Positions 1-61,650 of a stretch of 61,650 nucleotides of DNA are shown here, piece after piece. Within the stretch, counting starts at the first letter, position 1. Each line of letters starts with the position of its first letter. A program made the position numbers and the translations under genes. This DNA comes from Thermoanaerobaculia bacterium. GTDB taxonomy: Bacteria; Acidobacteriota; Thermoanaerobaculia; Gp7-AA8. The DNA is taken from the NCBI GenBank assembly GCA_035248585.1, contig DATFHJ010000254.1, forward strand, positions 1 to 61,650. Reading direction: 5' to 3'. The notes under the pieces were generated by a model, which saw only the letters and a program-made list of their open reading frames with translations, ran no database searches and was not told the DNA's origin.

Positions 1-780
1 CATGCCGGCCCAGCGCCCCATCGGCGGGCGTTGTTCGATAAGCCATTGGCCGGTGTGCTCGATGCAGAGGATCGCACGGCGATGCAGGGGGTTGATCTTC
101 GACTTGCGGCGAACCGGGATCTGCTCCTGCAGGCCCGCAGCCTGGGCTTCACAGAAGGCTCGCACCGGGCAGATGAGGCATTGCGGATTGCGTGGTGTGC
201 ACACGGTGGCGCCCAGCTCCATCATCGCGGAGTTGAAGTCGCCGACTTCCTTTCGGGGGAGGATTTCTTCGGCTCGTTGCCAAAGACGTGCCAAAGTCGC
301 CTTCTCGCGCGGGTCGGACTCGATTTTGTCGATCCGGCAGAGCACGCGGGCGACGTTGCCGTCGACGATCGGCGCGCGCTCGTTGTACGCGATCGACGCG
401 ATCGCGCCGGCGGTATAGCGCCCCACGCCGGGCAGCGCCATGAGCGCGTCGAGCGTGCGCGGCACGACGCCGTTCGCCGCGCGCGCCGCCGCGTGCAGCA
501 TCCGCGCGCGGCGGTAGTAGCCGAGTCCCGACCACGCCGCCATCACATCCTGTTCCGTGGCTTCGGCGAGCGCGCGCAGCGTCGGAAAGCGTTTGACGAA
601 CCGCGCAAAATACGGGAGCACGACTTCCATCCGCGTCTGCTGCAACATGACCTCGGAGACCCAGACGTGGTACGGCGCGTAGCGCTTGCGCCAGGGGAGA
701 GGTCGCTGGTGTTTCGCGAACCACGACTCGATGCGGCGCGCGAGGCGGGGAAGGTCCGTAGCTTGCAAACCTGCCGTCAT
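1..780 (-). CDS. mutY: A/G-specific adenine DNA glycosylase MutY (C-terminal part runs off the window)
   Basis: My translation of the minus strand from ATG at 780-778: MTAGLQATDLPRLARRIESWFAKHQRPLPWRKRYAPYHVWVSEVMLQQTRMEVVLPYF...SGLGYYRRARMLH...LPGVGRYTAGAIASIAY...CTPRNPQCLICPVRAFC (HhH-GPD plus Cys cluster). Absent from the ORF track because there is no stop inside the window. Confidence 0.85.
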   Translation of the reverse strand, partial: MTAGLQATDLPRLARRIESWFAKHQRPLPWRKRYAPYHVWVSEVMLQQTRMEVVLPYFARFVKRFPTLRALAEATEQDVMAAWSGLGYYRRARMLHAAARAANGVVPRTLDALMALPGVGRYTAGAIASIAYNERAPIVDGNVARVLCRIDKIESDPREKATLARLWQRAEEILPRKEVGDFNSAMMELGATVCTPRNPQCLICPVRAFCEAQAAGLQEQIPVRRKSKINPLHRRAILCIEHTGQWLIEQRPPMGRWAGM

Positions 781-815
781 TGTATTCTTCAGTTCGTTCC
801 GCGAGAGGACTATCG

Positions 816-1601
816 ATGAGTGAGCAGGCGCAGCCCGAAACCGAACAGGGCAAATACGTTTACTGCATCATCAAAACCGACACGCCGCGCGACTTCGGCG
901 GCGTCGGCATCGGCGGCCGGAGAGACCGCGTCTACACCGTGCATTACCGCGAGTTCGCGGCCGTCGTTTCCAACTGCCCGCTGATCGTCTTCGATCCCAC
1001 GCGCGAGAACGCGCTGGCCCACGAGCACGTGAACGAGCTGGTGATGAAGGACTTCACCGTCCTGCCGATGAGCTTCGGCACGGTCTTCCGCACCGAGAAC
1101 GACATCAAAGAGTTCCTCAAGGGCACGTACGAGGCGCTCAGCGACGTGCTCCAGAAGATGGAAGGGAAGATCGAGTTCGGTCTCAAGGTGAATTGGGACA
1201 AGGACCAGGTCATCCGCGAGATCGAGACCGAGAACGAAGAGATCCGGCGCCTCAAGGAAGAGATCTCGTCCAACACCTCGACGTCGACGTACTTTTCGCG
1301 CATGCAGCTCGGCCGCGTCGTCGAGTCGGCGCTGCAGGCGAAAGCCGACGCGTACGTGACGGAGATCTACGAAGCGCTGCGCGATGCCGCCATCGCCTCG
1401 CGCTCGAACAAGCCGATCGGCGACAAGATGATCATGAACGCCGCCTTCCTCGTCGAGCGCGACAAGACGAAGGCGTTCGACGACCAGATCTCCGACATCG
1501 CGAAAAAGTACGAGAACAAGCTCTCGTTCCTCTACACGGGCCCGTGGCCGCCGTATAACTTCGTGAATATCCGGCTCAAGTTGGAGCGCGCGGAGAGATA
1601 G
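816..1601 (+). CDS. gvpF: Gas vesicle protein GvpF/GvpL family (GvpF by position before gvpG)
   Basis: ATG 816 lies 6 nt after AGAGGA. N-terminus KYVYCIIKTD...YREFAAVVSNCP...FTVLPMSFGTVF and C-terminus LSFLYTGPWPPYNF are typical of GvpF/L. Its stop abuts the gvpG start. Confidence 0.85.
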   Translation: MSEQAQPETEQGKYVYCIIKTDTPRDFGGVGIGGRRDRVYTVHYREFAAVVSNCPLIVFDPTRENALAHEHVNELVMKDFTVLPMSFGTVFRTENDIKEFLKGTYEALSDVLQKMEGKIEFGLKVNWDKDQVIREIETENEEIRRLKEEISSNTSTSTYFSRMQLGRVVESALQAKADAYVTEIYEALRDAAIASRSNKPIGDKMIMNAAFLVERDKTKAFDDQISDIAKKYENKLSFLYTGPWPPYNFVNIRLKLERAER

Positions 1602-1925
1602 TTGGCCTTCATCCTCGACGACATCCTCCTCCTCCCCATCAAGGGGCCGATCGCCGGCTTCCGCTGGATCATGTCGACGATTCAGAAGATGGCGGACGAG
1701 GAGCTGATGAACGATCAGCCTTGGAAGGAGCGGCTGATCGAGCTGCAGATGCAGCTGGAGCTCGGCGAGATCAGCGAGGAGGACTACACGCGCGAAGAGG
1801 CGGTCGTGTTCCAGGCGCTGCGGGACATTCGCGCGCGGAAGGAAGCGATCGCGCGCGAGTACGCCGCGCAGCAGGGCGAAGAAGACGGCGGGATCGGCAT
1901 TTACACTGGCTACGGTGATCGATGA
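1602..1925 (+). CDS. gvpG: Gas vesicle protein GvpG
   Basis: TTG start directly after the gvpF stop. MAFILDDILLLPIKGPIAGFRWIMSTIQKMADEELMND...LIELQMQLELGEISEEDY matches the GvpG pattern. Confidence 0.8.
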   Translation: MAFILDDILLLPIKGPIAGFRWIMSTIQKMADEELMNDQPWKERLIELQMQLELGEISEEDYTREEAVVFQALRDIRARKEAIAREYAAQQGEEDGGIGIYTGYGDR

Positions 1926-2039
1926 CTTACAGTTTATCCCGCGCGTAGACGCGGGATCTCCTCGTGCAGCGCGGTGCCACCGGAGATGCCGCGTCTGCGC
2001 GCGGCATAAACTGAGAAACTGGCTACGGTGATCGATGAC
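1905..2039. mobile_element. Miniature hairpin-pair (MITE/BIME-like) insertion with a 22-bp flanking direct duplication
   Basis: ACTGGCTACGGTGATCGATGAC occurs at 1905-1926 and again at 2018-2039, bracketing a 91-bp insert (1927-2017). The insert ends are 32-bp inverted repeats: 1930-1961 CAGTTTATCCCGCGCGTAGACGCGGGATCTCC versus the reverse complement of 1982-2013, 29/32 identical. Each arm is an 8-bp-stem hairpin. No ORF inside. Confidence 0.55.
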
Positions 2040-3704
2040 GAGCTGCGCGCGCTCTCCTCGCGCCGCGTAATCCTCTTCGGCGGCAAAGGCGGCGTCGGAA
2101 AAACGACGCTCGCGTCGCACGCCGCGAACGTCCTCGGCGCGACGCTCCTGAACATCGAATCGCTCGACGCGCACGCGCTGTACCGGCGCTTCCTCGATCA
2201 GCATCTCGAGCAATTCATCGAGATCGGCGACCGCGGGACGTATCTCGATCGCGAAGAGCTGCGCCGCTTCTTCGAGCTCTCGCTCCCCGGCGTCGACGAG
2301 CTGATGGCCTGGATGCACATCGGCGAGCTGGTCGAAGAGAACGCCGGCCGCACCGTCGTCGTCGACACCGCGCCGACCGGCCACACGCTGCGCATGCTCT
2401 CCTCGTCCGAGCACTTCCGCCAGCTCGCGCTGGCGCTCGATGCCATGCAGGAGAAGCATCGCGCGATGGTGCAACAGTTCACGCGCCGCGTGTCGCGCGA
2501 CGCGCTCGACACGTTCATCGAGGACTTTGATGCCCGTGCGAAACGCTACCGCGCGCTGATCGATACATTCATTCCCGTCACGCTCTCGGAACCATGGGTC
2601 GTAGAGCAGACGGTGCGTCTCATTAACGAACTGGAAGGCATTGACGTCCCATTCGTCGTACTCAATCGCGCCGTGCATGACATCGACTGCAAGCTCGATC
2701 GCGAGCGCGCGAAGCGCGACGAGGCCGCGCGGGCGAAGTTCAAGAAGGTCGTTGATTTTCCGAGGTCGTGCGTACCGCTTTGGAATCGTGGAGCGGCGGG
2801 CTTTAGCCCGCCGAAACAAACCCGGCGGGCTGAAGCCCGCCGCTCCACATTGACGTTCTTCGCAGGCAAGGGCGGCGTCGGAAAAACGACGTGCGCCTCT
2901 TCGATGGCGTTGCACCTCGCGCAAACGCGGCGCGTGACGCTGCTCTCCGTCGATCCCGCGCACACGGTCCGCGACGTGTTCGCGCACGAGCCGCCGCCGG
3001 CGAATTTGACGGTCGAGGCGATCGACACGAAGGCGAAGTGGCGGCAGTTTCGCGCGACGCTCGGCGTGGAGATCGATCGCGCGCTCGACGCGCTCACGCC
3101 GAGGGGGATGACGCTCGGCTATGACGCCGAGGCCATGCAGCGGCTCGTCGAGATCGCGCCGCCGGGAGCGGACGAGCTGTTCGCCATCACGCGACTCGCC
3201 GACCTCGCGAACGAGGAAATCGTCATCGTCGACACCGCGCCGACCGGCCACTTCCTGCGCCTGCTCGAGCTCCCGCAGCAGGCCGGCGAGTGGGTGCGTG
3301 AGTTCATGCGCCTCCTCCTCCGTTATCGCGATCTCATCCCGCCCGGTTCCCTCGGTGAAGAGCTCGTGCGTGCCTCGCGCGCGTTGAAAGAGCTCGACGA
3401 AACGCTGCATTCGGATAAAGCCGCCGTGATCGTGGTGACGCGTCCCGAGCCGGCTGTCATCGACGAAACGAAACGGCTCATCGACACGCTGCAACAGCGC
3501 GGCATCACGATCGGCGGCGTGATCGCCAACTACGTCACACCCGAGAACGAGTGCAAGTGCGATCAAACGATCCGCGGCTACGAGCTGGAGGCCCTCGCTG
3601 CGCTCGACGTCACCCACACCATCGAGCGCAGCGACGAGCCGCCCATTTCATTGCAGCGACTTGAGCGCATCGGCGGCGCGCTTGTACGCCGGATCGAGCC
3701 GTAA
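2028..3704 (+). CDS. Tandem-domain ArsA/Get3-family P-loop ATPase (anion-transporting ATPase-like)
   Basis: Two homologous halves, each with GKGGVGKTT (Walker A) and DTAPTGH motifs (GGKGGVGKTTLAS...VVVDTAPTGHTLRML; FAGKGGVGKTTCAS...SVDPAHT...IVIVDTAPTGHFLRLL). GTG start lies inside the duplicated 22-mer. A repeat element is translated at the inter-half linker. Confidence 0.85.
   Translation: MIDDELRALSSRRVILFGGKGGVGKTTLASHAANVLGATLLNIESLDAHALYRRFLDQHLEQFIEIGDRGTYLDREELRRFFELSLPGVDELMAWMHIGELVEENAGRTVVVDTAPTGHTLRMLSSSEHFRQLALALDAMQEKHRAMVQQFTRRVSRDALDTFIEDFDARAKRYRALIDTFIPVTLSEPWVVEQTVRLINELEGIDVPFVVLNRAVHDIDCKLDRERAKRDEAARAKFKKVVDFPRSCVPLWNRGAAGFSPPKQTRRAEARRSTLTFFAGKGGVGKTTCASSMALHLAQTRRVTLLSVDPAHTVRDVFAHEPPPANLTVEAIDTKAKWRQFRATLGVEIDRALDALTPRGMTLGYDAEAMQRLVEIAPPGADELFAITRLADLANEEIVIVDTAPTGHFLRLLELPQQAGEWVREFMRLLLRYRDLIPPGSLGEELVRASRALKELDETLHSDKAAVIVVTRPEPAVIDETKRLIDTLQQRGITIGGVIANYVTPENECKCDQTIRGYELEALAALDVTHTIERSDEPPISLQRLERIGGALVRRIEP
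2788..2848. repeat. Family-1 double-hairpin palindromic element, copy A (intragenic, in frame)
   Basis: GTGGAGCGGCGGGCTTTAGCCCGCCGAAACAAACCCGGCGGGCTGAAGCCCGCCGCTCCAC. Read through as ...[20 protein letters not shown]... in the ArsA-like ORF. Confidence 0.9.
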
Positions 3705-4706
3705 CGCGCGCTCGTACTCCGCGCGTGCCTTCGTCTTGTCGCCTGCCGTCGCGTACGCGCGCCCGAGGCCGAAGGCGGACGTGGCGGCGTTCGGATAATC
3801 GCGTGCGTTTGTTTCGAGCAGCGCGATCGCCGCGGCGTGATCGCCCATCTTGAGCATCTGATAGCCGATGGCTTCGATGCCGGCGCGCGTGTCGACGTCG
3901 GGATAGGTCTCGCGAAAATCGGCGTAGCTCCACCGCACCGCCGCCGCGTCGGCGCGCTCGTTATAGAGCTGCTCGAGCAGCGTTTGCAGGCGCGAGCGCG
4001 AGTACTGCGGCGGCAGGAACCACGACGCCGGCAGCTCGCGGTTGATCTCGATTTTGCCCCACTGCATCGAATTCAATTCTTTCCCGGTCGCGAGATCGAC
4101 TTCGTAGGCCTTGAACGGAATCAGCACGCCGCTGACGTCTCTCCAGTCGCTGAAGCGTCCCTCGGTTTTCACGCTCTCGCCGAACGCATGCACGGGCGCG
4201 TGGTAGCGATCCGCGAGGAGAAGAAAGTTTTCTTTGTCGATGAAGTAATCGTGCGCGAAATCGTCGCGCGTCGTGACGATGACGCGATAGGCCGGGCGTC
4301 CACCGATCGTCTCCTCCGCGCCGAGCTCGACTCGCGAGCCGTGGCCGCGAAGCTCGCCGAGGCGCCAGTCGATGTACGTGCCGCGCCGCGCCGCGCCGGC
4401 GGCGTGGCCGATCGTGCGCACGACGACGCCGGGCTCGCGATAGAACTCCCACGGGCTGCCGTCGTATCCCTCCATGATGTCGGCGTTCCCCTCGGGGTCT
4501 CCGACGAGGCGGTAGAACGGCCGCGCGAAGGCCATGAACGCGTTGCCGCTGCCGGTGTAGCTGCCCTCGTGATACGTGCCGCGGCTGAAGACCAGCGTGC
4601 GGACGGCTTTGATTTTCTCGGCGCCGCCGCGCGCGGCGAGATGGCGGTCGATGACTTCGTTCACGGTGAGGGCATGTAAGAGGAGAAGTAAACTGAGCTT
4701 GTGCAT
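3648..4706 (-). CDS. Secreted LolA-like (outer-membrane lipoprotein-sorting-like) protein with C-terminal TPR
   Basis: Start at MHKLSLLLLLHA (signal-like), followed by LTVNEVIDRHLAARGGAEKIKAVRTL, typical of LolA-like sorting proteins. C-terminus DHAAAIALLETNARDYPNAATSAFGLGRAYATAGDKTKARAEYERALRLDP is TPR-like. High GC3. The upstream part of the 452-aa track ORF is antisense to gvpL. Confidence 0.7.
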   Translation of the reverse strand: MHKLSLLLLLHALTVNEVIDRHLAARGGAEKIKAVRTLVFSRGTYHEGSYTGSGNAFMAFARPFYRLVGDPEGNADIMEGYDGSPWEFYREPGVVVRTIGHAAGAARRGTYIDWRLGELRGHGSRVELGAEETIGGRPAYRVIVTTRDDFAHDYFIDKENFLLLADRYHAPVHAFGESVKTEGRFSDWRDVSGVLIPFKAYEVDLATGKELNSMQWGKIEINRELPASWFLPPQYSRSRLQTLLEQLYNERADAAAVRWSYADFRETYPDVDTRAGIEAIGYQMLKMGDHAAAIALLETNARDYPNAATSAFGLGRAYATAGDKTKARAEYERALRLDPAYKRAADALKSLQ

Positions 4707-5468
4707 GTCCTGTACGTGTACTGCCTGACGCGCGGCCCGGTTAGTCCGGAGACCGAGGGCGTCGATCAAACGCGGCGCTTTGGAACGGCGTCCATCGACG
4801 GCGTGAGCGCGGTCTTCACGGCCGTGGACGCCGAGGCCTTCTCGCAGGAGACGATCGACCAGCGTGCGAAGGATCTCGAATGGCTCGGCGCGATCGGCTA
4901 TCGCCATCAGGCCGTGATCCAGGACGTGATGAAACAGAGCGCGGTGATTCCGCTGCGCGCATTCACGCTGTTCAGCAGCGAAGAAGCGCTGCGCTCGTAC
5001 CTGCACGAAAACGCGGAGATGCTGCGCCGCGCGCTGGAGCGGCTCGAAGGGAAGCAGGAGTGGACGCTGCGCGTGGAGGTGGAGCCGGCGCGCTGGAGCG
5101 AAGCGCTGGTGGCGCGCGTCGACTCACTGCGCGAGTTGCAGCACCAGATGGAGCAAGCCGCGCCGGGAAAAGCGTTCCTGCTGCGCAAGAAGCTCGAGGA
5201 TGAGAAGAAGCGCGCGTCGCATGCGGCGGAAGAGGCGCTGGTGGCGGAGATCGAGCGCGAGGTGCTGGAGCGGCTGCGCTGCGAGACCGTGGCCGAGTCG
5301 CGCGAGCGGCGCGACGGCGCGTTTCCGCAGATCAACGTGCTGATCGAGCGCGATGAAGAAGCGACGCTGCAGGAGCTGCACGCCTCGCTGACCGACCGCT
5401 ACGCCGGCGAGGGCGTCGCCCTTGCACTGACGGGACCGTGGCCGCCGTATACGTTTGCGCATGCCTAA
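4701..5468 (+). CDS. gvpL: Gas vesicle protein GvpL/GvpF family (GvpL by position before gvpS)
   Basis: MHVLYVYCLTRG...GVSAVFTAVD...AVIPLRAFTLF...VALALTGPWPPYTF. GTG start. Overlaps the 5' end of the antisense gene by 6 nt. Confidence 0.8.
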   Translation: MHVLYVYCLTRGPVSPETEGVDQTRRFGTASIDGVSAVFTAVDAEAFSQETIDQRAKDLEWLGAIGYRHQAVIQDVMKQSAVIPLRAFTLFSSEEALRSYLHENAEMLRRALERLEGKQEWTLRVEVEPARWSEALVARVDSLRELQHQMEQAAPGKAFLLRKKLEDEKKRASHAAEEALVAEIEREVLERLRCETVAESRERRDGAFPQINVLIERDEEATLQELHASLTDRYAGEGVALALTGPWPPYTFAHA

Positions 5469-5637
5469 TCAAGAAGAAGAACTGAGCGTGCTGGAAATGC
5501 TCGATCACCTGCTCGATCGCGGGGTGGTGATCGCAGGCGAAGCCGTGATCTCGATCGGAGACGTCGACCTGCTCTACCTCGGCCTGAACGTCGTGCTGGC
5601 GAACGTCGACGCGGTCATGCGCGTGTCGAAGCGATGA
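5461..5637 (+). CDS. gvpS: Small GvpA-family gas vesicle protein (GvpS/GvpM-like)
   Basis: ATG 5461 overlaps the gvpL end by 8 nt. LSVLEMLDHLLDRGVVIAGEAVISIGDVDLLYLGLNVVLANVDAV carries the GvpA-family core. Confidence 0.7.
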   Translation: MPNQEEELSVLEMLDHLLDRGVVIAGEAVISIGDVDLLYLGLNVVLANVDAVMRVSKR

Positions 5638-6257
5638 AACACGTCGCGGTCGGCGTGCATCTGCGCCGGGAAGACATCGAGCCGCTCGCGACGCCGATCG
5701 CCGCCGGGGAGCTGTTCTTCAGCGCCGTCGCCGTTCCCGACGATCAGCCGCTCGGCGATCGCGATCTGCTTGTGCGCGTGGCGAACGTTCGCGCGCAACT
5801 ATTGGAGCGCGCGACGTTCATCGCCGTCCGCTACGGCTACACGTTCGCGCGCGAAGTCGATGCGCAACAGCTCGGGCGATGGAAGCGGGTGCTCGAAGCG
5901 AATTCGGACCGCGTCGAAATGACGATCAAAGTCGCAGCGGCTTCGCCTCGCCCGCGGCCCGACCGCGCCGCGTTCACGAGCGGCGCGGAGTATCTGCGCG
6001 CGCTGCACGAGGCGACGCAGGGCGCGGCGGCCGATCCGCGCTTTCGCGAGGAAGCGGAGCGACTGCTGCTGCCGCACGCGGTGCAGTATCGCTGGACGCA
6101 TCGCGACGAGAAATCGCTCGAGCTGACGTTGCTGGTCGCGCGCGGAGACGTTGACGCCGTTCGAAGTGCGGGCGGCACGTTGAAAGAAACAGGCGTCCCG
6201 TTTTTGCTGTCGGGACCGTGGCCGCTGGAGGCGTTCGCCGATGCTGATCACGAATGA
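5634..6257 (+). CDS. Divergent short GvpF/GvpL-like protein (third paralog)
   Basis: ATGA overlap with gvpS. ELFFSAVAVPDD...ATFIAVRYGYTF and C-terminal VPFLLSGPWPLEAF mirror the motifs of the other two GvpF/L proteins. Only 207 aa. Confidence 0.6.
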   Translation: MKHVAVGVHLRREDIEPLATPIAAGELFFSAVAVPDDQPLGDRDLLVRVANVRAQLLERATFIAVRYGYTFAREVDAQQLGRWKRVLEANSDRVEMTIKVAAASPRPRPDRAAFTSGAEYLRALHEATQGAAADPRFREEAERLLLPHAVQYRWTHRDEKSLELTLLVARGDVDAVRSAGGTLKETGVPFLLSGPWPLEAFADADHE

Positions 6258-6564
6258 AGAACAGGAGCTGCGCCAGGCGCTGACGTTCACGGAGTCGATC
6301 GTGCCGGAGCGGATCTCCGCCGATTCGGAGATCGTGGAGAACGGATTGGCGAAACTCGTTCTGTCGATCATTGAGCTGATCCGGCGCCTGCTGGAGAAGC
6401 AGGCCCTCCGGCGCATGGACGCGGGCAATCTGACGGAAGAAGAGATCGAGCGGCTCGGCAACGCGCTGATGAAGCTCGAAGAAAAGATGGCCGAGCTCAA
6501 GCGTGTGTTCGGCCTCAGCGACGAAGACCTCAACTTGAAGCTCGGTCCCGTGAAGACGCTGTGA
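6241..6564 (+). CDS. gvpK: Gas vesicle protein GvpK
   Basis: GLAKLVLSIIELIRRLLEKQALRRMDAGNLTEEEIERLGNALMKLEEKMAELKRVFGL...DLNLKLGP is the canonical GvpK core. Confidence 0.85.
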   Translation: MLITNEEQELRQALTFTESIVPERISADSEIVENGLAKLVLSIIELIRRLLEKQALRRMDAGNLTEEEIERLGNALMKLEEKMAELKRVFGLSDEDLNLKLGPVKTL

Positions 6565-6579
6565 TATTTTCCGCCGCGC

Positions 6580-6903
6580 ATGCCCATCGATGATCGGGGA
6601 GTGGTGCAGCGGCAGCCGCAGGGCCTCGTCGATATCCTCGACAAAATTCTGGACAAGGGGCTCGTCGTCGCCGGCGACGTGAAGGTGTCGCTGGCGAACG
6701 TAGAGCTCCTGACGATCCAGCTTCGCCTGGTGATCTGTTCGATCGACAAGGCCGAAGCGATCGGCATCAACTGGTGGCGCTCGGACCGCTTCTACTCGAG
6801 CGATCCGAAGGCGCTGCACGGTGCGGAGGAGTACGACGAGCTGCGCAACCGCATCGCCGAGCTCGAACGTCAATTGAGTACCCGAGAGAGGAAAGGTAGG
6901 TAA
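6580..6903 (+). CDS. gvpJ: Gas vesicle protein GvpJ (GvpA family, extended C-terminus)
   Basis: GLVDILDKILDKGLVVAGDVKVSLANVELLTIQLRLVICSIDKAEAIG. Confidence 0.8.
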   Translation: MPIDDRGVVQRQPQGLVDILDKILDKGLVVAGDVKVSLANVELLTIQLRLVICSIDKAEAIGINWWRSDRFYSSDPKALHGAEEYDELRNRIAELERQLSTRERKGR

Positions 6904-6906
6904 GTC

Positions 6907-7191
6907 ATGGCTGTTGAACGCGCACCGGGCGGTACCAGTCTCATTGACGTACTCGACCGGATTCTCGACAAAGGCATCGTCGTCGACGCATGGGTGCGCA
7001 TCTCCCTCGTCGGCATCGACCTGATTACCGTTGAGGCCCGCGTCGTGATCGCGTCCATCGATACGTACCTGAAATACGCCGAGGCCGTCGGCATCACCTC
7101 CACTGTCGCGCGTCCCGCGCTGGGACCGGGCGAAGGCGGGGGCGTGGGAGCGACCACGGCGGCAGCGCCCGCCGGCGTCACGCGGCCGTAG
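6907..7191 (+). CDS. gvpA: Major gas vesicle structural protein GvpA
   Basis: [52 protein letters not shown] is near-canonical GvpA. About 25 aa of Gly/Ala/Pro-rich C-terminal tail follow. Confidence 0.9.
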
Positions 7192-7193
7192 TG

Positions 7194-7253
7194 GTGGAGC
7201 GGCGGGCTTTAGCCCGCCGGATTCAATGGGCGGGCTAAAGCCCGCCCCTCCAC
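7194..7253. repeat. Family-1 double-hairpin palindromic element, copy B (between convergent stops)
   Basis: GTGGAGCGGCGGGCTTTAGCCCGCCGGATTCAATGGGCGGGCTAAAGCCCGCCCCTCCAC. Starts 3 nt after the gvpA stop and ends 3 nt before the S9 peptidase stop. Confidence 0.9.
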
Positions 7254-7255
7254 AG

Positions 7256-9306
<2,051 letters not shown>

Positions 9307-9310
<4 letters not shown>

Positions 9311-10080
9311 TTCGTTCCTTTCGAAAGAGCCGTCTCGAGCTCGCGCTTGAGCGATTCCTGCTGCGCCGCGGATGCGGCGAGGGCGTTGCGGATCATCTCG
9401 AAGCGCGGCGACGCCTGCTCGAGCAGCATGGCCGTGAGCCGCGAATCGGCGGCCGCCGATTCGTCGTAGAGGAAGGGCAGCAGCCACTGCGCGGCCGCTT
9501 CATAGTGCAGCGGGATGTCGTCGACCTGCTGTTGCAGACCCTCCAGGCGCTCCCATGCAGCTTGCGCCTTCGCGGAGGAGAGGCTCGTCTTGCATCGCTC
9601 ATTCGCAGCCTCATGCTGATTGATCCATGCGCTGAGCTCGGTCATCACGTCCTTCATTCGCTCGGCGTGCTCGCGCGCGAATGGGACCACGGAAGGAGTC
9701 AGTTTCGCGGGCACACCGTAGAGCTCCGCCGATGCGGTGACGCCTTCGAGGTACGCGCGCTTCAGGCCGTCGATGTCGCCGCCGTCCGCGAGGTATTTGT
9801 TCGCGCGCTGCACGGCCGCGTGCATCGCTGCTTTCGCCGACGCGCTCTGGAGGACTTCGTTCGGTCCGTACAGCATCTTCGCCGAGCTCGCGAAGTCTTT
9901 CGGATACGGCTTCGACGCGTTCGCCTTCAAATCGCGGCCGGAAAGGAGCATGGCCTGGAGCGGACCGTCGACGCGGAAGATCGCGTTTCGGGTGCGGTCC
10001 CGTTGCGCAATCGCGGACTGGCAGGGATCGGCGGACAACGATCCGGCGGCGAGGAGGAGCAGCACCGTGAGTGTTCGCAT
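9307..10080 (-). CDS. Secreted helical hypothetical protein
   Basis: MRTLTVLLLLAAGSLSA signal. ATGA overlap with the downstream S9 peptidase start (same operon). No recognisable domain. Confidence 0.6.
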
Positions 10081-10085
10081 AGGGC

Positions 10086-11735
10086 TTATCGGATATACCC
10101 CAACGATCGAAGGTTCTCGTAATACTCCTCGTTCACCGTTTGTCCTTCGTGCGCGGCATTTCGCCGGCCGTAGCTCGGGATGCGAGGCTCGTTCACCTCG
10201 TCAGCGCCGCGCAACGCGTGGCCCGGCATCTCGCGCGAGAGCGGAAATCCGAGGAGCGTGAGGATCGTCGGCGCGACATCCCACGGGCCGGCCGGCATCT
10301 CGAGGCGCAGGTTCGAAGCGAGCACGGCCTGTCCGAGCTGATGATCGCCCGGCAGGCCGATCACGATGATGGAGAAGCCGCGCCCGCGCAGCTGGCGAAT
10401 CACGTTCGTCAGGTTGTCGAGCACGCGGATCGATTGAGCGAGCTGTTTCGTCTGATCGAGCTGCGCGCGATTCAGGATCACGTCGAGCGCCGGCAGATAC
10501 ACGGTTGCGAATCGCGGGTAGCGGCGGTCGAGCTCGGTCAGGAAGCGCGTCGCCGCCAGCTCGTCGAGGCGCAGGGGATCGCCTTTCGAATAGTTGAAGA
10601 TCTCTTCCTGCGCGATCGACGTCAGCGCGCCGCTACGCTCGTCGGCGGTGGTCCACCAGTTGACCGCCAGGCTCGGGATGCCGCGCTCGGAAGCGATCTC
10701 CCAGACGTAATCGCGCCGCCGCACGGTCGGAGGCAGCGGCTGGCGCCGCGCGATGCCGAGCAGCGGCGCCGCGTTCATCAGCACGACTTCGCTGCGCGAG
10801 ACGCGCTGCAGGATGTGCCGGCCGCCGCGGAAGCGCACGCCTTCGATCGCGCGCACGCCGTGCGCGGACGTCGGAACGCCCGTGCCGAGGGACGCCCAGC
10901 GCTCGGTCGTGGACGCGCCGGCGATCGTCGGGAGCGCGGTCGAGTACAAGAGATTCGCGAGGTCGGGACGCGACTGGAGGATCTCGTTCGTGAGTCCGTC
11001 GACGGCGACGAGCGCGACGCGGGCGCGTGTCGGCGAGACGACGACCATCGGCTCGACCGCCTCGCGCTCGCGCGCCGCGTACGCGGGGATGAACAACAGC
11101 GCGATCAGCATCGCCGCGGCGACGGTCATCGGAATCGTGCGCGGCTTCTGATGAATCGCCGGCACGCGGTGCACTTCGTAAATCGAGAACGACAGCAGCG
11201 CCGCGGAGATGACGATCGTGGCGATGAGGAAGAAGATCGCCGTGAGGACGACGCCGGCGAGCAGCTCGGCGGTCGCGGGTCCGGTATCGAAGCGATACCA
11301 CCAGATCGCAATCGGCAGCACCAGCAGCGCGCTCGCGCCGAGGGAGATGCCGAGGAGCGCGAGCGGCGTTTCGATCGGCAGCGCCGGCCGGAGCTTCAGC
11401 ACCAGCGCGATCAGGATTACCAGCACGAACGAAAACACCAGCCACGCCGCGGCGTAGGTGAGAAACAGCGCCAGCGTCTCGAAGGCGGTGAGGGGAGAGT
11501 TGCGGAAGAGCATCACCGCGGTCATCGGCAGCGCCGCGAATGCAGCGATGAGCGTTCCCGCCTTCAGCGCGACCAGCACCAGCTCGAGCCAGAACGCGCG
11601 CGAGGACCAGGGATCGAGAGCGAACCAGCGCTCGATTCCGTGAGTCAGGTAACCGCGGGTGCGGAGCTGGGAACGGAGGTCGTCAACTTCGGACACTGCC
11701 CGCGACTGTAATCGAAATTCTTTCCTCCTTTCCAC
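10086..11735 (-). CDS. Polytopic membrane protein with C-terminal alkaline-phosphatase-superfamily-like domain
   Basis: GTG start. Several hydrophobic segments, then VALVAVDGLTNEIL...TTERWASLGTGVPTSAHG...VIGLPGDH, reminiscent of phosphodiesterase/AlkP-like folds. Assignment is tentative. Confidence 0.5.
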   Translation of the reverse strand: MERRKEFRLQSRAVSEVDDLRSQLRTRGYLTHGIERWFALDPWSSRAFWLELVLVALKAGTLIAAFAALPMTAVMLFRNSPLTAFETLALFLTYAAAWLVFSFVLVILIALVLKLRPALPIETPLALLGISLGASALLVLPIAIWWYRFDTGPATAELLAGVVLTAIFFLIATIVISAALLSFSIYEVHRVPAIHQKPRTIPMTVAAAMLIALLFIPAYAAREREAVEPMVVVSPTRARVALVAVDGLTNEILQSRPDLANLLYSTALPTIAGASTTERWASLGTGVPTSAHGVRAIEGVRFRGGRHILQRVSRSEVVLMNAAPLLGIARRQPLPPTVRRRDYVWEIASERGIPSLAVNWWTTADERSGALTSIAQEEIFNYSKGDPLRLDELAATRFLTELDRRYPRFATVYLPALDVILNRAQLDQTKQLAQSIRVLDNLTNVIRQLRGRGFSIIVIGLPGDHQLGQAVLASNLRLEMPAGPWDVAPTILTLLGFPLSREMPGHALRGADEVNEPRIPSYGRRNAAHEGQTVNEEYYENLRSLGYIR

Positions 11736-11740
11736 GTTGT

Positions 11741-12580
11741 ATGCGCCGGGTCCAAATGGTCGAGCCGAAGCCTCGCCGCACGTTCACCAAAGTGTTTTCA
11801 GGCCTCATCCTGCTCCTCGGCGTGATCGCGCTGAAGGCGAAGGCCGTTCTCATTCTCTTCATCGAGAAAATCCGGCTCCTTTTCGTCAATCCGTTCGAAG
11901 GCTTCGGCACGGTTCAATACGCGGTCGCCGGCGGCTCGTTTCTCGTCACCATCGCCGCGTACGCGACGCAGGCGCCGCTCGCGGTCGTCGTCGGCTTCGT
12001 CGTCATCACGCTGATCCACGAGATCGGCCACGCCATCGCCATCCGCATGAAGGGGCTGCGCGCCGGGTTCATGGTCTTCATCCCGTTCATCGGCGGCGCG
12101 GTCACGCTGAAAGACCAGCCGCACACCGTCTACGACGACGCGTTGATCGGCCTGGCCGGTCCTGCCGCGGGGACGATTGCATCGCTCATTTGTTTGCAGG
12201 TTTACAAGTGGACGCTGCTGCCGCATTGGCTCCTCATTGCCATGCTCGGCTTCATCCTCAACCTGATCAATCTGCTGCCGATCGGGATGCTGGACGGCGG
12301 GCGCATCTCCGCGGCGATCACGAAGTGGATGTGGCTCATCGGCGGCGCGGCCGTCATCTATAAAGTGTTCGATCAGCCGAACTTACTGACGATCCTGATC
12401 GGCATCCTGGCCGCGTTCCAGGTCTACGCCTCGATCATCCGTGAAAAAACGGACAAACGTTTCTACGAGATCACGTTCGGCCAGCGGGCGGGCATTGCCG
12501 CGCTCTACTTTGCGTTAGTGCTGTTTCTCGGGCATCAAACCTGGATGGCGTATGGCCGTCTGAAGCTGCTGCCGCATTGA
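11741..12580 (+). CDS. M50 (site-2 protease) family zinc metalloprotease
   Basis: HEIGHAIA zinc motif in a TM helix, LINLLPIGMLDGGRI second motif, multiple TM segments. Confidence 0.8.
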   Translation: MRRVQMVEPKPRRTFTKVFSGLILLLGVIALKAKAVLILFIEKIRLLFVNPFEGFGTVQYAVAGGSFLVTIAAYATQAPLAVVVGFVVITLIHEIGHAIAIRMKGLRAGFMVFIPFIGGAVTLKDQPHTVYDDALIGLAGPAAGTIASLICLQVYKWTLLPHWLLIAMLGFILNLINLLPIGMLDGGRISAAITKWMWLIGGAAVIYKVFDQPNLLTILIGILAAFQVYASIIREKTDKRFYEITFGQRAGIAALYFALVLFLGHQTWMAYGRLKLLPH

Positions 12581-12581
12581 T

Positions 12582-12639
12582 ATGGAGCGGCGGGCTTCAG
12601 CCCGCCGAATTGCCGGCGGGCTGAAGCCCGCCGCTCCAC
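12582..12639. repeat. Family-1 double-hairpin palindromic element, copy C
   Basis: ATGGAGCGGCGGGCTTCAGCCCGCCGAATTGCCGGCGGGCTGAAGCCCGCCGCTCCAC. Begins 2 nt after the M50 protease stop. Confidence 0.9.
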
Positions 12640-12806
12640 AGTCCGTGATAGGCTGAATTACGCCGCAAATGAGTCTCTTTTCGCTCCTCGCGCTGACGTT
12701 CGGAATGGTGGCCGCCGCGGCGGAACGCATTCCCCGTCCCGCGTTTGCGCTGATCGCGGTCAGCGGCAAGCGCGCGTCCGTGCGCCGGATCGAGAAACGA
12801 CAGGTG

Positions 12807-12861
12807 GTGGAGGAGAGGCGATCGCGCCTGTCCCGGACAGGCAGGATTGCCCGTCCTCCAC
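12807..12861. repeat. Family-2 double-hairpin palindromic element, degenerate copy (no spacer)
   Basis: GTGGAGGAGAGGCGATCGCGCCTGTCCCGGACAGGCAGGATTGCCCGTCCTCCAC. One mismatch in each arm stem. Lies in the secA upstream region. Confidence 0.7.
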
Positions 12862-12974
12862 TCGTACGCAGGCTCATCACTCCCCTTCGCGGCACCGCCG
12901 CCGCGCGCGCGCCTGGCTTCGGCTGCTGACGCCTCCCGTCCGCCGCGCAGCATTCTTTTGGAAGCGAGATCCTC

Positions 12975-15713
<2,739 letters not shown>

Positions 15714-15804
15714 GGCGGCGAGACGCCGCCCGTCCAGCCGGCGAGGACGCCGGCGTTCCAGTGCTTCGGAACGCCGCCGTCCCGGCGGCGTCCCGCCGCC
15801 GCGT

Positions 15805-16767
15805 TCACCTCTTGATCCGCTCCCCGCGCACCGGCTCGCCGCGCTTCAACGCCGCGCCGTTCGCCGTGTAATTCGTGAACTGCGCGGGCAGGCCGTCGCC
15901 TTCGCCGTATTTTGGAGCGTTTTGCAGGTGATAGTGCAGGTGCGGCTCGCTCGAGTTGCCGCTGTTCCCGCAACGGCCGACGAGCTGGCCCTGCTTCACG
16001 TCCGCGCCCACCTTCGGCACGACCGTGCCTTTGCGAAAGTGCGCCAGGAGGGAGTACTCGCCGTTGCCGTGATCGATGACGAGGTGGTTGCCGGCGGGAG
16101 CGGACGGATTCATCACGCCCGGCTTGTTGTCCTCGACGCCGTCGACGGACTCCGTAACCGTGCCGGCCGCCGGCGCGTAGATCGGCTGGTCCCAGCAGAA
16201 GTAGCTCGCGTTCTCGTCGCGCTTGCCGGAATGGCTGAAGCCCTTGCGGCGAATGACGAGGTCGTAGGCGAAGCGCTGATCGCGGGCGACGGCGTGATAG
16301 TTCTGCTCCAGCGTGCGGCCGCCCCAGAAGACGTACCACTCGCCGTCGAACGGCAGTTGCAGCTGCGATTTCGTTTGATAGTCCGCGAATCGCGTCGGCG
16401 CCGCCTGCACCTCGGGGGGCTTGAACCAGAGCCCGACGACTTTCCCGTCCGCGTTCCAGGAAACGACGAAGTTGATCGGCGACTTCTCGAACTTCGTCGC
16501 CAGCGTGACGACGGTGAGCCCGTTCTCCACCTTCTCGACCGTTGCGTCGCCCGCCGACACGAAGGCGCCGATCTGCGGGGAGATCTGAGTTTCATACAGC
16601 GCTTTGAATTTGTCGGCGGATAGCAGCTCGGCGATCGACGCATCGAAGTTTTTCGTCGCCGCGGCGAAGTCGCGCGCGACGACGTGCTGCAGGATGGAGC
16701 GGGTCTCGATTTCGAAAACCCGCGTTTCCGTGGCGCCGAGGAGCAGAACGAAGATCAGAGCGAGCAT
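15805..16767 (-). CDS. M23 family metallopeptidase (secreted)
   Basis: Start at MLALIFVLLLGA. C-terminal HLVIDHGNGEYSLLAHF...GNSGNSSEPHLHYHLQ is the M23 signature. Confidence 0.8.
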   Translation of the reverse strand: MLALIFVLLLGATETRVFEIETRSILQHVVARDFAAATKNFDASIAELLSADKFKALYETQISPQIGAFVSAGDATVEKVENGLTVVTLATKFEKSPINFVVSWNADGKVVGLWFKPPEVQAAPTRFADYQTKSQLQLPFDGEWYVFWGGRTLEQNYHAVARDQRFAYDLVIRRKGFSHSGKRDENASYFCWDQPIYAPAAGTVTESVDGVEDNKPGVMNPSAPAGNHLVIDHGNGEYSLLAHFRKGTVVPKVGADVKQGQLVGRCGNSGNSSEPHLHYHLQNAPKYGEGDGLPAQFTNYTANGAALKRGEPVRGERIKR

Positions 16768-16795
16768 GGTGGGGGATCGTACAATGCGGGGCCGG

Positions 16796-17623
16796 ATGTC
16801 CACCTCGAAAACCATCGGCTTCGTCGGCGCGGGCAACATGGCCGAGGCCATGATCCGCGGGCTGTTGCGCGGGAACGACTTCGCGCCGGACGAGGTGCGG
16901 GCCAGCGGGCCGCGCGAGGAGCGGATGCGCGAGTTGCGCGACGCGTACGGGATTCAGGCGGCGACGGACAACAAACTTCCGGCAGCTGCACAGATCGTCG
17001 TGCTGTCGGTCAAGCCGCAGATCCTGAGCCGCGTGCTCGATGAGATCGCGGACACGGTCTCGCCCGACGCGCTCGTGATCTCGATCGCCGCGGGCGTGCC
17101 GGTCGCGGCGATTCAGGCGCGGCTGGCGGGCGGGACGCGCGTCGTGCGGGCGATGCCGAACACGCCCGCGCTCGTGGATGCCGCAGCCACAGCGATCGCC
17201 GGCGGCGAGCACGCGCGGGAGTCCGATCTCGAAGACGCGAAGCGGATCTTCGACGCCATCGGACTGACGGTCATTCTCGAAGAATCGCAGCTCGACGCCG
17301 TCACGGGACTCTCGGGATCAGGACCGGCATACGTCTTCCTGATCCTCGAAGCGCTGAGCGATGCCGGCGTGAAAGTCGGGCTCTCGCGCCGCACGGCGCA
17401 ACTGCTCGCCGCGCAAACCGTGCTCGGATCTGCGAAACTTTTACTCGAAACCAACGAACATCCAGGTCGGTTGAAGGATATGGTCACGTCGCCGGGAGGA
17501 ACCGCGATCACGGGGCTGCACACGCTCGAGCATGGCGGCGTACGCACGACGCTCATGAATGCCGTCGAAGCGGCGACGCGGCGATCGCGCGAGCTCGGCG
17601 AAGCATTGATGAAAAAGGAGTAG
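16796..17623 (+). CDS. proC: Pyrroline-5-carboxylate reductase
   Basis: MSTSKTIGFVGAGNMAEAMIRGLL...VRAMPNTPALV...GSGPAYVFLILEAL...SPGGTAI. Confidence 0.9.
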   Translation: MSTSKTIGFVGAGNMAEAMIRGLLRGNDFAPDEVRASGPREERMRELRDAYGIQAATDNKLPAAAQIVVLSVKPQILSRVLDEIADTVSPDALVISIAAGVPVAAIQARLAGGTRVVRAMPNTPALVDAAATAIAGGEHARESDLEDAKRIFDAIGLTVILEESQLDAVTGLSGSGPAYVFLILEALSDAGVKVGLSRRTAQLLAAQTVLGSAKLLLETNEHPGRLKDMVTSPGGTAITGLHTLEHGGVRTTLMNAVEAATRRSRELGEALMKKE

Positions 17624-18211
17624 ATGGTGCTGGAGGAGGTCGAGTCGGAACTGAGCGAAGCGACGTCGCGCGCATGGCAGCTCGTGCGCACGACGGACGG
17701 CCGCCTGTTCACCGTCCGCCCGACGCCGCGTGAATGGTCAGCGGCGGAGTGTCTCGCGCATCTCAGCCTCTCGTCCGAACAGTTCCTGCCGGTGCTGCAG
17801 AAAGCGATCGAAGACGCGCACGCGAAAGGATGGACGTCGACGAAGAAGCCGGCCATGGACGTTGTCGGCCGCGCGCTGCGCTGGTTCCTCGAGCCGCCGA
17901 TCCGCAAGCGCGTCAAAACCGCGGGCCGGTTCGTGCCGCGCTCCGCGCGCGCGAAGGCCGAGGCCTTCGGCGAGTTCGCGGCGCTGCAGTCGAAGCTCGT
18001 CGATGCGCTGCATGCGGCCGAGGGACTCGACGTGCGGAAGATCAAAGTCACGTCGCCGTTCGACCGCCGCGTGAAGTACAACCTCTACTCCGCGTTCCGC
18101 ATCCTCGTCGCGCACCAGCGCCGCCACTTGTGGCAGGCGGAGAAGGCGGTCGAGGACGTCAAGCGCGGCGCGGAGCGCCTCAAGCCGGCGCGCTCAGTCC
18201 CCGCTGACTAG
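17624..18211 (+). CDS. DinB-family protein
   Basis: EWSAAECLAHLSLS...VAHQRRHLWQAEKA; His-containing four-helix DinB-like pattern. Confidence 0.65.
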   Translation: MVLEEVESELSEATSRAWQLVRTTDGRLFTVRPTPREWSAAECLAHLSLSSEQFLPVLQKAIEDAHAKGWTSTKKPAMDVVGRALRWFLEPPIRKRVKTAGRFVPRSARAKAEAFGEFAALQSKLVDALHAAEGLDVRKIKVTSPFDRRVKYNLYSAFRILVAHQRRHLWQAEKAVEDVKRGAERLKPARSVPAD

Positions 18212-18880
18212 CGCCTGCAGCTTCCACGCGCCGTTTTCTTTCCCGAACCCCGCGCGATAGCCGACCGGGCTGCGCACGTCCGCGCGCCGCACGAATCCTT
18301 CCTTCCCGCCGGCCGTGCGCACGTGCAGCCACGGCTCATCCGGTCCCTGCGGCGGCGTGGCGATTTTCAGGATCTCCCAGTCGACGCGCGCGACGACCTC
18401 CGAGCTCTCCTCGGGCTTCGCGTGGAGACTGACGCCCGCCTTCGTCGCGGCGACGTGCTCGAACGAATCGAACGCTTCCGGCCAGTTCGCGTAAACGTAC
18501 GGCGCCCAGAACATCCCCTCGCGGAACGAACCGCCGAGCCGCAACGCCTCGTCGAGCTCCGTCCGCAGTTTCAACACCTCATCAATGCCGCCGTCGCCTC
18601 CGAAGCTCGTGCGCGCGTTCGCACTGATCAACGCCCGCAACTGCGCGTCATCCTTCGCCTCGAGCAACTGCTGCCGGTAGCTCGCGAACGAAGGATCCGC
18701 ATTCGCGTCGTCGACAGGACAAAGCCGCTGCGGCGCCGGCACACACTTCGGCGCCTCCGCCGTCGTATCCGTCCTAACCGTCGTATTCGTCGTATCAGTC
18801 GTATTCGTCGCATCAGTCGCAGCCGGCTGCTCCCGCTGACACGCCACCGCCAACACCACCACCGCGAGGAGCTTCTTCAT
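18194..18880 (-). CDS. Lipoprotein, hypothetical
   Basis: MKKLLAVVVLAVAC lipobox, then a Thr/Asp/Asn-rich linker (TDATNTTDTTNTTVRTDTT). ATGA overlap with the dedA stop. Confidence 0.6.
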   Translation of the reverse strand: MKKLLAVVVLAVACQREQPAATDATNTTDTTNTTVRTDTTAEAPKCVPAPQRLCPVDDANADPSFASYRQQLLEAKDDAQLRALISANARTSFGGDGGIDEVLKLRTELDEALRLGGSFREGMFWAPYVYANWPEAFDSFEHVAATKAGVSLHAKPEESSEVVARVDWEILKIATPPQGPDEPWLHVRTAGGKEGFVRRADVRSPVGYRAGFGKENGAWKLQALVSGD

Positions 18881-19497
18881 CCCTTTTTCCGCGCCCGCAG
18901 ATACTCGATCACCGCCGGGATGAGCGAGACCAGGATCACCACCACGATGATGATGTGGATGTGCTTCTCCGCGTTCGGGATGATCTTCAGCAGCACGTAG
19001 CCGGTCATCGTCATCGAGAACACCCAGCCCACGCCGCCGATGATGTTGAAGAGCGCGAAATGGCGGTAGGTCATGTTCGCCATGCCGGCGACGATCGGCG
19101 CGAAGGTGCGGATGATCGGGACGAAGCGGGCGATGATGATGGTCTTGCCGCCGTGCCGCTCGTAGAACTCGTGCGCGGCGATGAGGTGCTTCTTCTTGAA
19201 GAGCATCGAGTCTTCCTTGCGGAAGAGCGCCGGCCCGAGCTTCTTGCCGGTGTAGTAGCCGACGGCGTCGCCGGTGATGGCGCAGACCATCAGCAGCGCG
19301 TTCAGGAATACGATGTTGAGATCGCCCTTCGCCGCGAAGAGGCCGGCCGTGACGAGGAGCGAGTCGCCGGGGAGGAAGAAGCCGATCATCAGACCGGTCT
19401 CGGCGAAGACGATGATCGCGAGCGCGACGTAGCCGCCGGTCTGCACCAAACCGCGGACGTCCGTGATGAAATGAAAGAAGTCGCGAATCGATTCCAT
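18877..19497 (-). CDS. dedA: DedA family membrane protein
   Basis: Start MESIRDFF. FAETGLMIGFFLPGDSLLVTAG...GGKTIIIARFVPIIRTFAP is a typical DedA/SNARE-associated core. Confidence 0.85.
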   Translation of the reverse strand: MESIRDFFHFITDVRGLVQTGGYVALAIIVFAETGLMIGFFLPGDSLLVTAGLFAAKGDLNIVFLNALLMVCAITGDAVGYYTGKKLGPALFRKEDSMLFKKKHLIAAHEFYERHGGKTIIIARFVPIIRTFAPIVAGMANMTYRHFALFNIIGGVGWVFSMTMTGYVLLKIIPNAEKHIHIIIVVVILVSLIPAVIEYLRARKKG

Positions 19498-19516
19498 GAG
19501 GGACGCGCATCCTAGC

Positions 19517-21055
19517 ATGCCCATTTCAGGCCATTTCGATGTCGTCATCCTCGGCGGCGCCTTCAGCGGCGCGTCCGCGGCGATCCTTCTGCGCCGCGAT
19601 CATCCTCAGTTGCGCGTGCTGATCGTCGAGAAGGCCGTGGCCTTCGATGAGAAGGTCGGCGAGGCCACGACCGAGATGTCGGCGATGTTCCTCACGCGCC
19701 GCCTGGCGATGTGGCATCACCTCGAGCGCGAGCAGCTTCCGAAAGAAGGGCTGCGCTACTGGTTCTCGAACGAGCGTGTGACCGGCCATGCGAACGCGAG
19801 CGAGAGCGGCGGCTTCATCCGCAGCGCGGTGCCGGCGTTCCAGCTGCGCCGCGACGCGCTCGACGAACATCTGCTCGCCACGGCCGTCCAGGAAGGCGCC
19901 GAGCTGTGGCGTCCCGCGAAAGCGCGCGACGTCGTCCTCGGCGAGTTCGATCACAAGCTGACGGTCGAGATCGGCGACGAAGTGCGCGAAGTCGCCTGCT
20001 CCTGGATTCTCGACGCCACCGGCCGCGTGAACTTCCTCGGCCGGCGCCTGAATCTCATCGAGCGCAACGACGAGCATCCGACCGCCGCCATCTGGTGCCG
20101 CTGGAAAAACGTCCGCCACATCGACGATCTCGCCGCGCGCAGCGGCCTTGCGCGAAGCAACGTCGGGTCGCGCCGCCTGGCCACGAATCACTACATGGGC
20201 CTCGGCTACTGGATCTGGGTGATTCCGCTCGGCAACGGCGAGACGAGCATCGGCGTGGTGTTCGACAAGCGGCTCGTGGAGCTGCATCACAGCAAGAACC
20301 GCGCGGACGATTTCATCGCCTTTCTGAACGCGATTCCCTCGCTCGCGGAGCTCCTCGTCGACGCCGAGCCGCGCCTCGACGATCTCCGTTTCTACTCGCA
20401 CCTGCCGTACGCGTCGAAGCAGTACATGGGCCGCGGCTGGGCGCTCCTCGGCGATGCGGCCGCGTTTCTCGATCCGTACTACTCGCCCGGGCTCGATCAC
20501 GCCTCGTTCACCGCCGAGGCCACGGCCGAGATCATCGGCAAGCAGGCGATGGGCGAGGACGTGACCGCGCGCATCACCGAGCACAACGAAACGTTCGTGC
20601 GCTCGTACTGGCGCTTCTTCCGCGCGGCGTACAAGGACAAGTACTACTACATGGGCGAGTCGGACCTCTTGACCGCCTCGTTCCTCATCGACACCGCGCA
20701 GTACTACCTCTTCGTGGTGATCCCCGCGTACAAGTTCCTCAAGCGCTTCGACTGGATGCCGGTCCTCGGTCCGAAGCCGGCGTTCCTCAGCTATCACCTG
20801 ATGCAGCTCTACAACCGCCGCTTCAAGGCTCTCGCCGAAGCGCGCCGCGCCGCCGGCGAAGCCGGCCGGCGCAACGACGCGCGGCGCATCAAGGCCTACT
20901 ACAACCTCGGCTTCGCGCCGCTCCGCATGGCCGCGCGCGGCATGAAGCTGTGGATGTTCGCGGAGCTCGATTCCGTGCGGCTGCTGTGGAAGCGCCTGTG
21001 GCGGAAAACGCCGCGCGAAGAAGTCAGCGCGGCTCCAACACGATCTCCGTTGTAG
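19517..21055 (+). CDS. FAD-dependent oxidoreductase, flavin-halogenase-like (paralog 1)
   Basis: FDVVILGGAFSGASAA (dinucleotide fold), WIWVIPLGNGETSIGVV and GDAAAFLDPYYSPGLD are motifs typical of tryptophan-halogenase-like flavoenzymes. Confidence 0.75.
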   Translation: MPISGHFDVVILGGAFSGASAAILLRRDHPQLRVLIVEKAVAFDEKVGEATTEMSAMFLTRRLAMWHHLEREQLPKEGLRYWFSNERVTGHANASESGGFIRSAVPAFQLRRDALDEHLLATAVQEGAELWRPAKARDVVLGEFDHKLTVEIGDEVREVACSWILDATGRVNFLGRRLNLIERNDEHPTAAIWCRWKNVRHIDDLAARSGLARSNVGSRRLATNHYMGLGYWIWVIPLGNGETSIGVVFDKRLVELHHSKNRADDFIAFLNAIPSLAELLVDAEPRLDDLRFYSHLPYASKQYMGRGWALLGDAAAFLDPYYSPGLDHASFTAEATAEIIGKQAMGEDVTARITEHNETFVRSYWRFFRAAYKDKYYYMGESDLLTASFLIDTAQYYLFVVIPAYKFLKRFDWMPVLGPKPAFLSYHLMQLYNRRFKALAEARRAAGEAGRRNDARRIKAYYNLGFAPLRMAARGMKLWMFAELDSVRLLWKRLWRKTPREEVSAAPTRSPL

Positions 21056-21629
21056 TCGAATACCTCGGAATGCTGGCGACGAATTCGCGCCGCTGATAGC
21101 TCGGGTGCTCGAGGATCATGTTCGCCCGATCGGTCGCCGGAGGACATCCGAGCTCGAAGCGGAACGATCCATCGGCGGCCGTCACGACGTGCTGGCCGGC
21201 GAAGTCGATCGTGGCGCCGCTGATGCCGAGGCGCACGTTGCTGCCGTCGATCACGCGCCCGGTCATCGTGACGCAGCCGATCAGCGAGATCCGAAAATCC
21301 GCCGCCTGCGTGAAGCCGATGGAAATCTGCTGCACGTGCGAGGGCGAAGTCGCGCCGGGCGCGAACACCTGCAGGATGTACATGCCGCTGACCGTCGTCA
21401 GCGCGTAGTTTCCGGACGCGTCGGTCAGGCCTTCGACGAAGTACGCCTCGCCTTTGACGACGACCATGCGCGCGGCCACGCGCGCGCCGGCGATCGGCGC
21501 GCCGGTCTCGGCGTTGATGACCGTGCCGCGGAGCGTTGCGCTCAGCTCGATTCGCGGCTCGGTCGGGGAGCCCTGTTTGCACGCGGTGAAAACGAGAAGG
21601 AGAGCGAGGGAAGCGAGGAGTCTTCTCAC
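21024..21629 (-). CDS. Lipoprotein with carboxypeptidase-regulatory-like beta-sandwich repeats (paralog B)
   Basis: GTG start overlapping the upstream TGA (GTGA). RRLLASLALLLVFTAC lipobox. LRGTVINAETGAPIAGARV...TGRVIDGSNVRLGISGATIDF. Confidence 0.6.
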   Translation of the reverse strand: MRRLLASLALLLVFTACKQGSPTEPRIELSATLRGTVINAETGAPIAGARVAARMVVVKGEAYFVEGLTDASGNYALTTVSGMYILQVFAPGATSPSHVQQISIGFTQAADFRISLIGCVTMTGRVIDGSNVRLGISGATIDFAGQHVVTAADGSFRFELGCPPATDRANMILEHPSYQRREFVASIPRYSTTTEIVLEPR

Positions 21630-22237
21630 CGCGGTACCAGCACGATTTCCGAGACCGACGAAGCCGTCGGAATACTGCGCAGCCATTCGCGGTGCTGATA
21701 GTTCGGGTGATCGACGACGATGGTCTGATTCCCGGAGCCCGCGGGCGGGCAACCGAGGTCCATGCGGTACAGGCCGTCCTCGCCGGTCACGACATGCCGG
21801 CCGAGGAAATCGATCGTCGCGCCGGGGATGCCGGCGTGTGTGTTGGCGTCGACCACGCGTCCGCTGAGCGTGACGCAGCCGTTCGCGGAGATCTCGAAGT
21901 TGCTGAAGCTCGATCCGCCGATGACGATCGTCGGAATGAACGAGTGCGTCGTTGCGCCGGGTGCAAACACGGAGACGATGTACGTGCCGCCCGGAACGGA
22001 AAGCGAGTAGCGGCCGGTCGCGTCCGTCACGGCCTCGCCCGAGTTCGGCGTGCCTTTGACGACGGTCATGAACGCGGTCACGCGCGCGCCGGCCACGGGC
22101 GCGCCGGTCTCGGCGTACGACACCACGCCGCTGAGCGTCGCGGTTCCTTCGAACGAAGGCTCGGTCGGTGAAGAACGATTGCAGGCGGCGAGAAGAACGA
22201 GCGAGAGAACGAGGAAAAGGGAAACCGGGGATCGCAT
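21626..22237 (-). CDS. Lipoprotein with carboxypeptidase-regulatory-like beta-sandwich repeats (paralog A)
   Basis: MRSPVSLFLVLSLVLLAAC lipobox. LSGVVSYAETGAPVAGARV...SGRVVDANTHAGIPGATIDF. Roughly half the residues are identical to paralog B by eye. Confidence 0.6.
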   Translation of the reverse strand: MRSPVSLFLVLSLVLLAACNRSSPTEPSFEGTATLSGVVSYAETGAPVAGARVTAFMTVVKGTPNSGEAVTDATGRYSLSVPGGTYIVSVFAPGATTHSFIPTIVIGGSSFSNFEISANGCVTLSGRVVDANTHAGIPGATIDFLGRHVVTGEDGLYRMDLGCPPAGSGNQTIVVDHPNYQHREWLRSIPTASSVSEIVLVPR

Positions 22238-22271
22238 GTTGATCGAAATACGAACGTAAGAGTGTTTTTGT

Positions 22272-23492
22272 CTACAACGCCGCGAGCACGGCGCGCTTGA
22301 TCTTGCCGCGCTCGTCGAGCGGCATCGCGTCGATGAGCTTCACGATGCGCGGCACTTTGTGCAGCGACAGCCGCGCGCGGCAAAACTCGCGCACCATTTC
22401 GCGCGTGACGTCCGGCGTCGCCACGATGGCGGCCGCGACCACTTCGCCGCGCGCGCCCGCCGCTTCGCCGTACACCTTCGCCTCGCGCACGCCTTCGAGC
22501 TGCAGGATTACCGCTTCCACTTCGCGCGGGTTCACCTTCTTGCCGGCCGTGTTGATGAGATCCGACGCGCGTCCCGTGAGCACGAGCTCGCCGTCGTCAT
22601 TCATCGCCACGAGGTCATCGGTGATGAACGAGCCGCCAACAGCGGACGCGCTTTGCACCGTGAGGCGCGCGTTTTCGATCGACAGCGAAACGCCGTTCAT
22701 CGCCGCGCCGACCGTCCCGCGCTCCGCCGCCGCGCCGAGGCGGTCGTACGTGATGCCGCCGGTCTCGCTGCAGCCGTAGAACGAGTGAATGGGGAGGCCG
22801 AAGCGCTCGCGGAAACGGCGCGACGTCAATGCCGGCAGCGGCGCGCCGGCGGAGAGGAACGTGCGGACCGTCTCGAATGTGCCATGCGCGGCGGTGGCGA
22901 GGTGATCGAACACCATCGGAATCAGCGGCGCGACCGTGCAGCGATGCGCGTTCGCGAGATCGACGAGCGACTGCGGCAGATACGCGTTCGTCGCTACGAC
23001 CGGTGTGCCCTGCAGCAGCAGCGGCATGACGAGATTGGAGAAGCCGTACGAGTGCGAGAAGGGGATCGCGCCGAGGTTGATGTCGTCCGGGGCGATCTCC
23101 ATCGTCGAGCAGATGTTCTCGCAGTCGGCGATGAGATTCGCTTCGCTGGTGTAGATCCCTTTCGGCTTGCCGGTCGAGCCCGAGGTCACTTTGATGAGGC
23201 GCGTGCCCGCGGGGAACGGCGGCTGGAAGCTCGCCCGGATGTTCGCCACCTCGGCGTCCGCGGCATCGCGATCGATCGGGATGACGACGAGGTCGAGTTG
23301 CAGCGCCGCGACAAACGTGGCCACGAATTCGGCCGAGTTCGGCAATTGCAGCGCCAGCGGCTCGCTCGGAAGCCGCTCCGCGACCTCATTCGCGCGCGCC
23401 CACAGCTCCGCGCGCGTGACGGCGCGGCCGTCTTCGATGACGGCGACGGCGCGCGGATCGCGCTCCACGAGCCTCAGGAATCGATCGAGCAT
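22272..23492 (-). CDS. AMP-dependent synthetase/ligase (short acyl-AMP/acyl-ACP ligase type)
   Basis: Start MLDRFLRLVERDP. TSGSTGKPKG (AMP-binding core), YGCSETGG, TGRASDLINTAGKKV. The N-terminal part of the 645-aa track ORF is antisense to the next gene. Confidence 0.8.
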   Translation of the reverse strand: MLDRFLRLVERDPRAVAVIEDGRAVTRAELWARANEVAERLPSEPLALQLPNSAEFVATFVAALQLDLVVIPIDRDAADAEVANIRASFQPPFPAGTRLIKVTSGSTGKPKGIYTSEANLIADCENICSTMEIAPDDINLGAIPFSHSYGFSNLVMPLLLQGTPVVATNAYLPQSLVDLANAHRCTVAPLIPMVFDHLATAAHGTFETVRTFLSAGAPLPALTSRRFRERFGLPIHSFYGCSETGGITYDRLGAAAERGTVGAAMNGVSLSIENARLTVQSASAVGGSFITDDLVAMNDDGELVLTGRASDLINTAGKKVNPREVEAVILQLEGVREAKVYGEAAGARGEVVAAAIVATPDVTREMVREFCRARLSLHKVPRIVKLIDAMPLDERGKIKRAVLAAL

Positions 23493-23534
23493 TGCAGAAT
23501 AAGATCTTCCCACAAGACGGTTTGTTGCCCGCGA

Positions 23535-24518
23535 ATGCGTGATGTCCTCGTCATCGGCGGCGGTCCAGCCGGAACCACGGCCGCGACTCTCCTGGTACAG
23601 CGCGGGCTCTCCGTAACGCTTCTCGAGCGCGAACGCTTTCCGCGTTTTCAAATCGGCGAGTCGCTGCTGCCGTACAACAACGACCTCTTCGCGCGCCTCG
23701 GCGTGACCGACCAGCTCCTGCAGGGCGACTTTTTCCCGAGATTCGGCGCCGACTTTGTCACCGGAGACGGCAGCGTCAGCTTCCGCTTCCGCTTCGACAA
23801 GCGCCTGCGCGACCCCTATCGCCGCTCGTTCCAGGTCCGGCGCTCCGAGTTCGATCACCTGTTGCTGAAGAACGCCGAGCAGCACGGCGTCGACGTGCGG
23901 CAGGAGACGCCGGTGACGTCGGTCGATCTCAGCGATCCGAACAAAGCGATCGTGAATGGCGAGCTGGAAGCGCGCTTCGTCATCGACGCCAGCGGCCACG
24001 GCTCGATCGTCGGCAGCCGCGTCGGCGCGAAGGAAGACGTGAAGGCGCTGAAGAAAATCGCGTTCTTCGCGCACTACCGGAACGTCCCGCGCGACGCGGA
24101 CAAGGACGCGGGCAACACCGTCATCGTCGTTCTCCGCGACGCCTGGTTCTGGCTGATCCCGATCACCGCGGACGTGATGAGCGTCGGCCTCGTCGTCGAC
24201 CGCGAACACTTCGTTTCCTGCGGCCTGGAGCCGCAGGCGTTGCTCGAGCAGACGATCGCGGATACGCCGTGGGTGGCGGAGCGGATGAAAGACGCCGAGC
24301 GCGTGTCGCCGATCCGCGCGCGCAAGGATTTCTCCTTCCGCATGCGCAACATCGCCGGCCCGAACTACGCGCTGATCGGCGACGCGGCAGGATTCCTCGA
24401 TCCGATTTTCTCCACCGGCGTGTTCATGGCCATGAAGTCCGCCGACATGGCCGCGGGCGCGATCGAGTCGCGAACCGCGACAATCGCTTCAAAATCTGGC
24501 TCTTCTTCCTCCTCGTGA
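23535..24518 (+). CDS. FAD-dependent oxidoreductase, flavin-halogenase-like (paralog 2; 3' end probably frameshifted, coding signal continues to 24598)
   Basis: MRDVLVIGGGPAGTTAA, WFWLIPITADVMSVGLV, GDAAGFLDPIFSTGV. The last ~16 codons have low GC3, while an alternative frame keeps high GC3 down to TGA 24596-24598. Confidence 0.7.
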   Translation: MRDVLVIGGGPAGTTAATLLVQRGLSVTLLERERFPRFQIGESLLPYNNDLFARLGVTDQLLQGDFFPRFGADFVTGDGSVSFRFRFDKRLRDPYRRSFQVRRSEFDHLLLKNAEQHGVDVRQETPVTSVDLSDPNKAIVNGELEARFVIDASGHGSIVGSRVGAKEDVKALKKIAFFAHYRNVPRDADKDAGNTVIVVLRDAWFWLIPITADVMSVGLVVDREHFVSCGLEPQALLEQTIADTPWVAERMKDAERVSPIRARKDFSFRMRNIAGPNYALIGDAAGFLDPIFSTGVFMAMKSADMAAGAIESRTATIASKSGSSSSS

Positions 24519-24603
24519 ACGTGCACAAGCGCCTCGGCAAGCTCGCCCCGCCCATCGCCTGGGACTCGCTGCCGGCCGCCGCTGCTAAACTGACGTGACT
24601 TTT

Positions 24604-24882
24604 ATGACCGATCCGAACCTCAAACGAAAACTGAAAGAGCTGCTCATCGAGCGGCTGAAGTTCGAAGACATGACCCCCGAGGACATCGAGGATGACGCGC
24701 CGCTCTTCGCCGGCGGCCTCGGCCTCGATTCCATCGACGCGCTGGAGATCGTGGTGATGCTGGAGAGCGAGTTCGGCATCAAGGTGAAGAACGAAAGCGC
24801 GGCGCGCGACTACTTCGTCTCCGTCTCCACGCTCGCCGCGTACGTCGACGCCAAGCTCGCAGAGGCGAACGCCAGCGCGTGA
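24604..24882 (+). CDS. Acyl carrier protein
   Basis: LGLDSIDALEIVVMLESEFGI with the phosphopantetheine Ser motif DSI. About 92 aa. Confidence 0.85.
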   Translation: MTDPNLKRKLKELLIERLKFEDMTPEDIEDDAPLFAGGLGLDSIDALEIVVMLESEFGIKVKNESAARDYFVSVSTLAAYVDAKLAEANASA

Positions 24883-25244
24883 GCTGGCTCGCCCGGCTCC
24901 CGCATCAGATTCCGTTCCGCGCGGCGTCCGCCGCGCATCGCATCGACGAGAAATCGATCGAAGGCGTCTACGTCTGCACTGCCAATGACATGGCGACGGC
25001 GGAGGTGATGGTCGTCGAGGCGATGGCGCAGTTCGCGGGCGGGCTCGTGTTCGAAGCGCAGGGCTTCTTCACCGGCATCGACCGCTGCGAAGTGCTGCGC
25101 GCGATCGAGCCGGGCGACGTCGTGGCCATTCGCGTCGAGCTCGAGGCGGAGTTCGGCGGCACGTTTCGATTCAGCGGCAGCGGCAGCATCGATGGAGTAG
25201 ACGTCGTGCGCGGAAGGTTCTACCTCAGCGGTGCGCAAGCCTGA
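24879..25244 (+). CDS. Hotdog-fold protein (FabA/FabZ-like dehydratase candidate)
   Basis: GTGA overlap with the ACP stop. ~120 aa. Placement between ACP and KS, plus ...VVEAMAQFAGGL...GIDRCEVLRAIEPGDVV..., resembles dehydratases of aryl-polyene-type loci. Confidence 0.5.
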   Translation: MSWLARLPHQIPFRAASAAHRIDEKSIEGVYVCTANDMATAEVMVVEAMAQFAGGLVFEAQGFFTGIDRCEVLRAIEPGDVVAIRVELEAEFGGTFRFSGSGSIDGVDVVRGRFYLSGAQA

Positions 25245-26463
25245 TCTCTCCACGCGAATCGCGGTCACCGGAGCCGGCATCGTCTGCTCGATCGGACGCA
25301 ACAAGTCCGAAGTGTGGCAATCGATTGTCGACGCGCGCGCGGGCATCGCGAAGCTGACGCGCTTTCCGGGCGAGACGTTTCCGACCGACATCGCCGCGGA
25401 GGTGAATTTGGAGCGACAGGCTCTCAGCCTGTCGGACGGCGACGGCGGGCTGAGAGCCCGCCGCTCCACGCGGCGGCTCTCGCGCACGGACTTGCTCGCC
25501 GTCGCCGCGGCGAAAGAAGCGATCGAACAAAGCGGGCCGTTTCCGCGCGAGCGCGCCATCGTCAGCACCGGCACGTCGACCGGAGGCTTGCTCGAAGGCG
25601 AGGATTACTACTTCCGCCGCATCGTGCGCGGACGCCGTCGCGCGCCGGTCTCGCTCGTGCTGCAGCAGCCGACGTCGGGTCCGTCCGATGCGGTCGCGCG
25701 CGCGTTCGACCTCGGCGGCGGCGTGCTTTCGAACGCGACCGCGTGCGCATCCGCCGGCGCGGCAATCGGAATGGCCGCCGACTATCTCCGCTCCCGCCAC
25801 GCCGACGTCGCCATCGCCGGCGGCAGCGACGCGCTGTGCCGCCTGACCTACAGCGGCTTCAACGTCCTGCAGGCCGTCGATCCGCAGCCGTGCACGCCAT
25901 TCGATGCGGCGCGCAAAGGCATCACCCTCGGCGAAGGCGCCGGCTATCTCGTGCTCGAGCGCTGGGACGACGCCGTCGCGCGCGGCGCAACCATCCTCGC
26001 GGAGCTGTGCGGCTACGGCGCGTCGTGCGACGCCCATCATCCGACCGCGCCCGCCGAAGACGGCCGCGGCGCCGAAGCCGCCATGCGCGGCGCGCTCGCC
26101 GAAGCGCAGCTCGACGCGTCTTCCATCGACTACGTCAACGCCCACGGCACCGGCACGACACTCAACGACTCCGCCGAGACGAAGGCCATCATCTCCTCCC
26201 TCGGCACGGGCGTCCCGGTCTCGTCGTCAAAATCCTACTTCGGCCACACCCTCGGCGCCTCCGGCGCCGTCGAAGCCGTTGTCTCCATCCTCGCCCTCCA
26301 GCACCAAACCGCCCCGCCCACGCTCCGCCTCCGCGAGCGCGCCCCCGACTGCACGCTCGACTACATCCCCGAAACCCCGCGCCCGATGGCCATGGAGAAC
26401 GTGCTTTCGAATACATTTGGCTTCGGAGGTAGCAACGTCTCGTTGCTGTTCCGGAGAGTTTGA
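25231..26463 (+). CDS. Beta-ketoacyl-ACP synthase (KAS I/II type, FabF-like)
   Basis: RIAVTGAGIV; active-site ATACASAG (Cys), CDAHHPT (His), VNAHGTGT (His), GFGGSN. Carries a repeat copy in frame. Confidence 0.9.
   Translation: MRKPDLSTRIAVTGAGIVCSIGRNKSEVWQSIVDARAGIAKLTRFPGETFPTDIAAEVNLERQALSLSDGDGGLRARRSTRRLSRTDLLAVAAAKEAIEQSGPFPRERAIVSTGTSTGGLLEGEDYYFRRIVRGRRRAPVSLVLQQPTSGPSDAVARAFDLGGGVLSNATACASAGAAIGMAADYLRSRHADVAIAGGSDALCRLTYSGFNVLQAVDPQPCTPFDAARKGITLGEGAGYLVLERWDDAVARGATILAELCGYGASCDAHHPTAPAEDGRGAEAAMRGALAEAQLDASSIDYVNAHGTGTTLNDSAETKAIISSLGTGVPVSSSKSYFGHTLGASGAVEAVVSILALQHQTAPPTLRLRERAPDCTLDYIPETPRPMAMENVLSNTFGFGGSNVSLLFRRV
25409..25469. repeat. Family-1 double-hairpin palindromic element, copy H (intragenic, in frame; hybrid left arm)
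   Basis: TGGAGCGACAGGCTCTCAGCCTGTCGGACGGCGACGGCGGGCTGAGAGCCCGCCGCTCCAC. Translated as LERQALSLSDGDGGLRARRST in the KS. Confidence 0.8.
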
Positions 26464-27476
26464 CGAACCGCATCCCCATCACCGGCATCGGCGTCATCGC
26501 GCCCGCGCCCATCGCGCCGGTCGACCGTTTCGACACCAGCGGTCTCTCCGCGCACACGGCGGCGCTGGTGCGCGATTTCAAGCCGAAGGACTACATCGCG
26601 CCGATGAAGATGCGGCGGATGAACGCGCTGTCGCGGCTCGCGATGGCGGCGGCGAAGCTGGCCATCGACGATTGCGGCGCGGTGCCGGGCGCGAACACGG
26701 GCGTCGCGCTCGGGACGGCGTTCGGGCCGGTGCAGACGTCGGTCGACTACATGAAGGAGTACATGGAGAAAGGCGCGGCCCTCGCGCCGCCGCAGCTGTT
26801 CGCGGAGTCGGTCGCGAACGCGCCGGGGAGTCACATTGCCATCGAGTGGAACCTGCGCGGCTTCAACGTCACGTTCACGCAGCGCGAGTCGTCCGCGCTC
26901 GCGGCGGCGATGTACGCGTGTACGCAGCTCGCGAAAGGCGCCGCGGACGCGGCGCTGATCGGCGGCGTCGATGAAGTGAACGAGATGCTCTTCAGCGTCC
27001 TCGATCGCGTCGGCGCGCTCGACGATGCGATGGAGCACGGCATGATTCTCGGCGAGGGAAGCGCGGTGCTCGTCGCCGGCAACGCGGGCACGCGCGCGCC
27101 GTACGCGTGGCTCTCCGGATTCGGCGTCGCGCGCGATACGACGGCGTCGATCTCCGATTGGGGCACGGGCGCGGAAAGCGTGGTCGCGGCGATGCAGGCG
27201 GCGATCGATGATGCGGAGCTGACGGTCGCCGACATCGGCGCGGTCTACGTCTCCGCGAACGGGTCGGCGCGCGGCGACGCGCTCGAATTGCGTGCACTGC
27301 AACTGCTGTTCGGCGCGAAAATGCCGGAGCTCGTGAAGACGAAATCGGTGTTCGGTGAATACGCGGCCGGCGGAGCGTTGCAGCTCGTCGAGGCGGTTCG
27401 CGGCGCGCATGGGCATGCGCTCGTGAATTCACTCTCCGCGGGCGGCGGGATCGTCTGTGCGGTGGTGTCGCGATGA
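26460..27476 (+). CDS. Ketosynthase-like protein lacking catalytic Cys/His (chain-length-factor-like partner)
   Basis: TTGA overlap with the KS stop. RIPITGIGVIAP. The KS active-site Cys position reads TFTQRESSAL and the second His position reads VSANGSARGD. Confidence 0.75.
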   Translation: MTNRIPITGIGVIAPAPIAPVDRFDTSGLSAHTAALVRDFKPKDYIAPMKMRRMNALSRLAMAAAKLAIDDCGAVPGANTGVALGTAFGPVQTSVDYMKEYMEKGAALAPPQLFAESVANAPGSHIAIEWNLRGFNVTFTQRESSALAAAMYACTQLAKGAADAALIGGVDEVNEMLFSVLDRVGALDDAMEHGMILGEGSAVLVAGNAGTRAPYAWLSGFGVARDTTASISDWGTGAESVVAAMQAAIDDAELTVADIGAVYVSANGSARGDALELRALQLLFGAKMPELVKTKSVFGEYAAGGALQLVEAVRGAHGHALVNSLSAGGGIVCAVVSR

Positions 27477-28144
27477 TGATCGCGGTCGTGATTCCGGCGT
27501 ACAACGCGCAGCGCAAGGTCGCGGAGATCGTCGTCGAGGCGCGCAAGCAGCTGGAGCCGGTGATCGTCGTCGACGACGGGTCGAAGGACGGCACCGGCGC
27601 GGTCGCCGAGGCCGTCGGCGCGGTCGTGCTGCGCCACGAGAAGAATCGCGGCAAAGGCGCGGCGCTGAAGACCGCGTTCGCGTGGGCGCTCGATCACGGA
27701 TACGACGCCGTCATCACGGTCGACGCCGACGGACAGCATCTGCCGGGCGAGATCCCGAAGTTCGTCGAGCGTTATCAGCGCGGCAAAGAAGACCTGATCA
27801 TCGGCGGGCGCTCGCATCTGTTTCACGAGATGCTCCCGCGCCGCCGCAACGCGAATCGCTTCTCCGCCTGGTGCATCGCCATGTGCTCGGGCGTCGAGAT
27901 CACCGACTCGCAGAGCGGCTTCCGCCTCTACTCCGCGCGTCTTCTGCGCGCGATCAAACTGCACACCGACGGCTTCGACATGGAGAGCGAAGTAATCGTT
28001 CTCGCCGGCCGGCGCGGCTTCGACATCATCACCATCCCCATCGACCTCGGCTTCGTCGACGGCGTCGGCACCTCGCATTTCAAACCGCTCAAAGACACAT
28101 TGCGGATTGCGTGGACGGTGACGCGCGCACGGTTCCTTTGGTAA
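27473..28144 (+). CDS. Family 2 glycosyltransferase
   Basis: ATGA overlap. IAVVIPAYNA, VVDDGSKDGT, VDADGQH, QSGFRLY. Confidence 0.85.
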   Translation: MMIAVVIPAYNAQRKVAEIVVEARKQLEPVIVVDDGSKDGTGAVAEAVGAVVLRHEKNRGKGAALKTAFAWALDHGYDAVITVDADGQHLPGEIPKFVERYQRGKEDLIIGGRSHLFHEMLPRRRNANRFSAWCIAMCSGVEITDSQSGFRLYSARLLRAIKLHTDGFDMESEVIVLAGRRGFDIITIPIDLGFVDGVGTSHFKPLKDTLRIAWTVTRARFLW

Positions 28145-28217
28145 GTGGAGGACAGGCACTCCTGCCTGTCCAGCCTAGCCGCTTCGCTGTGGACAGGCAG
28201 GAGTGCCTGTCCTCCAC
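28145..28217. repeat. Family-2 double-hairpin palindromic element (between convergent stops)
   Basis: GTGGAGGACAGGCACTCCTGCCTGTCCAGCCTAGCCGCTTCGCTGTGGACAGGCAGGAGTGCCTGTCCTCCAC. Starts at the base after the GT2 stop and ends 3 nt before the M28 stop. Confidence 0.9.
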
Positions 28218-28220
28218 CGT

Positions 28221-29774
28221 TTATTTCGGCAGCGGCTTCCGCGGAATCAACTCCGCGCGGTTCGCCGCTTCCCACACGAACGTCGCCGCGACGACGGCGG
28301 CCTGCATCAGGTCTTCGCGCTGCAGGCGCTCGTACGTGTCCCAGTTCGTGTGATGCGTGCGCGTCGAGTACTCGATGTCGTCCTGGATGAACTGGAAGCC
28401 GGGGATGCCGGCTTCGTCGAAGGCGATGTGATCGGTGCTCGCGGTGTTGCGCATCGTGACGATGGTGGCGCCGAGGTCGTGCAGCGGCGCGAGCCACGCC
28501 TCGAAGAGCGGAACCGCGGCCGCGTTTTCCTGCGCGTAGATGCCGCGGATCTTGCCGGTGCCGTTGTCCAGGTTGAAGTACGCCGAGATCTTCGCGTGAT
28601 CGGGCTTGAGCACCAGCTCGCCCTTGTCGGTCGTGCGGAAGTTCATCGGCAGCTTCGCCTGCTCCGGATCCTTCGGCTCCTTGCGCGTCGCGTAGTGCTG
28701 CGCGACGTAGGCGCGCGAGCCGTACAGCCCCTGCTCTTCGCCGCTCCAGAGCGCGATGCGAATGGTGCGCTTCGGCGTGATGCCGAGCGATTTCAAAATG
28801 CGCGCGGCCTCCATCATCACCGCGCAGCCGGCGGCGTTGTCGGTCGCGCCGGTGGAGCTGTGCCACGAATCGAGGTGCGCGCCCAGCATCACCACCTCGC
28901 CCTTCTTGTCGCTGCCCGGAATCTCGGCGATGGTGTTGTAGGCGTTGCGGTCGTCGCCGTAAAACTGCGAGCGGACCTCGACCTCCAGCTCGACGTTCTT
29001 CTTCGCCTCGATGAGACGCGCCAGGCGGTTGTACTGCTCCGGCGCGAGCGCGACGGTCGGCACGCCGAGGGGCTCGTCATCGCGCCACGTGCCGGATGCC
29101 TGCACGTTGAACAGCCCGCCGTCGCCGCGCGGATTCTGGATGATCGCGGCGATCTTCTCGTCCATTGCGAATTGCGCGAGCGCCTTGCGGAACTCGCGGC
29201 GGGCCATGCCGTCACGGCGGCGCTGATCGTCGCGCGCGGCCGGGATCTCGTACGCGCCGAGTTTCTCCAGCTCCGCGTCGTCGTAGCGCTCCAGCGCGGC
29301 CTTCTCCTGCGGCTTGAGCTCGCGCGGCTCGGACGTCATCACGATCGCTCCGGCGAGCTTGCCTCTGTTCTTCTCGAGATCGTCTTTCGTCTCGAGCTTC
29401 ACCTTCTTCACCACGCCGCGGATCGCGCCGCTCGTCGCCGGCGACCACGCGTACGCGATCGCATAGAGCTGCTGCGGCTCCGGCGCGAGCATGCGCACCG
29501 ACGTGTAGTCGGAGCTCCAGCCGCGGCCGAACGGTCCCCACGATTCGAGGTGCGCGTTGGCGAGGCCGTACGCGGTCAGCTGGTCGCGCGTCCACTCATT
29601 CGCCTTCTTCATCGTCGGCGAGCCGGTGAGGCGCGCGCCGGTGAGATCGATGATGCCGGCGGCGATTTCCATCACCTTCGAATTGCGAAACCCTTCCTGG
29701 CGGATGCGCGTGACGGCCTGCAGATCGGGCGCGTCGGCGGCGCTGAGCGAAGCGGCGAGAATCAAGGCAAGCAT
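28221..29774 (-). CDS. M28 family metallopeptidase (aminopeptidase-like, secreted)
   Basis: MLGAHLDSWH, TGATDNAAGCAVMME, LWSGEEQGLYGS and STDHIAF are M28 zinc ligand motifs. PA-like insert. Confidence 0.85.
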   Translation of the reverse strand: MLALILAASLSAADAPDLQAVTRIRQEGFRNSKVMEIAAGIIDLTGARLTGSPTMKKANEWTRDQLTAYGLANAHLESWGPFGRGWSSDYTSVRMLAPEPQQLYAIAYAWSPATSGAIRGVVKKVKLETKDDLEKNRGKLAGAIVMTSEPRELKPQEKAALERYDDAELEKLGAYEIPAARDDQRRRDGMARREFRKALAQFAMDEKIAAIIQNPRGDGGLFNVQASGTWRDDEPLGVPTVALAPEQYNRLARLIEAKKNVELEVEVRSQFYGDDRNAYNTIAEIPGSDKKGEVVMLGAHLDSWHSSTGATDNAAGCAVMMEAARILKSLGITPKRTIRIALWSGEEQGLYGSRAYVAQHYATRKEPKDPEQAKLPMNFRTTDKGELVLKPDHAKISAYFNLDNGTGKIRGIYAQENAAAVPLFEAWLAPLHDLGATIVTMRNTASTDHIAFDEAGIPGFQFIQDDIEYSTRTHHTNWDTYERLQREDLMQAAVVAATFVWEAANRAELIPRKPLPK

Positions 29775-29794
29775 GAGTGGCGTAGTGTAATGGC

Positions 29795-30481
29795 ATGAAG
29801 GTCACGCGCACGGCGTCCGCGGCATTCACGGTGGAGCTCGACGACGAGGCCGAGCTGCGCGAAGAACATCGCGCGAATCTCTCGATGGGCGCGCTGCGTC
29901 TGCACACCAGCGAGACCGTCGCACTCAACACGCTGCTGCTCGTCACGCTGCGCGGGCCGGGCGGCGGGGAGGCCGTCTCGAAAGCGACGGTCGTCGCGCA
30001 GTTGCCGGACGGACTCGCGCTCGCGCTCGACGCGAATGCGGACGATGTTCTCGCGCGGCTGCTCCCGCCGAAACCGGCCGCGGAAAGCACGTGGGATCGC
30101 ATGCGCAGCCTCACGCAGACCGAGAAGCTGCTGCTCGCGATCAAGGCGGATCGCACCGACCGCGCGGTTCTATTGCAGGACAACGATCCGCGCGTGCTGC
30201 TCTCGCTGCTACGCAATCCGCAGCTCACGATCGACGAAGTCGCGCGCATCGCCAGGTCAACGTATCTCAACGTGCAGATCGCGGACGTGATCTCGAAGAC
30301 CGGTCAGTGGATGGCGAGCATGGATGTCCGCCTCGGTCTCGTGCACAACCCCAAGACCCCGCCCGCGCTCGCCCTGCGCCTTCTCCCGTCGCTGCCCGAG
30401 GCCGAAGTGCGCAACATCGCCCGCGCGGGGACGAACATGGCGTTGAAGACGGCGGCGTTGAGGCAGTTGCAGAAGAAGTGA
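29795..30481 (+). CDS. Hypothetical protein with PilZ-like N-terminal region and helical-repeat C-terminus
   Basis: ANLSMGALRL resembles the PilZ (D/N)xSxGG motif, but I see no RxxxR. The C-terminus has repeated LLRNPxLT / LVHNPKTP helical units. Tentative. Confidence 0.4.
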   Translation: MKVTRTASAAFTVELDDEAELREEHRANLSMGALRLHTSETVALNTLLLVTLRGPGGGEAVSKATVVAQLPDGLALALDANADDVLARLLPPKPAAESTWDRMRSLTQTEKLLLAIKADRTDRAVLLQDNDPRVLLSLLRNPQLTIDEVARIARSTYLNVQIADVISKTGQWMASMDVRLGLVHNPKTPPALALRLLPSLPEAEVRNIARAGTNMALKTAALRQLQKK

Positions 30482-30498
30482 CGGCCGCAACGCGACCG

Positions 30499-31806
30499 TC
30501 ACTCCAGCTCCGACCAATCGATCGTCGTCGGCACGTTCGACTTCGCGAACAGCGACGACAGCATCTCCTGCGGCGTGTAGATCCGCAGGTCGCCAAGCTC
30601 GCTTGGGCGGCGGTTTTTCATCGTGAACAGCGTCCGCTGCGTGACGTAGTCGAAGTTCGCGTAAAAGTCGTCGTCCTTTTTCTGCTCGAACATCGTCTTC
30701 AGCGTGTTGAGCTGGCGGGCCAGGTGATCGTCGAGCGCCTCTTCCATCGACGGCGCGTCGGTGATGAGCTTCGTCTTCTTCGGTGTCGGCTCGAGTCCGA
30801 CCGCGAGGCGCAGGTCATCCAGCTCTTTCGCGTAACGGTCCGTCTTCAAGGACTTTTTCTTTGCCTGCGGCAGGAGCAGTGCGGGGATGCGGTTGCAGTT
30901 CGCCTGATGAATCATGTCGCTGCGCGTGATCCAGCCGAGGTTCGTCACGCCGCAGCGCGCGGAGACGTTGCGGTGCAGGTTGTCGAGGAACGGCTTGACC
31001 GCGGTGTTGAACGAGTCCTCGACGCCGTTGAAGAGGTTCAACACGTAGTGCACGCGGAACTCGTCGATCGTCGTCTGCACCGTGCGCGTGACCGGGTGAT
31101 CGCCGAGGTTCTGGGCGAGATCGAGCGCGAACGCGTCGAGGTTCTGTACCGACGAGTCGTAGACGTCTTCGACGCGGTCGATCAGGTCGTTGATCAGCTT
31201 CCAGAAATCGAGGCTGCGGTCGACGGTGGCGAAGAACGGCGACGACTTGCTGAAGATCAGCCGCAGTTTGCGGAAGAGGATGGCCTTCACGATGTCGGAC
31301 GCGGCGAGCGTGGCGCTCGGCAGGTGCGGCGTGAAGATGAGAATCCCGGAGTTGGAGAAGGGGAGGAAGTCGATCACGTTGGCGTCGAGGCCCGCGCGGA
31401 GATCGAGCACGACGTATTCGGCGGGCAGCGAGTTGATGGCCTCCATCAGCTTCGCTTTGTAGGCCGGGCCGAAGTTCGTGATCTCTTCGATCAGGTGCAG
31501 CGGGCCGGCCACGAAGCCGAAGCTGACGAACTTACCCTGCGGATCGAGCTTGCGGTCGAGGCTGGAGATGCAGTTCTCCAGCGGCTCGTTCTTGCGGAAG
31601 AAGTGGTAGAGATCTTTCGTGATCGGAACGTCGATGGCGTTGCGGATGGCGGACGTGCCGGTGTCGAGATCGACGAGCACGGTGGGGGCGTGGCGCGAGA
31701 GCGCGAGGGCAAAGTTGATCGCGAACGTGGTCTTTCCCACGCCGCCCTTGCCTGACGAGACGGGGATGATCCGTTTGATTGCCACCTGACGGCACCACAC
31801 TACCAC
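30499..31806 (-). CDS. MinD/ParA-family P-loop ATPase with ~170-aa C-terminal extension
   Basis: Deviant Walker A SSGKGGVGKTTFAINFA, VLVDLDTG, VVLDLRAG. The long non-ATPase C-terminal region has no motif I recognise. Confidence 0.75.
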   Translation of the reverse strand: MVVWCRQVAIKRIIPVSSGKGGVGKTTFAINFALALSRHAPTVLVDLDTGTSAIRNAIDVPITKDLYHFFRKNEPLENCISSLDRKLDPQGKFVSFGFVAGPLHLIEEITNFGPAYKAKLMEAINSLPAEYVVLDLRAGLDANVIDFLPFSNSGILIFTPHLPSATLAASDIVKAILFRKLRLIFSKSSPFFATVDRSLDFWKLINDLIDRVEDVYDSSVQNLDAFALDLAQNLGDHPVTRTVQTTIDEFRVHYVLNLFNGVEDSFNTAVKPFLDNLHRNVSARCGVTNLGWITRSDMIHQANCNRIPALLLPQAKKKSLKTDRYAKELDDLRLAVGLEPTPKKTKLITDAPSMEEALDDHLARQLNTLKTMFEQKKDDDFYANFDYVTQRTLFTMKNRRPSELGDLRIYTPQEMLSSLFAKSNVPTTIDWSELE

Positions 31807-31826
31807 GCGTTACAATCAGGAGATCC

Positions 31827-32507
31827 ATGCAGACGTCGTTCTTCAGGAAACTGCCTCTCTTCGCCGATCTCGATGATCGCGAGCTGGCGTCGATCGTGGC
31901 CGTGGCGAAGACGCGCCGCTATGCGAAAGACGACGTCATCTTCCACGCCGACGAGAGCGGCGACGTGTTCTGCTTGATCCGCGACGGTCAGGTGAAGGTG
32001 ACGATGATCTCCCCCGAGGGGAAGGAGATCATCCTCGCGCTCCTCGGACCGGGCGACTTCTTCGGCGAGATGGCGCTCCTCGACGACGAGCCGCGCTCGG
32101 CGACCGTCATCGCCACTGAGTCGCTCGATCTCGTGACCATCTGGCGCAGCGACTTCCTGCAGATCCTGCAGGAGAACTTCTCCATCACGCGCAAGGTGCT
32201 CTCCGAGATCTCGCGGCGGCTGCGCAGCGCGTCGAGCCGCATCGAGTCGCTGGCGACGATGGACGTCTACGGCCGCCTGGCGCGCTTCTTCCTCGACCTC
32301 GCCCGCGATCAGGGAAAGGTCCTGGAGAATGGCTACGTCGCGGTGACGCGCCCGACGCACCAGTCGATCGCGAACATGATCGGCACGTCGCGCGAGACCG
32401 TGTCGCGGCTGATTCACGACCTCATGCGGCAGAACCTGCTGCTGTCGGAAGGGAAGACGATTTACCTGCGGAAGACGGCGCTCGATCAATTTCGCGCCGA
32501 GGTTTGA
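31827..32507 (+). CDS. CRP/FNR family transcriptional regulator
   Basis: ATG 31827 after AGGAG. cNMP-binding FFGEMALLDDEPRSATV. C-terminal HTH IANMIGTSRETVSRLIHDL. Confidence 0.85.
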   Translation: MQTSFFRKLPLFADLDDRELASIVAVAKTRRYAKDDVIFHADESGDVFCLIRDGQVKVTMISPEGKEIILALLGPGDFFGEMALLDDEPRSATVIATESLDLVTIWRSDFLQILQENFSITRKVLSEISRRLRSASSRIESLATMDVYGRLARFFLDLARDQGKVLENGYVAVTRPTHQSIANMIGTSRETVSRLIHDLMRQNLLLSEGKTIYLRKTALDQFRAEV

Positions 32508-32555
32508 CGCCTGTTCACGATCCCCAATTTAGTCACGCTCCTGCGTCTCCTGCTC

Positions 32556-33101
32556 GTGCCCTGTTTTCTCTGGGCGTCGAGGGAGCGGATGTTCGTGCTG
32601 GCGTTCGTGCTATTCGTGATCGCGGCGAGCAGCGACTCGATCGACGGCATGATCGCGCGGCGGTGGAACATGCACTCGCGGCTCGGCGCGCTGCTCGATC
32701 CGGCGGCCGACAAGACGCTGATGGTCTGCGGCGTTCTCTACTACACGTTCGCGAAGGACATCCCGGTGATCCGCCTGCCGAGCTGGCTGACGTTCACGGT
32801 CTTCATCCGCGATTTCCTGATCGCGTTCTTCGCGTATCTCATGTACACGCGCGTGCACATCACGCGGTTCCCGCCGTCGATCTACGGGAAGATCTCGACG
32901 ATCCTGCAGATGTCCGTGCTGTCGGCGACGATCGCGGTGAACGCCTTCGCGCCGTGGTTCCCGCCGGGGTGGATGCCGAGGCTGCTGCCGGTGATGGCGC
33001 TGCTCTTCCGGGCGTCGATGCTGATGACGCTGTTCTCGGGATGGCACTACATGAACCGCGCGCGGCGCATCCTCAGCGAGCTATCTCCAGCCGCTGCTTG
33101 A
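32556..33101 (+). CDS. pgsA: CDP-alcohol phosphatidyltransferase (PgsA-like). The conserved N-terminus extends upstream to about 32511 with no canonical start.
   Basis: DSIDGMIARRWNMHSRLGALLDPAADK is the CDP-OH transferase motif. In frame upstream of GTG 32556 the sequence reads LFTIPNLVTLLRLLLVP, the usual first TM helix of the family. Confidence 0.8.
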   Translation: MPCFLWASRERMFVLAFVLFVIAASSDSIDGMIARRWNMHSRLGALLDPAADKTLMVCGVLYYTFAKDIPVIRLPSWLTFTVFIRDFLIAFFAYLMYTRVHITRFPPSIYGKISTILQMSVLSATIAVNAFAPWFPPGWMPRLLPVMALLFRASMLMTLFSGWHYMNRARRILSELSPAAA

Positions 33102-33155
33102 CTTCGGGCCGGAACCGAAATAGTTTGCGCCGCTGTTTGTTGTACGGAACCCCGA

Positions 33156-33231
33156 GCCTCCATAGCTCAATTGGTAGAGCAGCGGACTCTTAATCCGTTG
33201 GTTCCAGGTTCGAGTCCTGGTGGGGGCACCA
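33156..33231 (+). tRNA. tRNA-Lys (anticodon CTT), CCA encoded
   Basis: Hand-folded: acceptor GCCTCCA/TGGGGGC, D stem GCTC/GAGC, anticodon stem GCGGA/TCCGT with loop CTCTTAA, T arm CCAGG-TTCGAGT-CCTGG, then ACCA. Confidence 0.9.
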
Positions 33232-33260
33232 ACCCTTCCGTTGACTTAGACTCTACCCGC

Positions 33261-33346
33261 GCGAAAGTGGCGGAATTGGCAGACGCGCTGGTCTTAGGAG
33301 CCAGTGGCCCAAAGCCGTGTGGGTTCGAGTCCCACCTTTCGCACCA
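33261..33346 (+). tRNA. tRNA-Leu (anticodon TAG), long variable arm, CCA encoded
   Basis: Hand-folded: acceptor GCGAAAG/CTTTCGC, anticodon stem CTGGT/GCCAG with loop CTTAGGA, long variable arm, T arm GTGGG-TTCGAGT-CCCAC, then ACCA. Confidence 0.9.
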
Positions 33347-33351
33347 GATTT

Positions 33352-33434
33352 GAACGCAGAACGCAGAGCGCAGAATTCAGAACGAAGAAAGAAAGCTTTC
33401 TCAGTTCTTCATTCTGCGTCTGCGTTCTGCGTTC
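33352..33434. repeat. 83-nt near-perfect hairpin built from inverted arrays of a 7-bp repeat
   Basis: Left arm GAACGCA GAACGCA GAGCGCA GAATTCA GAACGAA GAAAGAA; right arm ...TTCTTCA TTCTGCG TCTGCGT TCTGCGT TC. Stems of 16 bp and 8 bp, plus a palindromic GAAAGCTTTC apex. Confidence 0.75.
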
Positions 33435-33458
33435 TCCATACGAGGTAACCCACACGCC

Positions 33459-34730
33459 ATGACCGTCCTTAATTTCGAAGATCTCTCCCCCGTCCAAAAA
33501 TCCGTCGAGGTGGAAATCCCCGCGGATCTGATCTCGCGTGAAGCGAACAAGGTCACCAGCGAATTCGGCCGCCAGGCCAAGGTGCCGGGGTTCCGGCCGG
33601 GCAAGGTGCCGTCGAGCGTGGTGCGCACGCGGTTCGCGAAGGAGATCCAGGAAGAGGTCGTGCAGCGGGTCTTGGGGGAGAGCTTCCGCACCATCATGCG
33701 CGAGAAGGGGCTCGAGCCGGTGGGCGATCCGCATCTCGAGCATCTCGATCCGTTCATCGAAGGCGCGCCGATGAAGTTCAAGGCGCGCTTCGAGGTGAAG
33801 CCGCAGATCGACCTGCGCGAGTATCGCGGGCTCGAGATCGACGACCCGAAAATCGAAGTCACGGACACCGACGTCGACGCGATGATCGAGCGGCTGCGCG
33901 ATCAGGCCAGCGTCTACCGCGTGGAGAATGACCGCGGACTCGACGACGGCGATTTCGCCGTCATCGACATCAGCTCGAGCGGCGACGACATCGAGCCGAA
34001 GACCGACTCCGGTCATTTCAAGCTCGGCGAAGACACGCCGCTGCCGGAGCTGCACGAGTCGCTGCGCGGCAAGAAGGCCGGCGAGACGGCGTCGTTCGAC
34101 AAGGCGTACGGCGACGACGCGCACCAGGACGCGTGGCGCGGGAAGACCATTCATCACGACGTCACGCTGAAAGAGATCCGCGTGCAGGAGAAGCCCGACG
34201 TCGACGACGAGTTCGCGAAGAGCGTCGGCGCGTGGGACACCGTCGAGCAGATGCGCGAGACGATCACCGCCGACATCCGCCGCCACCGGGAGATGGAAGC
34301 GCTGCGCCTGAAGCGCAGCCAGGTCGGCGAGCGCCTCCTCGGACTGCACGACTTCGACGTGCCGGAGGCGCTGGTCGAGGACGAGCTCGGGAAGTCGCTC
34401 AACAACTACGCGCGCTATCTCGCCTCGCAGGGCGTCGATCTGCAGAAGGCGGAGCTGGACTGGTCGAAGGTCGGCGAAGAATTTCGCCCCGAGGCGGTGA
34501 AGCGCGTGAAGCGCTCCCTCATCCTCGAGGCGATCGCCCGCAAGGAAAACATCGGCATCAGCGACGTGGAAGTCGATGCCGAGATCCGCCGCGCCGCGAA
34601 AGAGCAGGACCGCGAGTTCGCCGACGTGAAGCACCATCTCAAGCACGACGGCGGCTACGAGGCGCTGCGCGCCTCGCTCGCTCAGGAGCGCGCGCTGGAG
34701 CTCGTGCTCTCGTCAGCGTCGCTCAAGTGA
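33459..34730 (+). CDS. tig: Trigger factor
   Basis: N-terminal ribosome-binding region with GFRPGKVP, central FKBP-like segment, C-terminal helical arms. Sits upstream of clpP-clpX as in many bacteria. Confidence 0.95.
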   Translation: MTVLNFEDLSPVQKSVEVEIPADLISREANKVTSEFGRQAKVPGFRPGKVPSSVVRTRFAKEIQEEVVQRVLGESFRTIMREKGLEPVGDPHLEHLDPFIEGAPMKFKARFEVKPQIDLREYRGLEIDDPKIEVTDTDVDAMIERLRDQASVYRVENDRGLDDGDFAVIDISSSGDDIEPKTDSGHFKLGEDTPLPELHESLRGKKAGETASFDKAYGDDAHQDAWRGKTIHHDVTLKEIRVQEKPDVDDEFAKSVGAWDTVEQMRETITADIRRHREMEALRLKRSQVGERLLGLHDFDVPEALVEDELGKSLNNYARYLASQGVDLQKAELDWSKVGEEFRPEAVKRVKRSLILEAIARKENIGISDVEVDAEIRRAAKEQDREFADVKHHLKHDGGYEALRASLAQERALELVLSSASLK

Positions 34731-35275
34731 TCCCTGAGAAAGCGTAACGTCGCGCGAATCACTTCCTCTGATTCGGCCGCGTGCGCCGCGCCCGCGTGAT
34801 TCATCAGCGTGACCGGAAGATCGTGCGCGAGGGATTGCGCGACGAAGCGGTCGATCGACTCGTTGATGCCGTCGAACTGATCGCGCCCCGCGCGCACGAG
34901 GAAGAGCGGCACGTCGCGCGGGATGTCGTCGAAGCGCGTCTTCGGATCGGCGAAGCCGAAGCTCGCCGTGCGCTCGTCGAGATCGAGCATGCAGCCGTAC
35001 AGCAGCGCGGCGCAGCGCATGCCGCGCAACGCGGAGAGCGCGACCGGCACGTTGCCGGACATCGCCAGGAGCGCGATGCGATCCGTACGCGAGCGAAGCT
35101 CTTCGATCGCGCGGTGCACGTCCGCGATCGGATCCTCGTTCGCGTACGCGGCGGCGATCATTCCGGCGCCGGCGATGCGCCGCGCCCACGCTTTCACCGG
35201 CTCCATCGTGTTGATGCGGCCGCGATATCCGCCGACGATCAGAACTGCGGGGGGAGCGTACCAATCCAATTCCAT
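34682..35275 (-). CDS. Alpha/beta-hydrolase-fold protein (dienelactone-hydrolase-like)
   Basis: Start [17 protein letters not shown] 6 nt after [16 protein letters not shown] (nucleophile-elbow-like G-x-S-x-G variant). Convergent 49-nt overlap with the tig end. Confidence 0.55.
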
Positions 35276-35291
35276 GCATTTCCTCCAAATG

Positions 35292-35329
35292 AAAAAGCCG
35301 CCGGGCACCCGCGGGTGCCGCGACGGCTT
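35292..35329 (-). terminator. Intrinsic-terminator-like GC-rich hairpin plus U5 on the minus strand, in the leader of the hydrolase gene
   Basis: The minus strand reads CAAGCCGTCGCGGCACCCGCGGGTGCCCGGCGGCTTTTTC (two 6-bp GC stems with an internal loop, then TTTTT), 5 nt upstream of the GGAGG of the hydrolase gene. Confidence 0.35.
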
Positions 35330-35416
35330 GTTTCCGATGCCTGGAAGATACGCTCCGGCGCGCATCGTTTGCAAGCGCGGGATTCGGTTAGACTCCCGCC
35401 CGTGAAGGAGACTCAA

Positions 35417-36001
35417 ATGCTGGTTCCGATGGTGGTCGAGCAGACGTCGCGCGGCGAGCGCGCCTACGACATCTACTCGCGGCTTCTCAAAGACAACGTG
35501 ATCTTCCTCGGCTCGGCGATCGATGACAACGTCGCGAACCTCGTCATCGCGCAGATGCTGTTCCTCGAAGCGGAGAATCCCGAGAAGGACATCTTCCTCT
35601 ACATCAACTCGCCGGGCGGCTCGGTCAGCGCCGGCTTCGCTATCTACGACACCATGCAGTACGTCAAGCCCGACGTGGCCACGATGTGCATGGGCATGGC
35701 GGCGTCGTTCGCGGCGGTGCTGCTCGCCGGCGGGACGAAAGGGAAGCGTTACGCGCTTCCGAACGCGCGCATCCTGATGCATCAGCCCTGGCTGCAAGGC
35801 CTCGGCGGGCAGGCCAGCGACATCGACATTCACGCGAAGGACATCCTTCGCATGAAGCAGCGCATCAACGAGATCCTCGCCGATCACACCGGCCAGCCGA
35901 TCGAGAAAATCGACCGCGACACCGATCGCGACTACATTCTTTCCGCGCCCGCCGCGAAGGATTACGGCGTGGTGGATCAAGTAATTGCGAGAAGGGACTA
36001 G
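35417..36001 (+). CDS. clpP: ATP-dependent Clp protease proteolytic subunit
   Basis: [30 protein letters not shown] (Ser), ILMHQP (His). GAAGGAG RBS. Confidence 0.97.
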
Positions 36002-36097
36002 GAGGCGCTGGAATTTTCGGCTCTACGGCGAGTTGACTTCCCCAACGCTGAGGAGTTCAATTTCCACCAGCGACCTCAAACAAGGGACCAATAGCAC

Positions 36098-37348
36098 ATG
36101 TCGAAGAAGGGGAACACCGGCGACGTACTTCGCTGCAGCTTCTGCAACAAGTCGCAGCGCGATGTCAAAAAGCTGATCGCCGGCCCGACGGTTTACATCT
36201 GCGACGAATGCGTCGACATCTGCCTCGACATCATCGCCGAGGACCGCAAGGATGAGCCGGGCGCGCTGGAAGGCTCCGGCCATCTTCCGAAGCCGAAAGA
36301 GATCAAGGAGTTCCTCGACCTCTACGTGATCGGCCAGGAGCGCGCGAAGAAGAAGCTCGCCGTCGCGGTGTACAACCACTACAAGCGGATCGACTATCAC
36401 TCGCGCAACGCGCGGCAGGACGTCGAGCTGCAGAAGTCAAATATTCTACTGATCGGACCGACCGGCACGGGCAAGACGCTCCTGGCGCAGACGCTCGCGC
36501 GCATGCTCTCGGTGCCGTTCACGATCGTCGACGCCACGACGCTCACCGAGGCCGGCTACGTCGGCGAAGACGTCGAGAACATCATCCTCAAGCTCTACCA
36601 GGCCGCCGGCAACGACAAAGAGAAGACCCAGCGCGGCATCGTCTACATCGACGAGGTCGACAAGATCTGCCGCAAGGGCGACAACCCCTCCATCACCCGC
36701 GACGTGAGCGGCGAGGGCGTGCAGCAGGCGCTGCTGAAGATCCTCGAAGGCACGGTCGCCAACGTTCCGCCGCAGGGCGGACGCAAGCATCCGCATCAGG
36801 AATTCATCCAGATCGACACCACGAACATCCTCTTCATCTGCGGCGGCGCGTTCGTCGGACTCGACAACGTCATCGAGCGCCGCCTCTCGCAGACGTCGAT
36901 GGGCTTCGGCGCGAAGATCGCGACGAAGAAAGAGAAGAAGACCGGCGAGCTGCTCGCGCAGGTCCATCCGGAAGATCTGATCCGCTTCGGACTGATCCCG
37001 GAGTTCGTCGGACGCCTGCCGGTGGTGGCGACGCTGAGCGAGCTGGATCGAGGCGCGCTCATCGAGATCCTCCGCGAGCCGAAGAACTCGCTCGTCCGGC
37101 AGTATCAGACGATCATGGGCTTCGAGAACGTCGAGCTCCGCTTCACCGACGACGCCCTCGAAGCCATCGCCGAAGAAGCGCTCAAGCGCAACGTCGGCGC
37201 GCGCGGACTCAAGATCATCATCGAAGAGCTGATGCTCGAGATCATGTACACGATCCCCTCACAGAGCGCGATCAGCGAATGCGTGATCACGCGCGAGGTC
37301 GTGGAGAACCGCTCGCAGCCGATCACGCTGTACAAGAAGGCGGGCTAA
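36098..37348 (+). CDS. clpX: ATP-dependent Clp protease ATP-binding subunit ClpX
   Basis: Zinc ribbon [27 protein letters not shown], Walker [21 protein letters not shown]. Confidence 0.97.
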
Positions 37349-37366
37349 CCACAACTTACGAAGACT

Positions 37367-37428
37367 GTGGAGCGGCGGGCTTTAGCCCGCCGTTTTCGTT
37401 TCCGGCGGGCTGAAGCCCGCCGCTCCAC
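37367..37428. repeat. Family-1 double-hairpin palindromic element, copy D (between convergent stops)
   Basis: GTGGAGCGGCGGGCTTTAGCCCGCCGTTTTCGTTTCCGGCGGGCTGAAGCCCGCCGCTCCAC. The outer palindrome extends to CTGTGGAG...CTCCACAG (37365-37430). Lies between the clpX and yciI-like stops. Confidence 0.9.
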
Positions 37429-37430
37429 AG

Positions 37431-37736
37431 TTACTTCTTCTTGAAAAACGGCCCCACCGCGCAATCCCGCACCTCGACCGTCTCCCACACGTTCGCGGCC
37501 ACGTACGGATCCGTGCCCAGCCACGCGTCCAAATCTTCGCGCGAGGGGAACTCGCAGATGAACACCGATCCCACCATTCGCTGCGCTTCATCGAGAAGGG
37601 CGGCGGCGCAGTAGATGTGGCCGTTCTTCACCAGCTCGCCGACGACTGCGAGATGTTGCGGGCGGGCGGCGATGCGGCGGTCGAGCGTTCCTTCATCGCG
37701 ATAGTCGTGTGCGGTAACGACGAATTCCAATTTCAC
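37431..37736 (-). CDS. YciI-like protein
   Basis: ~100 aa. [30 protein letters not shown]...[15 protein letters not shown] fits the YciI family pattern. Confidence 0.7.
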
Positions 37737-37744
37737 TCACCTCT

Positions 37745-37770
37745 CACTGGAATAGGGGTTTGTTCCAGTG
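37745..37770. promoter_or_regulatory. 8-bp inverted repeat CACTGGAA-N10-TTCCAGTG in the yciI-like/lon divergent intergenic region (candidate operator or leader hairpin)
   Basis: Read directly. 9 nt from the yciI-like start and 60 nt upstream of the lon ATG. Confidence 0.3.
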
Positions 37771-37829
37771 TACGAGAAACGCCGACCGGGAAGTTTTTCC
37801 CATCGAAACAGCGTATAAAGAAACCAAAT

Positions 37830-40223
<2,394 letters not shown>

Positions 40224-40233
40224 TGACAAAACT

Positions 40234-40292
40234 GTGGAGCGGCGGGCTTCAGCCCGCCGAAAAAGCCGGCGGGCAGCAGCCCGCCGCTCCAC
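40234..40292. repeat. Family-1 double-hairpin palindromic element, copy E
   Basis: GTGGAGCGGCGGGCTTCAGCCCGCCGAAAAAGCCGGCGGGCAGCAGCCCGCCGCTCCAC. Begins 11 nt after the lon stop. Confidence 0.9.
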
Positions 40293-40296
40293 TTCG

Positions 40297-40325
40297 TTGA
40301 CACCACAGCAGAATATCCGCACAAT
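40297..40325 (+). promoter_or_regulatory. Candidate sigma-70-type promoter for engB (TTGACA-N17-CACAAT)
   Basis: Perfect -35 hexamer at 40297-40302, a 17-nt spacer and a weak -10 at 40320-40325. Sits just after the repeat copy and ~90 nt upstream of the engB start. Confidence 0.25.
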
Positions 40326-40413
40326 CTCCGCCGTTCAGCTTTACAACTCACCAACCAGCTTCCATATCCGGCCCTCCGGATACTCGTAGTTACATCAAGC
40401 CAGAAACAAATCA

Positions 40414-40995
40414 TTGGAAATCCGGTCTGTAGCATTTCATCGGGCGGCGTACCAGCCTGGCGATTTTCCCCGTGATCAGAGGCCGCAGTTCGCAATGGTC
40501 GGCCGCTCCAACGTCGGGAAATCGAGTCTGATCAACGCCGTGCTGAATCGAAAGGGCGTCGCTCGCGTGAGCCAGACGCCCGGGAAGACCCAAGCCGTGC
40601 AGTTCTACCTGATCAACGAAAAGTTCTACCTCGTCGACCTTCCGGGCTACGGATACGCGAAGGTCCCGAAGAGCATGTCGCGCTCGTGGGGAGAGCTGGT
40701 GCGCGGCTATCTGGAAAACGCGGCGGAACTGAAAACGATCTTCCTCCTGCTCGACGTCCGGCGAACTCCGGGCGAGCACGATCGTCAGATGCACGAGTGG
40801 GCCCGCGATCTCGACGGCGTCTCCGAGAAGATCGTGCTCACCAAGACCGACAAACTCTCGAACAACGAACTGGCCACCAGCCGCCGCGACATCGCCAAAG
40901 AGCTGGACATCGACGAAAGCAATCTCATCGTCACTTCCGTCGTAAACAAGAAGGGAATCGAGCAGATCCGCCGCGAGATTCACGCGCGACTCTGA
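40414..40995 (+). CDS. engB: Ribosome-biogenesis GTPase EngB/YsxC/YihA
   Basis: TTG start. [19 protein letters not shown]..., G1 [25 protein letters not shown]. Confidence 0.9.
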
Positions 40996-41011
40996 AATTT
41001 CGAGGAAACAA

Positions 41012-42514
<1,503 letters not shown>

Positions 42515-42517
42515 TCG

Positions 42518-44728
42518 TCATTCCGACCGCAGCGTGGCGGCGGGGTCCACCCTCGCCGCCCGCCCCGCGGGGATCAGCGCGGCGATCGTCGTCGCGCCCA
42601 GCACCGCGAGCGTCACGAGCGCGTAGACGGACCCGTCGAGCGCCTTCACCCGGAACAGCAGGCGATCGAGCGCGGGCGCCGCGAGAACGGCGAGCAGCAA
42701 ACCGCCGGCGATGCCGCAGGCGACGAGCAGCCAGGCCTGGCGAATCACCAGTTGCAAGAGCGCCAGCGGACGCGCGCCTAACGCAAGCCGCACGGCGATC
42801 TCGCGCGTGCGCAGCGCGACCGAGTACGACAGCACGCCGCCGATGCCGATCAGTGCGATCGCGAGCGCCGTCGCGCCGAATGCGGCCACGAGCCAGAGCG
42901 TCACACGCGGCCTGGCCACGTGCTCGCGCAGCAGCTCGTCGAGCGTGATCACCTCGTACAGCGGCACGTTCGGATCGATCGACGCGAGCTGCCGCGGATT
43001 GAATCCGTTCGTCGTGCGCAGCACGATCGTCGACCAGCGCAGAAAGTCGAACTGCTTCTGCGTGATCGGCTGGTAGACGGCCGGGACGTCGTCCGAGTCG
43101 AGCCCCATCTGCCGCACGTCGCCGCAGATGCCGACGATCGTGCCGGCCGGACCGTCGTCGATGCGCATCGCCTGGCCGATCGGATCCTTCAGCGTCGCCG
43201 CGAGCGCGCGATTGATGATGAACACGCGCGCGCCCTCGTTCTGCAGGAACGCCCGGCCGCGAAGCAGCGGGATGCGCATCGCGTCGAAATAATCGCCGCC
43301 GACGACGCGGTACGCGGCTTTCATGTCGCGGCCGCCGATCGTCACCGAAAACGTCATCGCATTCTTGCGCAGCGGCAGGTCCTGAATCGTCGCCGCGGAT
43401 TCGACGCCCGGCAGCGCCGCGAGCTTCTCGCGCATCGCTTCAAAGTACGCGATCTGTTTTTCGTTCGTGTCGTACGTGCGGCGCGGCAGCCACACCCGCG
43501 CGGTGAGCACGTTCCTGGCGTCGAAGCCGAGCGGCACCGACATCAGGCGCGCGAAGCTCTTCACCAGCGCGCCGCCGGAGACGAGCAGCGCGCACGTGAG
43601 CGCGACCTGAATGACGACGAACAGCGCGCGCAGCCGTCCGCCGCTGCCGGCGATCTGGTGCGACTCGCGGATGTTTGTCCGCAGCAGAAGCAGCGGCATC
43701 GTCATGGCGAGGACGCCCGCCAGCCACGCCGCGGCGATTCCCACGAGCGCCGCGGTCGGAGACAGCGCGAGCGCGCGCGAAGCAAGAGGCAGCATTGTCA
43801 GTTGCATTTTCGAGGCGAAGCGAAGCGCAGCCGCGGCGATGGCAATGCCGCCAATGGCCGCGCCGCCGCCGAGGATCGTCCCCTCGGCGAGCGACTGCCG
43901 CAGCAGGCGGGGAAAGCCCGCACCGAGGGCGATGCGCGTGGCGAGCTCGCGCCGGCGGGACGAGCCGACCATCAGCATCAGGTTCACCACGTTCGCGCAC
44001 GCGATCGCCAGCATCGCCGCCGCCGCGGCGAAGACCACGACCAGCGTCGGCCGCAGCTCGCGCGTCTGCTGCTCGTGCAGCCCGACGACTTCCAGCGTGC
44101 GCTTCAGCGTCGCGTTGGAGATCGCGTTCGCCTGTTGCACGCTCACGCCGCGGCGCAGCCGCGCGATCACCCGCAGATTGCGCCCTTCGCGATCGTCCGG
44201 CTGAAAGTGCACGCCCCACACGAGCGGCGTCCAGATGTCCGTCTCGTCGTTGGGATAGGCGAAATCGGCCGGCATCACGCCGCCGACCGTGACGGCTTCG
44301 CCGTCGAGCATCATCTGCTTCCCGGCGATCGCCGGATCGCCGCCGAACGCGCGCTGCCACAACGCATGGCTGATCACCACGCCGTTGCGATGAAATCCGA
44401 GCGCCGGGAAAAAGTCTTCCGACGCGAGCACGCCGCGCAGGCGCTGCGCCGGACCGCGTCCCGTGAGATCGAAGTTCCAGCGCATCCACGCGCCGGCCGA
44501 CTCGTACGCGCCGCTCGCCTGCAGCTCGTGAAACTCGGCGGGGGAGACGAGGTCCTGCGTCACCAACCGGTCGACTTCGCGCAGCGCCGGCTTTTGCAGC
44601 ACGACCTGATCGAGCACCGAGAACGCCGCGATCGACGCCCCCGCGCCGGCGGCGAGCGCGAGCACCGCGATGGCGGTGACGAGCGGGCGGCGGGCGAACA
44701 GGCGAATGGCGTGCTGGAGATCGTTCAT
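42518..44728 (-). CDS. Duplicated FtsX/MacB-type ABC permease, orphan (ADOP-like)
   Basis: Start MNDLQHAIRLFARRPLVTAIAVLALAAGAGASIAAFSV. Two MacB-like periplasmic plus FtsX 4-TM modules in one 736-aa chain. No adjacent ATPase gene. Confidence 0.85.
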   Translation of the reverse strand: MNDLQHAIRLFARRPLVTAIAVLALAAGAGASIAAFSVLDQVVLQKPALREVDRLVTQDLVSPAEFHELQASGAYESAGAWMRWNFDLTGRGPAQRLRGVLASEDFFPALGFHRNGVVISHALWQRAFGGDPAIAGKQMMLDGEAVTVGGVMPADFAYPNDETDIWTPLVWGVHFQPDDREGRNLRVIARLRRGVSVQQANAISNATLKRTLEVVGLHEQQTRELRPTLVVVFAAAAAMLAIACANVVNLMLMVGSSRRRELATRIALGAGFPRLLRQSLAEGTILGGGAAIGGIAIAAAALRFASKMQLTMLPLASRALALSPTAALVGIAAAWLAGVLAMTMPLLLLRTNIRESHQIAGSGGRLRALFVVIQVALTCALLVSGGALVKSFARLMSVPLGFDARNVLTARVWLPRRTYDTNEKQIAYFEAMREKLAALPGVESAATIQDLPLRKNAMTFSVTIGGRDMKAAYRVVGGDYFDAMRIPLLRGRAFLQNEGARVFIINRALAATLKDPIGQAMRIDDGPAGTIVGICGDVRQMGLDSDDVPAVYQPITQKQFDFLRWSTIVLRTTNGFNPRQLASIDPNVPLYEVITLDELLREHVARPRVTLWLVAAFGATALAIALIGIGGVLSYSVALRTREIAVRLALGARPLALLQLVIRQAWLLVACGIAGGLLLAVLAAPALDRLLFRVKALDGSVYALVTLAVLGATTIAALIPAGRAARVDPAATLRSE

Positions 44729-44836
44729 GGCGCGTGCGGCGTGCAACGCGGGCACCAGCGCCACGCCGAGAGCCGCGTGCGCGAACGCTGTCCGCTTGTG
44801 GGATTCCGCTGTGCGATTGTGGCATGCTCCGCGTCC

Positions 44837-46963
44837 ATGAACGCTCGCGCTTTCGTGCTCTCGCTTCTCGTCGCGCTTCCCGCTTTTGCCGATGAAGGCT
44901 ATTGGATGCCGCAGCAGCTTCCGGCCCTCGGCGAGGAGCTGAAGAAGCTCGGGCTGCAGCTCGATCCGGCGCAGCTCGGCGACCTCACCGGCTTCCCGTT
45001 AGGCGCGGTCGTGCAGGTCACGGGCTGCAGCGCGTCGTTCGTCTCGCCCGACGGCCTGATCGCCACGAACCATCACTGCGTCTACGGCGCGCTGCAGTTC
45101 AACGCCACGCCGCAGAACGACATCATCCGCAACGGCTTCCTGGCGAAGACGATGAAGGAGGAGATCAACGCCACGCCCGACACGCGCGTCTACGTCACGA
45201 CGTCGATCGAAGACGTGACGAAGCAGATCCTCGGCTCGTTCCCGGCCAAGACCGACGACATCGCCCGGGCGAAGCTGATCACGCGCCGCAAGCGGCAGAT
45301 GATCGACGACTGCGAGAAGCCGGGCGGCCTGCGCTGCAACGTCGCGTCGTTCTTCGAAGGCGCGCAGTACGTGAAGATCACGCAGATGGAGATCCGCGAC
45401 GTCCGTCTCGTCTACGCGCCGGCCCTCGGCGTGGGCAACTTCGGCGACGAGGTGGACAACTGGATGTGGCCGCGCCACACCGGCGACTTCGGCTTCTATC
45501 GCGCGTACGTCGGCCCCGACGGCAAGACCGCCGACGCCTCGCCGAACAACGTTCCGTTTCACCCGAAGCACTGGCTGAAGATCTCCACGCGCGATCTCGA
45601 CGAAGGCGATCTCGTGCTCCTCGCCGGCTACCCCGGCATCAGCTACCGCCATCGCACGGCGTACGAGGTCGAGACCGCGGAGCAGTTCTCGCTGCCGACG
45701 GGCGTGCGCTATCGCACGATGCTCCTCGACGTGCTGAACGCGCGCGGCAAAGACGATCGCGCGATCGCGCTGAAGAACGCGAGCCGCATCGCAGGGCTGG
45801 AGAACTATCAGAAAAAGTACGTCGGCACGCTGGAGGCGTTCAAGCGCGCGAGCATCGTGAACGAGAAGCGCAGCGAGGAGGCGGCCATTCGGGCGAAGCT
45901 CGATCCGAAGCTGGCCGCCGCATACGACGCCGCGAACGCGGAGCTGCAGCAGATTTTCACGAAACAGCGCGAGCGCATCGCGCACGACACCGTCTTCGAT
46001 TGGCTCTACGGCGCGTCGCCGATGCTGACGCAGGCGAACAAGATCTACCGGCTCAGCGTCGAGAAGACGGCGGCCGACGTCGACCGCGACGAGGATTACC
46101 GCGAGCGCAATCGCAAGCGTCTCATCGCCGGCATCACCCGCGCGCGGCGCAACATCGATCCGGGCAGCGACCGCGCGGGATTGCGGCTCTTTCTCGTCGA
46201 AGCGGCGAAGCTGAATTTCGGCGCGCCGCTGCCGAAGAGCGAGCAGGAGATCGATGCCCTGCTCGATCGCATTTACGCCTCGACGAAGATCGGCGACGCG
46301 GCGGCGGAGACGGCGATGTTGAACGAGACGACCGTGCAGCTCACGGCGCGCAACGACTCGATGATCGCATTCGCCGCGTCGCTGCGCCCGGTCGCGGACG
46401 AGATCGAGGCGATGGAGACGGCGCGTACCGGCGCGATGTCCCGCCTCCGCCCGGTGCTGCTCGATGCCCTGCGCGTCGCGCGCGGCGGGCGCCTCTATCC
46501 CGACGCGAACTCCACGCTCCGCGTCGGCTTCGGCGTGGTGAAAGGCTACGCGCCGCGCAACGCCGTCACGTACACCGCGCAGACCGACATCCGAGGAGTG
46601 GTGGAGAAGGAGACGGGCGAAGAGCCGTTCAACAGTCCGAAGAAACTGCTCGACCGCGCCGCGGCGCGCCAGTTCGGCAGCTACGCCGACCCTGACCTCG
46701 GTACGCTCCCGGTCGGCTACATCTCCACGAACATCGTCACGAACGGCCAGTCCGGCTCCGCGACGATGAACGCGTGGGGCGAGCTATGCGGCCTCGCCTT
46801 CGACTCGAACTGGGAAGGCGTCGGCTCGGACTATCTCGTGGAAGAGAACATCGCCCGCACCATCCACGTCGACTCGCGCTACATGCTCTGGATCATGGAC
46901 GCCGTCGACGGCGCGCATAATGTGATGCGCGAGCTGGGGATCACGCCGCAGTTCGACCATTGA
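44837..46963 (+). CDS. S46 family serine peptidase (DPP7/DPP11-like dipeptidyl-peptidase)
   Basis: Signal MNARAFVLSLLVALPAFA, then DEGYWMPQQLP, ATNHHCVYG (His), NWMWPRHTGDF, TNGQSGSATMN (Ser). The first ~640 aa of the 1347-aa track ORF are antisense to the permease. Confidence 0.85.
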   Translation: MNARAFVLSLLVALPAFADEGYWMPQQLPALGEELKKLGLQLDPAQLGDLTGFPLGAVVQVTGCSASFVSPDGLIATNHHCVYGALQFNATPQNDIIRNGFLAKTMKEEINATPDTRVYVTTSIEDVTKQILGSFPAKTDDIARAKLITRRKRQMIDDCEKPGGLRCNVASFFEGAQYVKITQMEIRDVRLVYAPALGVGNFGDEVDNWMWPRHTGDFGFYRAYVGPDGKTADASPNNVPFHPKHWLKISTRDLDEGDLVLLAGYPGISYRHRTAYEVETAEQFSLPTGVRYRTMLLDVLNARGKDDRAIALKNASRIAGLENYQKKYVGTLEAFKRASIVNEKRSEEAAIRAKLDPKLAAAYDAANAELQQIFTKQRERIAHDTVFDWLYGASPMLTQANKIYRLSVEKTAADVDRDEDYRERNRKRLIAGITRARRNIDPGSDRAGLRLFLVEAAKLNFGAPLPKSEQEIDALLDRIYASTKIGDAAAETAMLNETTVQLTARNDSMIAFAASLRPVADEIEAMETARTGAMSRLRPVLLDALRVARGGRLYPDANSTLRVGFGVVKGYAPRNAVTYTAQTDIRGVVEKETGEEPFNSPKKLLDRAAARQFGSYADPDLGTLPVGYISTNIVTNGQSGSATMNAWGELCGLAFDSNWEGVGSDYLVEENIARTIHVDSRYMLWIMDAVDGAHNVMRELGITPQFDH

Positions 46964-46984
46964 GCGGCGCGGTGACGGTGCCGG

Positions 46985-47304
46985 TCATCGAGTCGCCGCG
47001 GAGCGGCGCCGCTCGACCGGCACGTCGACCGTGATCGTGTAGCTGTCCGGGCGAGCGCTCGACCCGACGCGTCGTCCGCTGACGGTCGCTTCCGCGTCCA
47101 GCACCATCGCATCGGGACCGTGACGTCGAATTTCCACGTCAGTTTGTCGCCGCTGACGGTCCCGTTTTTCACGGGGACCGTTCCGATGGAGGAAGACATG
47201 GTGCCGGTGAACGTGCTTCCCGAGCTCACCACCGTCAGCGTGCTCGCTTGATTGCCCATCGGCGACTTGATGACGAGGTTCCAGGTGCCGTCTACGTTTG
47301 CCAT
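46985..47304 (-). pseudogene. Small beta-rich protein gene with an apparent 1-nt frameshift (or assembly error)
   Basis: The frame from ATG 47304 gives MANVDGTWNLVIKSPMGNQASTLTVVSSGSTFTGTM...KLTWKFDVTVPM, then turns Arg/Trp-rich with lower GC3. A frame shifted at CCGATGCGATGG (47105-47112) continues MVLDAEATVSG...SYTITVDVPVE with high GC3 to TGA at 46987-46985. Confidence 0.45.
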
Positions 47305-47308
47305 CCGG

Positions 47309-47698
47309 TCAGGATACCGGGCGTTTGCGGGTGAAGAGAAGGTGCAGGAACATCGCCGTGCCCGTGCCGAGGGAGCCCCAGCCCGGAATCCCCTCGCTGG
47401 CGAACGGGTGCCGGTGGACGGCGATGAGGATCCCGGCGCCGATGCCGAGAAACACGAATGCGGCGAGGAGCAAGCCGTCGCGGCGCCGGCGGTTTTCCAG
47501 CTCGTCCGCGTCGCGCATCATCGTGCCGATCATTTCCGGCGCGGCGTCGCTGCGCTCCATCAGCCGGCGCAGCCCCTCGTACCGGTAATACGCCTCGCGC
47601 TCCCGCCGCCGCTGCAGCGCCCAATAGAAGACGGACAGGAATCCGAACGTCGAGGCGATGCTGACGATGGCGGTGAGCGATGCCCAGTTGATCATCAT
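47309..47698 (-). CDS. Small membrane protein, hypothetical
   Basis: Two hydrophobic segments (ASLTAIVSIASTFGFLSVFYW; LLLAAFVFLGIGAGILIAV). High GC3. Its stop lies 4 nt upstream of the next minus-strand ATG. Confidence 0.55.
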   Translation of the reverse strand: MMINWASLTAIVSIASTFGFLSVFYWALQRRREREAYYRYEGLRRLMERSDAAPEMIGTMMRDADELENRRRRDGLLLAAFVFLGIGAGILIAVHRHPFASEGIPGWGSLGTGTAMFLHLLFTRKRPVS

Positions 47699-47741
47699 GC
47701 TGTCGTGTGACGCCGCCGCCGCGGCCGCGGTTGCATTTTGA

Positions 47742-47768
47742 GGAAACGCAACCGCCGCCTTTCGCGTA
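47742..47768 (+). promoter_or_regulatory. ECF-type promoter candidate GGAAAC-N17-CGTA upstream of the ECF sigma gene
   Basis: GGAAAC at 47742-47747, a 17-nt spacer, CGTA at 47765-47768, about 19 nt before ATG 47787. Resembles AAC-N16/17-CGT ECF autoregulatory promoters. Confidence 0.35.
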
Positions 47769-47786
47769 GCGTCTCACGGTACACGA

Positions 47787-48329
47787 ATGGCGGATGAGGA
47801 CGACGTCTCGGACGTCGAGGCCGTGCTGGCGGGAGACGTCGAGCGCTTCGACGGAATCGTCGAGCGCTGGCAGGGGCCGCTCGTGAACCTCGCGTGGAGA
47901 TTCGTGCGCAACGAGCACGTGGCGGAAGAGCTGGCGCAGGAGGCGTTTCTAAAATGCTTCCGCCGGCTCTCGCAGTGGCGACGCGACTCGCGCTTCTCGA
48001 CGTGGCTGTTCGCGCTCGCGCTCAACGTCTATCGCTCCCACCTGCGTGGAGCGGCGGGCTTCGGCCCGCCGGACGACCTCGGCGGGCTAAAGCCCGCCGC
48101 TCCACTGGATCACGAAATCATGGCGGAACAGGAGCGCGAGCTCGTGCGCCGCGCGGTGGCGCATCTTCCGGCGAAGTACCGCGATCCCCTCATCCTGTTC
48201 TACTTTCAGGAAGAAGACGTCGGCGAGACGGCGCGCATTCTTCGCCTGCCGGCCGGCACGATCAAAGCGCGCCTGCATCGCGGGCGGGCATTGCTCAAGG
48301 AGCGATTACAACGATGGATGACTCGCTGA
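47787..48329 (+). CDS. ECF (sigma-70 family group 4) RNA polymerase sigma factor
   Basis: Region 2 LVNLAWRFVRNEHVAEELAQEAFLKCF...STWLFALALNVYRSHLR. Region 4 LPAKYRDPLILFYFQEEDVGETARILRLPAGTIKARLHRGRALLKERL. A repeat copy is translated in the linker. Confidence 0.85.
   Translation: MADEDDVSDVEAVLAGDVERFDGIVERWQGPLVNLAWRFVRNEHVAEELAQEAFLKCFRRLSQWRRDSRFSTWLFALALNVYRSHLRGAAGFGPPDDLGGLKPAAPLDHEIMAEQERELVRRAVAHLPAKYRDPLILFYFQEEDVGETARILRLPAGTIKARLHRGRALLKERLQRWMTR
48046..48105. repeat. Family-1 double-hairpin palindromic element, copy F (intragenic, in frame)
   Basis: GTGGAGCGGCGGGCTTCGGCCCGCCGGACGACCTCGGCGGGCTAAAGCCCGCCGCTCCAC (60 bp). Translated as [20 protein letters not shown]. Confidence 0.9.
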
Positions 48330-48571
48330 TCGACGACGCGCTGCGCAGCGACCCCGCGCCGCCGCCGCATCCGTTTTTCCGCTCGAGGGTGATGCGCTTC
48401 ATCCGCACGCCGCCGCTGGCCTTTCCGTGGCGCGTCGTCGCGATCGCGGTCGTCCTCGGCGCGCTCGCCGGCTGGCTCGTCCCGCCCCGGGTTTTGTCCT
48501 GGTGCATTCCAATGCTCGTCGGCGGCATGGTCTTTTGTGTACACTCCCGCCCTCCGCTGATGCGTAAGTAA
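48314..48571 (+). CDS. Small membrane protein, putative anti-sigma factor
   Basis: Overlaps the sigma gene end by 16 nt. MDDSLIDDALRSDP..., then two hydrophobic stretches. The role is inferred from position only. Confidence 0.45.
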   Translation: MDDSLIDDALRSDPAPPPHPFFRSRVMRFIRTPPLAFPWRVVAIAVVLGALAGWLVPPRVLSWCIPMLVGGMVFCVHSRPPLMRK

Positions 48572-48575
48572 GGAT

Positions 48576-49004
48576 ATGTTTACAGTCGAACATCACGTCG
48601 GCAAACTCTTCGAAGTCCGCCTCGCCACGCCCATCACCGAAGACGAGTTCCAGGTCTTCATGCGTGAGCTCGGCCGTGTGCTCGGAGTCCCGGGCAAATA
48701 CGTCGGCGTCACCGACCTCATCGATGCGCACATCTTCCCCGCGTACGTGACGCAGACCATGATCCAGTACCTGTCGGCCTCGTCGCCGCGCGTGGTCCGC
48801 TCGGCCATGCTCGTGAACGACGGCGCCACGTTCGGGATGCAGGTCGAGCGCGTGCTGCGCAGCTCGAACAGCACCGACCGCCGCTCGTTCCGGAAACCGG
48901 AAGAGCTCGAAACGTGGCTCGCCGAAGTGCTCACCGTCGAGGAGCGCGTGCGCCTGCGGCGCTTCCTCACGCCGCGCCTGACTGGAATGCAACCGCATCG
49001 TTGA
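48576..49004 (+). CDS. Hypothetical protein
   Basis: 142-aa ORF with high GC3. No motif I can name. Confidence 0.5.
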   Translation: MFTVEHHVGKLFEVRLATPITEDEFQVFMRELGRVLGVPGKYVGVTDLIDAHIFPAYVTQTMIQYLSASSPRVVRSAMLVNDGATFGMQVERVLRSSNSTDRRSFRKPEELETWLAEVLTVEERVRLRRFLTPRLTGMQPHR

Positions 49005-49019
49005 CGCTTCGCATAACAT

Positions 49020-49082
49020 GTGGAGGACAGGCAATCCTGCCTGTCCGGACTGACAGGACAGGCAGGAGTGCCTGTCCTCCAC
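49020..49082. repeat. Family-2 double-hairpin palindromic element
   Basis: GTGGAGGACAGGCAATCCTGCCTGTCCGGACTGACAGGACAGGCAGGAGTGCCTGTCCTCCAC. 16 nt after the preceding stop and 4 nt before the PBP1A ATG. Confidence 0.9.
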
Positions 49083-49086
49083 TCCT

Positions 49087-51531
49087 ATGCCCAAGCGTTC
49101 TCGACTGAAAGACTTCTTCTGGCGCCATTCGGCGGGCATCGCCTTCTGCGCCATGCTCGTGTTCGTCGCCTTCATCGGGTTCGTCGGCTACACGTACGTC
49201 GTCATCACGAAGAAATTCGAATCGGCCCAGCGCTTCGATCTCCCGAGCCGCATCTACTCCGACGCCGCTCCGCTCGTGCCCGGCATCCAATATCCGCGCG
49301 CCCTTCTCGAGCCGAAGCTCAATCACGTCGGCTATCACGAGGTGAAGAAAGCGGTCGAGAATCCCGGCGAGTACCGCTACGTCGGCGACGACCTCGAGAT
49401 CTATCTCAACAACTTCGAGTATCCGGACATGGAGTTTCACGCCATGCCGGTGCTCGTGGAAATGGACGGCGCGCGCGTGCGCTCGGTCAAACGCATCACC
49501 GACGGAGTGAAGCTGCGCGGCGTGCGCATCGAGCCCGAGCTCATCACCTCGATCTACGACAACGAGATGGAAGACCGCGTGCCGCTGAAGCTCGAAAGCG
49601 TGCCGCTGGTGGTGCAGGACGCGATCATCGCCACCGAGGATCGCGGCTTCTACCGGCACCAGGGCATTTCCATCCGCGGCACGTTGCGCGCGCTCTGGAC
49701 CGACATCCGCAGCAAGTCGATGGTCGCCGGCGGCTCGACGCTCACGCAGCAGCTGGTGAAGAACCTCTACCTCACGCCCGAGCGGACGATCCAGCGCAAG
49801 GCCATGGAAGCGGTAATGGCGCTGATCCTCGAGGCTCGTTATAAGAAGAAGGACATCCTCGAGGGCTACTGCAACGAGATCTACCTCGGCCAGAACGGCT
49901 CGGTGCAGATCATCGGCGTCGAGCAGGCCTCGCAGGTTTACTTCGGCAAACGCGTCACCTACCTGACGCTCCCCGAGGCGGCCACGCTCGCGGCCATGAT
50001 CAAGTCGCCGAACGTCCTCTCTCCGCTGAAGTATCCCGAGCGCGTGAAGCCGCGGCGCGATCTCGTGCTGAAGCTGATGCTCGATCAGAAAAAGATCGAT
50101 CAAAAACAGTACGACGCGGCCGTCGCGTCGCCGCTCGCCGTCACGCGGTTCCCGAAGACCTCTCGCAGCGCGCCGTTCTTCGTCGACCTCGTGCTCAAGC
50201 AGCTGAAGGAAACGTATCCCGAGACGCAGCTGAAGACCGAGGGGCTGCGCATCTTCACGACCCTGGACACCACGATGCAGCGCTCCGCCGAAGAGGCGCT
50301 CGACAACGGCATCGCCAATCTCAGCCGCAAGTACAAACACATCCGCACCGCGGACACGCCGCTCGAAGGCGTGGTCGTGACGATCGAGCCGGGCACGGGC
50401 TACGTGAAGGCGCTCGTCGGCGGACGCAATTACTCGAAGACGCAGTTCAATCGCGCCATTCAGGCGCGCCGCCAGCCGGGATCGCTCTTCAAGCCGTTCG
50501 TCTACGTCACGGCCATGGATCCGGCGCGCGGACACGAAGCCTTCACCGCGGCCACGGTGCTCGATGACTCGCCGATCGCCGTGCCGAGCGGGCCGGCGCT
50601 GTGGCGTCCGCAGAATTACGACAATCGCTTTCACGGGCGGGTGAGCGTGCGCGAGGCGCTCGCGCACTCGTACAACATCCCGGCCGTGCGCGCGGCCATG
50701 GACGCGGGCGTGCCGAACGTCATCAAGATGGCCACGACGATCGGCGTCGAGAGCCGCCTGCAGCCGTATCCGTCCGTCTCCCTCGGCTCGTTCGAAGTGA
50801 CGCCGCTCGAGATCGCGTACGCCTACTCCGTCTTCGCGAACCTCGGCGTGAAGGCCGAGCCGGTCTCGATCCTGGCCGTCGTCAAGGCCAACGGCGAGGT
50901 GCAGGAAACGCGCAACGTGCAGATGAAGCGCGTCGCGCCGGCCAGCGTCTGCTACGTGATGAACGACGTCCTCAAGGACGTCTTCAACTACGGCACCGCG
51001 GGGCGCGCGCGCTCGCTCGGCTTCGACAAACCGTACGCCGGCAAGACCGGCACGACGAACAACTATCGCGACGCGTGGGTCACGGGCTACTCGCCGCGCA
51101 TCCTCTCGCTGGTGTGGGTCGGCTTCGACGATCAGAAGAGCGTGCGTCTCACGGGCGGCGAAGCGTGCCTGCCGATCTGGACGCGGCACATGAACCGGAT
51201 CGACGGCCTCGTCGCGGACGTCGACTGGCGCCGTCCCGAGGACGTGAACGAGCGCGTGATCGACCCGCAATCCGGAATGCTGGCCACGCCGTATTGCCCG
51301 CGGACGCGCGGCGAAGTCTTCGTCGCCGGCACGGAGCCGGAGTCGGTCTGCCCGTTGCACGCCGGAAGCGGCGAGCTCGCTCCGCTCTGGCCCGAGCCGC
51401 CGCAGCTCGAGCGCATCCCGGTGCCGCAGCAGCCCGCGAATCCGGCCGAGGCTCAGCGCCGCGCGCAGGAACAGAAGAAAAAGGACAACTCGATCCGGCG
51501 CCTGCTGCGCAGGATTTTCGGGGACGACTGA
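49087..51531 (+). CDS. mrcA: Penicillin-binding protein 1A (bifunctional glycosyltransferase/transpeptidase)
   Basis: N-terminal TM. GT51 motifs EDRGFYRHQGI, GGSTLTQQL, RKAMEA. Transpeptidase motifs SLFKP (SxxK), SYN (SxN), KTGTT. Confidence 0.93.
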   Translation: MPKRSRLKDFFWRHSAGIAFCAMLVFVAFIGFVGYTYVVITKKFESAQRFDLPSRIYSDAAPLVPGIQYPRALLEPKLNHVGYHEVKKAVENPGEYRYVGDDLEIYLNNFEYPDMEFHAMPVLVEMDGARVRSVKRITDGVKLRGVRIEPELITSIYDNEMEDRVPLKLESVPLVVQDAIIATEDRGFYRHQGISIRGTLRALWTDIRSKSMVAGGSTLTQQLVKNLYLTPERTIQRKAMEAVMALILEARYKKKDILEGYCNEIYLGQNGSVQIIGVEQASQVYFGKRVTYLTLPEAATLAAMIKSPNVLSPLKYPERVKPRRDLVLKLMLDQKKIDQKQYDAAVASPLAVTRFPKTSRSAPFFVDLVLKQLKETYPETQLKTEGLRIFTTLDTTMQRSAEEALDNGIANLSRKYKHIRTADTPLEGVVVTIEPGTGYVKALVGGRNYSKTQFNRAIQARRQPGSLFKPFVYVTAMDPARGHEAFTAATVLDDSPIAVPSGPALWRPQNYDNRFHGRVSVREALAHSYNIPAVRAAMDAGVPNVIKMATTIGVESRLQPYPSVSLGSFEVTPLEIAYAYSVFANLGVKAEPVSILAVVKANGEVQETRNVQMKRVAPASVCYVMNDVLKDVFNYGTAGRARSLGFDKPYAGKTGTTNNYRDAWVTGYSPRILSLVWVGFDDQKSVRLTGGEACLPIWTRHMNRIDGLVADVDWRRPEDVNERVIDPQSGMLATPYCPRTRGEVFVAGTEPESVCPLHAGSGELAPLWPEPPQLERIPVPQQPANPAEAQRRAQEQKKKDNSIRRLLRRIFGDD

Positions 51532-51558
51532 TTCCCCGCGTTAGACTGCACGAACCCA

Positions 51559-52362
51559 ATGAGCAGCATTACCGAAACCCCCGACGACAACATCGTCACG
51601 CGCATTCACGACCGCTACGAGCGCGCGATGATGTACGTCGGCGGGATCACGGACCTCGCGATGCAGACGATGCAGCAGATCGTGCGCGGGCCGATCGAGC
51701 GCTCGCTGCTGATGGCGCAGTTCGAACAGATCGGCGTCCGCTCGATCTCGATCGTCGTCATCACCTCCGCGTTCATCGGCATGGTGCTCGCGCTGCAGAC
51801 CGCATACGCGCTCGAAGATTTCGGCGGAAAGCTCTTCATCGGCAAAATCGTCTCGCTCTCGCTCGTCCGCGAGCTCGCGCCCGTGCTCATGTCGCTCATG
51901 GTCGGCGGCCGCGTCGGCGCCGGCATGACCGCGGAGATCGGGACGATGAAAGTCACCGAGCAGATCGACGCCCTGCGCGCGCTGGCGACGAATCCGATTC
52001 GCAAGCTGGTCGTCCCGCGCGTCCTCGCCACCACGATCATGTTCCCGCTGCTGACCATCGTCTCCATCGCCCTCGGCATCTTCGGCGGCCTGGTCATCGC
52101 GGTTCTGAGCCTGCACCTCAGCGCGAACTTCTACATCCGCAGCGTCGTCGAGACCGTCGCCTACAACGACCTCTCGTCCGGCATCGGCAAGACGTTTTTC
52201 TTCGGCTTCGCCATCGCGCTCGTTGGCTGCTACAACGGTCTCACCACCAGCGGCGGCGCCGACGGCGTGGGCCGGGCCACGACGCAGACCGTCGTCTCCG
52301 GCGCCATCACCGTTTTGATCATGGACTTCTTTCTCACTAAGCTTTTTCTCCTCATCTTCTGA
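51559..52362 (+). CDS. mlaE: MlaE-family ABC transporter permease
   Basis: LVRELAPVLMSLMVGGRVGAGMTAEIGTMKVTEQIDALRALATNPI is the MlaE signature region. Confidence 0.9.
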   Translation: MSSITETPDDNIVTRIHDRYERAMMYVGGITDLAMQTMQQIVRGPIERSLLMAQFEQIGVRSISIVVITSAFIGMVLALQTAYALEDFGGKLFIGKIVSLSLVRELAPVLMSLMVGGRVGAGMTAEIGTMKVTEQIDALRALATNPIRKLVVPRVLATTIMFPLLTIVSIALGIFGGLVIAVLSLHLSANFYIRSVVETVAYNDLSSGIGKTFFFGFAIALVGCYNGLTTSGGADGVGRATTQTVVSGAITVLIMDFFLTKLFLLIF

Positions 52363-53186
52363 TGACCGACACGTACGTTGCCGACCGCCGCGGGACCGAT
52401 CGCGGGCCTGACCGCCGCCGCCACTCGCGCGAGCCGTTCGTCGAGTTCGCCGAGGTCTGGAAAGCGTACGGTCCGAAGCAGGTCCTGCGCGGCGCGAGCC
52501 TGAAGGTGTACCGCGGCGAGGTGCTGGTGATCCTCGGCGGCTCCGGCACCGGGAAGTCGGTCACGCTGCGGCACATGCTCGGCCTCGAGCCGCCGGACCA
52601 GGGGCGCGTGATCGTCGAAGAGGAAGACGTGACCGATCTGCCGGAAGAAGAGCTCTATCGCGTGCGCAAGAAGTTCGGGATGCTCTTCCAGAGCGCGGCG
52701 CTGTTCGACTCGATGACCGTCTTCGAGAACGTCGCCTTTCCGCTGCGCGAGCACACCCAGATGAGCGAGGACGAGATCGCCCGCGCGGTGCGCGAGAAGC
52801 TCGAGCTCGTGAACCTGCCCGGCACCGAGCACCTGATGCCGGTCGATCTCTCCGGCGGCATGCGCAAGCGCGTCGGTCTCGCCCGCTCGATCATTCTCGA
52901 TCCGAAAGTGATTCTCTACGACGAGCCGACCACCGGCCTCGATCCCATCACCTCGCAGACGATCAACGAGCTGATCATCGATCTGCAGGCGAAGCTCAAC
53001 GTCACCTCCGTCGTCGTCACGCACGACATCCATTCGGCCTTTTCCGTCGGCGACCGCATCGCCTTTCTGAGCCAGGGCGTGTTCGAATGGGTGGGCAGCA
53101 TCAACGAGGCGCGTGACGCCGATCATCCGAAACTGCGTGAGTTTTTGAAGGCCAGCGCCGTCGTGGCGGCGCAGCCGACCAAGTGA
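52362..53186 (+). CDS. mlaF: MlaF-family ABC transporter ATP-binding protein
   Basis: ATGA overlap. GGSGTGKS Walker A, LSGGMRKRVGLAR signature, ILYDEPTTGLD Walker B. Confidence 0.9.
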   Translation: MTDTYVADRRGTDRGPDRRRHSREPFVEFAEVWKAYGPKQVLRGASLKVYRGEVLVILGGSGTGKSVTLRHMLGLEPPDQGRVIVEEEDVTDLPEEELYRVRKKFGMLFQSAALFDSMTVFENVAFPLREHTQMSEDEIARAVREKLELVNLPGTEHLMPVDLSGGMRKRVGLARSIILDPKVILYDEPTTGLDPITSQTINELIIDLQAKLNVTSVVVTHDIHSAFSVGDRIAFLSQGVFEWVGSINEARDADHPKLREFLKASAVVAAQPTK

Positions 53187-53189
53187 GTT

Positions 53190-54443
53190 ATGGCCAAAAC
53201 TGCAAGAGAACGATCGATTCGCGTCGGCCTGCTGGTCGCCGTCGCGCTCACGGTGCTGATGGTGTTCGTCTTTTTCATCGGCAGCGAGCAGAAAATCTTC
53301 GCCCGCAAGAACGAGTACGAAGTGCGGCTGGAGAACGTGACCGGGCTGGCCGAGGGCAACCCGGTCAAGATGTCGGGCGTCACCATCGGCGTCATCCGCG
53401 ACATCAAGCTGCCGCAGGACCCGAAAGAGCGGATGGTTGAGATCCTGCTGATGATCGACCGCAAGTTCGCCGAGCGCGTGCGCGGCGATTCGCGCGTCCG
53501 CCTCAAGAAGCTCGGCCTCCTCACCGGCGACAGTTTCATCGACGTCACGCCCGGAACGCCGCGCTTCCCGCCGCTCGAGCCGGGCTCGATCATCCCGTCG
53601 CAGCGCCAGACCGACGTCGAGCAGCTCCTCTCCTCGGGTGAGGACCTCGTCGACAACTTCGTGCAGATCTCCTATTCGCTGAAGAACATCCTCGCCCGCA
53701 TCGACCGCGGCGAAGGCCTCATCGGCGAGCTGACCACCGCGCCGGAGACGAAGCAGCGCATCACCGACACCGTGCTCACGACGCTGAACAAGACCAACGC
53801 CGCGCTCGCGCACATGGAGAGCGGCAAGGGCGTGCTCGGGAAGTTGATCTACGACGATACGTACGCCGAAAGCCTGACCGCGTCGCTCGGCAGCGCGGCG
53901 ACGTCGCTGCAAACGATCACCAGCGGCGTGCAGAAGAGCTTCGAGACCGGCGAGGGTGCGCTGCCGGCGCTGCTCAGCGACGTCGAGACGAAGAAGAAGG
54001 TGACGGAGCTCGTGGAGAACCTCCGCGCCACCTCGAACAACCTCGCCACCTTCACCGCGACCGCGCAGAAGGGAGAGGGGCTCGTCCCGCGCCTGCTCAA
54101 TGACAAGGCGTACGCCGATCAGGCGCTGAACGAATTCGGCGGCCTCGTGAGGCAGCTCAACGAAGTCGTCACGAAGATCAACACCGGCCAGGGCACGGCC
54201 GGCAAGCTGATCACCGATCCCGCGCTGTTCGAGTCCGTCAACGACATCCTCATCGGCATCAACGAATCGAAGCTGCTGCGCTGGCTGATCCGCAATCGCC
54301 AGCAGTCGGGCATCGACAAGCGCTACAACGAAGCGCAGAAGGTGCCGGCGGCGCAGGCGCCGCCGCCCGAGGTGCCGCCGCCTCCGCCGGTGACGGATAC
54401 GACAGATACGACGGCAACGACGGATACGCAACCACCCCCATAA
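53190..54443 (+). CDS. MlaD/MCE-domain protein with long helical C-terminus and Pro/Thr/Asp-rich tail
   Basis: N-terminal TM, MCE core VTGLAEGNPVKMSGVTIGVIRDI, C-terminus PPPEVPPPPPVTDTTDTTATTDTQPPP. Confidence 0.85.
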   Translation: MAKTARERSIRVGLLVAVALTVLMVFVFFIGSEQKIFARKNEYEVRLENVTGLAEGNPVKMSGVTIGVIRDIKLPQDPKERMVEILLMIDRKFAERVRGDSRVRLKKLGLLTGDSFIDVTPGTPRFPPLEPGSIIPSQRQTDVEQLLSSGEDLVDNFVQISYSLKNILARIDRGEGLIGELTTAPETKQRITDTVLTTLNKTNAALAHMESGKGVLGKLIYDDTYAESLTASLGSAATSLQTITSGVQKSFETGEGALPALLSDVETKKKVTELVENLRATSNNLATFTATAQKGEGLVPRLLNDKAYADQALNEFGGLVRQLNEVVTKINTGQGTAGKLITDPALFESVNDILIGINESKLLRWLIRNRQQSGIDKRYNEAQKVPAAQAPPPEVPPPPPVTDTTDTTATTDTQPPP

Positions 54444-54504
54444 GTGGAGCGGCGGGCTTTAGCCCGCCGAATCGTCCTCGGCGGGCTAAAGCCCGCCGCT
54501 CCAC
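54444..54504. repeat. Family-1 double-hairpin palindromic element, copy G
   Basis: GTGGAGCGGCGGGCTTTAGCCCGCCGAATCGTCCTCGGCGGGCTAAAGCCCGCCGCTCCAC. Begins at the base after the MCE-gene stop, 19 nt before the ugd start. Confidence 0.9.
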
Positions 54505-54523
54505 TATAGAATGCGCGCCGCTT

Positions 54524-55831
54524 ATGGATATCTCTGTCATTGGAACCGGATACGTCGGGCTCGTCACCGGCGCCGGCCTCGCTGACTTCGGCAACGACGT
54601 CATCTGCGTCGACGTCGACGTCCGGAAAATCGAAGCGCTGAAAAACGGCGAGATCCCCATCTACGAGCCGGGGCTCGAGACCCTCGTCAGCAAGAACGTG
54701 AACGAAGGGCGCCTTCGCTTCACGACCAACCTCGAGGAAGCCATCCGCTCCGCGCGCGCGATCTTCATCGCCGTCGGCACGCCGCCGAAGCCGGACGGCT
54801 CGGCCGACCTGCGCTACGTCGAAGAGGTCGCGCACTCGATCGCCAAGCACATGAACGGGCCGAAGCTCGTGATCACCAAATCGACGGTTCCGATCGGCAC
54901 CGGCCGGCTGATCGAGCGCATCATCGGCGAGCACGGACCCGGCCACAAAGTCTCGGTCGTCTCGAACCCCGAGTTCCTGCGCGAAGGCTCCGCGATCGAA
55001 GACTTCATGAAGCCCGACCGCGTCGTCATCGGCGCCTCCGACCCCGAGGCCGCGGACATGATGAAGGAGATCTACGCGCCGTTGCATTCGCTGGAGATCC
55101 CGTTCGTCGTCACGAACGTCGAGTCGTCGGAGCTGATCAAGTACGCGTCGAACGGTTTCCTCGCGGTGAAGATCACGTTCATCAACGAGATCGCGGTCGT
55201 GTGCGAGCGCGTCGGCGCGAACGTGCAGGACGTGGCCCTGGGCATGGGTCTCGACTCGCGCATCGGTCCGAAGTTCCTGCAGGCCGGCCCCGGTTTCGGC
55301 GGCTCCTGTTTCCCGAAAGACACGTCGGCCATGGCCGACATCTCGAAACGCCACGGCTACGAGTTCGAGATCATGGAGGCCGTGCTGCGCGTCAACGACG
55401 CCGTAAAGCTGCGGATGATCGACAAGATCGCCGAGGCCTGCGGCGGCGATGTGAAGGGCAAAGTCATCGCCATCCTCGGTCTCGCGTTCAAGCCGGAGAC
55501 CGACGACATGCGCGACTCGCCGACCATCCCGATCATCAAGGGTCTGCAAAGCCGCGGTGCGACCGTGCGCGCGTATGACCCGCAGGGGATGGAGAACGCG
55601 AAGTCGATCTTCAGCGACGTCACCTACTGCGCGGATGCCTATTCGACCGCGGAAGGAGCCGACGCGCTGGTGCTCGCCACCGAGTGGAACGAGTTCCGCG
55701 CGCTGAACTTCGACCGCATCCGCAAGGCGCTCAGCAGCCCCGTGCTCGTCGACCTCCGCAACGTCTACGAGCCCCACCGCATGCGCGCGCACGGCTTCAA
55801 CTACACGTCGGTCGGCCGGGCGGAAAACTGA
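54524..55831 (+). CDS. ugd: UDP-glucose 6-dehydrogenase
   Basis: [34 protein letters not shown] (catalytic Cys), [13 protein letters not shown]. Confidence 0.93.
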
Positions 55832-56766
55832 TGGGTCGCGCCCTCATCACCGGCGGCGCCGGATTCCTCGGCTCCCACCTCTGCGAGCTCTTTCTCGACC
55901 GCGGGCACGAAGTCGTGTGCATGGACAACTTCATCACCGGCAGCTCCGCGAACGTCGCTCATCTCTTCGGCCGCGACGGCTTCCTGTTCGTGAAGCACGA
56001 CGTCACGAATTACATCCACATCGACGGCCCGCTCGACTACGTCCTGCACTTCGCGTCGCCCGCGAGTCCGATCGACTACCTCGAGAAGCCGATTCAGACA
56101 CTTAAGGTCGGCTCCCTCGGCACGCACAAGACGTTAGGCGTGGCGAAGGACAAGAAAGCGCGGTATCTCATCGCCTCGACCTCCGAGGTGTACGGCGACC
56201 CGCTCGTGCATCCGCAGAAAGAAGACTACTGGGGCAACGTGAACCCGGTCGGCCCGCGCGGCGTGTACGACGAAGCGAAACGATTCGCCGAAGCGATGAC
56301 CATGGCCTACCACCGCTTCCACGGCGTCGAAACGCGCATCGTGCGCATCTTCAACACCTACGGCGAGCGCATGCGCGTCAACGACGGCCGCGTCGTCCCC
56401 GCGTTCATCTCGCAAGCCCTGCGCAATGAGCCCCTGACCGTCTTCGGCGACGGGAACCAGACCCGCTCCTTCTGCTACGTCTCCGATCTCATCGAAGGCA
56501 TCTATCGATTGCTGATGTCGAACGAAGTCCAGCCCACGAACATCGGCAACCCCTCGGAGATGACCGTCCTCCAGTTCGCCGAAGTGATCAAGAAGTTGAC
56601 CGGCAGCTCCGCCCCCATCGAGCACCGTCCCCTCCCCGAAGACGACCCCAAGATCCGCAAGCCCGACATCGCCAAGGCGAAACGCCTGCTGGATTGGGAG
56701 CCGCGCGTGCCGTTGGAGGAGGGGTTGGAGAAGACGATCGCGTATTTCCGGACGGTGGTGGGGTAG
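55831..56766 (+). CDS. UDP-glucuronate decarboxylase (UDP-xylose synthase, SDR family)
   Basis: TGATG junction with ugd. [25 protein letters not shown] (YxxxK), NIGNPSE. Confidence 0.92.
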
Positions 56767-56772
56767 GCACGT

Positions 56773-57762
56773 TCAGCGTTTGCGGATCGCGGCGCGGGTG
56801 ATGGTGATAGGTCGCGTGGGCTGCCCCAGCGGATTCACAGGACGTGCGGCGATGGTGTCGACGACTTCGATCCCCGCGATCACGCGCCCGAAGGCCGTGT
56901 GCGTTGTTCGATCCCAATCGACACGCTCGCGGGTAATCACGAATCTTGTGTCGCAGTCCGTGTTCAGCGGGAAATCCTGAACGCCAATGACCGCACCGCG
57001 GTCGAAGGCAAGATCATTCGGCTCCTGCTGGAGAGCGGCGCTGCAACGAAAGCCGGCCCAGATTCCCGCCCGGCTGGCGAAGTAGATCGGCGCGTCATTG
57101 AAGCCGCCTGCCCGCACGATCTTCTGGAAGTTCGCCACGTGATGCAATGCAGCGTTCGGATCGAGCTCGATCGTGATGATCCCGTCAGGAGTTTCCAGGT
57201 CAACGATCGTCGCCGACACATCGACCTTATCGCTCCACACAAGAACGTCCTCGTAACCCCGTGCCGGTGTCTTCGGCAGAGCAAGGCCGATCGCCAGTGC
57301 GATCAACAGCGCCGCGACGACGCTCGCCAAGATCCACCGCCAGCGCCACCGCTTTTGCTTTGGTTTGGGTTGCACCGCCGCCGGCGCGCCGATCATCGCC
57401 TCGATCGATTCGAGGCAATGACCCAGCTCCGCGCTCGTCCATCGAAACAAATCCACGGATTGCAGGTGACGGAAACCGAGTGGTACACGCACATCTTCGA
57501 GACGGACCGGAACGAGAACGTGCCGCCGCGCGCCTTCTCCTGCCTCATTGCGTACCCATTCCGAGGAAAGAGCGGACTCGCTCCAAAGCACCACCACGCA
57601 TGACGCCGCCTCGATCTCTCGTTCAATCGTGTTGTCCCATGCCTTGCCGGCCGGAATCCGGCGATCCCACCACACGGACCACCCGCGACCCCCGATCGCC
57701 TCCGTAAGTCTCCTTGCAGACTCGCGATCTTCCCGCGCGTAGCTGAGAAACACATCGGCCAT
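56773..57762 (-). CDS. TIR domain - transmembrane helix - cyclophilin-like domain fusion protein
   Basis: Residues 2-125 DVFLSYAREDRESARRLTEAIGGRGWSVWWDRRIPAGKAWDNTIEREIEAASCVVVLWSESALSSEWVRNEAGEG...VPVRL are TIR_2-like. KQKRWRWRW then ILASVVAALLIALAIGLAL gives a TM helix (~153-172). The C-terminus GIITIELDPNAALHHVANFQKIV...DTRFVITRERVDWDRTTHTAFGRVIAGIEVVDTIA is cyclophilin-type. Confidence 0.8.
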   Translation of the reverse strand: MADVFLSYAREDRESARRLTEAIGGRGWSVWWDRRIPAGKAWDNTIEREIEAASCVVVLWSESALSSEWVRNEAGEGARRHVLVPVRLEDVRVPLGFRHLQSVDLFRWTSAELGHCLESIEAMIGAPAAVQPKPKQKRWRWRWILASVVAALLIALAIGLALPKTPARGYEDVLVWSDKVDVSATIVDLETPDGIITIELDPNAALHHVANFQKIVRAGGFNDAPIYFASRAGIWAGFRCSAALQQEPNDLAFDRGAVIGVQDFPLNTDCDTRFVITRERVDWDRTTHTAFGRVIAGIEVVDTIAARPVNPLGQPTRPITITRAAIRKR

Positions 57763-57820
57763 CTTCGGTGCAAGAACCCGAAGCTAAGGTTACCAGCGTC
57801 GTACTCCGCAATCCCGCCAC

Positions 57821-59449
57821 CTACTTCCGCCCGGTCGCCGCACGCCAGTCCATCAGCATCGCCACCCAATCGCCCGCCGCCTCGCGGTTCAACTGCCCGT
57901 CCGGATACGCGCGCGCCAGCATCTCGGCGCGGTGCGCGCGGAGCCAGGGCAGGGCTTGGTCGAGATACGGCTGCCATTTCGGCTGATCCGGCACCGGCTC
58001 GTACCGCTCCTCGACGATCCGGCCGTCGTGCACGCGGAACGTTCGCACGGCAGTCCAGCCGGGAAAGTCCAGCAGCCGCGCAAAGTCGTTCGTTTCGTGC
58101 GCGCGGACGATCGCCGTGTCGTCGCGCACGTTCATCGTCTCGATGCGGTGGGTGGGATGCAGCGCGAAATCCCACCGCAGCATGGCGGAGGCGGTTTTCC
58201 TGAATTCGCCACTGAGATGCGCGAGTGCGTCCTCGCGCGTCGGCGAGGCGAGGTACGAGCGGACGACGAACTCCGGCGACGGCGGCGCGTACCGCGGCTC
58301 GATCGTCGTTTTCGGCAGCGCGGCGAGGATCGCGACCGTGCGCTCCAACTCCGGCGTCATCGTGCCGTAGCACGCGACGAAAAGGCGGCCGCGGTTGGTG
58401 TCGAGCGAAGATTCGATCGCGAGAATCTCCGCCGCCAGTTCGCGAACGGCGGTGCGGAGCGCGGCGAGATCCACGATCCATTGATCATTCTCGAATCGCA
58501 GCGCGCCGCGCTCGACCCCGAACGTCACGAGCATCGCCGATGCCGTCTTGTGCGGCGGCGGCGCCTTTCCGGTTGCGGCCTCATGCAGCGTATCGAACGT
58601 GACGGCGAGCAGCGTCGCCAGGTCTTCGTCCGATGCGCCGTTGGCCATCGCGCAAAGCACGTCCGCCTTCGCGATGCGCAGCGCGTTCTTGTCGCTGCCG
58701 AAACCACCAAGTTGCTCGGGGGTGAGGTTCGGACCGGCGTCGTACATCGGCGGGCGGGTCGCGTACCAGAGCAGGAACGCATTCGCCTTCACGAGATGCG
58801 CAACCGGCGGGATCAGCGCTTCCGCGGCCGGAAGCACGCGCGTCGTGAACCAGCCCGCGGGCAGCAGGTTGTCGTACACGATCCACGTGCGGCCCACCTT
58901 CGCGTTCAGCGATGCGTCGAATGGCAGATACGTCGCCGGCCCACTCGATCCGGCGGCCTTTCCGGCGCGGAACTGCAGCGTGGCGATGCGCGAGCGCTCT
59001 TCCGGGATCACGGGATCAGTCCATTGCGGCTGAAAACCGGGAAGCATGTGCTCGAACGAAGGGATGTCCGGAAGGCGCGTGCGCGACGGAATCGCCACCA
59101 CGATATCGGCGAGCAATCCGTCGAGAATGCGCACCATCACGTACACCGGCGCGCCCATCGTCTCGCGGAACGTCCGCTCCAGCGTCTCCTCCGACCCGGC
59201 GTGTTGCAGCACATCCGCGGCAGCGTCGAGATACTTCGCCGTCGCCGGCAGAATCTCGCGCGCCGAGGATGCCGAGGCCCGAATCCAATCCGACGCCGGA
59301 ACGTCCTGCGCCGTGTGCAGTCGCGCGCCCGCCTCGAACGTCAGCAGCCACTCGCGCTGCTCGGATGTGAGCCGCGAGAGATCCGCCGTGACCTCGAACG
59401 GCTTCGCGAACAGCGGAAACGCCAGCAGCAGCACGACGATGAAGCGCAT
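57821..59449 (-). CDS. Secreted hypothetical protein (DPP-III/M49-like helical region without a visible HExxGH motif, plus NTF2/SnoaL-like C-terminus)
   Basis: Start MRFIVVLLLAFPLFA (signal). WIVDLAALRTAVRELAAEILAIES...YGTMTPEL resembles the C-terminal lobe of M49-like proteins. The last ~130 aa look NTF2-like. Tentative. Confidence 0.5.
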   Translation of the reverse strand: MRFIVVLLLAFPLFAKPFEVTADLSRLTSEQREWLLTFEAGARLHTAQDVPASDWIRASASSAREILPATAKYLDAAADVLQHAGSEETLERTFRETMGAPVYVMVRILDGLLADIVVAIPSRTRLPDIPSFEHMLPGFQPQWTDPVIPEERSRIATLQFRAGKAAGSSGPATYLPFDASLNAKVGRTWIVYDNLLPAGWFTTRVLPAAEALIPPVAHLVKANAFLLWYATRPPMYDAGPNLTPEQLGGFGSDKNALRIAKADVLCAMANGASDEDLATLLAVTFDTLHEAATGKAPPPHKTASAMLVTFGVERGALRFENDQWIVDLAALRTAVRELAAEILAIESSLDTNRGRLFVACYGTMTPELERTVAILAALPKTTIEPRYAPPSPEFVVRSYLASPTREDALAHLSGEFRKTASAMLRWDFALHPTHRIETMNVRDDTAIVRAHETNDFARLLDFPGWTAVRTFRVHDGRIVEERYEPVPDQPKWQPYLDQALPWLRAHRAEMLARAYPDGQLNREAAGDWVAMLMDWRAATGRK

Positions 59450-59590
59450 GCCGATGCGACGGAAAACCGCGCGACTTGGTTCCGCCCGCGAACACCGCCG
59501 TCCCATAATCGGACACTGCCGTTTCCGTAAGTTACTGAAAACCTGAGAGCACTCCCGTGGCAGCCCGCTTGCGGAAGGGCGCGGCCGGTC

Positions 59591-60844
59591 ATGGATATCT
59601 CACGTCCCGAATTAGGTGAAAAGCGCCGCCGCCGGCAGTACATCATCGGCGGCATCATCGTGTTGTTCGTCGCCCTCGCGGCGTTCGGCGTCTCGCGGAT
59701 GAAACCCGCGGTGCCGGAAGTCGACGGCTCCGGTCTCTTCATCGACGTCGTCAAGCGCGGCCCGATGGTGCGCCAGGTGCGCGGCACGGGCGTGCTCGTG
59801 CCGGAGAACGTGCGCTGGATTCCGGCGTCCACCGACGCGCGCGTCGAGCGCATCGTCGTGCGGCCCGGAACGCCGGTACATCCCGACACGGTCGTCCTCG
59901 AGCTCTCCAATCCCGAGGTCGAGCAGGCCGCGCGCGACGCGGAGCTGCAGCTCGGCGCCGCGATGGCGGAAATGCGCAAGCGCGAAGTCGAGCTCGAAAG
60001 CTCGATCCTCGCCCAACGCGCGAACGCCGCCGGCATCGACGCGCAACTCAGCGACGCCCGCGCGCAGGAAGCCGTCGACGAAGAACTGGCGCGCAACGGC
60101 CTAACGTCCGAGCTCACGCTGAAGCGCTCGAAGTCGCGCGCGGCGGAGCTGGCCGGGCGCAGCGAGATCGAAAAGAAGCGTCTCGAGATCGCGCGCAAGG
60201 CCGCCGACGCCGAGCTCGCGGTCGAGCGCTCGCGCGTCGAGCAGCTGCGCCAGCTCACCCAGCTGCGCCAATCGCATCGCGGCGCACTGCTGGTGCGCGC
60301 CGGCATCGAAGGCGTGCTGCAACAGCTGCCGGTCGAGATCGGCCAGCGCGTCGCCGCCGGCGCGCCGCTCGCGAAAGTGGCCCAGCCGCTGCCGCTGAAA
60401 GCCGAGCTGCGCGTCGCGGAAACGCAGGCCCGCGACGTCGCCATCGGACAGCTGGTCGTCATCGACACGCGCAACGGCATGGCCAACGGCCGCGTCTCGC
60501 GCGTCGACCCCGCCGTGCAGAACGGCACGATCGGCGTCGACGTGGCCATCGACGGCGAGCTGCCGCGCGGCGCGCGTCCCGACCTCACCGTCGACGGCGT
60601 CATCGAGATCGAGCGCCTCGCCGACGTCCTCTTCACCGGCCGTCCGGTGCAGGGGAGCGACGGCGCGACCATCTCGCTCTTCCGCGTCACGCCCGGCGGC
60701 GACGAGGCCACGCAAACGAATGTCAACCTCGGACGTACCTCAGTCAACAACGTCGAGATCCGCGGCGGCCTGAAGGAAGGGGATCGCGTGATCCTCTCCG
60801 ACATGTCGGCGTGGAGCGAGCACCAGCGAATCCGGCTCAAGTGA
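59591..60844 (+). CDS. HlyD/MacA-family efflux periplasmic adaptor
   Basis: N-terminal TM, beta-barrel/lipoyl segments flanking a long coiled coil (ELQLGAAMAEMRKREVELES...), C-terminal VEIRGGLKEGDRVIL. Confidence 0.8.
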   Translation: MDISRPELGEKRRRRQYIIGGIIVLFVALAAFGVSRMKPAVPEVDGSGLFIDVVKRGPMVRQVRGTGVLVPENVRWIPASTDARVERIVVRPGTPVHPDTVVLELSNPEVEQAARDAELQLGAAMAEMRKREVELESSILAQRANAAGIDAQLSDARAQEAVDEELARNGLTSELTLKRSKSRAAELAGRSEIEKKRLEIARKAADAELAVERSRVEQLRQLTQLRQSHRGALLVRAGIEGVLQQLPVEIGQRVAAGAPLAKVAQPLPLKAELRVAETQARDVAIGQLVVIDTRNGMANGRVSRVDPAVQNGTIGVDVAIDGELPRGARPDLTVDGVIEIERLADVLFTGRPVQGSDGATISLFRVTPGGDEATQTNVNLGRTSVNNVEIRGGLKEGDRVILSDMSAWSEHQRIRLK

Positions 60845-60854
60845 GGAAAGAAAA

Positions 60855-61583
<729 letters not shown>

Positions 61584-61595
61584 AGGACACGCGCG

Positions 61596-61650
61596 ATGAC
61601 GACGATCCGCTCGCTCCTTCGCGTCCCCGCCTTCACCGCCACCGTCATTA
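61596..61650 (+). CDS. FtsX/MacB-type ABC permease (5' fragment, runs off the window)
   Basis: ATG 61596. MTTIRSLLRVPAFTATVI resembles the conserved permease prefix of this family. Only 18 codons are visible. Confidence 0.45.
   Translation, partial: MTTIRSLLRVPAFTATVI

Follow-up and report, generated by a model that had tools for sequence, protein, structure and literature searches.

The gas-vesicle (gvp) cluster at 816–7191 of the window, the term used here for the whole 61.65-kb stretch of DNA analysed, raised the question of how vesicles might be assembled from a locus that encodes an ArsA-like ATPase but no GvpN. With a probability of roughly 0.6, it is best read as a functional, vertically inherited gas-vesicle operon, in which the ATPase is a Get3-like, integral assembly factor and not an arsenic pump. 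Nine plus-strand ORFs were verified across this span, and these formed two modules divided at the arsA|gvpL junction. The first module contained gvpF (816–1601; Pfam GvpL_GvpF, 261 bits), gvpG (1602–1925; Pfam GvpG, 63.9 bits against a cut-off of 30.6) and a tandem ArsA/Get3-family P-loop ATPase gene (2028–3704; Pfam ArsA_ATPase, 225 bits). The second module began with gvpL (4701–5468; Pfam GvpL_GvpF, 160.6 bits), followed by a small gvpS/M-like gene of the GvpA family (5461–5637, alternative start at 5455; Pfam Gas_vesicle, 47.9 bits), gvpF' (5634–6257; Pfam GvpL_GvpF, 31.3 bits, cut-off 23.6), gvpK (6241–6564; Pfam GvpK, 112.8 bits), a gvpJ-like gene of the GvpA family (6580–6903; Pfam Gas_vesicle, 60.7 bits) and gvpA (6907–7191; NCBIfam PRK09371, 118 bits, cut-off 100). 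All Gvp assignments proposed in the initial annotation were therefore upheld by Pfam or NCBIfam profile searches. The tight coupling that it described was also confirmed: gvpF and gvpG abut at 1601/1602, gvpL and gvpS overlap by 8 nt (5461–5468), gvpS and gvpF' meet at an ATGA junction (5634–5637), and gvpF' and gvpK overlap by 17 nt (6241–6257). No consensus promoters were found, which counts against the operon reading.

GvpF matched the solved GvpF structures 6L5D and 4QSG, and shared 98% amino-acid identity with its counterpart in a related locus, L001. The best NCBIfam match for GvpL was to GvpL itself, at 108.6 bits and under the 200-bit cut-off, while GvpF' was a divergent third GvpF/L paralog that aligned to GvpL over its C-terminal part only, although its position was conserved among relatives. 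The (S/T)GPWPxxxF endings of the GvpF/L paralogs were confirmed. Possession of three such paralogs had been thought unusual, but Serratia has F1–F3 and clusters from Bacteroidetes/Chlorobi have 4–5 L/F copies. GvpG had a hydrophobic N-terminal helix. Residues 1–71 of GvpA matched the solved Anabaena GvpA 8GBS (97.9 bits, E = 3.6e-27), and the B. megaterium structure 7R1C was matched at 82 bits. Across more than 50 relatives, residues 1–72 were almost invariant; the Gly/Ala/Pro/Thr-rich C-terminal tail was always there, but variable in sequence. This tail had been recorded previously at about 25 aa and was found to be nearer 23 aa. The terminal position of gvpA was likewise verified, and was conserved in relatives.

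The genomes closest to the window were Thermoanaerobaculia/Acidobacteriota MAGs, in agreement with the acidobacterial host that had been suspected. The suggestion that the architecture was distinct or rare did not survive. In most of the 80 species-level Thermoanaerobaculia genomes retrieved, the order F-G-ArsA-L-S-F'-K-J-A was present at the same chromosomal site. Among the 67 with informative loci, both modules occurred together in 54, nearly all in the same order, and in nearly all of these the nine genes lay between mutY and S9 peptidase/SecA genes; the modules were apart in 13. The same gene order was observed in Pyrinomonadaceae, in a different genomic context. ArsA homologues in gvp clusters, one of them acidobacterial, were published in 2010 (PMC2963123). 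Comparison of the window with L001 gave dN/dS values of 0.018 for gvpA, 0.039 for gvpF, 0.065 for gvpK, 0.11 for gvpJ and 0.19 for the ATPase gene, with the remaining gvp genes and the ATPase gene at 0.15–0.19; the values for the flanking genes were 0.40 (mutY) and 0.29 (S9 peptidase). Purifying selection is stronger on the gvp genes (0.02–0.19) than on the flanking genes (0.29–0.40). The cluster is real and strongly conserved, and its host is an uncultured soil acidobacterium; its type is widespread and occurs across soil Acidobacteriota.

The sole NTPase of the locus is the 558-aa ATPase, which has two P-loop halves. Its assignment to the ArsA-type family held, but a Get3/TRC40-like protein is a better description of it than an arsenite-pump ArsA. 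It scored 215.5 bits against NCBIfam GET3_arsA_TRC40 (cut-off 135), but just 128 bits against the ArsA equivalog (cut-off 650), and its best PDB sequence match was Chlamydomonas ARSA1 (5ZME). The AlphaFold2 model (pLDDT 83) had a TM score of 0.69 to closed ArsA (9NBO), although fold searching does not discriminate between Get3-like and ArsA-like ATPases. Get3/TRC40 proteins, and especially the tandem Chlamydomonas ArsA1 (5ZME/5ZMF), share with it the fold, the one-chain pseudo-dimer, and the deviant Walker A (GKGGVGKT) and DTAPTGH switch motifs in both halves; however, identity was about 20% over the structural alignment. CxxC motifs, which distant gvp-linked ATPases retain in both halves as at the Get3 zinc site, were degenerate in the window protein, and the TDPAxxLxD motif was gone from its N-terminal half. 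An arsenic-pump identity was considered and rejected: the two metalloid-binding cysteines visible in the alignment with L. ferriphilum ArsA were not conserved, and no ars genes (arsB, acr3, arsR or arsD) were present nearby.

It might be supposed that the gvp genes make vesicles while the ArsA-like gene is a passenger with an unrelated role, for instance in resisting metalloids, targeting tail-anchored membrane proteins or delivering Fe-S. The family is functionally promiscuous (PMC2963123), JGI and NCBI annotations name the product an arsenite-transporting ATPase, and the characterised clusters of B. megaterium, Anabaena, Halobacterium and Serratia, unlike the window, have no ArsA/Get3-type ATPase listed. 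Such a role is nevertheless unlikely, given the missing cysteines and ars genes and the persistence of the linkage. In relatives, gvpG was always directly upstream of the ATPase gene, with the stop and start overlapping; the ATPase gene remained with gvpF-gvpG in all 13 genomes where the modules were apart; and gvpF-gvpG-ATPase adjacency was kept across differing cluster layouts where GvpL was just 25–35% identical (L120, L121, L124, L128, L135, L139, L149, L150 and L155). Furthermore, the window ATPase scored 185–290 bits against gvp-linked ATPases from distant clusters, compared with 122 for Chlamydomonas ARSA1 and 83 for E. coli ArsA. The gvp-linked copies thus outscored both ArsA and Get3 structures, which suggests that they form a distinct subfamily.

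Alternatively, another part of the genome may encode GvpN, perhaps along with GvpO or GvpC, so that a conventional GvpN-dependent pathway operates from dispersed genes. Five GvpN seeds were applied, of which the three checked all passed the NCBIfam GvpN equivalog TIGR02640 at 336–348 bits. These found no match in six-frame ORFs of the whole window, in line with the initial annotation of the locus as lacking gvpN, nor in about 100 related loci with flanks of up to 10 kb, as far as the contigs reached; GvpC and GvpO had no match among the locus proteins and 16 other window ORFs scanned. The window is just 61.65 kb of the genome, and the cluster can be split, as shown by the 13 of 67 loci with module 2 away from module 1 and by the stand-alone module-2 contigs L098 and L096. 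However, every retrieved cluster with GvpN had the gene inside the cluster, and GvpA was tailed in ATPase-only clusters but tail-less in the retrieved GvpN clusters, making dispersal of the gene improbable. This contrast in GvpA points to different assembly or surface biology. Nine loci from other environmental lineages (L120, L121, L124, L135, L149, L133, L136, L156 and L157) resemble the window in having the gvpF-gvpG-ATPase sub-module plus L, S, K, J and A, but they add two ATPases, GvpN and a CDC48-like AAA ATPase, and their GvpA, at about 71 aa, is tail-less; the window has the ArsA-like ATPase only, and a tailed GvpA. In many other lineages, the ATPase coexists with GvpN, often with the CDC48-like AAA ATPase as well, a coexistence supported by published data (PMC2963123) that counts against the favoured reading. 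Therefore, the ATPase is not simply a substitute for GvpN.

The favoured reading is a GvpN-independent gas-vesicle pathway that would use a Get3-like, ATP-driven chaperone. Gene identities, conservation, selection, linkage and the local lack of GvpN are established by the analysis, while vesicle production and the chaperone mechanism are inferred. GvpA would form the ribbed shell, with GvpJ and GvpS as minor GvpA-family proteins, and GvpF, GvpL, GvpF', GvpG and GvpK would act as the assembly and nucleation set, as known in other systems. In the ATP-bound, closed ATPase, the helical subdomains of both halves may shield a hydrophobic client in the manner of Get3; invariant hydrophobic residues occurred in these predicted subdomains (M93, W95, M96, M123, L124, F130, M140, F409, L410, W422, L430, L431 and Y433). 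The client could be a GvpA-family protein or the hydrophobic N-terminal helix of GvpG, and both client and receptor would be Gvp proteins in place of the membrane proteins of Get3/TRC40. ATP would then be hydrolysed at the C-terminal site, which is intact, freeing the client where the vesicle is growing and providing the sole ATP-dependent step in a cluster without GvpN. The searchable literature holds no report of gas vesicles in any acidobacterium, which counts against this reading. In Streptomyces-type clusters, gvp genes are no guarantee of visible vesicles.

A close published parallel comes from Koribacter versatilis ('Acidobacteria bacterium Ellin345'), whose cluster was described in 2010 by Castillo & Saier, who give neither gene order nor experiments for it (PMC2963123). 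By that description it resembles the window in having a two-domain ArsA homologue (Aba1), two paralogs of L/F, and genes of the J, K and M types, with no gvpN listed and no ars genes. Its host, however, falls in another class of Acidobacteriota, and Aba1 is longer, at 634 aa against 558. The window also has insertions, an additional F/L paralog, its third, and an N-terminal ATPase site that is degenerate. A likeness to the actinomycete-type gene set had been proposed, and the resemblance to sets without GvpN and GvpC stood. Streptomyces coelicolor (gvpOAFG-JLSK), also a soil bacterium, lacks GvpN and GvpC and has A, F, G, J, L, S and K in common with the window. It differs in having GvpO, for which the window had no match, and in placing gvpA towards the start of the cluster; an ArsA-type ATPase is not listed for it. 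The core order F-G-L-S-K-J was nearer to Bacillus megaterium (gvpAPQBRNFGLSKJTU), which likewise lacks GvpC and has a C-terminal extension on GvpA/B. That cluster differs in having GvpN, P, Q, R, T and U and upstream gvpA/B genes, whereas the window has the ATPase gene after G, F' after S and gvpA last. The initial observation of the locus was confirmed overall, and its interpretation partly supported.

Several secondary insertions interrupt the cluster. A palindromic insertion with flanking direct repeats (1905–2039) splits gvpG from the ATPase gene; the 102-nt gap reflects a lineage-specific addition of 113 nt, comprising a 91-nt palindrome (1927–2017) and one copy of a 22-nt duplication, whose perfect direct repeats flank the palindrome. 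L001 has a single 22-nt copy, within which the stop codon of gvpG and the start codon of arsA overlap. The RNA hairpin predicted for this palindrome had a folding energy of -61.6 kcal/mol (z = -9.1). A REP-like palindromic element (2790–2848; pattern matches at 2795–2812 and 2824–2841) lies within the ATPase coding sequence, in the linker joining the two halves, which is hypervariable among relatives (39–139 aa) and modelled with pLDDT below 50 at residues 255–270. Both elements disturb the operon and, like the degenerate CxxC and lost TDPAxxLxD motifs of the ATPase, were counted against the favoured reading. It is very unlikely that the locus is a relic, whether decaying or silent. The palindrome does uncouple gvpG from the ATPase gene, the REP-like element sits in coding sequence, the antisense gene separates the modules and TDPA is deleted from the ATPase N-half. 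Against this, every ORF is intact, dN/dS is below that of the flanking genes, the REP-like insertion is in frame and in a disordered linker, the 22-nt duplication leaves the stop of gvpG and the start of the ATPase gene in place, and the antisense gene is at the same position in L001, a locus that is equally constrained.

The antisense gene, noted earlier as lying inside the locus, was present on the minus strand (3648–4706) and encodes a TPR, weakly LolA-like protein (Pfam TPR_16 and others); it shares 57 nt with the 3' end of arsA and 6 nt with gvpL, at the start codon of the latter. Its presence was limited to the window, L001, L064 and L010, and it was missing from L002, L003, L029 and most other loci; the arsA|gvpL junction holds unrelated genes in other lineages; it is therefore a lineage-specific insertion and not a gvp component. 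Finally, a REP-like hairpin (7194–7252; pattern matches at 7201–7246; -61.8 kcal/mol, z = -9.1) fills the space between the convergent gvpA and S9 peptidase genes, and may act as a terminator in both directions or stabilise the 3' end of the mRNA.

Profile searches of the open reading frames (Pfam and NCBIfam) bore out every gvp gene that had been named by eye. On the plus strand, gvpF (816–1601; GvpL_GvpF, 261 bits) was followed by gvpG (1602–1925; GvpG, 63.9 bits), by a gene for an ArsA/Get3-family ATPase of two halves (2028–3704; ArsA_ATPase, 225 bits), and then by gvpL (4701–5468; GvpL_GvpF, 160.6 bits), a small S/M-like gene of the GvpA family (5461–5637; Gas_vesicle, 47.9 bits), the divergent third GvpF/L paralog gvpF' (5634–6257; GvpL_GvpF, 31.3 bits, cut-off 23.6), gvpK (6241–6564; GvpK, 112.8 bits), a gvpJ-like gene (6580–6903; Gas_vesicle, 60.7 bits) and gvpA (6907–7191; PRK09371, 118 bits, cut-off 100). 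Each of the accessory GvpF/L, GvpG, GvpK and minor GvpA-family (J, M/S) proteins exceeded its Pfam gathering score, and the alignment of GvpF' to GvpL covered the C-terminal part only. Residues 1–71 of GvpA matched the solved Anabaena protein (8GBS, 97.9 bits). The junctions were likewise as first read: abutting stop and start codons, an ATGA junction, and overlaps of 8 and 17 nt.

Five GvpN proteins recovered from distant gvp loci were used as phmmer queries, three having been checked against the NCBIfam equivalog TIGR02640 (336–348 bits, cut-off 266.8). No ORF in any of the six frames across the 61.65 kb of the window matched them, nor was there a credible match among about 100 related loci, each taken with as much as 10 kb of flanking sequence. 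Neither GvpC (Gas_vesicle_C) nor GvpO was detected among the locus proteins and 16 other scanned ORFs of the window; the rest of the window ORFs were housekeeping genes by eye, e.g., SecA, ClpX, Lon and Rho. The absence of gvpN, gvpC and gvpO reported in the initial annotation therefore held for GvpN throughout the window, and for GvpC and GvpO among the ORFs scanned. A review (Pfeifer 2022, PMC9501494) gives the genes conserved throughout gvp clusters as gvpA, C, F, G, K, L and N; the clusters of B. megaterium and Streptomyces also lack GvpC. When compared with the published orders gvpAPQBRNFGLSKJTU (B. megaterium) and gvpOAFG-JLSK (S. coelicolor; PMC9501494), the window shared the core order F-G-L-S-K-J with B. 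megaterium, from which it differed in the insertion of the ATPase gene and gvpF', the displacement of gvpA to the end and the lack of GvpN. The likeness to an actinomycete-type set that had been proposed extended to the lack of GvpN and GvpC, but that set has GvpO, and gvpA near its 5' end, whereas the window gave no GvpO match and had gvpA last. Nor were three GvpF/L paralogs the peculiarity they had seemed, since Serratia carries F1–F3 and Bacteroidetes/Chlorobi clusters have 4–5 L/F copies (PMC2963123, PMC9501494).

The possibility that the locus is a pseudogene or relic was rejected, because the gvp genes were more strongly constrained than the genes flanking them. Relative to L001, a close relative with the same layout, pairwise dN/dS was 0.018 for gvpA, 0.039 for gvpF, 0.065 for gvpK, 0.11 for gvpJ and 0.15–0.19 for gvpG, gvpL, gvpS, gvpF' and the ATPase gene, against 0.40 for mutY and 0.29 for the S9 peptidase gene. 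Similarly, GvpF was 95% identical to its counterpart in the related locus L003 while mutY was merely 54% identical, and residues 1–72 of GvpA were almost invariant in more than 50 relatives. Judged on these patterns of conservation, the operon probably builds gas-vesicle-type structures. Acidobacteriota are among the most abundant soil phyla, and there is an ecological question here, in that their gvp genes are under very strong selection yet no gas vesicles have been reported from them in the searchable literature; publications on gas vesicles and Thermoanaerobaculia or Acidobacteria offered nothing relevant beyond PMC2963123.

The ATPase had thousands of close homologues, and those with names came from Thermoanaerobaculia/Acidobacteriota MAGs. 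A scan of relatives, at one genome per species, confirmed 110 and retained 80, all of which were Thermoanaerobaculia or Acidobacteriota MAGs and none an isolate; these closest genomes substantiated the acidobacterial host suggested earlier. Local annotation of the retained relatives produced 67 informative loci, and 54 of these contained both the gvpF-gvpG-ATPase module and the module running from gvpL to gvpA, in the order gvpF-G-ATPase-L-S-F'-K-J-A in nearly all cases. The 54 loci shared a single site, with mutY on one side and S9 peptidase/SecA genes on the other, and the conservation of this site across species excluded a mobile island. In the other 13 loci (L013–L016, L021, L026, L028, L030, L034, L036, L040, L073 and L083), mutY-gvpF-G-ATPase stood alone, followed by enolase (in several instances) or other genes, and the second module was not found within 10 kb; conversely, the second module occurred by itself in metagenomic loci (L098 and L096; in L100 and L101, with gvpJ divergent from gvpL). 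In one locus (L052) the L-S-F'-K segment was inverted. The nine-gene order also recurred where GvpL was only 25–30% identical (L128, L139, L150 and L155); the ATPase relatives of these loci were annotated as Pyrinomonadaceae (class Blastocatellia), and a copy of the Pyrinomonadaceae type on a 4.68-Mb contig had quite different neighbours. In one Thermoanaerobaculia relative (L002, 13698–14258) a 186-aa coiled-coil protein of no specific family lay between gvpK and gvpJ; it is lacking from the window and may serve at the surface or as a stiffener.

The initial annotation was therefore accurate as observation, and its interpretation was supported in part: gvpA is indeed the last gene, but this is usual among the relatives, and the architecture as a whole is not rare. 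Castillo and Saier (2010) described two-domain ArsA homologues inside gvp clusters of four phyla, including 'Acidobacteria bacterium Ellin345', where the homologue accompanies two L/F genes, J, K and M (PMC2963123). The locus belongs to this class of gvp cluster, which has already been noted, is experimentally untouched and is widespread in soil Acidobacteriota.

The junction between the ATPase gene and gvpL contained an insert of 1–3 kb in at least nine loci besides the window, and its content varied by lineage: a TPR gene (window, L001, L064 and L010), a PMT_2 glycosyltransferase (L024 and L081), a Ser/Thr kinase-FGE protein (L063), a CarboxypepD_reg protein (L058) or a lumazine-binding protein (L008). 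Given this variety and the split loci, the locus is best described as two modules meeting at a junction where recombination and insertion occur readily. The antisense gene inside the locus was real, although its extent was corrected to 3648–4706 on the minus strand. It was not, however, a component of the gvp system, as its distribution among relatives was patchy and unrelated genes filled the same junction elsewhere; it is lineage-specific cargo. Its ATG (4706–4704) overlapped the gvpL GTG (4701–4703) and its 3' end overlapped the ATPase gene by 57 nt, a geometry identical in L001. Within 4674–4706, the start codons of the two divergent genes thus overlap in GTGCAT, one per direction, and the likely ribosome-binding site of gvpL (GAGGAG, 4680–4685) is antisense to Leu codons that specify part of the TPR protein's hydrophobic N-terminus.

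Two kinds of palindrome were also inserted in the locus. The interval that separates gvpG from the ATPase gene is not ancestral; it was a lineage-specific insertion of a 91-nt imperfect palindrome (arms 1930–1961 and 1982–2013; region 1905–2039; hairpin −61.6 kcal/mol), flanked by perfect 22-nt direct repeats and present as a single copy in the window. The insertion point was the overlap of gvpG stop and ATPase start seen in L001, and both ORFs survived; the palindrome looks like a small hairpin element with a long target duplication. A paired REP-like palindrome (GGCGGGCTNNAGCCCGCC x2) was present in seven copies (2795–2841, 7201–7246, 12589–12632, 37374–37421, 40241–40285, 48053–48098 and 54451–54497), where none was expected by chance. 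Two of the seven were in coding sequence, one in the ATPase linker, where it keeps the reading frame, and the other in a putative ECF sigma factor gene (identified by eye; 47742–48329), and encoded peptides of the type 'AAGFSPP...RRAEARRST'; the ATPase linker of a relative (L006) contained the same family of element. The copy at 7201–7246 belonged to a hairpin (7194–7252, −61.8 kcal/mol) that took up the whole space from gvpA to the S9 peptidase gene, where it could serve as a transcription terminator or stabilize the gvpA transcript at its 3' end. Scans of 600–7400 found no sigma-70 promoter-like sites, and terminator-like matches that were no commoner than in shuffled sequence; Rfam and tRNA scans returned nothing in the locus.

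The ATPase, encoded between gvpG and gvpL, is 558 aa long and carries GGKGGVGKTT and DTAPTGH in both halves (residues 18–27/113–119 and 280–287/402–408). Its AlphaFold2 model (pLDDT 83, pTM 0.82; disordered linker at residues 255–270) superposed on closed ArsA (9NBO, TM 0.69), Chlamydomonas ArsA1 and Get3 structures; modelling with Foldseek confirmed the ArsA/Get3 fold while leaving ArsA-like and Get3-like unseparated. The initial annotation was therefore correct in placing an ArsA-type ATPase inside the locus, both in family and in position, but an arsenite-pump ArsA, with which the protein shares its two P-loop halves and DTAPTGH, was not indicated. The ArsA equivalog profile (arsen_driv_ArsA, NCBIfam) gave 128 bits against a cut-off of 650; in alignment with L. 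ferriphilum ArsA, the two metalloid-binding cysteines in view ('...gacTTEIA...' and '...gdaScLGP...') faced other residues, and no ars genes (arsB/acr3, arsD or arsR) were found among neighbours in the window or the related loci. The Get3/TRC40 profile GET3_arsA_TRC40 (TIGR00345), on the other hand, was passed with 215.5 bits (cut-off 135), and among solved structures the best match by sequence was Chlamydomonas ARSA1, a tandem factor of the Get3 type (122 bits, against 83 bits for E. coli ArsA). The protein fits the definition of Castillo and Saier's gvp-associated homologues (clusters 4 and 6), that is, a two-domain protein of about 600 aa in a gvp operon without ars genes (PMC2963123). ATPases of distant gvp clusters scored 185–290 bits against it, which suggests that the gvp-linked proteins form a subfamily of their own.

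A CxxC in each half, as in the Get3 zinc site, was present in all seven distant gvp-linked members; the corresponding positions of the window protein are C221-x-x-D224 and C509-x-C511-D512. In a subclade comprising the window, L001, L086, L005–L009, L012, L019, L058–L060 and L078, the 'TDPAxxLxD' of the N-terminal half was deleted, while the C-terminal half retained the equivalent SVDPAHxxxD. Since this motif bears the catalytic aspartate of Get3 and ArsA, the window ATPase presumably has one competent catalytic site, in its C-terminal half. The predicted helical subdomains bear invariant hydrophobic residues, consistent with a client-binding surface. The interdomain linker (residues ~250–275 in the window; same region in L001–L107) was hypervariable, at 39–139 aa, and often made of repeat-derived peptides (GPIRPIGPI..., PLPPGEGGRRPGEGR..., GFSPPPPGEGGLQPRP); it appears to be a tolerated sink for repetitive DNA.

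Castillo and Saier suggested that this ATPase "energizes a biogenic step" (PMC2963123), and a literature search found no later work on gvp-linked ArsA homologues and no paper linking gas vesicles with Get3. The ATPase is judged to be a gas-vesicle assembly factor with a probability of about 0.65, and vesicle assembly independent of GvpN, assisted by a Get3-like chaperone ATPase, is the most likely mechanism. In the acidobacterial cluster type the ArsA-like protein is the sole NTPase. A CDC48/VCP-like double-AAA ATPase of about 720 aa was encoded in many distant clusters (L108, L109, L111, L118, L120, L121, L124, L125, L133–L136, L140, L147, L149, L152, L154, L156, L157, L161 and L164), most often immediately upstream of gvpL, and several of these had GvpN and the ArsA-like ATPase besides, which makes three ATPases in a single cluster. 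The frequent association of F-G-ATPase with GvpN and the CDC48-like protein in distant clusters argues for a widespread accessory rather than just a GvpN replacement.

Assistance by the Get3-like ATPase could take a particular form, advanced here tentatively, in which client handling follows Get3: the single-chain protein would handle the hydrophobic GvpA-family proteins, or GvpG, in an ATP-driven manner, as a tail-anchor-type targeting factor whose destination was a protein shell instead of a lipid membrane. The tail of GvpA may be co-adapted to this route. In the loci retrieved here, GvpA of ATPase-only clusters always had a C-terminal tail of 20–30 aa and GvpA of GvpN-containing clusters ended at about residue 71, which is a correlation within those loci; in B. 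megaterium a tailed GvpB occurs together with GvpN. The complete scheme for soil Acidobacteriota, that of a GvpN-independent pathway with the ATPase as dedicated chaperone or insertase and a co-adapted, tailed GvpA, is rather unlikely to hold in every part. A nine-gene operon of about 5.6 kb without its insertions, with neither GvpN nor GvpC and a single ATPase from a family whose mechanism is well understood, would be a simple system in which to test how GvpA, a very hydrophobic protein, stays in solution and reaches the growing vesicle, and what ATP is used for; it is also a candidate minimal cassette for acoustic-reporter engineering.

Elsewhere in the window, a P-loop protein of the MinD/ParA type, 436 aa in length and with a long C-terminal extension (30499–31809, minus strand), adjoined an ORF read by eye as a Crp-family regulator and had no visible relation to gvp. 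A small group of lipid- or polyketide-like genes (22272–27476) comprised an acyl-CoA ligase and acyl carrier protein (NCBIfam) and two ketosynthase-like ORFs (by eye); a flavin-dependent monooxygenase/halogenase-like gene (19475–21055) was grouped with it.

Follow-up and report, generated by a model that had tools for sequence, protein, structure and literature searches.

A tandem ArsA/Get3-family ATPase in a gas-vesicle gene cluster lacking GvpN: a candidate ATP-gated chaperone for GvpA-family proteins

From its sequence and its modelled fold, the 558-aa product of a gene (2028-3704, + strand, GTG start) inside a complete gas-vesicle (gvp) cluster is predicted to be an accessory ATPase for gas vesicles with the ArsA/Get3 (SIMIBI) fold; the gene is not one for arsenic resistance. 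The cluster lies in a 61,650-nt stretch of DNA from a Thermoanaerobaculia bacterium, here called the window. Most plausibly, the protein would serve the hydrophobic members of the GvpA family as an ATP-gated chaperone, in concert with GvpF and GvpG. The fuller form of this proposal, a Get3-like accessory ATPase that shields GvpA-family proteins and aids assembly without being indispensable, is one that we hold tentatively, giving it not quite an even chance.

The sequence-only reading had described an open reading frame with two ArsA/Get3-like halves and paired GKGGVGKTT and DTAPTGH motifs, and this description was confirmed. The Pfam ArsA_ATPase model (PF02374) matches the protein in three stretches (E=1.2e-66), the NCBIfam model TIGR00345 (GET3_arsA_TRC40) gives 215.5 bits, above its cut-off of 135, and the two halves are homologous to each other (29% identity, E=1e-22). 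In the N-terminal half (aa 1-250; 2028-2777), the P-loop GKGGVGKTT lies at aa 19-27 (2082-2108) and the switch II motif DTAPTGH at aa 113-119 (2364-2384); in the C-terminal half (aa 275-558; 2850-3704), they lie at aa 280-288 (2865-2891) and aa 402-408 (3231-3251). GKGGVGKT and DTAPTGH are invariant in the homologue alignments. With the AF2 model (pLDDT 84, pTM 0.83), the top Foldseek matches were the closed ArsA 9nbo (TM 0.69) and Chlamydomonas ArsA1, the probability was 1.00 against ArsA, ArsA1, and Get3 entries, and either half alone resembled Get3-TMD complexes (TMt 0.67-0.71). The best PDB sequence match was Chlamydomonas ARSA1 (E=2e-34).

The gene is under purifying selection: dN/dS against its counterpart on a syntenic contig (L081; 87-95% nucleotide identity) is 0.19, with similar values for gvpL and gvpG. 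A decaying pseudogene, as might be read from a deletion in the N-terminal half, a REP-derived linker, and an insertion upstream, was therefore rejected, since the frame is intact, the remaining motifs are invariant, and dN/dS resembles that of the neighboring gvp genes. Two genes split by the REP pair were also considered and rejected, because the frame contains no stop and the homologues are single chains.

The C-terminal half carries the switch-I aspartate motif S/T-D-P-A-H as SVDPAH (aa 307-312; 2946-2963). This segment is also retained in many homologues, whereas a stretch of about 21 residues containing it (S-V-D-P-A-H..., the "TDPA" segment) is deleted from the N-terminal half of the window protein and of 39 of 118 close homologues. 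Since switch I is gone, the N-terminal ATP site in the window lineage probably binds nucleotide without hydrolyzing it. The sequence-only reading made no mention of this loss. As for cysteines, Cys509-Lys-Cys511 of the C-terminal half (3552-3560) aligns with the CxxC of M. thermautotrophicus TRC40 (3zq6), and the invariant single Cys221 of the N-terminal half (2688-2690) aligns with Cys509; Cys248 is likewise invariant among homologues. In Get3/TRC40 targeting factors, the CxxC is a zinc motif located at the dimer interface. After switch II, the helical subdomain is about 10-20 residues shorter than in Chlamydomonas ARSA1. Between the halves, a pair of REP-like GC hairpins (GGCGGGCTnnAGCCCGCC, twice; 2795-2841) is read in frame as a disordered inter-domain linker at approximately aa 256-272, with AF2 pLDDT below 50 at aa 255-267. 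The window holds 7 such pairs, and this one is absent from the L081 linker.

The cluster has the order gvpF-G-arsA-L-S-X-K-J-A, with the ATPase gene between gvpG and gvpL. All nine genes lie on the + strand: gvpF of the GvpL/GvpF family (780-1601; PF06386, E=2e-77; likely start ATG at 816; 98.5% amino acid identity to the L081 orthologue), gvpG (1602-1925; PF05120, E=1.5e-17), the ATPase gene, gvpL of the GvpL/GvpF family (4701-5468; PF06386, E=9e-47), a small gvpS/M-like gene of the GvpA family (5455-5637; PF00741, E=1.5e-12), a divergent GvpL/F-like gene that we name gvpX (5634-6257; PF06386, E=2.6e-07), gvpK (6241-6564; PF05121, E=8e-33), gvpJ (6580-6903; PF00741, E=1.5e-16; matched by both GvpJ and GvpA family models), and gvpA for the major shell protein (6907-7191; NF006874, 118 bits against a cut-off of 100). 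A convergent TPR-repeat gene on the - strand (3648-4724, start approximate; Pfam TPR_16 and others, with a weak LolA-like match) sits between the ATPase gene and gvpL; a 358-aa orthologue occupies the same site in L081, and it is absent from locus L001. A scan of the + strand from 400 to 7400 for promoters and terminators gave nothing beyond shuffled expectation.

Verified GvpN seeds found no match within the 61.6-kb window, and the GvpN model TIGR02640 is not among the best 25 NCBIfam matches of the ATPase. Since a divergent mutY upstream of gvpF bounds the cluster, a gvpN gene is not hidden just outside the window. The ATPase is the sole Walker-A reading frame of at least 200 aa from position 1 to approximately 30.5 kb, in agreement with the earlier description of it as the only nucleotide-binding protein of the locus. 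A second ArsA candidate, a GKGGVGKT protein at 30499-31806 (- strand), turned out to be MinD/ParA-like.

Between gvpG and the ATPase gene lies a 91-nt MITE-like hairpin element (1927-2017) with 25-nt terminal inverted repeats and a predicted RNA fold of -72.8 kcal/mol (z=-6.7). A 22-nt duplication on either side of it (1905-1926 = 2018-2039) restores the gvpG stop and the ATPase start. That this is a real insertion is borne out by L081, which lacks the element and runs uninterrupted from ...CTGGCTACGGTGATCGATGAC into GAGCTG... at the corresponding point. In L081, the ATPase gene starts at 9208 and gvpG stops at 9218, the same 11-nt overlap that had been postulated for the window before the insertion. 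This arrangement supports the idea that the ATPase gene was translationally coupled to gvpG until the element arrived.

Recurrent linkage to gvp genes, which the sequence-only reading had left to gene-neighborhood statistics, is clear. Among 80 related genome loci, 60 have gvp genes within 10 kb, 56 of these with at least 3 gvp gene types, and the linkage extends over more than 12 phyla. For tandem forms, the order gvpF-gvpG-arsA is conserved, and in metagenome clusters with the window's type of gvpF, the ATPase gene follows gvpG in 43 of 51. The clusters come in two architectures, one with GvpN and CDC48 and the other without them. In the former, the family stands alongside GvpN (29 of the 60 gvp-linked loci), usually together with a CDC48-like AAA+ gene. 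The latter, gvpF-G-arsA-L-S-X-K-J-A with neither GvpN nor GvpC, is widespread in soil Acidobacteriota, Gemmatimonadota, Myxococcota, and Planctomycetota. Both GvpN and the ArsA-like gene are missing from a sister clade of 8 clusters whose genes are otherwise in the same order, and no P-loop reading frame was found in any of the 8. Because the gene was lost from clusters that are otherwise identical, the contribution of the ATPase can be either done without or supplied in trans.

The sequence-only reading knew of no ArsA-type component of gas-vesicle assembly, but the link is on record. In gvp operons from four phyla, with Acidobacteria bacterium Ellin345 among the sources, Castillo and Saier (2010) described ArsA homologues of two domains, noted that these lack the ArsA cysteines, and proposed that they energize one step of gas-vesicle biogenesis (PMC2963123); a cyanobacterial co-evolution study from 2017 found ArsA to co-evolve with eight Gvp proteins (PMC5464585). 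The claim to novelty thus fails, as the association of ArsA with gvp genes was already published. Our literature search on gas vesicles and arsenite/anion-transporting ATPases returned Castillo and Saier alone, and no connection between gas vesicles and Get3 was found.

We propose the following mechanism. The protein would act as a pseudo-dimer within one chain, and ATP binding would bring its two halves together into an ATP-gated clamp, or holdase, that covers the very hydrophobic N-terminal segments of GvpA, GvpJ, and GvpS. The chaperone role is plausible. The conserved upstream neighbors of the ATPase, GvpF and GvpG, are themselves proposed chaperones for hydrophobic GvpA (PMC11445434): We infer that clients may be handed over from these two proteins, whose genes always precede the ATPase gene. 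The clients would then be released at the nascent vesicle on ATP hydrolysis by the C-terminal site, while the N-terminal site, in the window lineage, would keep its nucleotide bound, probably unhydrolyzed. Counted against the Get3-like model were the short helical subdomain, the lack of any tail-anchored protein among the Gvp proteins of the cluster, the loss of the gene in 8 clusters, and some cyanobacterial members of the family without gvp genes within 10 kb.

Other explanations must be weighed against this one. Homologues are automatically annotated as "arsenite-transporting ATPase," and the closest full-length structural match is an ArsA, so that an ordinary arsenite-efflux ArsA, placed in the gvp cluster by chance, could be considered. 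This is effectively refuted. The protein scores 128.3 bits with TIGR04291, the model for arsenical pump-driving ArsA, against a cut-off of 650. The metalloid-binding cysteines of E. coli ArsA, whose presence the sequence-only reading had proposed as a check, all lack a counterpart: The phmmer alignment pairs Cys422 of 1f48 with Gly88, sets Cys113 opposite a Q-R-L-V-E-I segment, and leaves Cys172 in a gap, in agreement with PMC2963123. An arsB or arsD partner, likewise suggested as a sign of arsenic resistance, is missing from L081, where no arsB, acr3, arsD, or arsR occurs among the genes called over 8 kb on the upstream and 10 kb on the downstream side; in the window, the neighbors are gvp genes, mutY, and the TPR gene. 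The recurrence of gvp linkage across phyla also speaks against chance placement.

Another rival explanation is functional replacement of GvpN. Here, in GvpN-less clusters, the ATPase would energize GvpA insertion and the growth of bicones into mature vesicles; in the studied systems, elongation requires GvpN (PMC11445434). In and near the window cluster, in L081, at about 20 GvpN-less genome loci, and at those metagenome loci of the same cluster type that carry ArsA, the ATPase is the only P-loop gene; GvpN was found at 0 of 80 metagenome loci, and the GvpN-less clusters, which form one or two clades across the four phyla named above, have kept the ATPase gene. However, the many loci that carry both proteins imply that the ancestral role of the ATPase was distinct from that of GvpN, the 8 sister clusters manage with neither, the degeneration of one of two ATP sites in the window lineage would be unexpected after takeover of an energy-demanding step, and a gvpN gene may lie elsewhere in the genome. 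The claim of a GvpN substitute is therefore weakly supported, and we consider it unlikely. Its most explicit version, in which a pseudo-dimer resembling Get3, with one site catalytic and the other degenerate, is the sole energy-using factor of the GvpN- and GvpC-less cluster and delivers GvpA into the shell, an unrelated SIMIBI ATPase thereby replacing the AAA+ protein GvpN, seems to us improbable to the same degree. It is less probable still that the protein positions, spaces, or partitions gas vesicles, in the manner of ParA or MinD, instead of building them. The ATPase shares the SIMIBI class and the deviant Walker A (GKGGVGKT) with ParA/MinD and has weak matches to ParA, MinD, and CbiA models over the P-loop region, and bacteria use related ATPases to position carboxysomes and further organelles. 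Nevertheless, the strong matches are to ArsA/Get3, those to ParA and MinD span only about 35 residues around the P-loop, and the Foldseek top 50 consists of ArsA and Get3 throughout; no partner or adaptor gene and no DNA-binding or membrane-targeting feature was identified for the ATPase.

Among known systems, the protein is nearest to the gvp-linked homologues of Castillo and Saier (clusters 4 and 6, including Aba1 of Ellin345; PMC2963123). These share with it the tandem ArsA in a gvp operon, the missing ArsA cysteines, and the lack of an arsR or arsB partner; the Ellin345 cluster also resembles that of the window in having two L/F genes with J, K, and an M-like gene, and in lacking GvpN. The window protein differs in its length (558 aa versus 634 aa), its N-terminal half without switch I, its linker made of a REP element, its uncoupling from gvpG by the 91-nt insertion, and its origin in a Thermoanaerobaculia-like lineage rather than Ellin345. 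With Get3/TRC40 proteins, including tandem Chlamydomonas ARSA1 (5zme/5zmf), which is also a single-chain pseudo-dimer, it has in common the fold, the P-loop, the DPAH of switch I in the C-terminal half, switch II DTAPTGH, and a cysteine motif at the CxxC position of the M. thermautotrophicus protein. In contrast, it has a CxC and a single cysteine where they have two CxxC, a shorter helical subdomain, and one degenerate ATP site; its context is gas vesicles rather than membrane insertion, a tail-anchored client is not evident, and among the L081 neighbors there is neither an apparent receptor like Get1/2 nor an apparent loading partner like Get4/5. Pump ArsA proteins (E. coli R773, 1f48; L. 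ferriphilum, 9nbo) are tandem pseudo-dimers of similar size, to be distinguished from it by the TIGR04291 cut-off, the metalloid cysteines, and the ars partners. GvpN, like the window protein, is a gvp-cluster ATPase that presumably energizes assembly, but AAA+ (TIGR02640) and SIMIBI folds are unrelated, and as many clusters contain both, the two are not equivalents.

It is a standing question how cells keep a protein as hydrophobic as GvpA in solution and build it into the growing vesicle, and gas-vesicle clusters are being engineered as acoustic reporter genes. If our proposal is right, a Get3-type clamp that works with GvpF and GvpG, the proposed pair of chaperones, would be a concrete and testable assembly factor, and the compact nine-gene cluster without GvpN would be a convenient experimental system. 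Since the association has been in the literature for 15 years, the value of this study lies in refinements: the two cluster architectures, a sister clade that has naturally lost the gene, the degenerate N-terminal ATP site, and the Get3-like cysteine motif. Of additional note, some cyanobacterial members of the family adjoin a CDC48-like AAA+ gene with gvp genes absent within 10 kb, which hints at a role beyond gas vesicles.

The ATPase encoded in the window at 2028-3704 (+; GTG start, 558 aa) is a member of a known family, the gas-vesicle-associated ArsA/Get3-type ATPases. Its Pfam match is ArsA_ATPase (E=1.2e-66), and it scores above threshold with the NCBIfam GET3/ArsA/TRC40 subfamily model (215 bits, cut-off 135); its N- and C-halves are homologous (29% identity, E=1e-22), and each carries GKGGVGKTT and DTAPTGH, which are invariant in the 60 homologues compared. 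The tandem ArsA/Get3-type protein recognized in the sequence-only reading is confirmed. By sequence, the nearest solved protein is Chlamydomonas ARSA1, itself a tandem ArsA/Get3-family ATPase (E=2e-34). The AlphaFold2 model is a pseudo-dimer (pLDDT 84.1, pTM 0.83) whose best structural match is closed ArsA 9nbo (TM 0.69), and each of its halves matches Get3-client complexes (TMt 0.67-0.71). Since all N-halves stand apart from the C-halves in a neighbour-joining tree, the two halves appear to have been joined in one ancient fusion.

Linkage of this family to gvp genes, which the sequence-only reading had left to neighbourhood statistics, is recurrent. Scanning one genome per species with the ATPase gave 80 loci encoding relatives, with gvp genes at most 10 kb away in 60 and at least three gvp gene types in 56. 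The linked loci come from Acidobacteriota, Gemmatimonadota, Myxococcota, Planctomycetota, Verrucomicrobiota, Hydrogenedentes, Chloroflexota, Cyanobacteria, Chlorobi, Bacteroidota, Spirochaetales, Nitrospinota, Patescibacteria and one methanogen; the remaining 20 loci, which lack gvp genes, are for the most part single-domain Get3-like genes of Asgard and other archaea, with some cyanobacteria. In the reverse search, a metagenome scan with GvpF, the ATPase gene follows gvpG in 43 of the 51 clusters with sufficient downstream sequence, out of 80 of the window's type. Castillo and Saier (2010; PMC2963123) had already described ArsA homologues with two domains, encoded in gvp operons, from Bacteroidetes/Chlorobi, a Geobacter, cyanobacteria and Acidobacteria bacterium Ellin345, the last accompanied by two L/F genes and J, K and M, and a 2017 study placed ArsA with eight Gvp proteins in one cyanobacterial co-evolving gene set (PMC5464585). 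The novelty implied by the sequence-only reading, which was not aware of a described ArsA-type gas-vesicle component, therefore does not hold; our literature search found no experimental work on the gvp-associated homologues.

Among hosts of the linked loci are candidate-phyla-radiation bacteria and an archaeal MAG: Candidatus Doudnabacteria (L014) has a full gas-vesicle cluster including gvpN, a CDC48-like gene and an ArsA-like gene, and full clusters with an ArsA-like gene also occur in Patescibacteria (L077) and Methanomicrobiaceae (L060). On a 4.2-kb Altiarchaeota contig (L021), gvpN alone is visible beside the tandem ArsA-like gene.

A role as an arsenic pump is essentially excluded. The ATPase fails the arsenical-pump equivalog model (128 bits, cut-off 650), and none of the metalloid-binding cysteines of E. 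coli ArsA (1f48) has a cysteine counterpart in the alignment: Cys422 lies opposite Gly88, and none was found for Cys113 or Cys172, in line with the absence of all three from gvp-operon homologues reported by Castillo and Saier (PMC2963123). There are no ars genes among the called neighbours on L081, a JGI metagenome contig syntenic with the window. Of the cysteines present, C509-x-C511 in the C-half lines up with the TRC40 CxxC motif of M. thermautotrophicus, and Cys221 holds the homologous position in the N-half; Cys221, Cys248 and Cys509 are invariant across homologues and Cys511 nearly so, making a Get3-like structural metal site plausible.

Sorting the loci with NCBIfam-verified GvpN and CDC48 seeds revealed two architectures. 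Type I loci have GvpN (29 loci) and, in most cases, a CDC48-like double AAA+ gene adjoining the ArsA-like gene, which is tandem or single-domain. Type II loci have neither; they include the window, Thermoanaerobaculia L001-L004, Pyrinomonadaceae, Gemmatimonadota, Longimicrobiales, Vicinamibacterales, Labilithrix and one Planctomycetota MAG, form one or two clades in trees, and lack GvpN in all 80 metagenome loci. In the window, there is no Walker-A ORF of at least 200 aa besides the ATPase before ~30.5 kb, as the sequence-only reading had held for the locus, and a divergent mutY precedes gvpF; the cluster in the window is thus complete and without GvpN. The proposal that the ATPase replaces GvpN is nevertheless unlikely, since both occur together in type I, which shows that their functions differ. 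It is further weakened by eight type II clusters without the ArsA-like gene (L138, L140, L143, L144, L145, L153, L158 and L161), which keep the exact F-G-L-S-X-K-J-A order (S, small GvpA-family gene; X, divergent GvpL/F-like gene) and a GvpA that shares 68-89% identity with that of the window. All eight fall in one clade, sister to the window's and nested among ArsA-bearing clusters, which points to one secondary loss with the cluster persisting; the ATPase would then be helpful and not indispensable, or suppliable in trans. No P-loop ORF lies within the six inspected in detail, and the gas-vesicle clusters of this clade appear to be "ATPase-free".

Castillo and Saier proposed for the homologue a role in energising gas-vesicle biogenesis, at a step other than GvpN's (PMC2963123). 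In the model of Iburg et al. (2024), GvpF and then GvpG are chaperones of hydrophobic GvpA and GvpN drives elongation (PMC11445434). A role in the chaperoning stage for the gene following gvpF-gvpG would fit this. The most likely mechanism, which we put forward at somewhat less than even confidence, is that the ATPase would act as a Get3-like holdase, gated by ATP, that works with GvpF and GvpG on hydrophobic segments of GvpA-family proteins. With two architectures, a natural gene loss, a degenerate ATP site and a Get3-like cysteine motif now described, the question of function is readily testable.

This degenerate site is in the N-half, which lacks ~21 residues including switch I (S/T-D-P-A); the C-half retains SVDPAH. 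The loss is common to 39 of 118 close homologues, and the C-half motif is kept in all 118. Given what is known of this ATPase family, nucleotide is probably bound at the N-terminal site but not hydrolysed. Paired REP-like hairpins (2795-2841), read in frame and absent from L081, encode the inter-domain linker (~aa 256-272), which is predicted to be disordered. Purifying selection acts on the gene despite the switch-I loss and the REP linker: dN/dS against L081 is 0.19 overall (N-half 0.14, C-half 0.18), comparable to gvpL and gvpG (0.18). Six further REP-like pairs lie at 7201-7246, 12589-12632, 37374-37421, 40241-40285, 48053-48098 and 54451-54497; all seven contain the unit GGCGGGCTnnAGCCCGCC twice at a spacing of ~29 nt, and pairs compared with gene ends are positioned just after a gene. 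In homologues P0021 and P0011, too, the linkers seem to stem from REP elements, to judge by G-F-S-P-P and G-L-K-P peptides.

Synteny of L081 with the window covers window positions 332-13486 (87-95% nucleotide identity), and the L081 ATPase (P0001) is 86% identical to the window's. The L081 junction is uninterrupted, the ATPase start (9208) preceding the gvpG stop (9218) by an 11-nt overlap, just as had been reconstructed for the window before insertion. The window has 91 extra bases at 1927-2017, a MITE-like element with 25-nt inverted ends located exactly at this overlap, present once in the window and absent from L081. A flanking 22-nt target duplication (1905-1926 and 2018-2039) restores both the stop codon of gvpG and the start of the ATPase gene, and the region is predicted to form a very stable RNA hairpin (-72.8 kcal/mol, z=-6.7). 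In this genome, gvpG-ATPase translational coupling is broken.

The cluster runs from gvpF (780/816-1601, +) and gvpG (1602-1925, +) through the ATPase gene to gvpL (4701-5468), the small GvpA-family gene (5455-5637), the divergent GvpL/F-like gene (5634-6257, +), gvpK (6241-6564), gvpJ (6580-6903) and gvpA (6907-7191). A TPR-repeat gene in convergent orientation (3648 to ~4724, -), which also gives a weak LolA-like match, is wedged between the ATPase gene, which its 3' end overlaps by ~57 nt, and gvpL; it is kept in L081 and missing from L001. A second GKGGVGKT P-loop protein (30499-31806, -; 435 aa) was rejected as another ArsA, its P-loop matches being MinD/ParA/Mrp-like only, and is unrelated to the cluster. 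In cyanobacterial loci L018, L023, L033 and L046, a tandem ArsA-like gene adjoins a divergent CDC48-like double AAA+ gene, and no gvp gene lies nearer than 10 kb. The same two genes also stand side by side within the gvp clusters of gvp-bearing cyanobacteria, Chlorobi, Bacteroidota and Planctomycetota; this adjacency with and without gvp genes nearby suggests an ArsA-CDC48 module. The 207-aa product of the divergent GvpL/F-like gene, which has a weak GvpL/F match (E=2.6e-07) and no NCBIfam match, is conserved throughout type II clusters.
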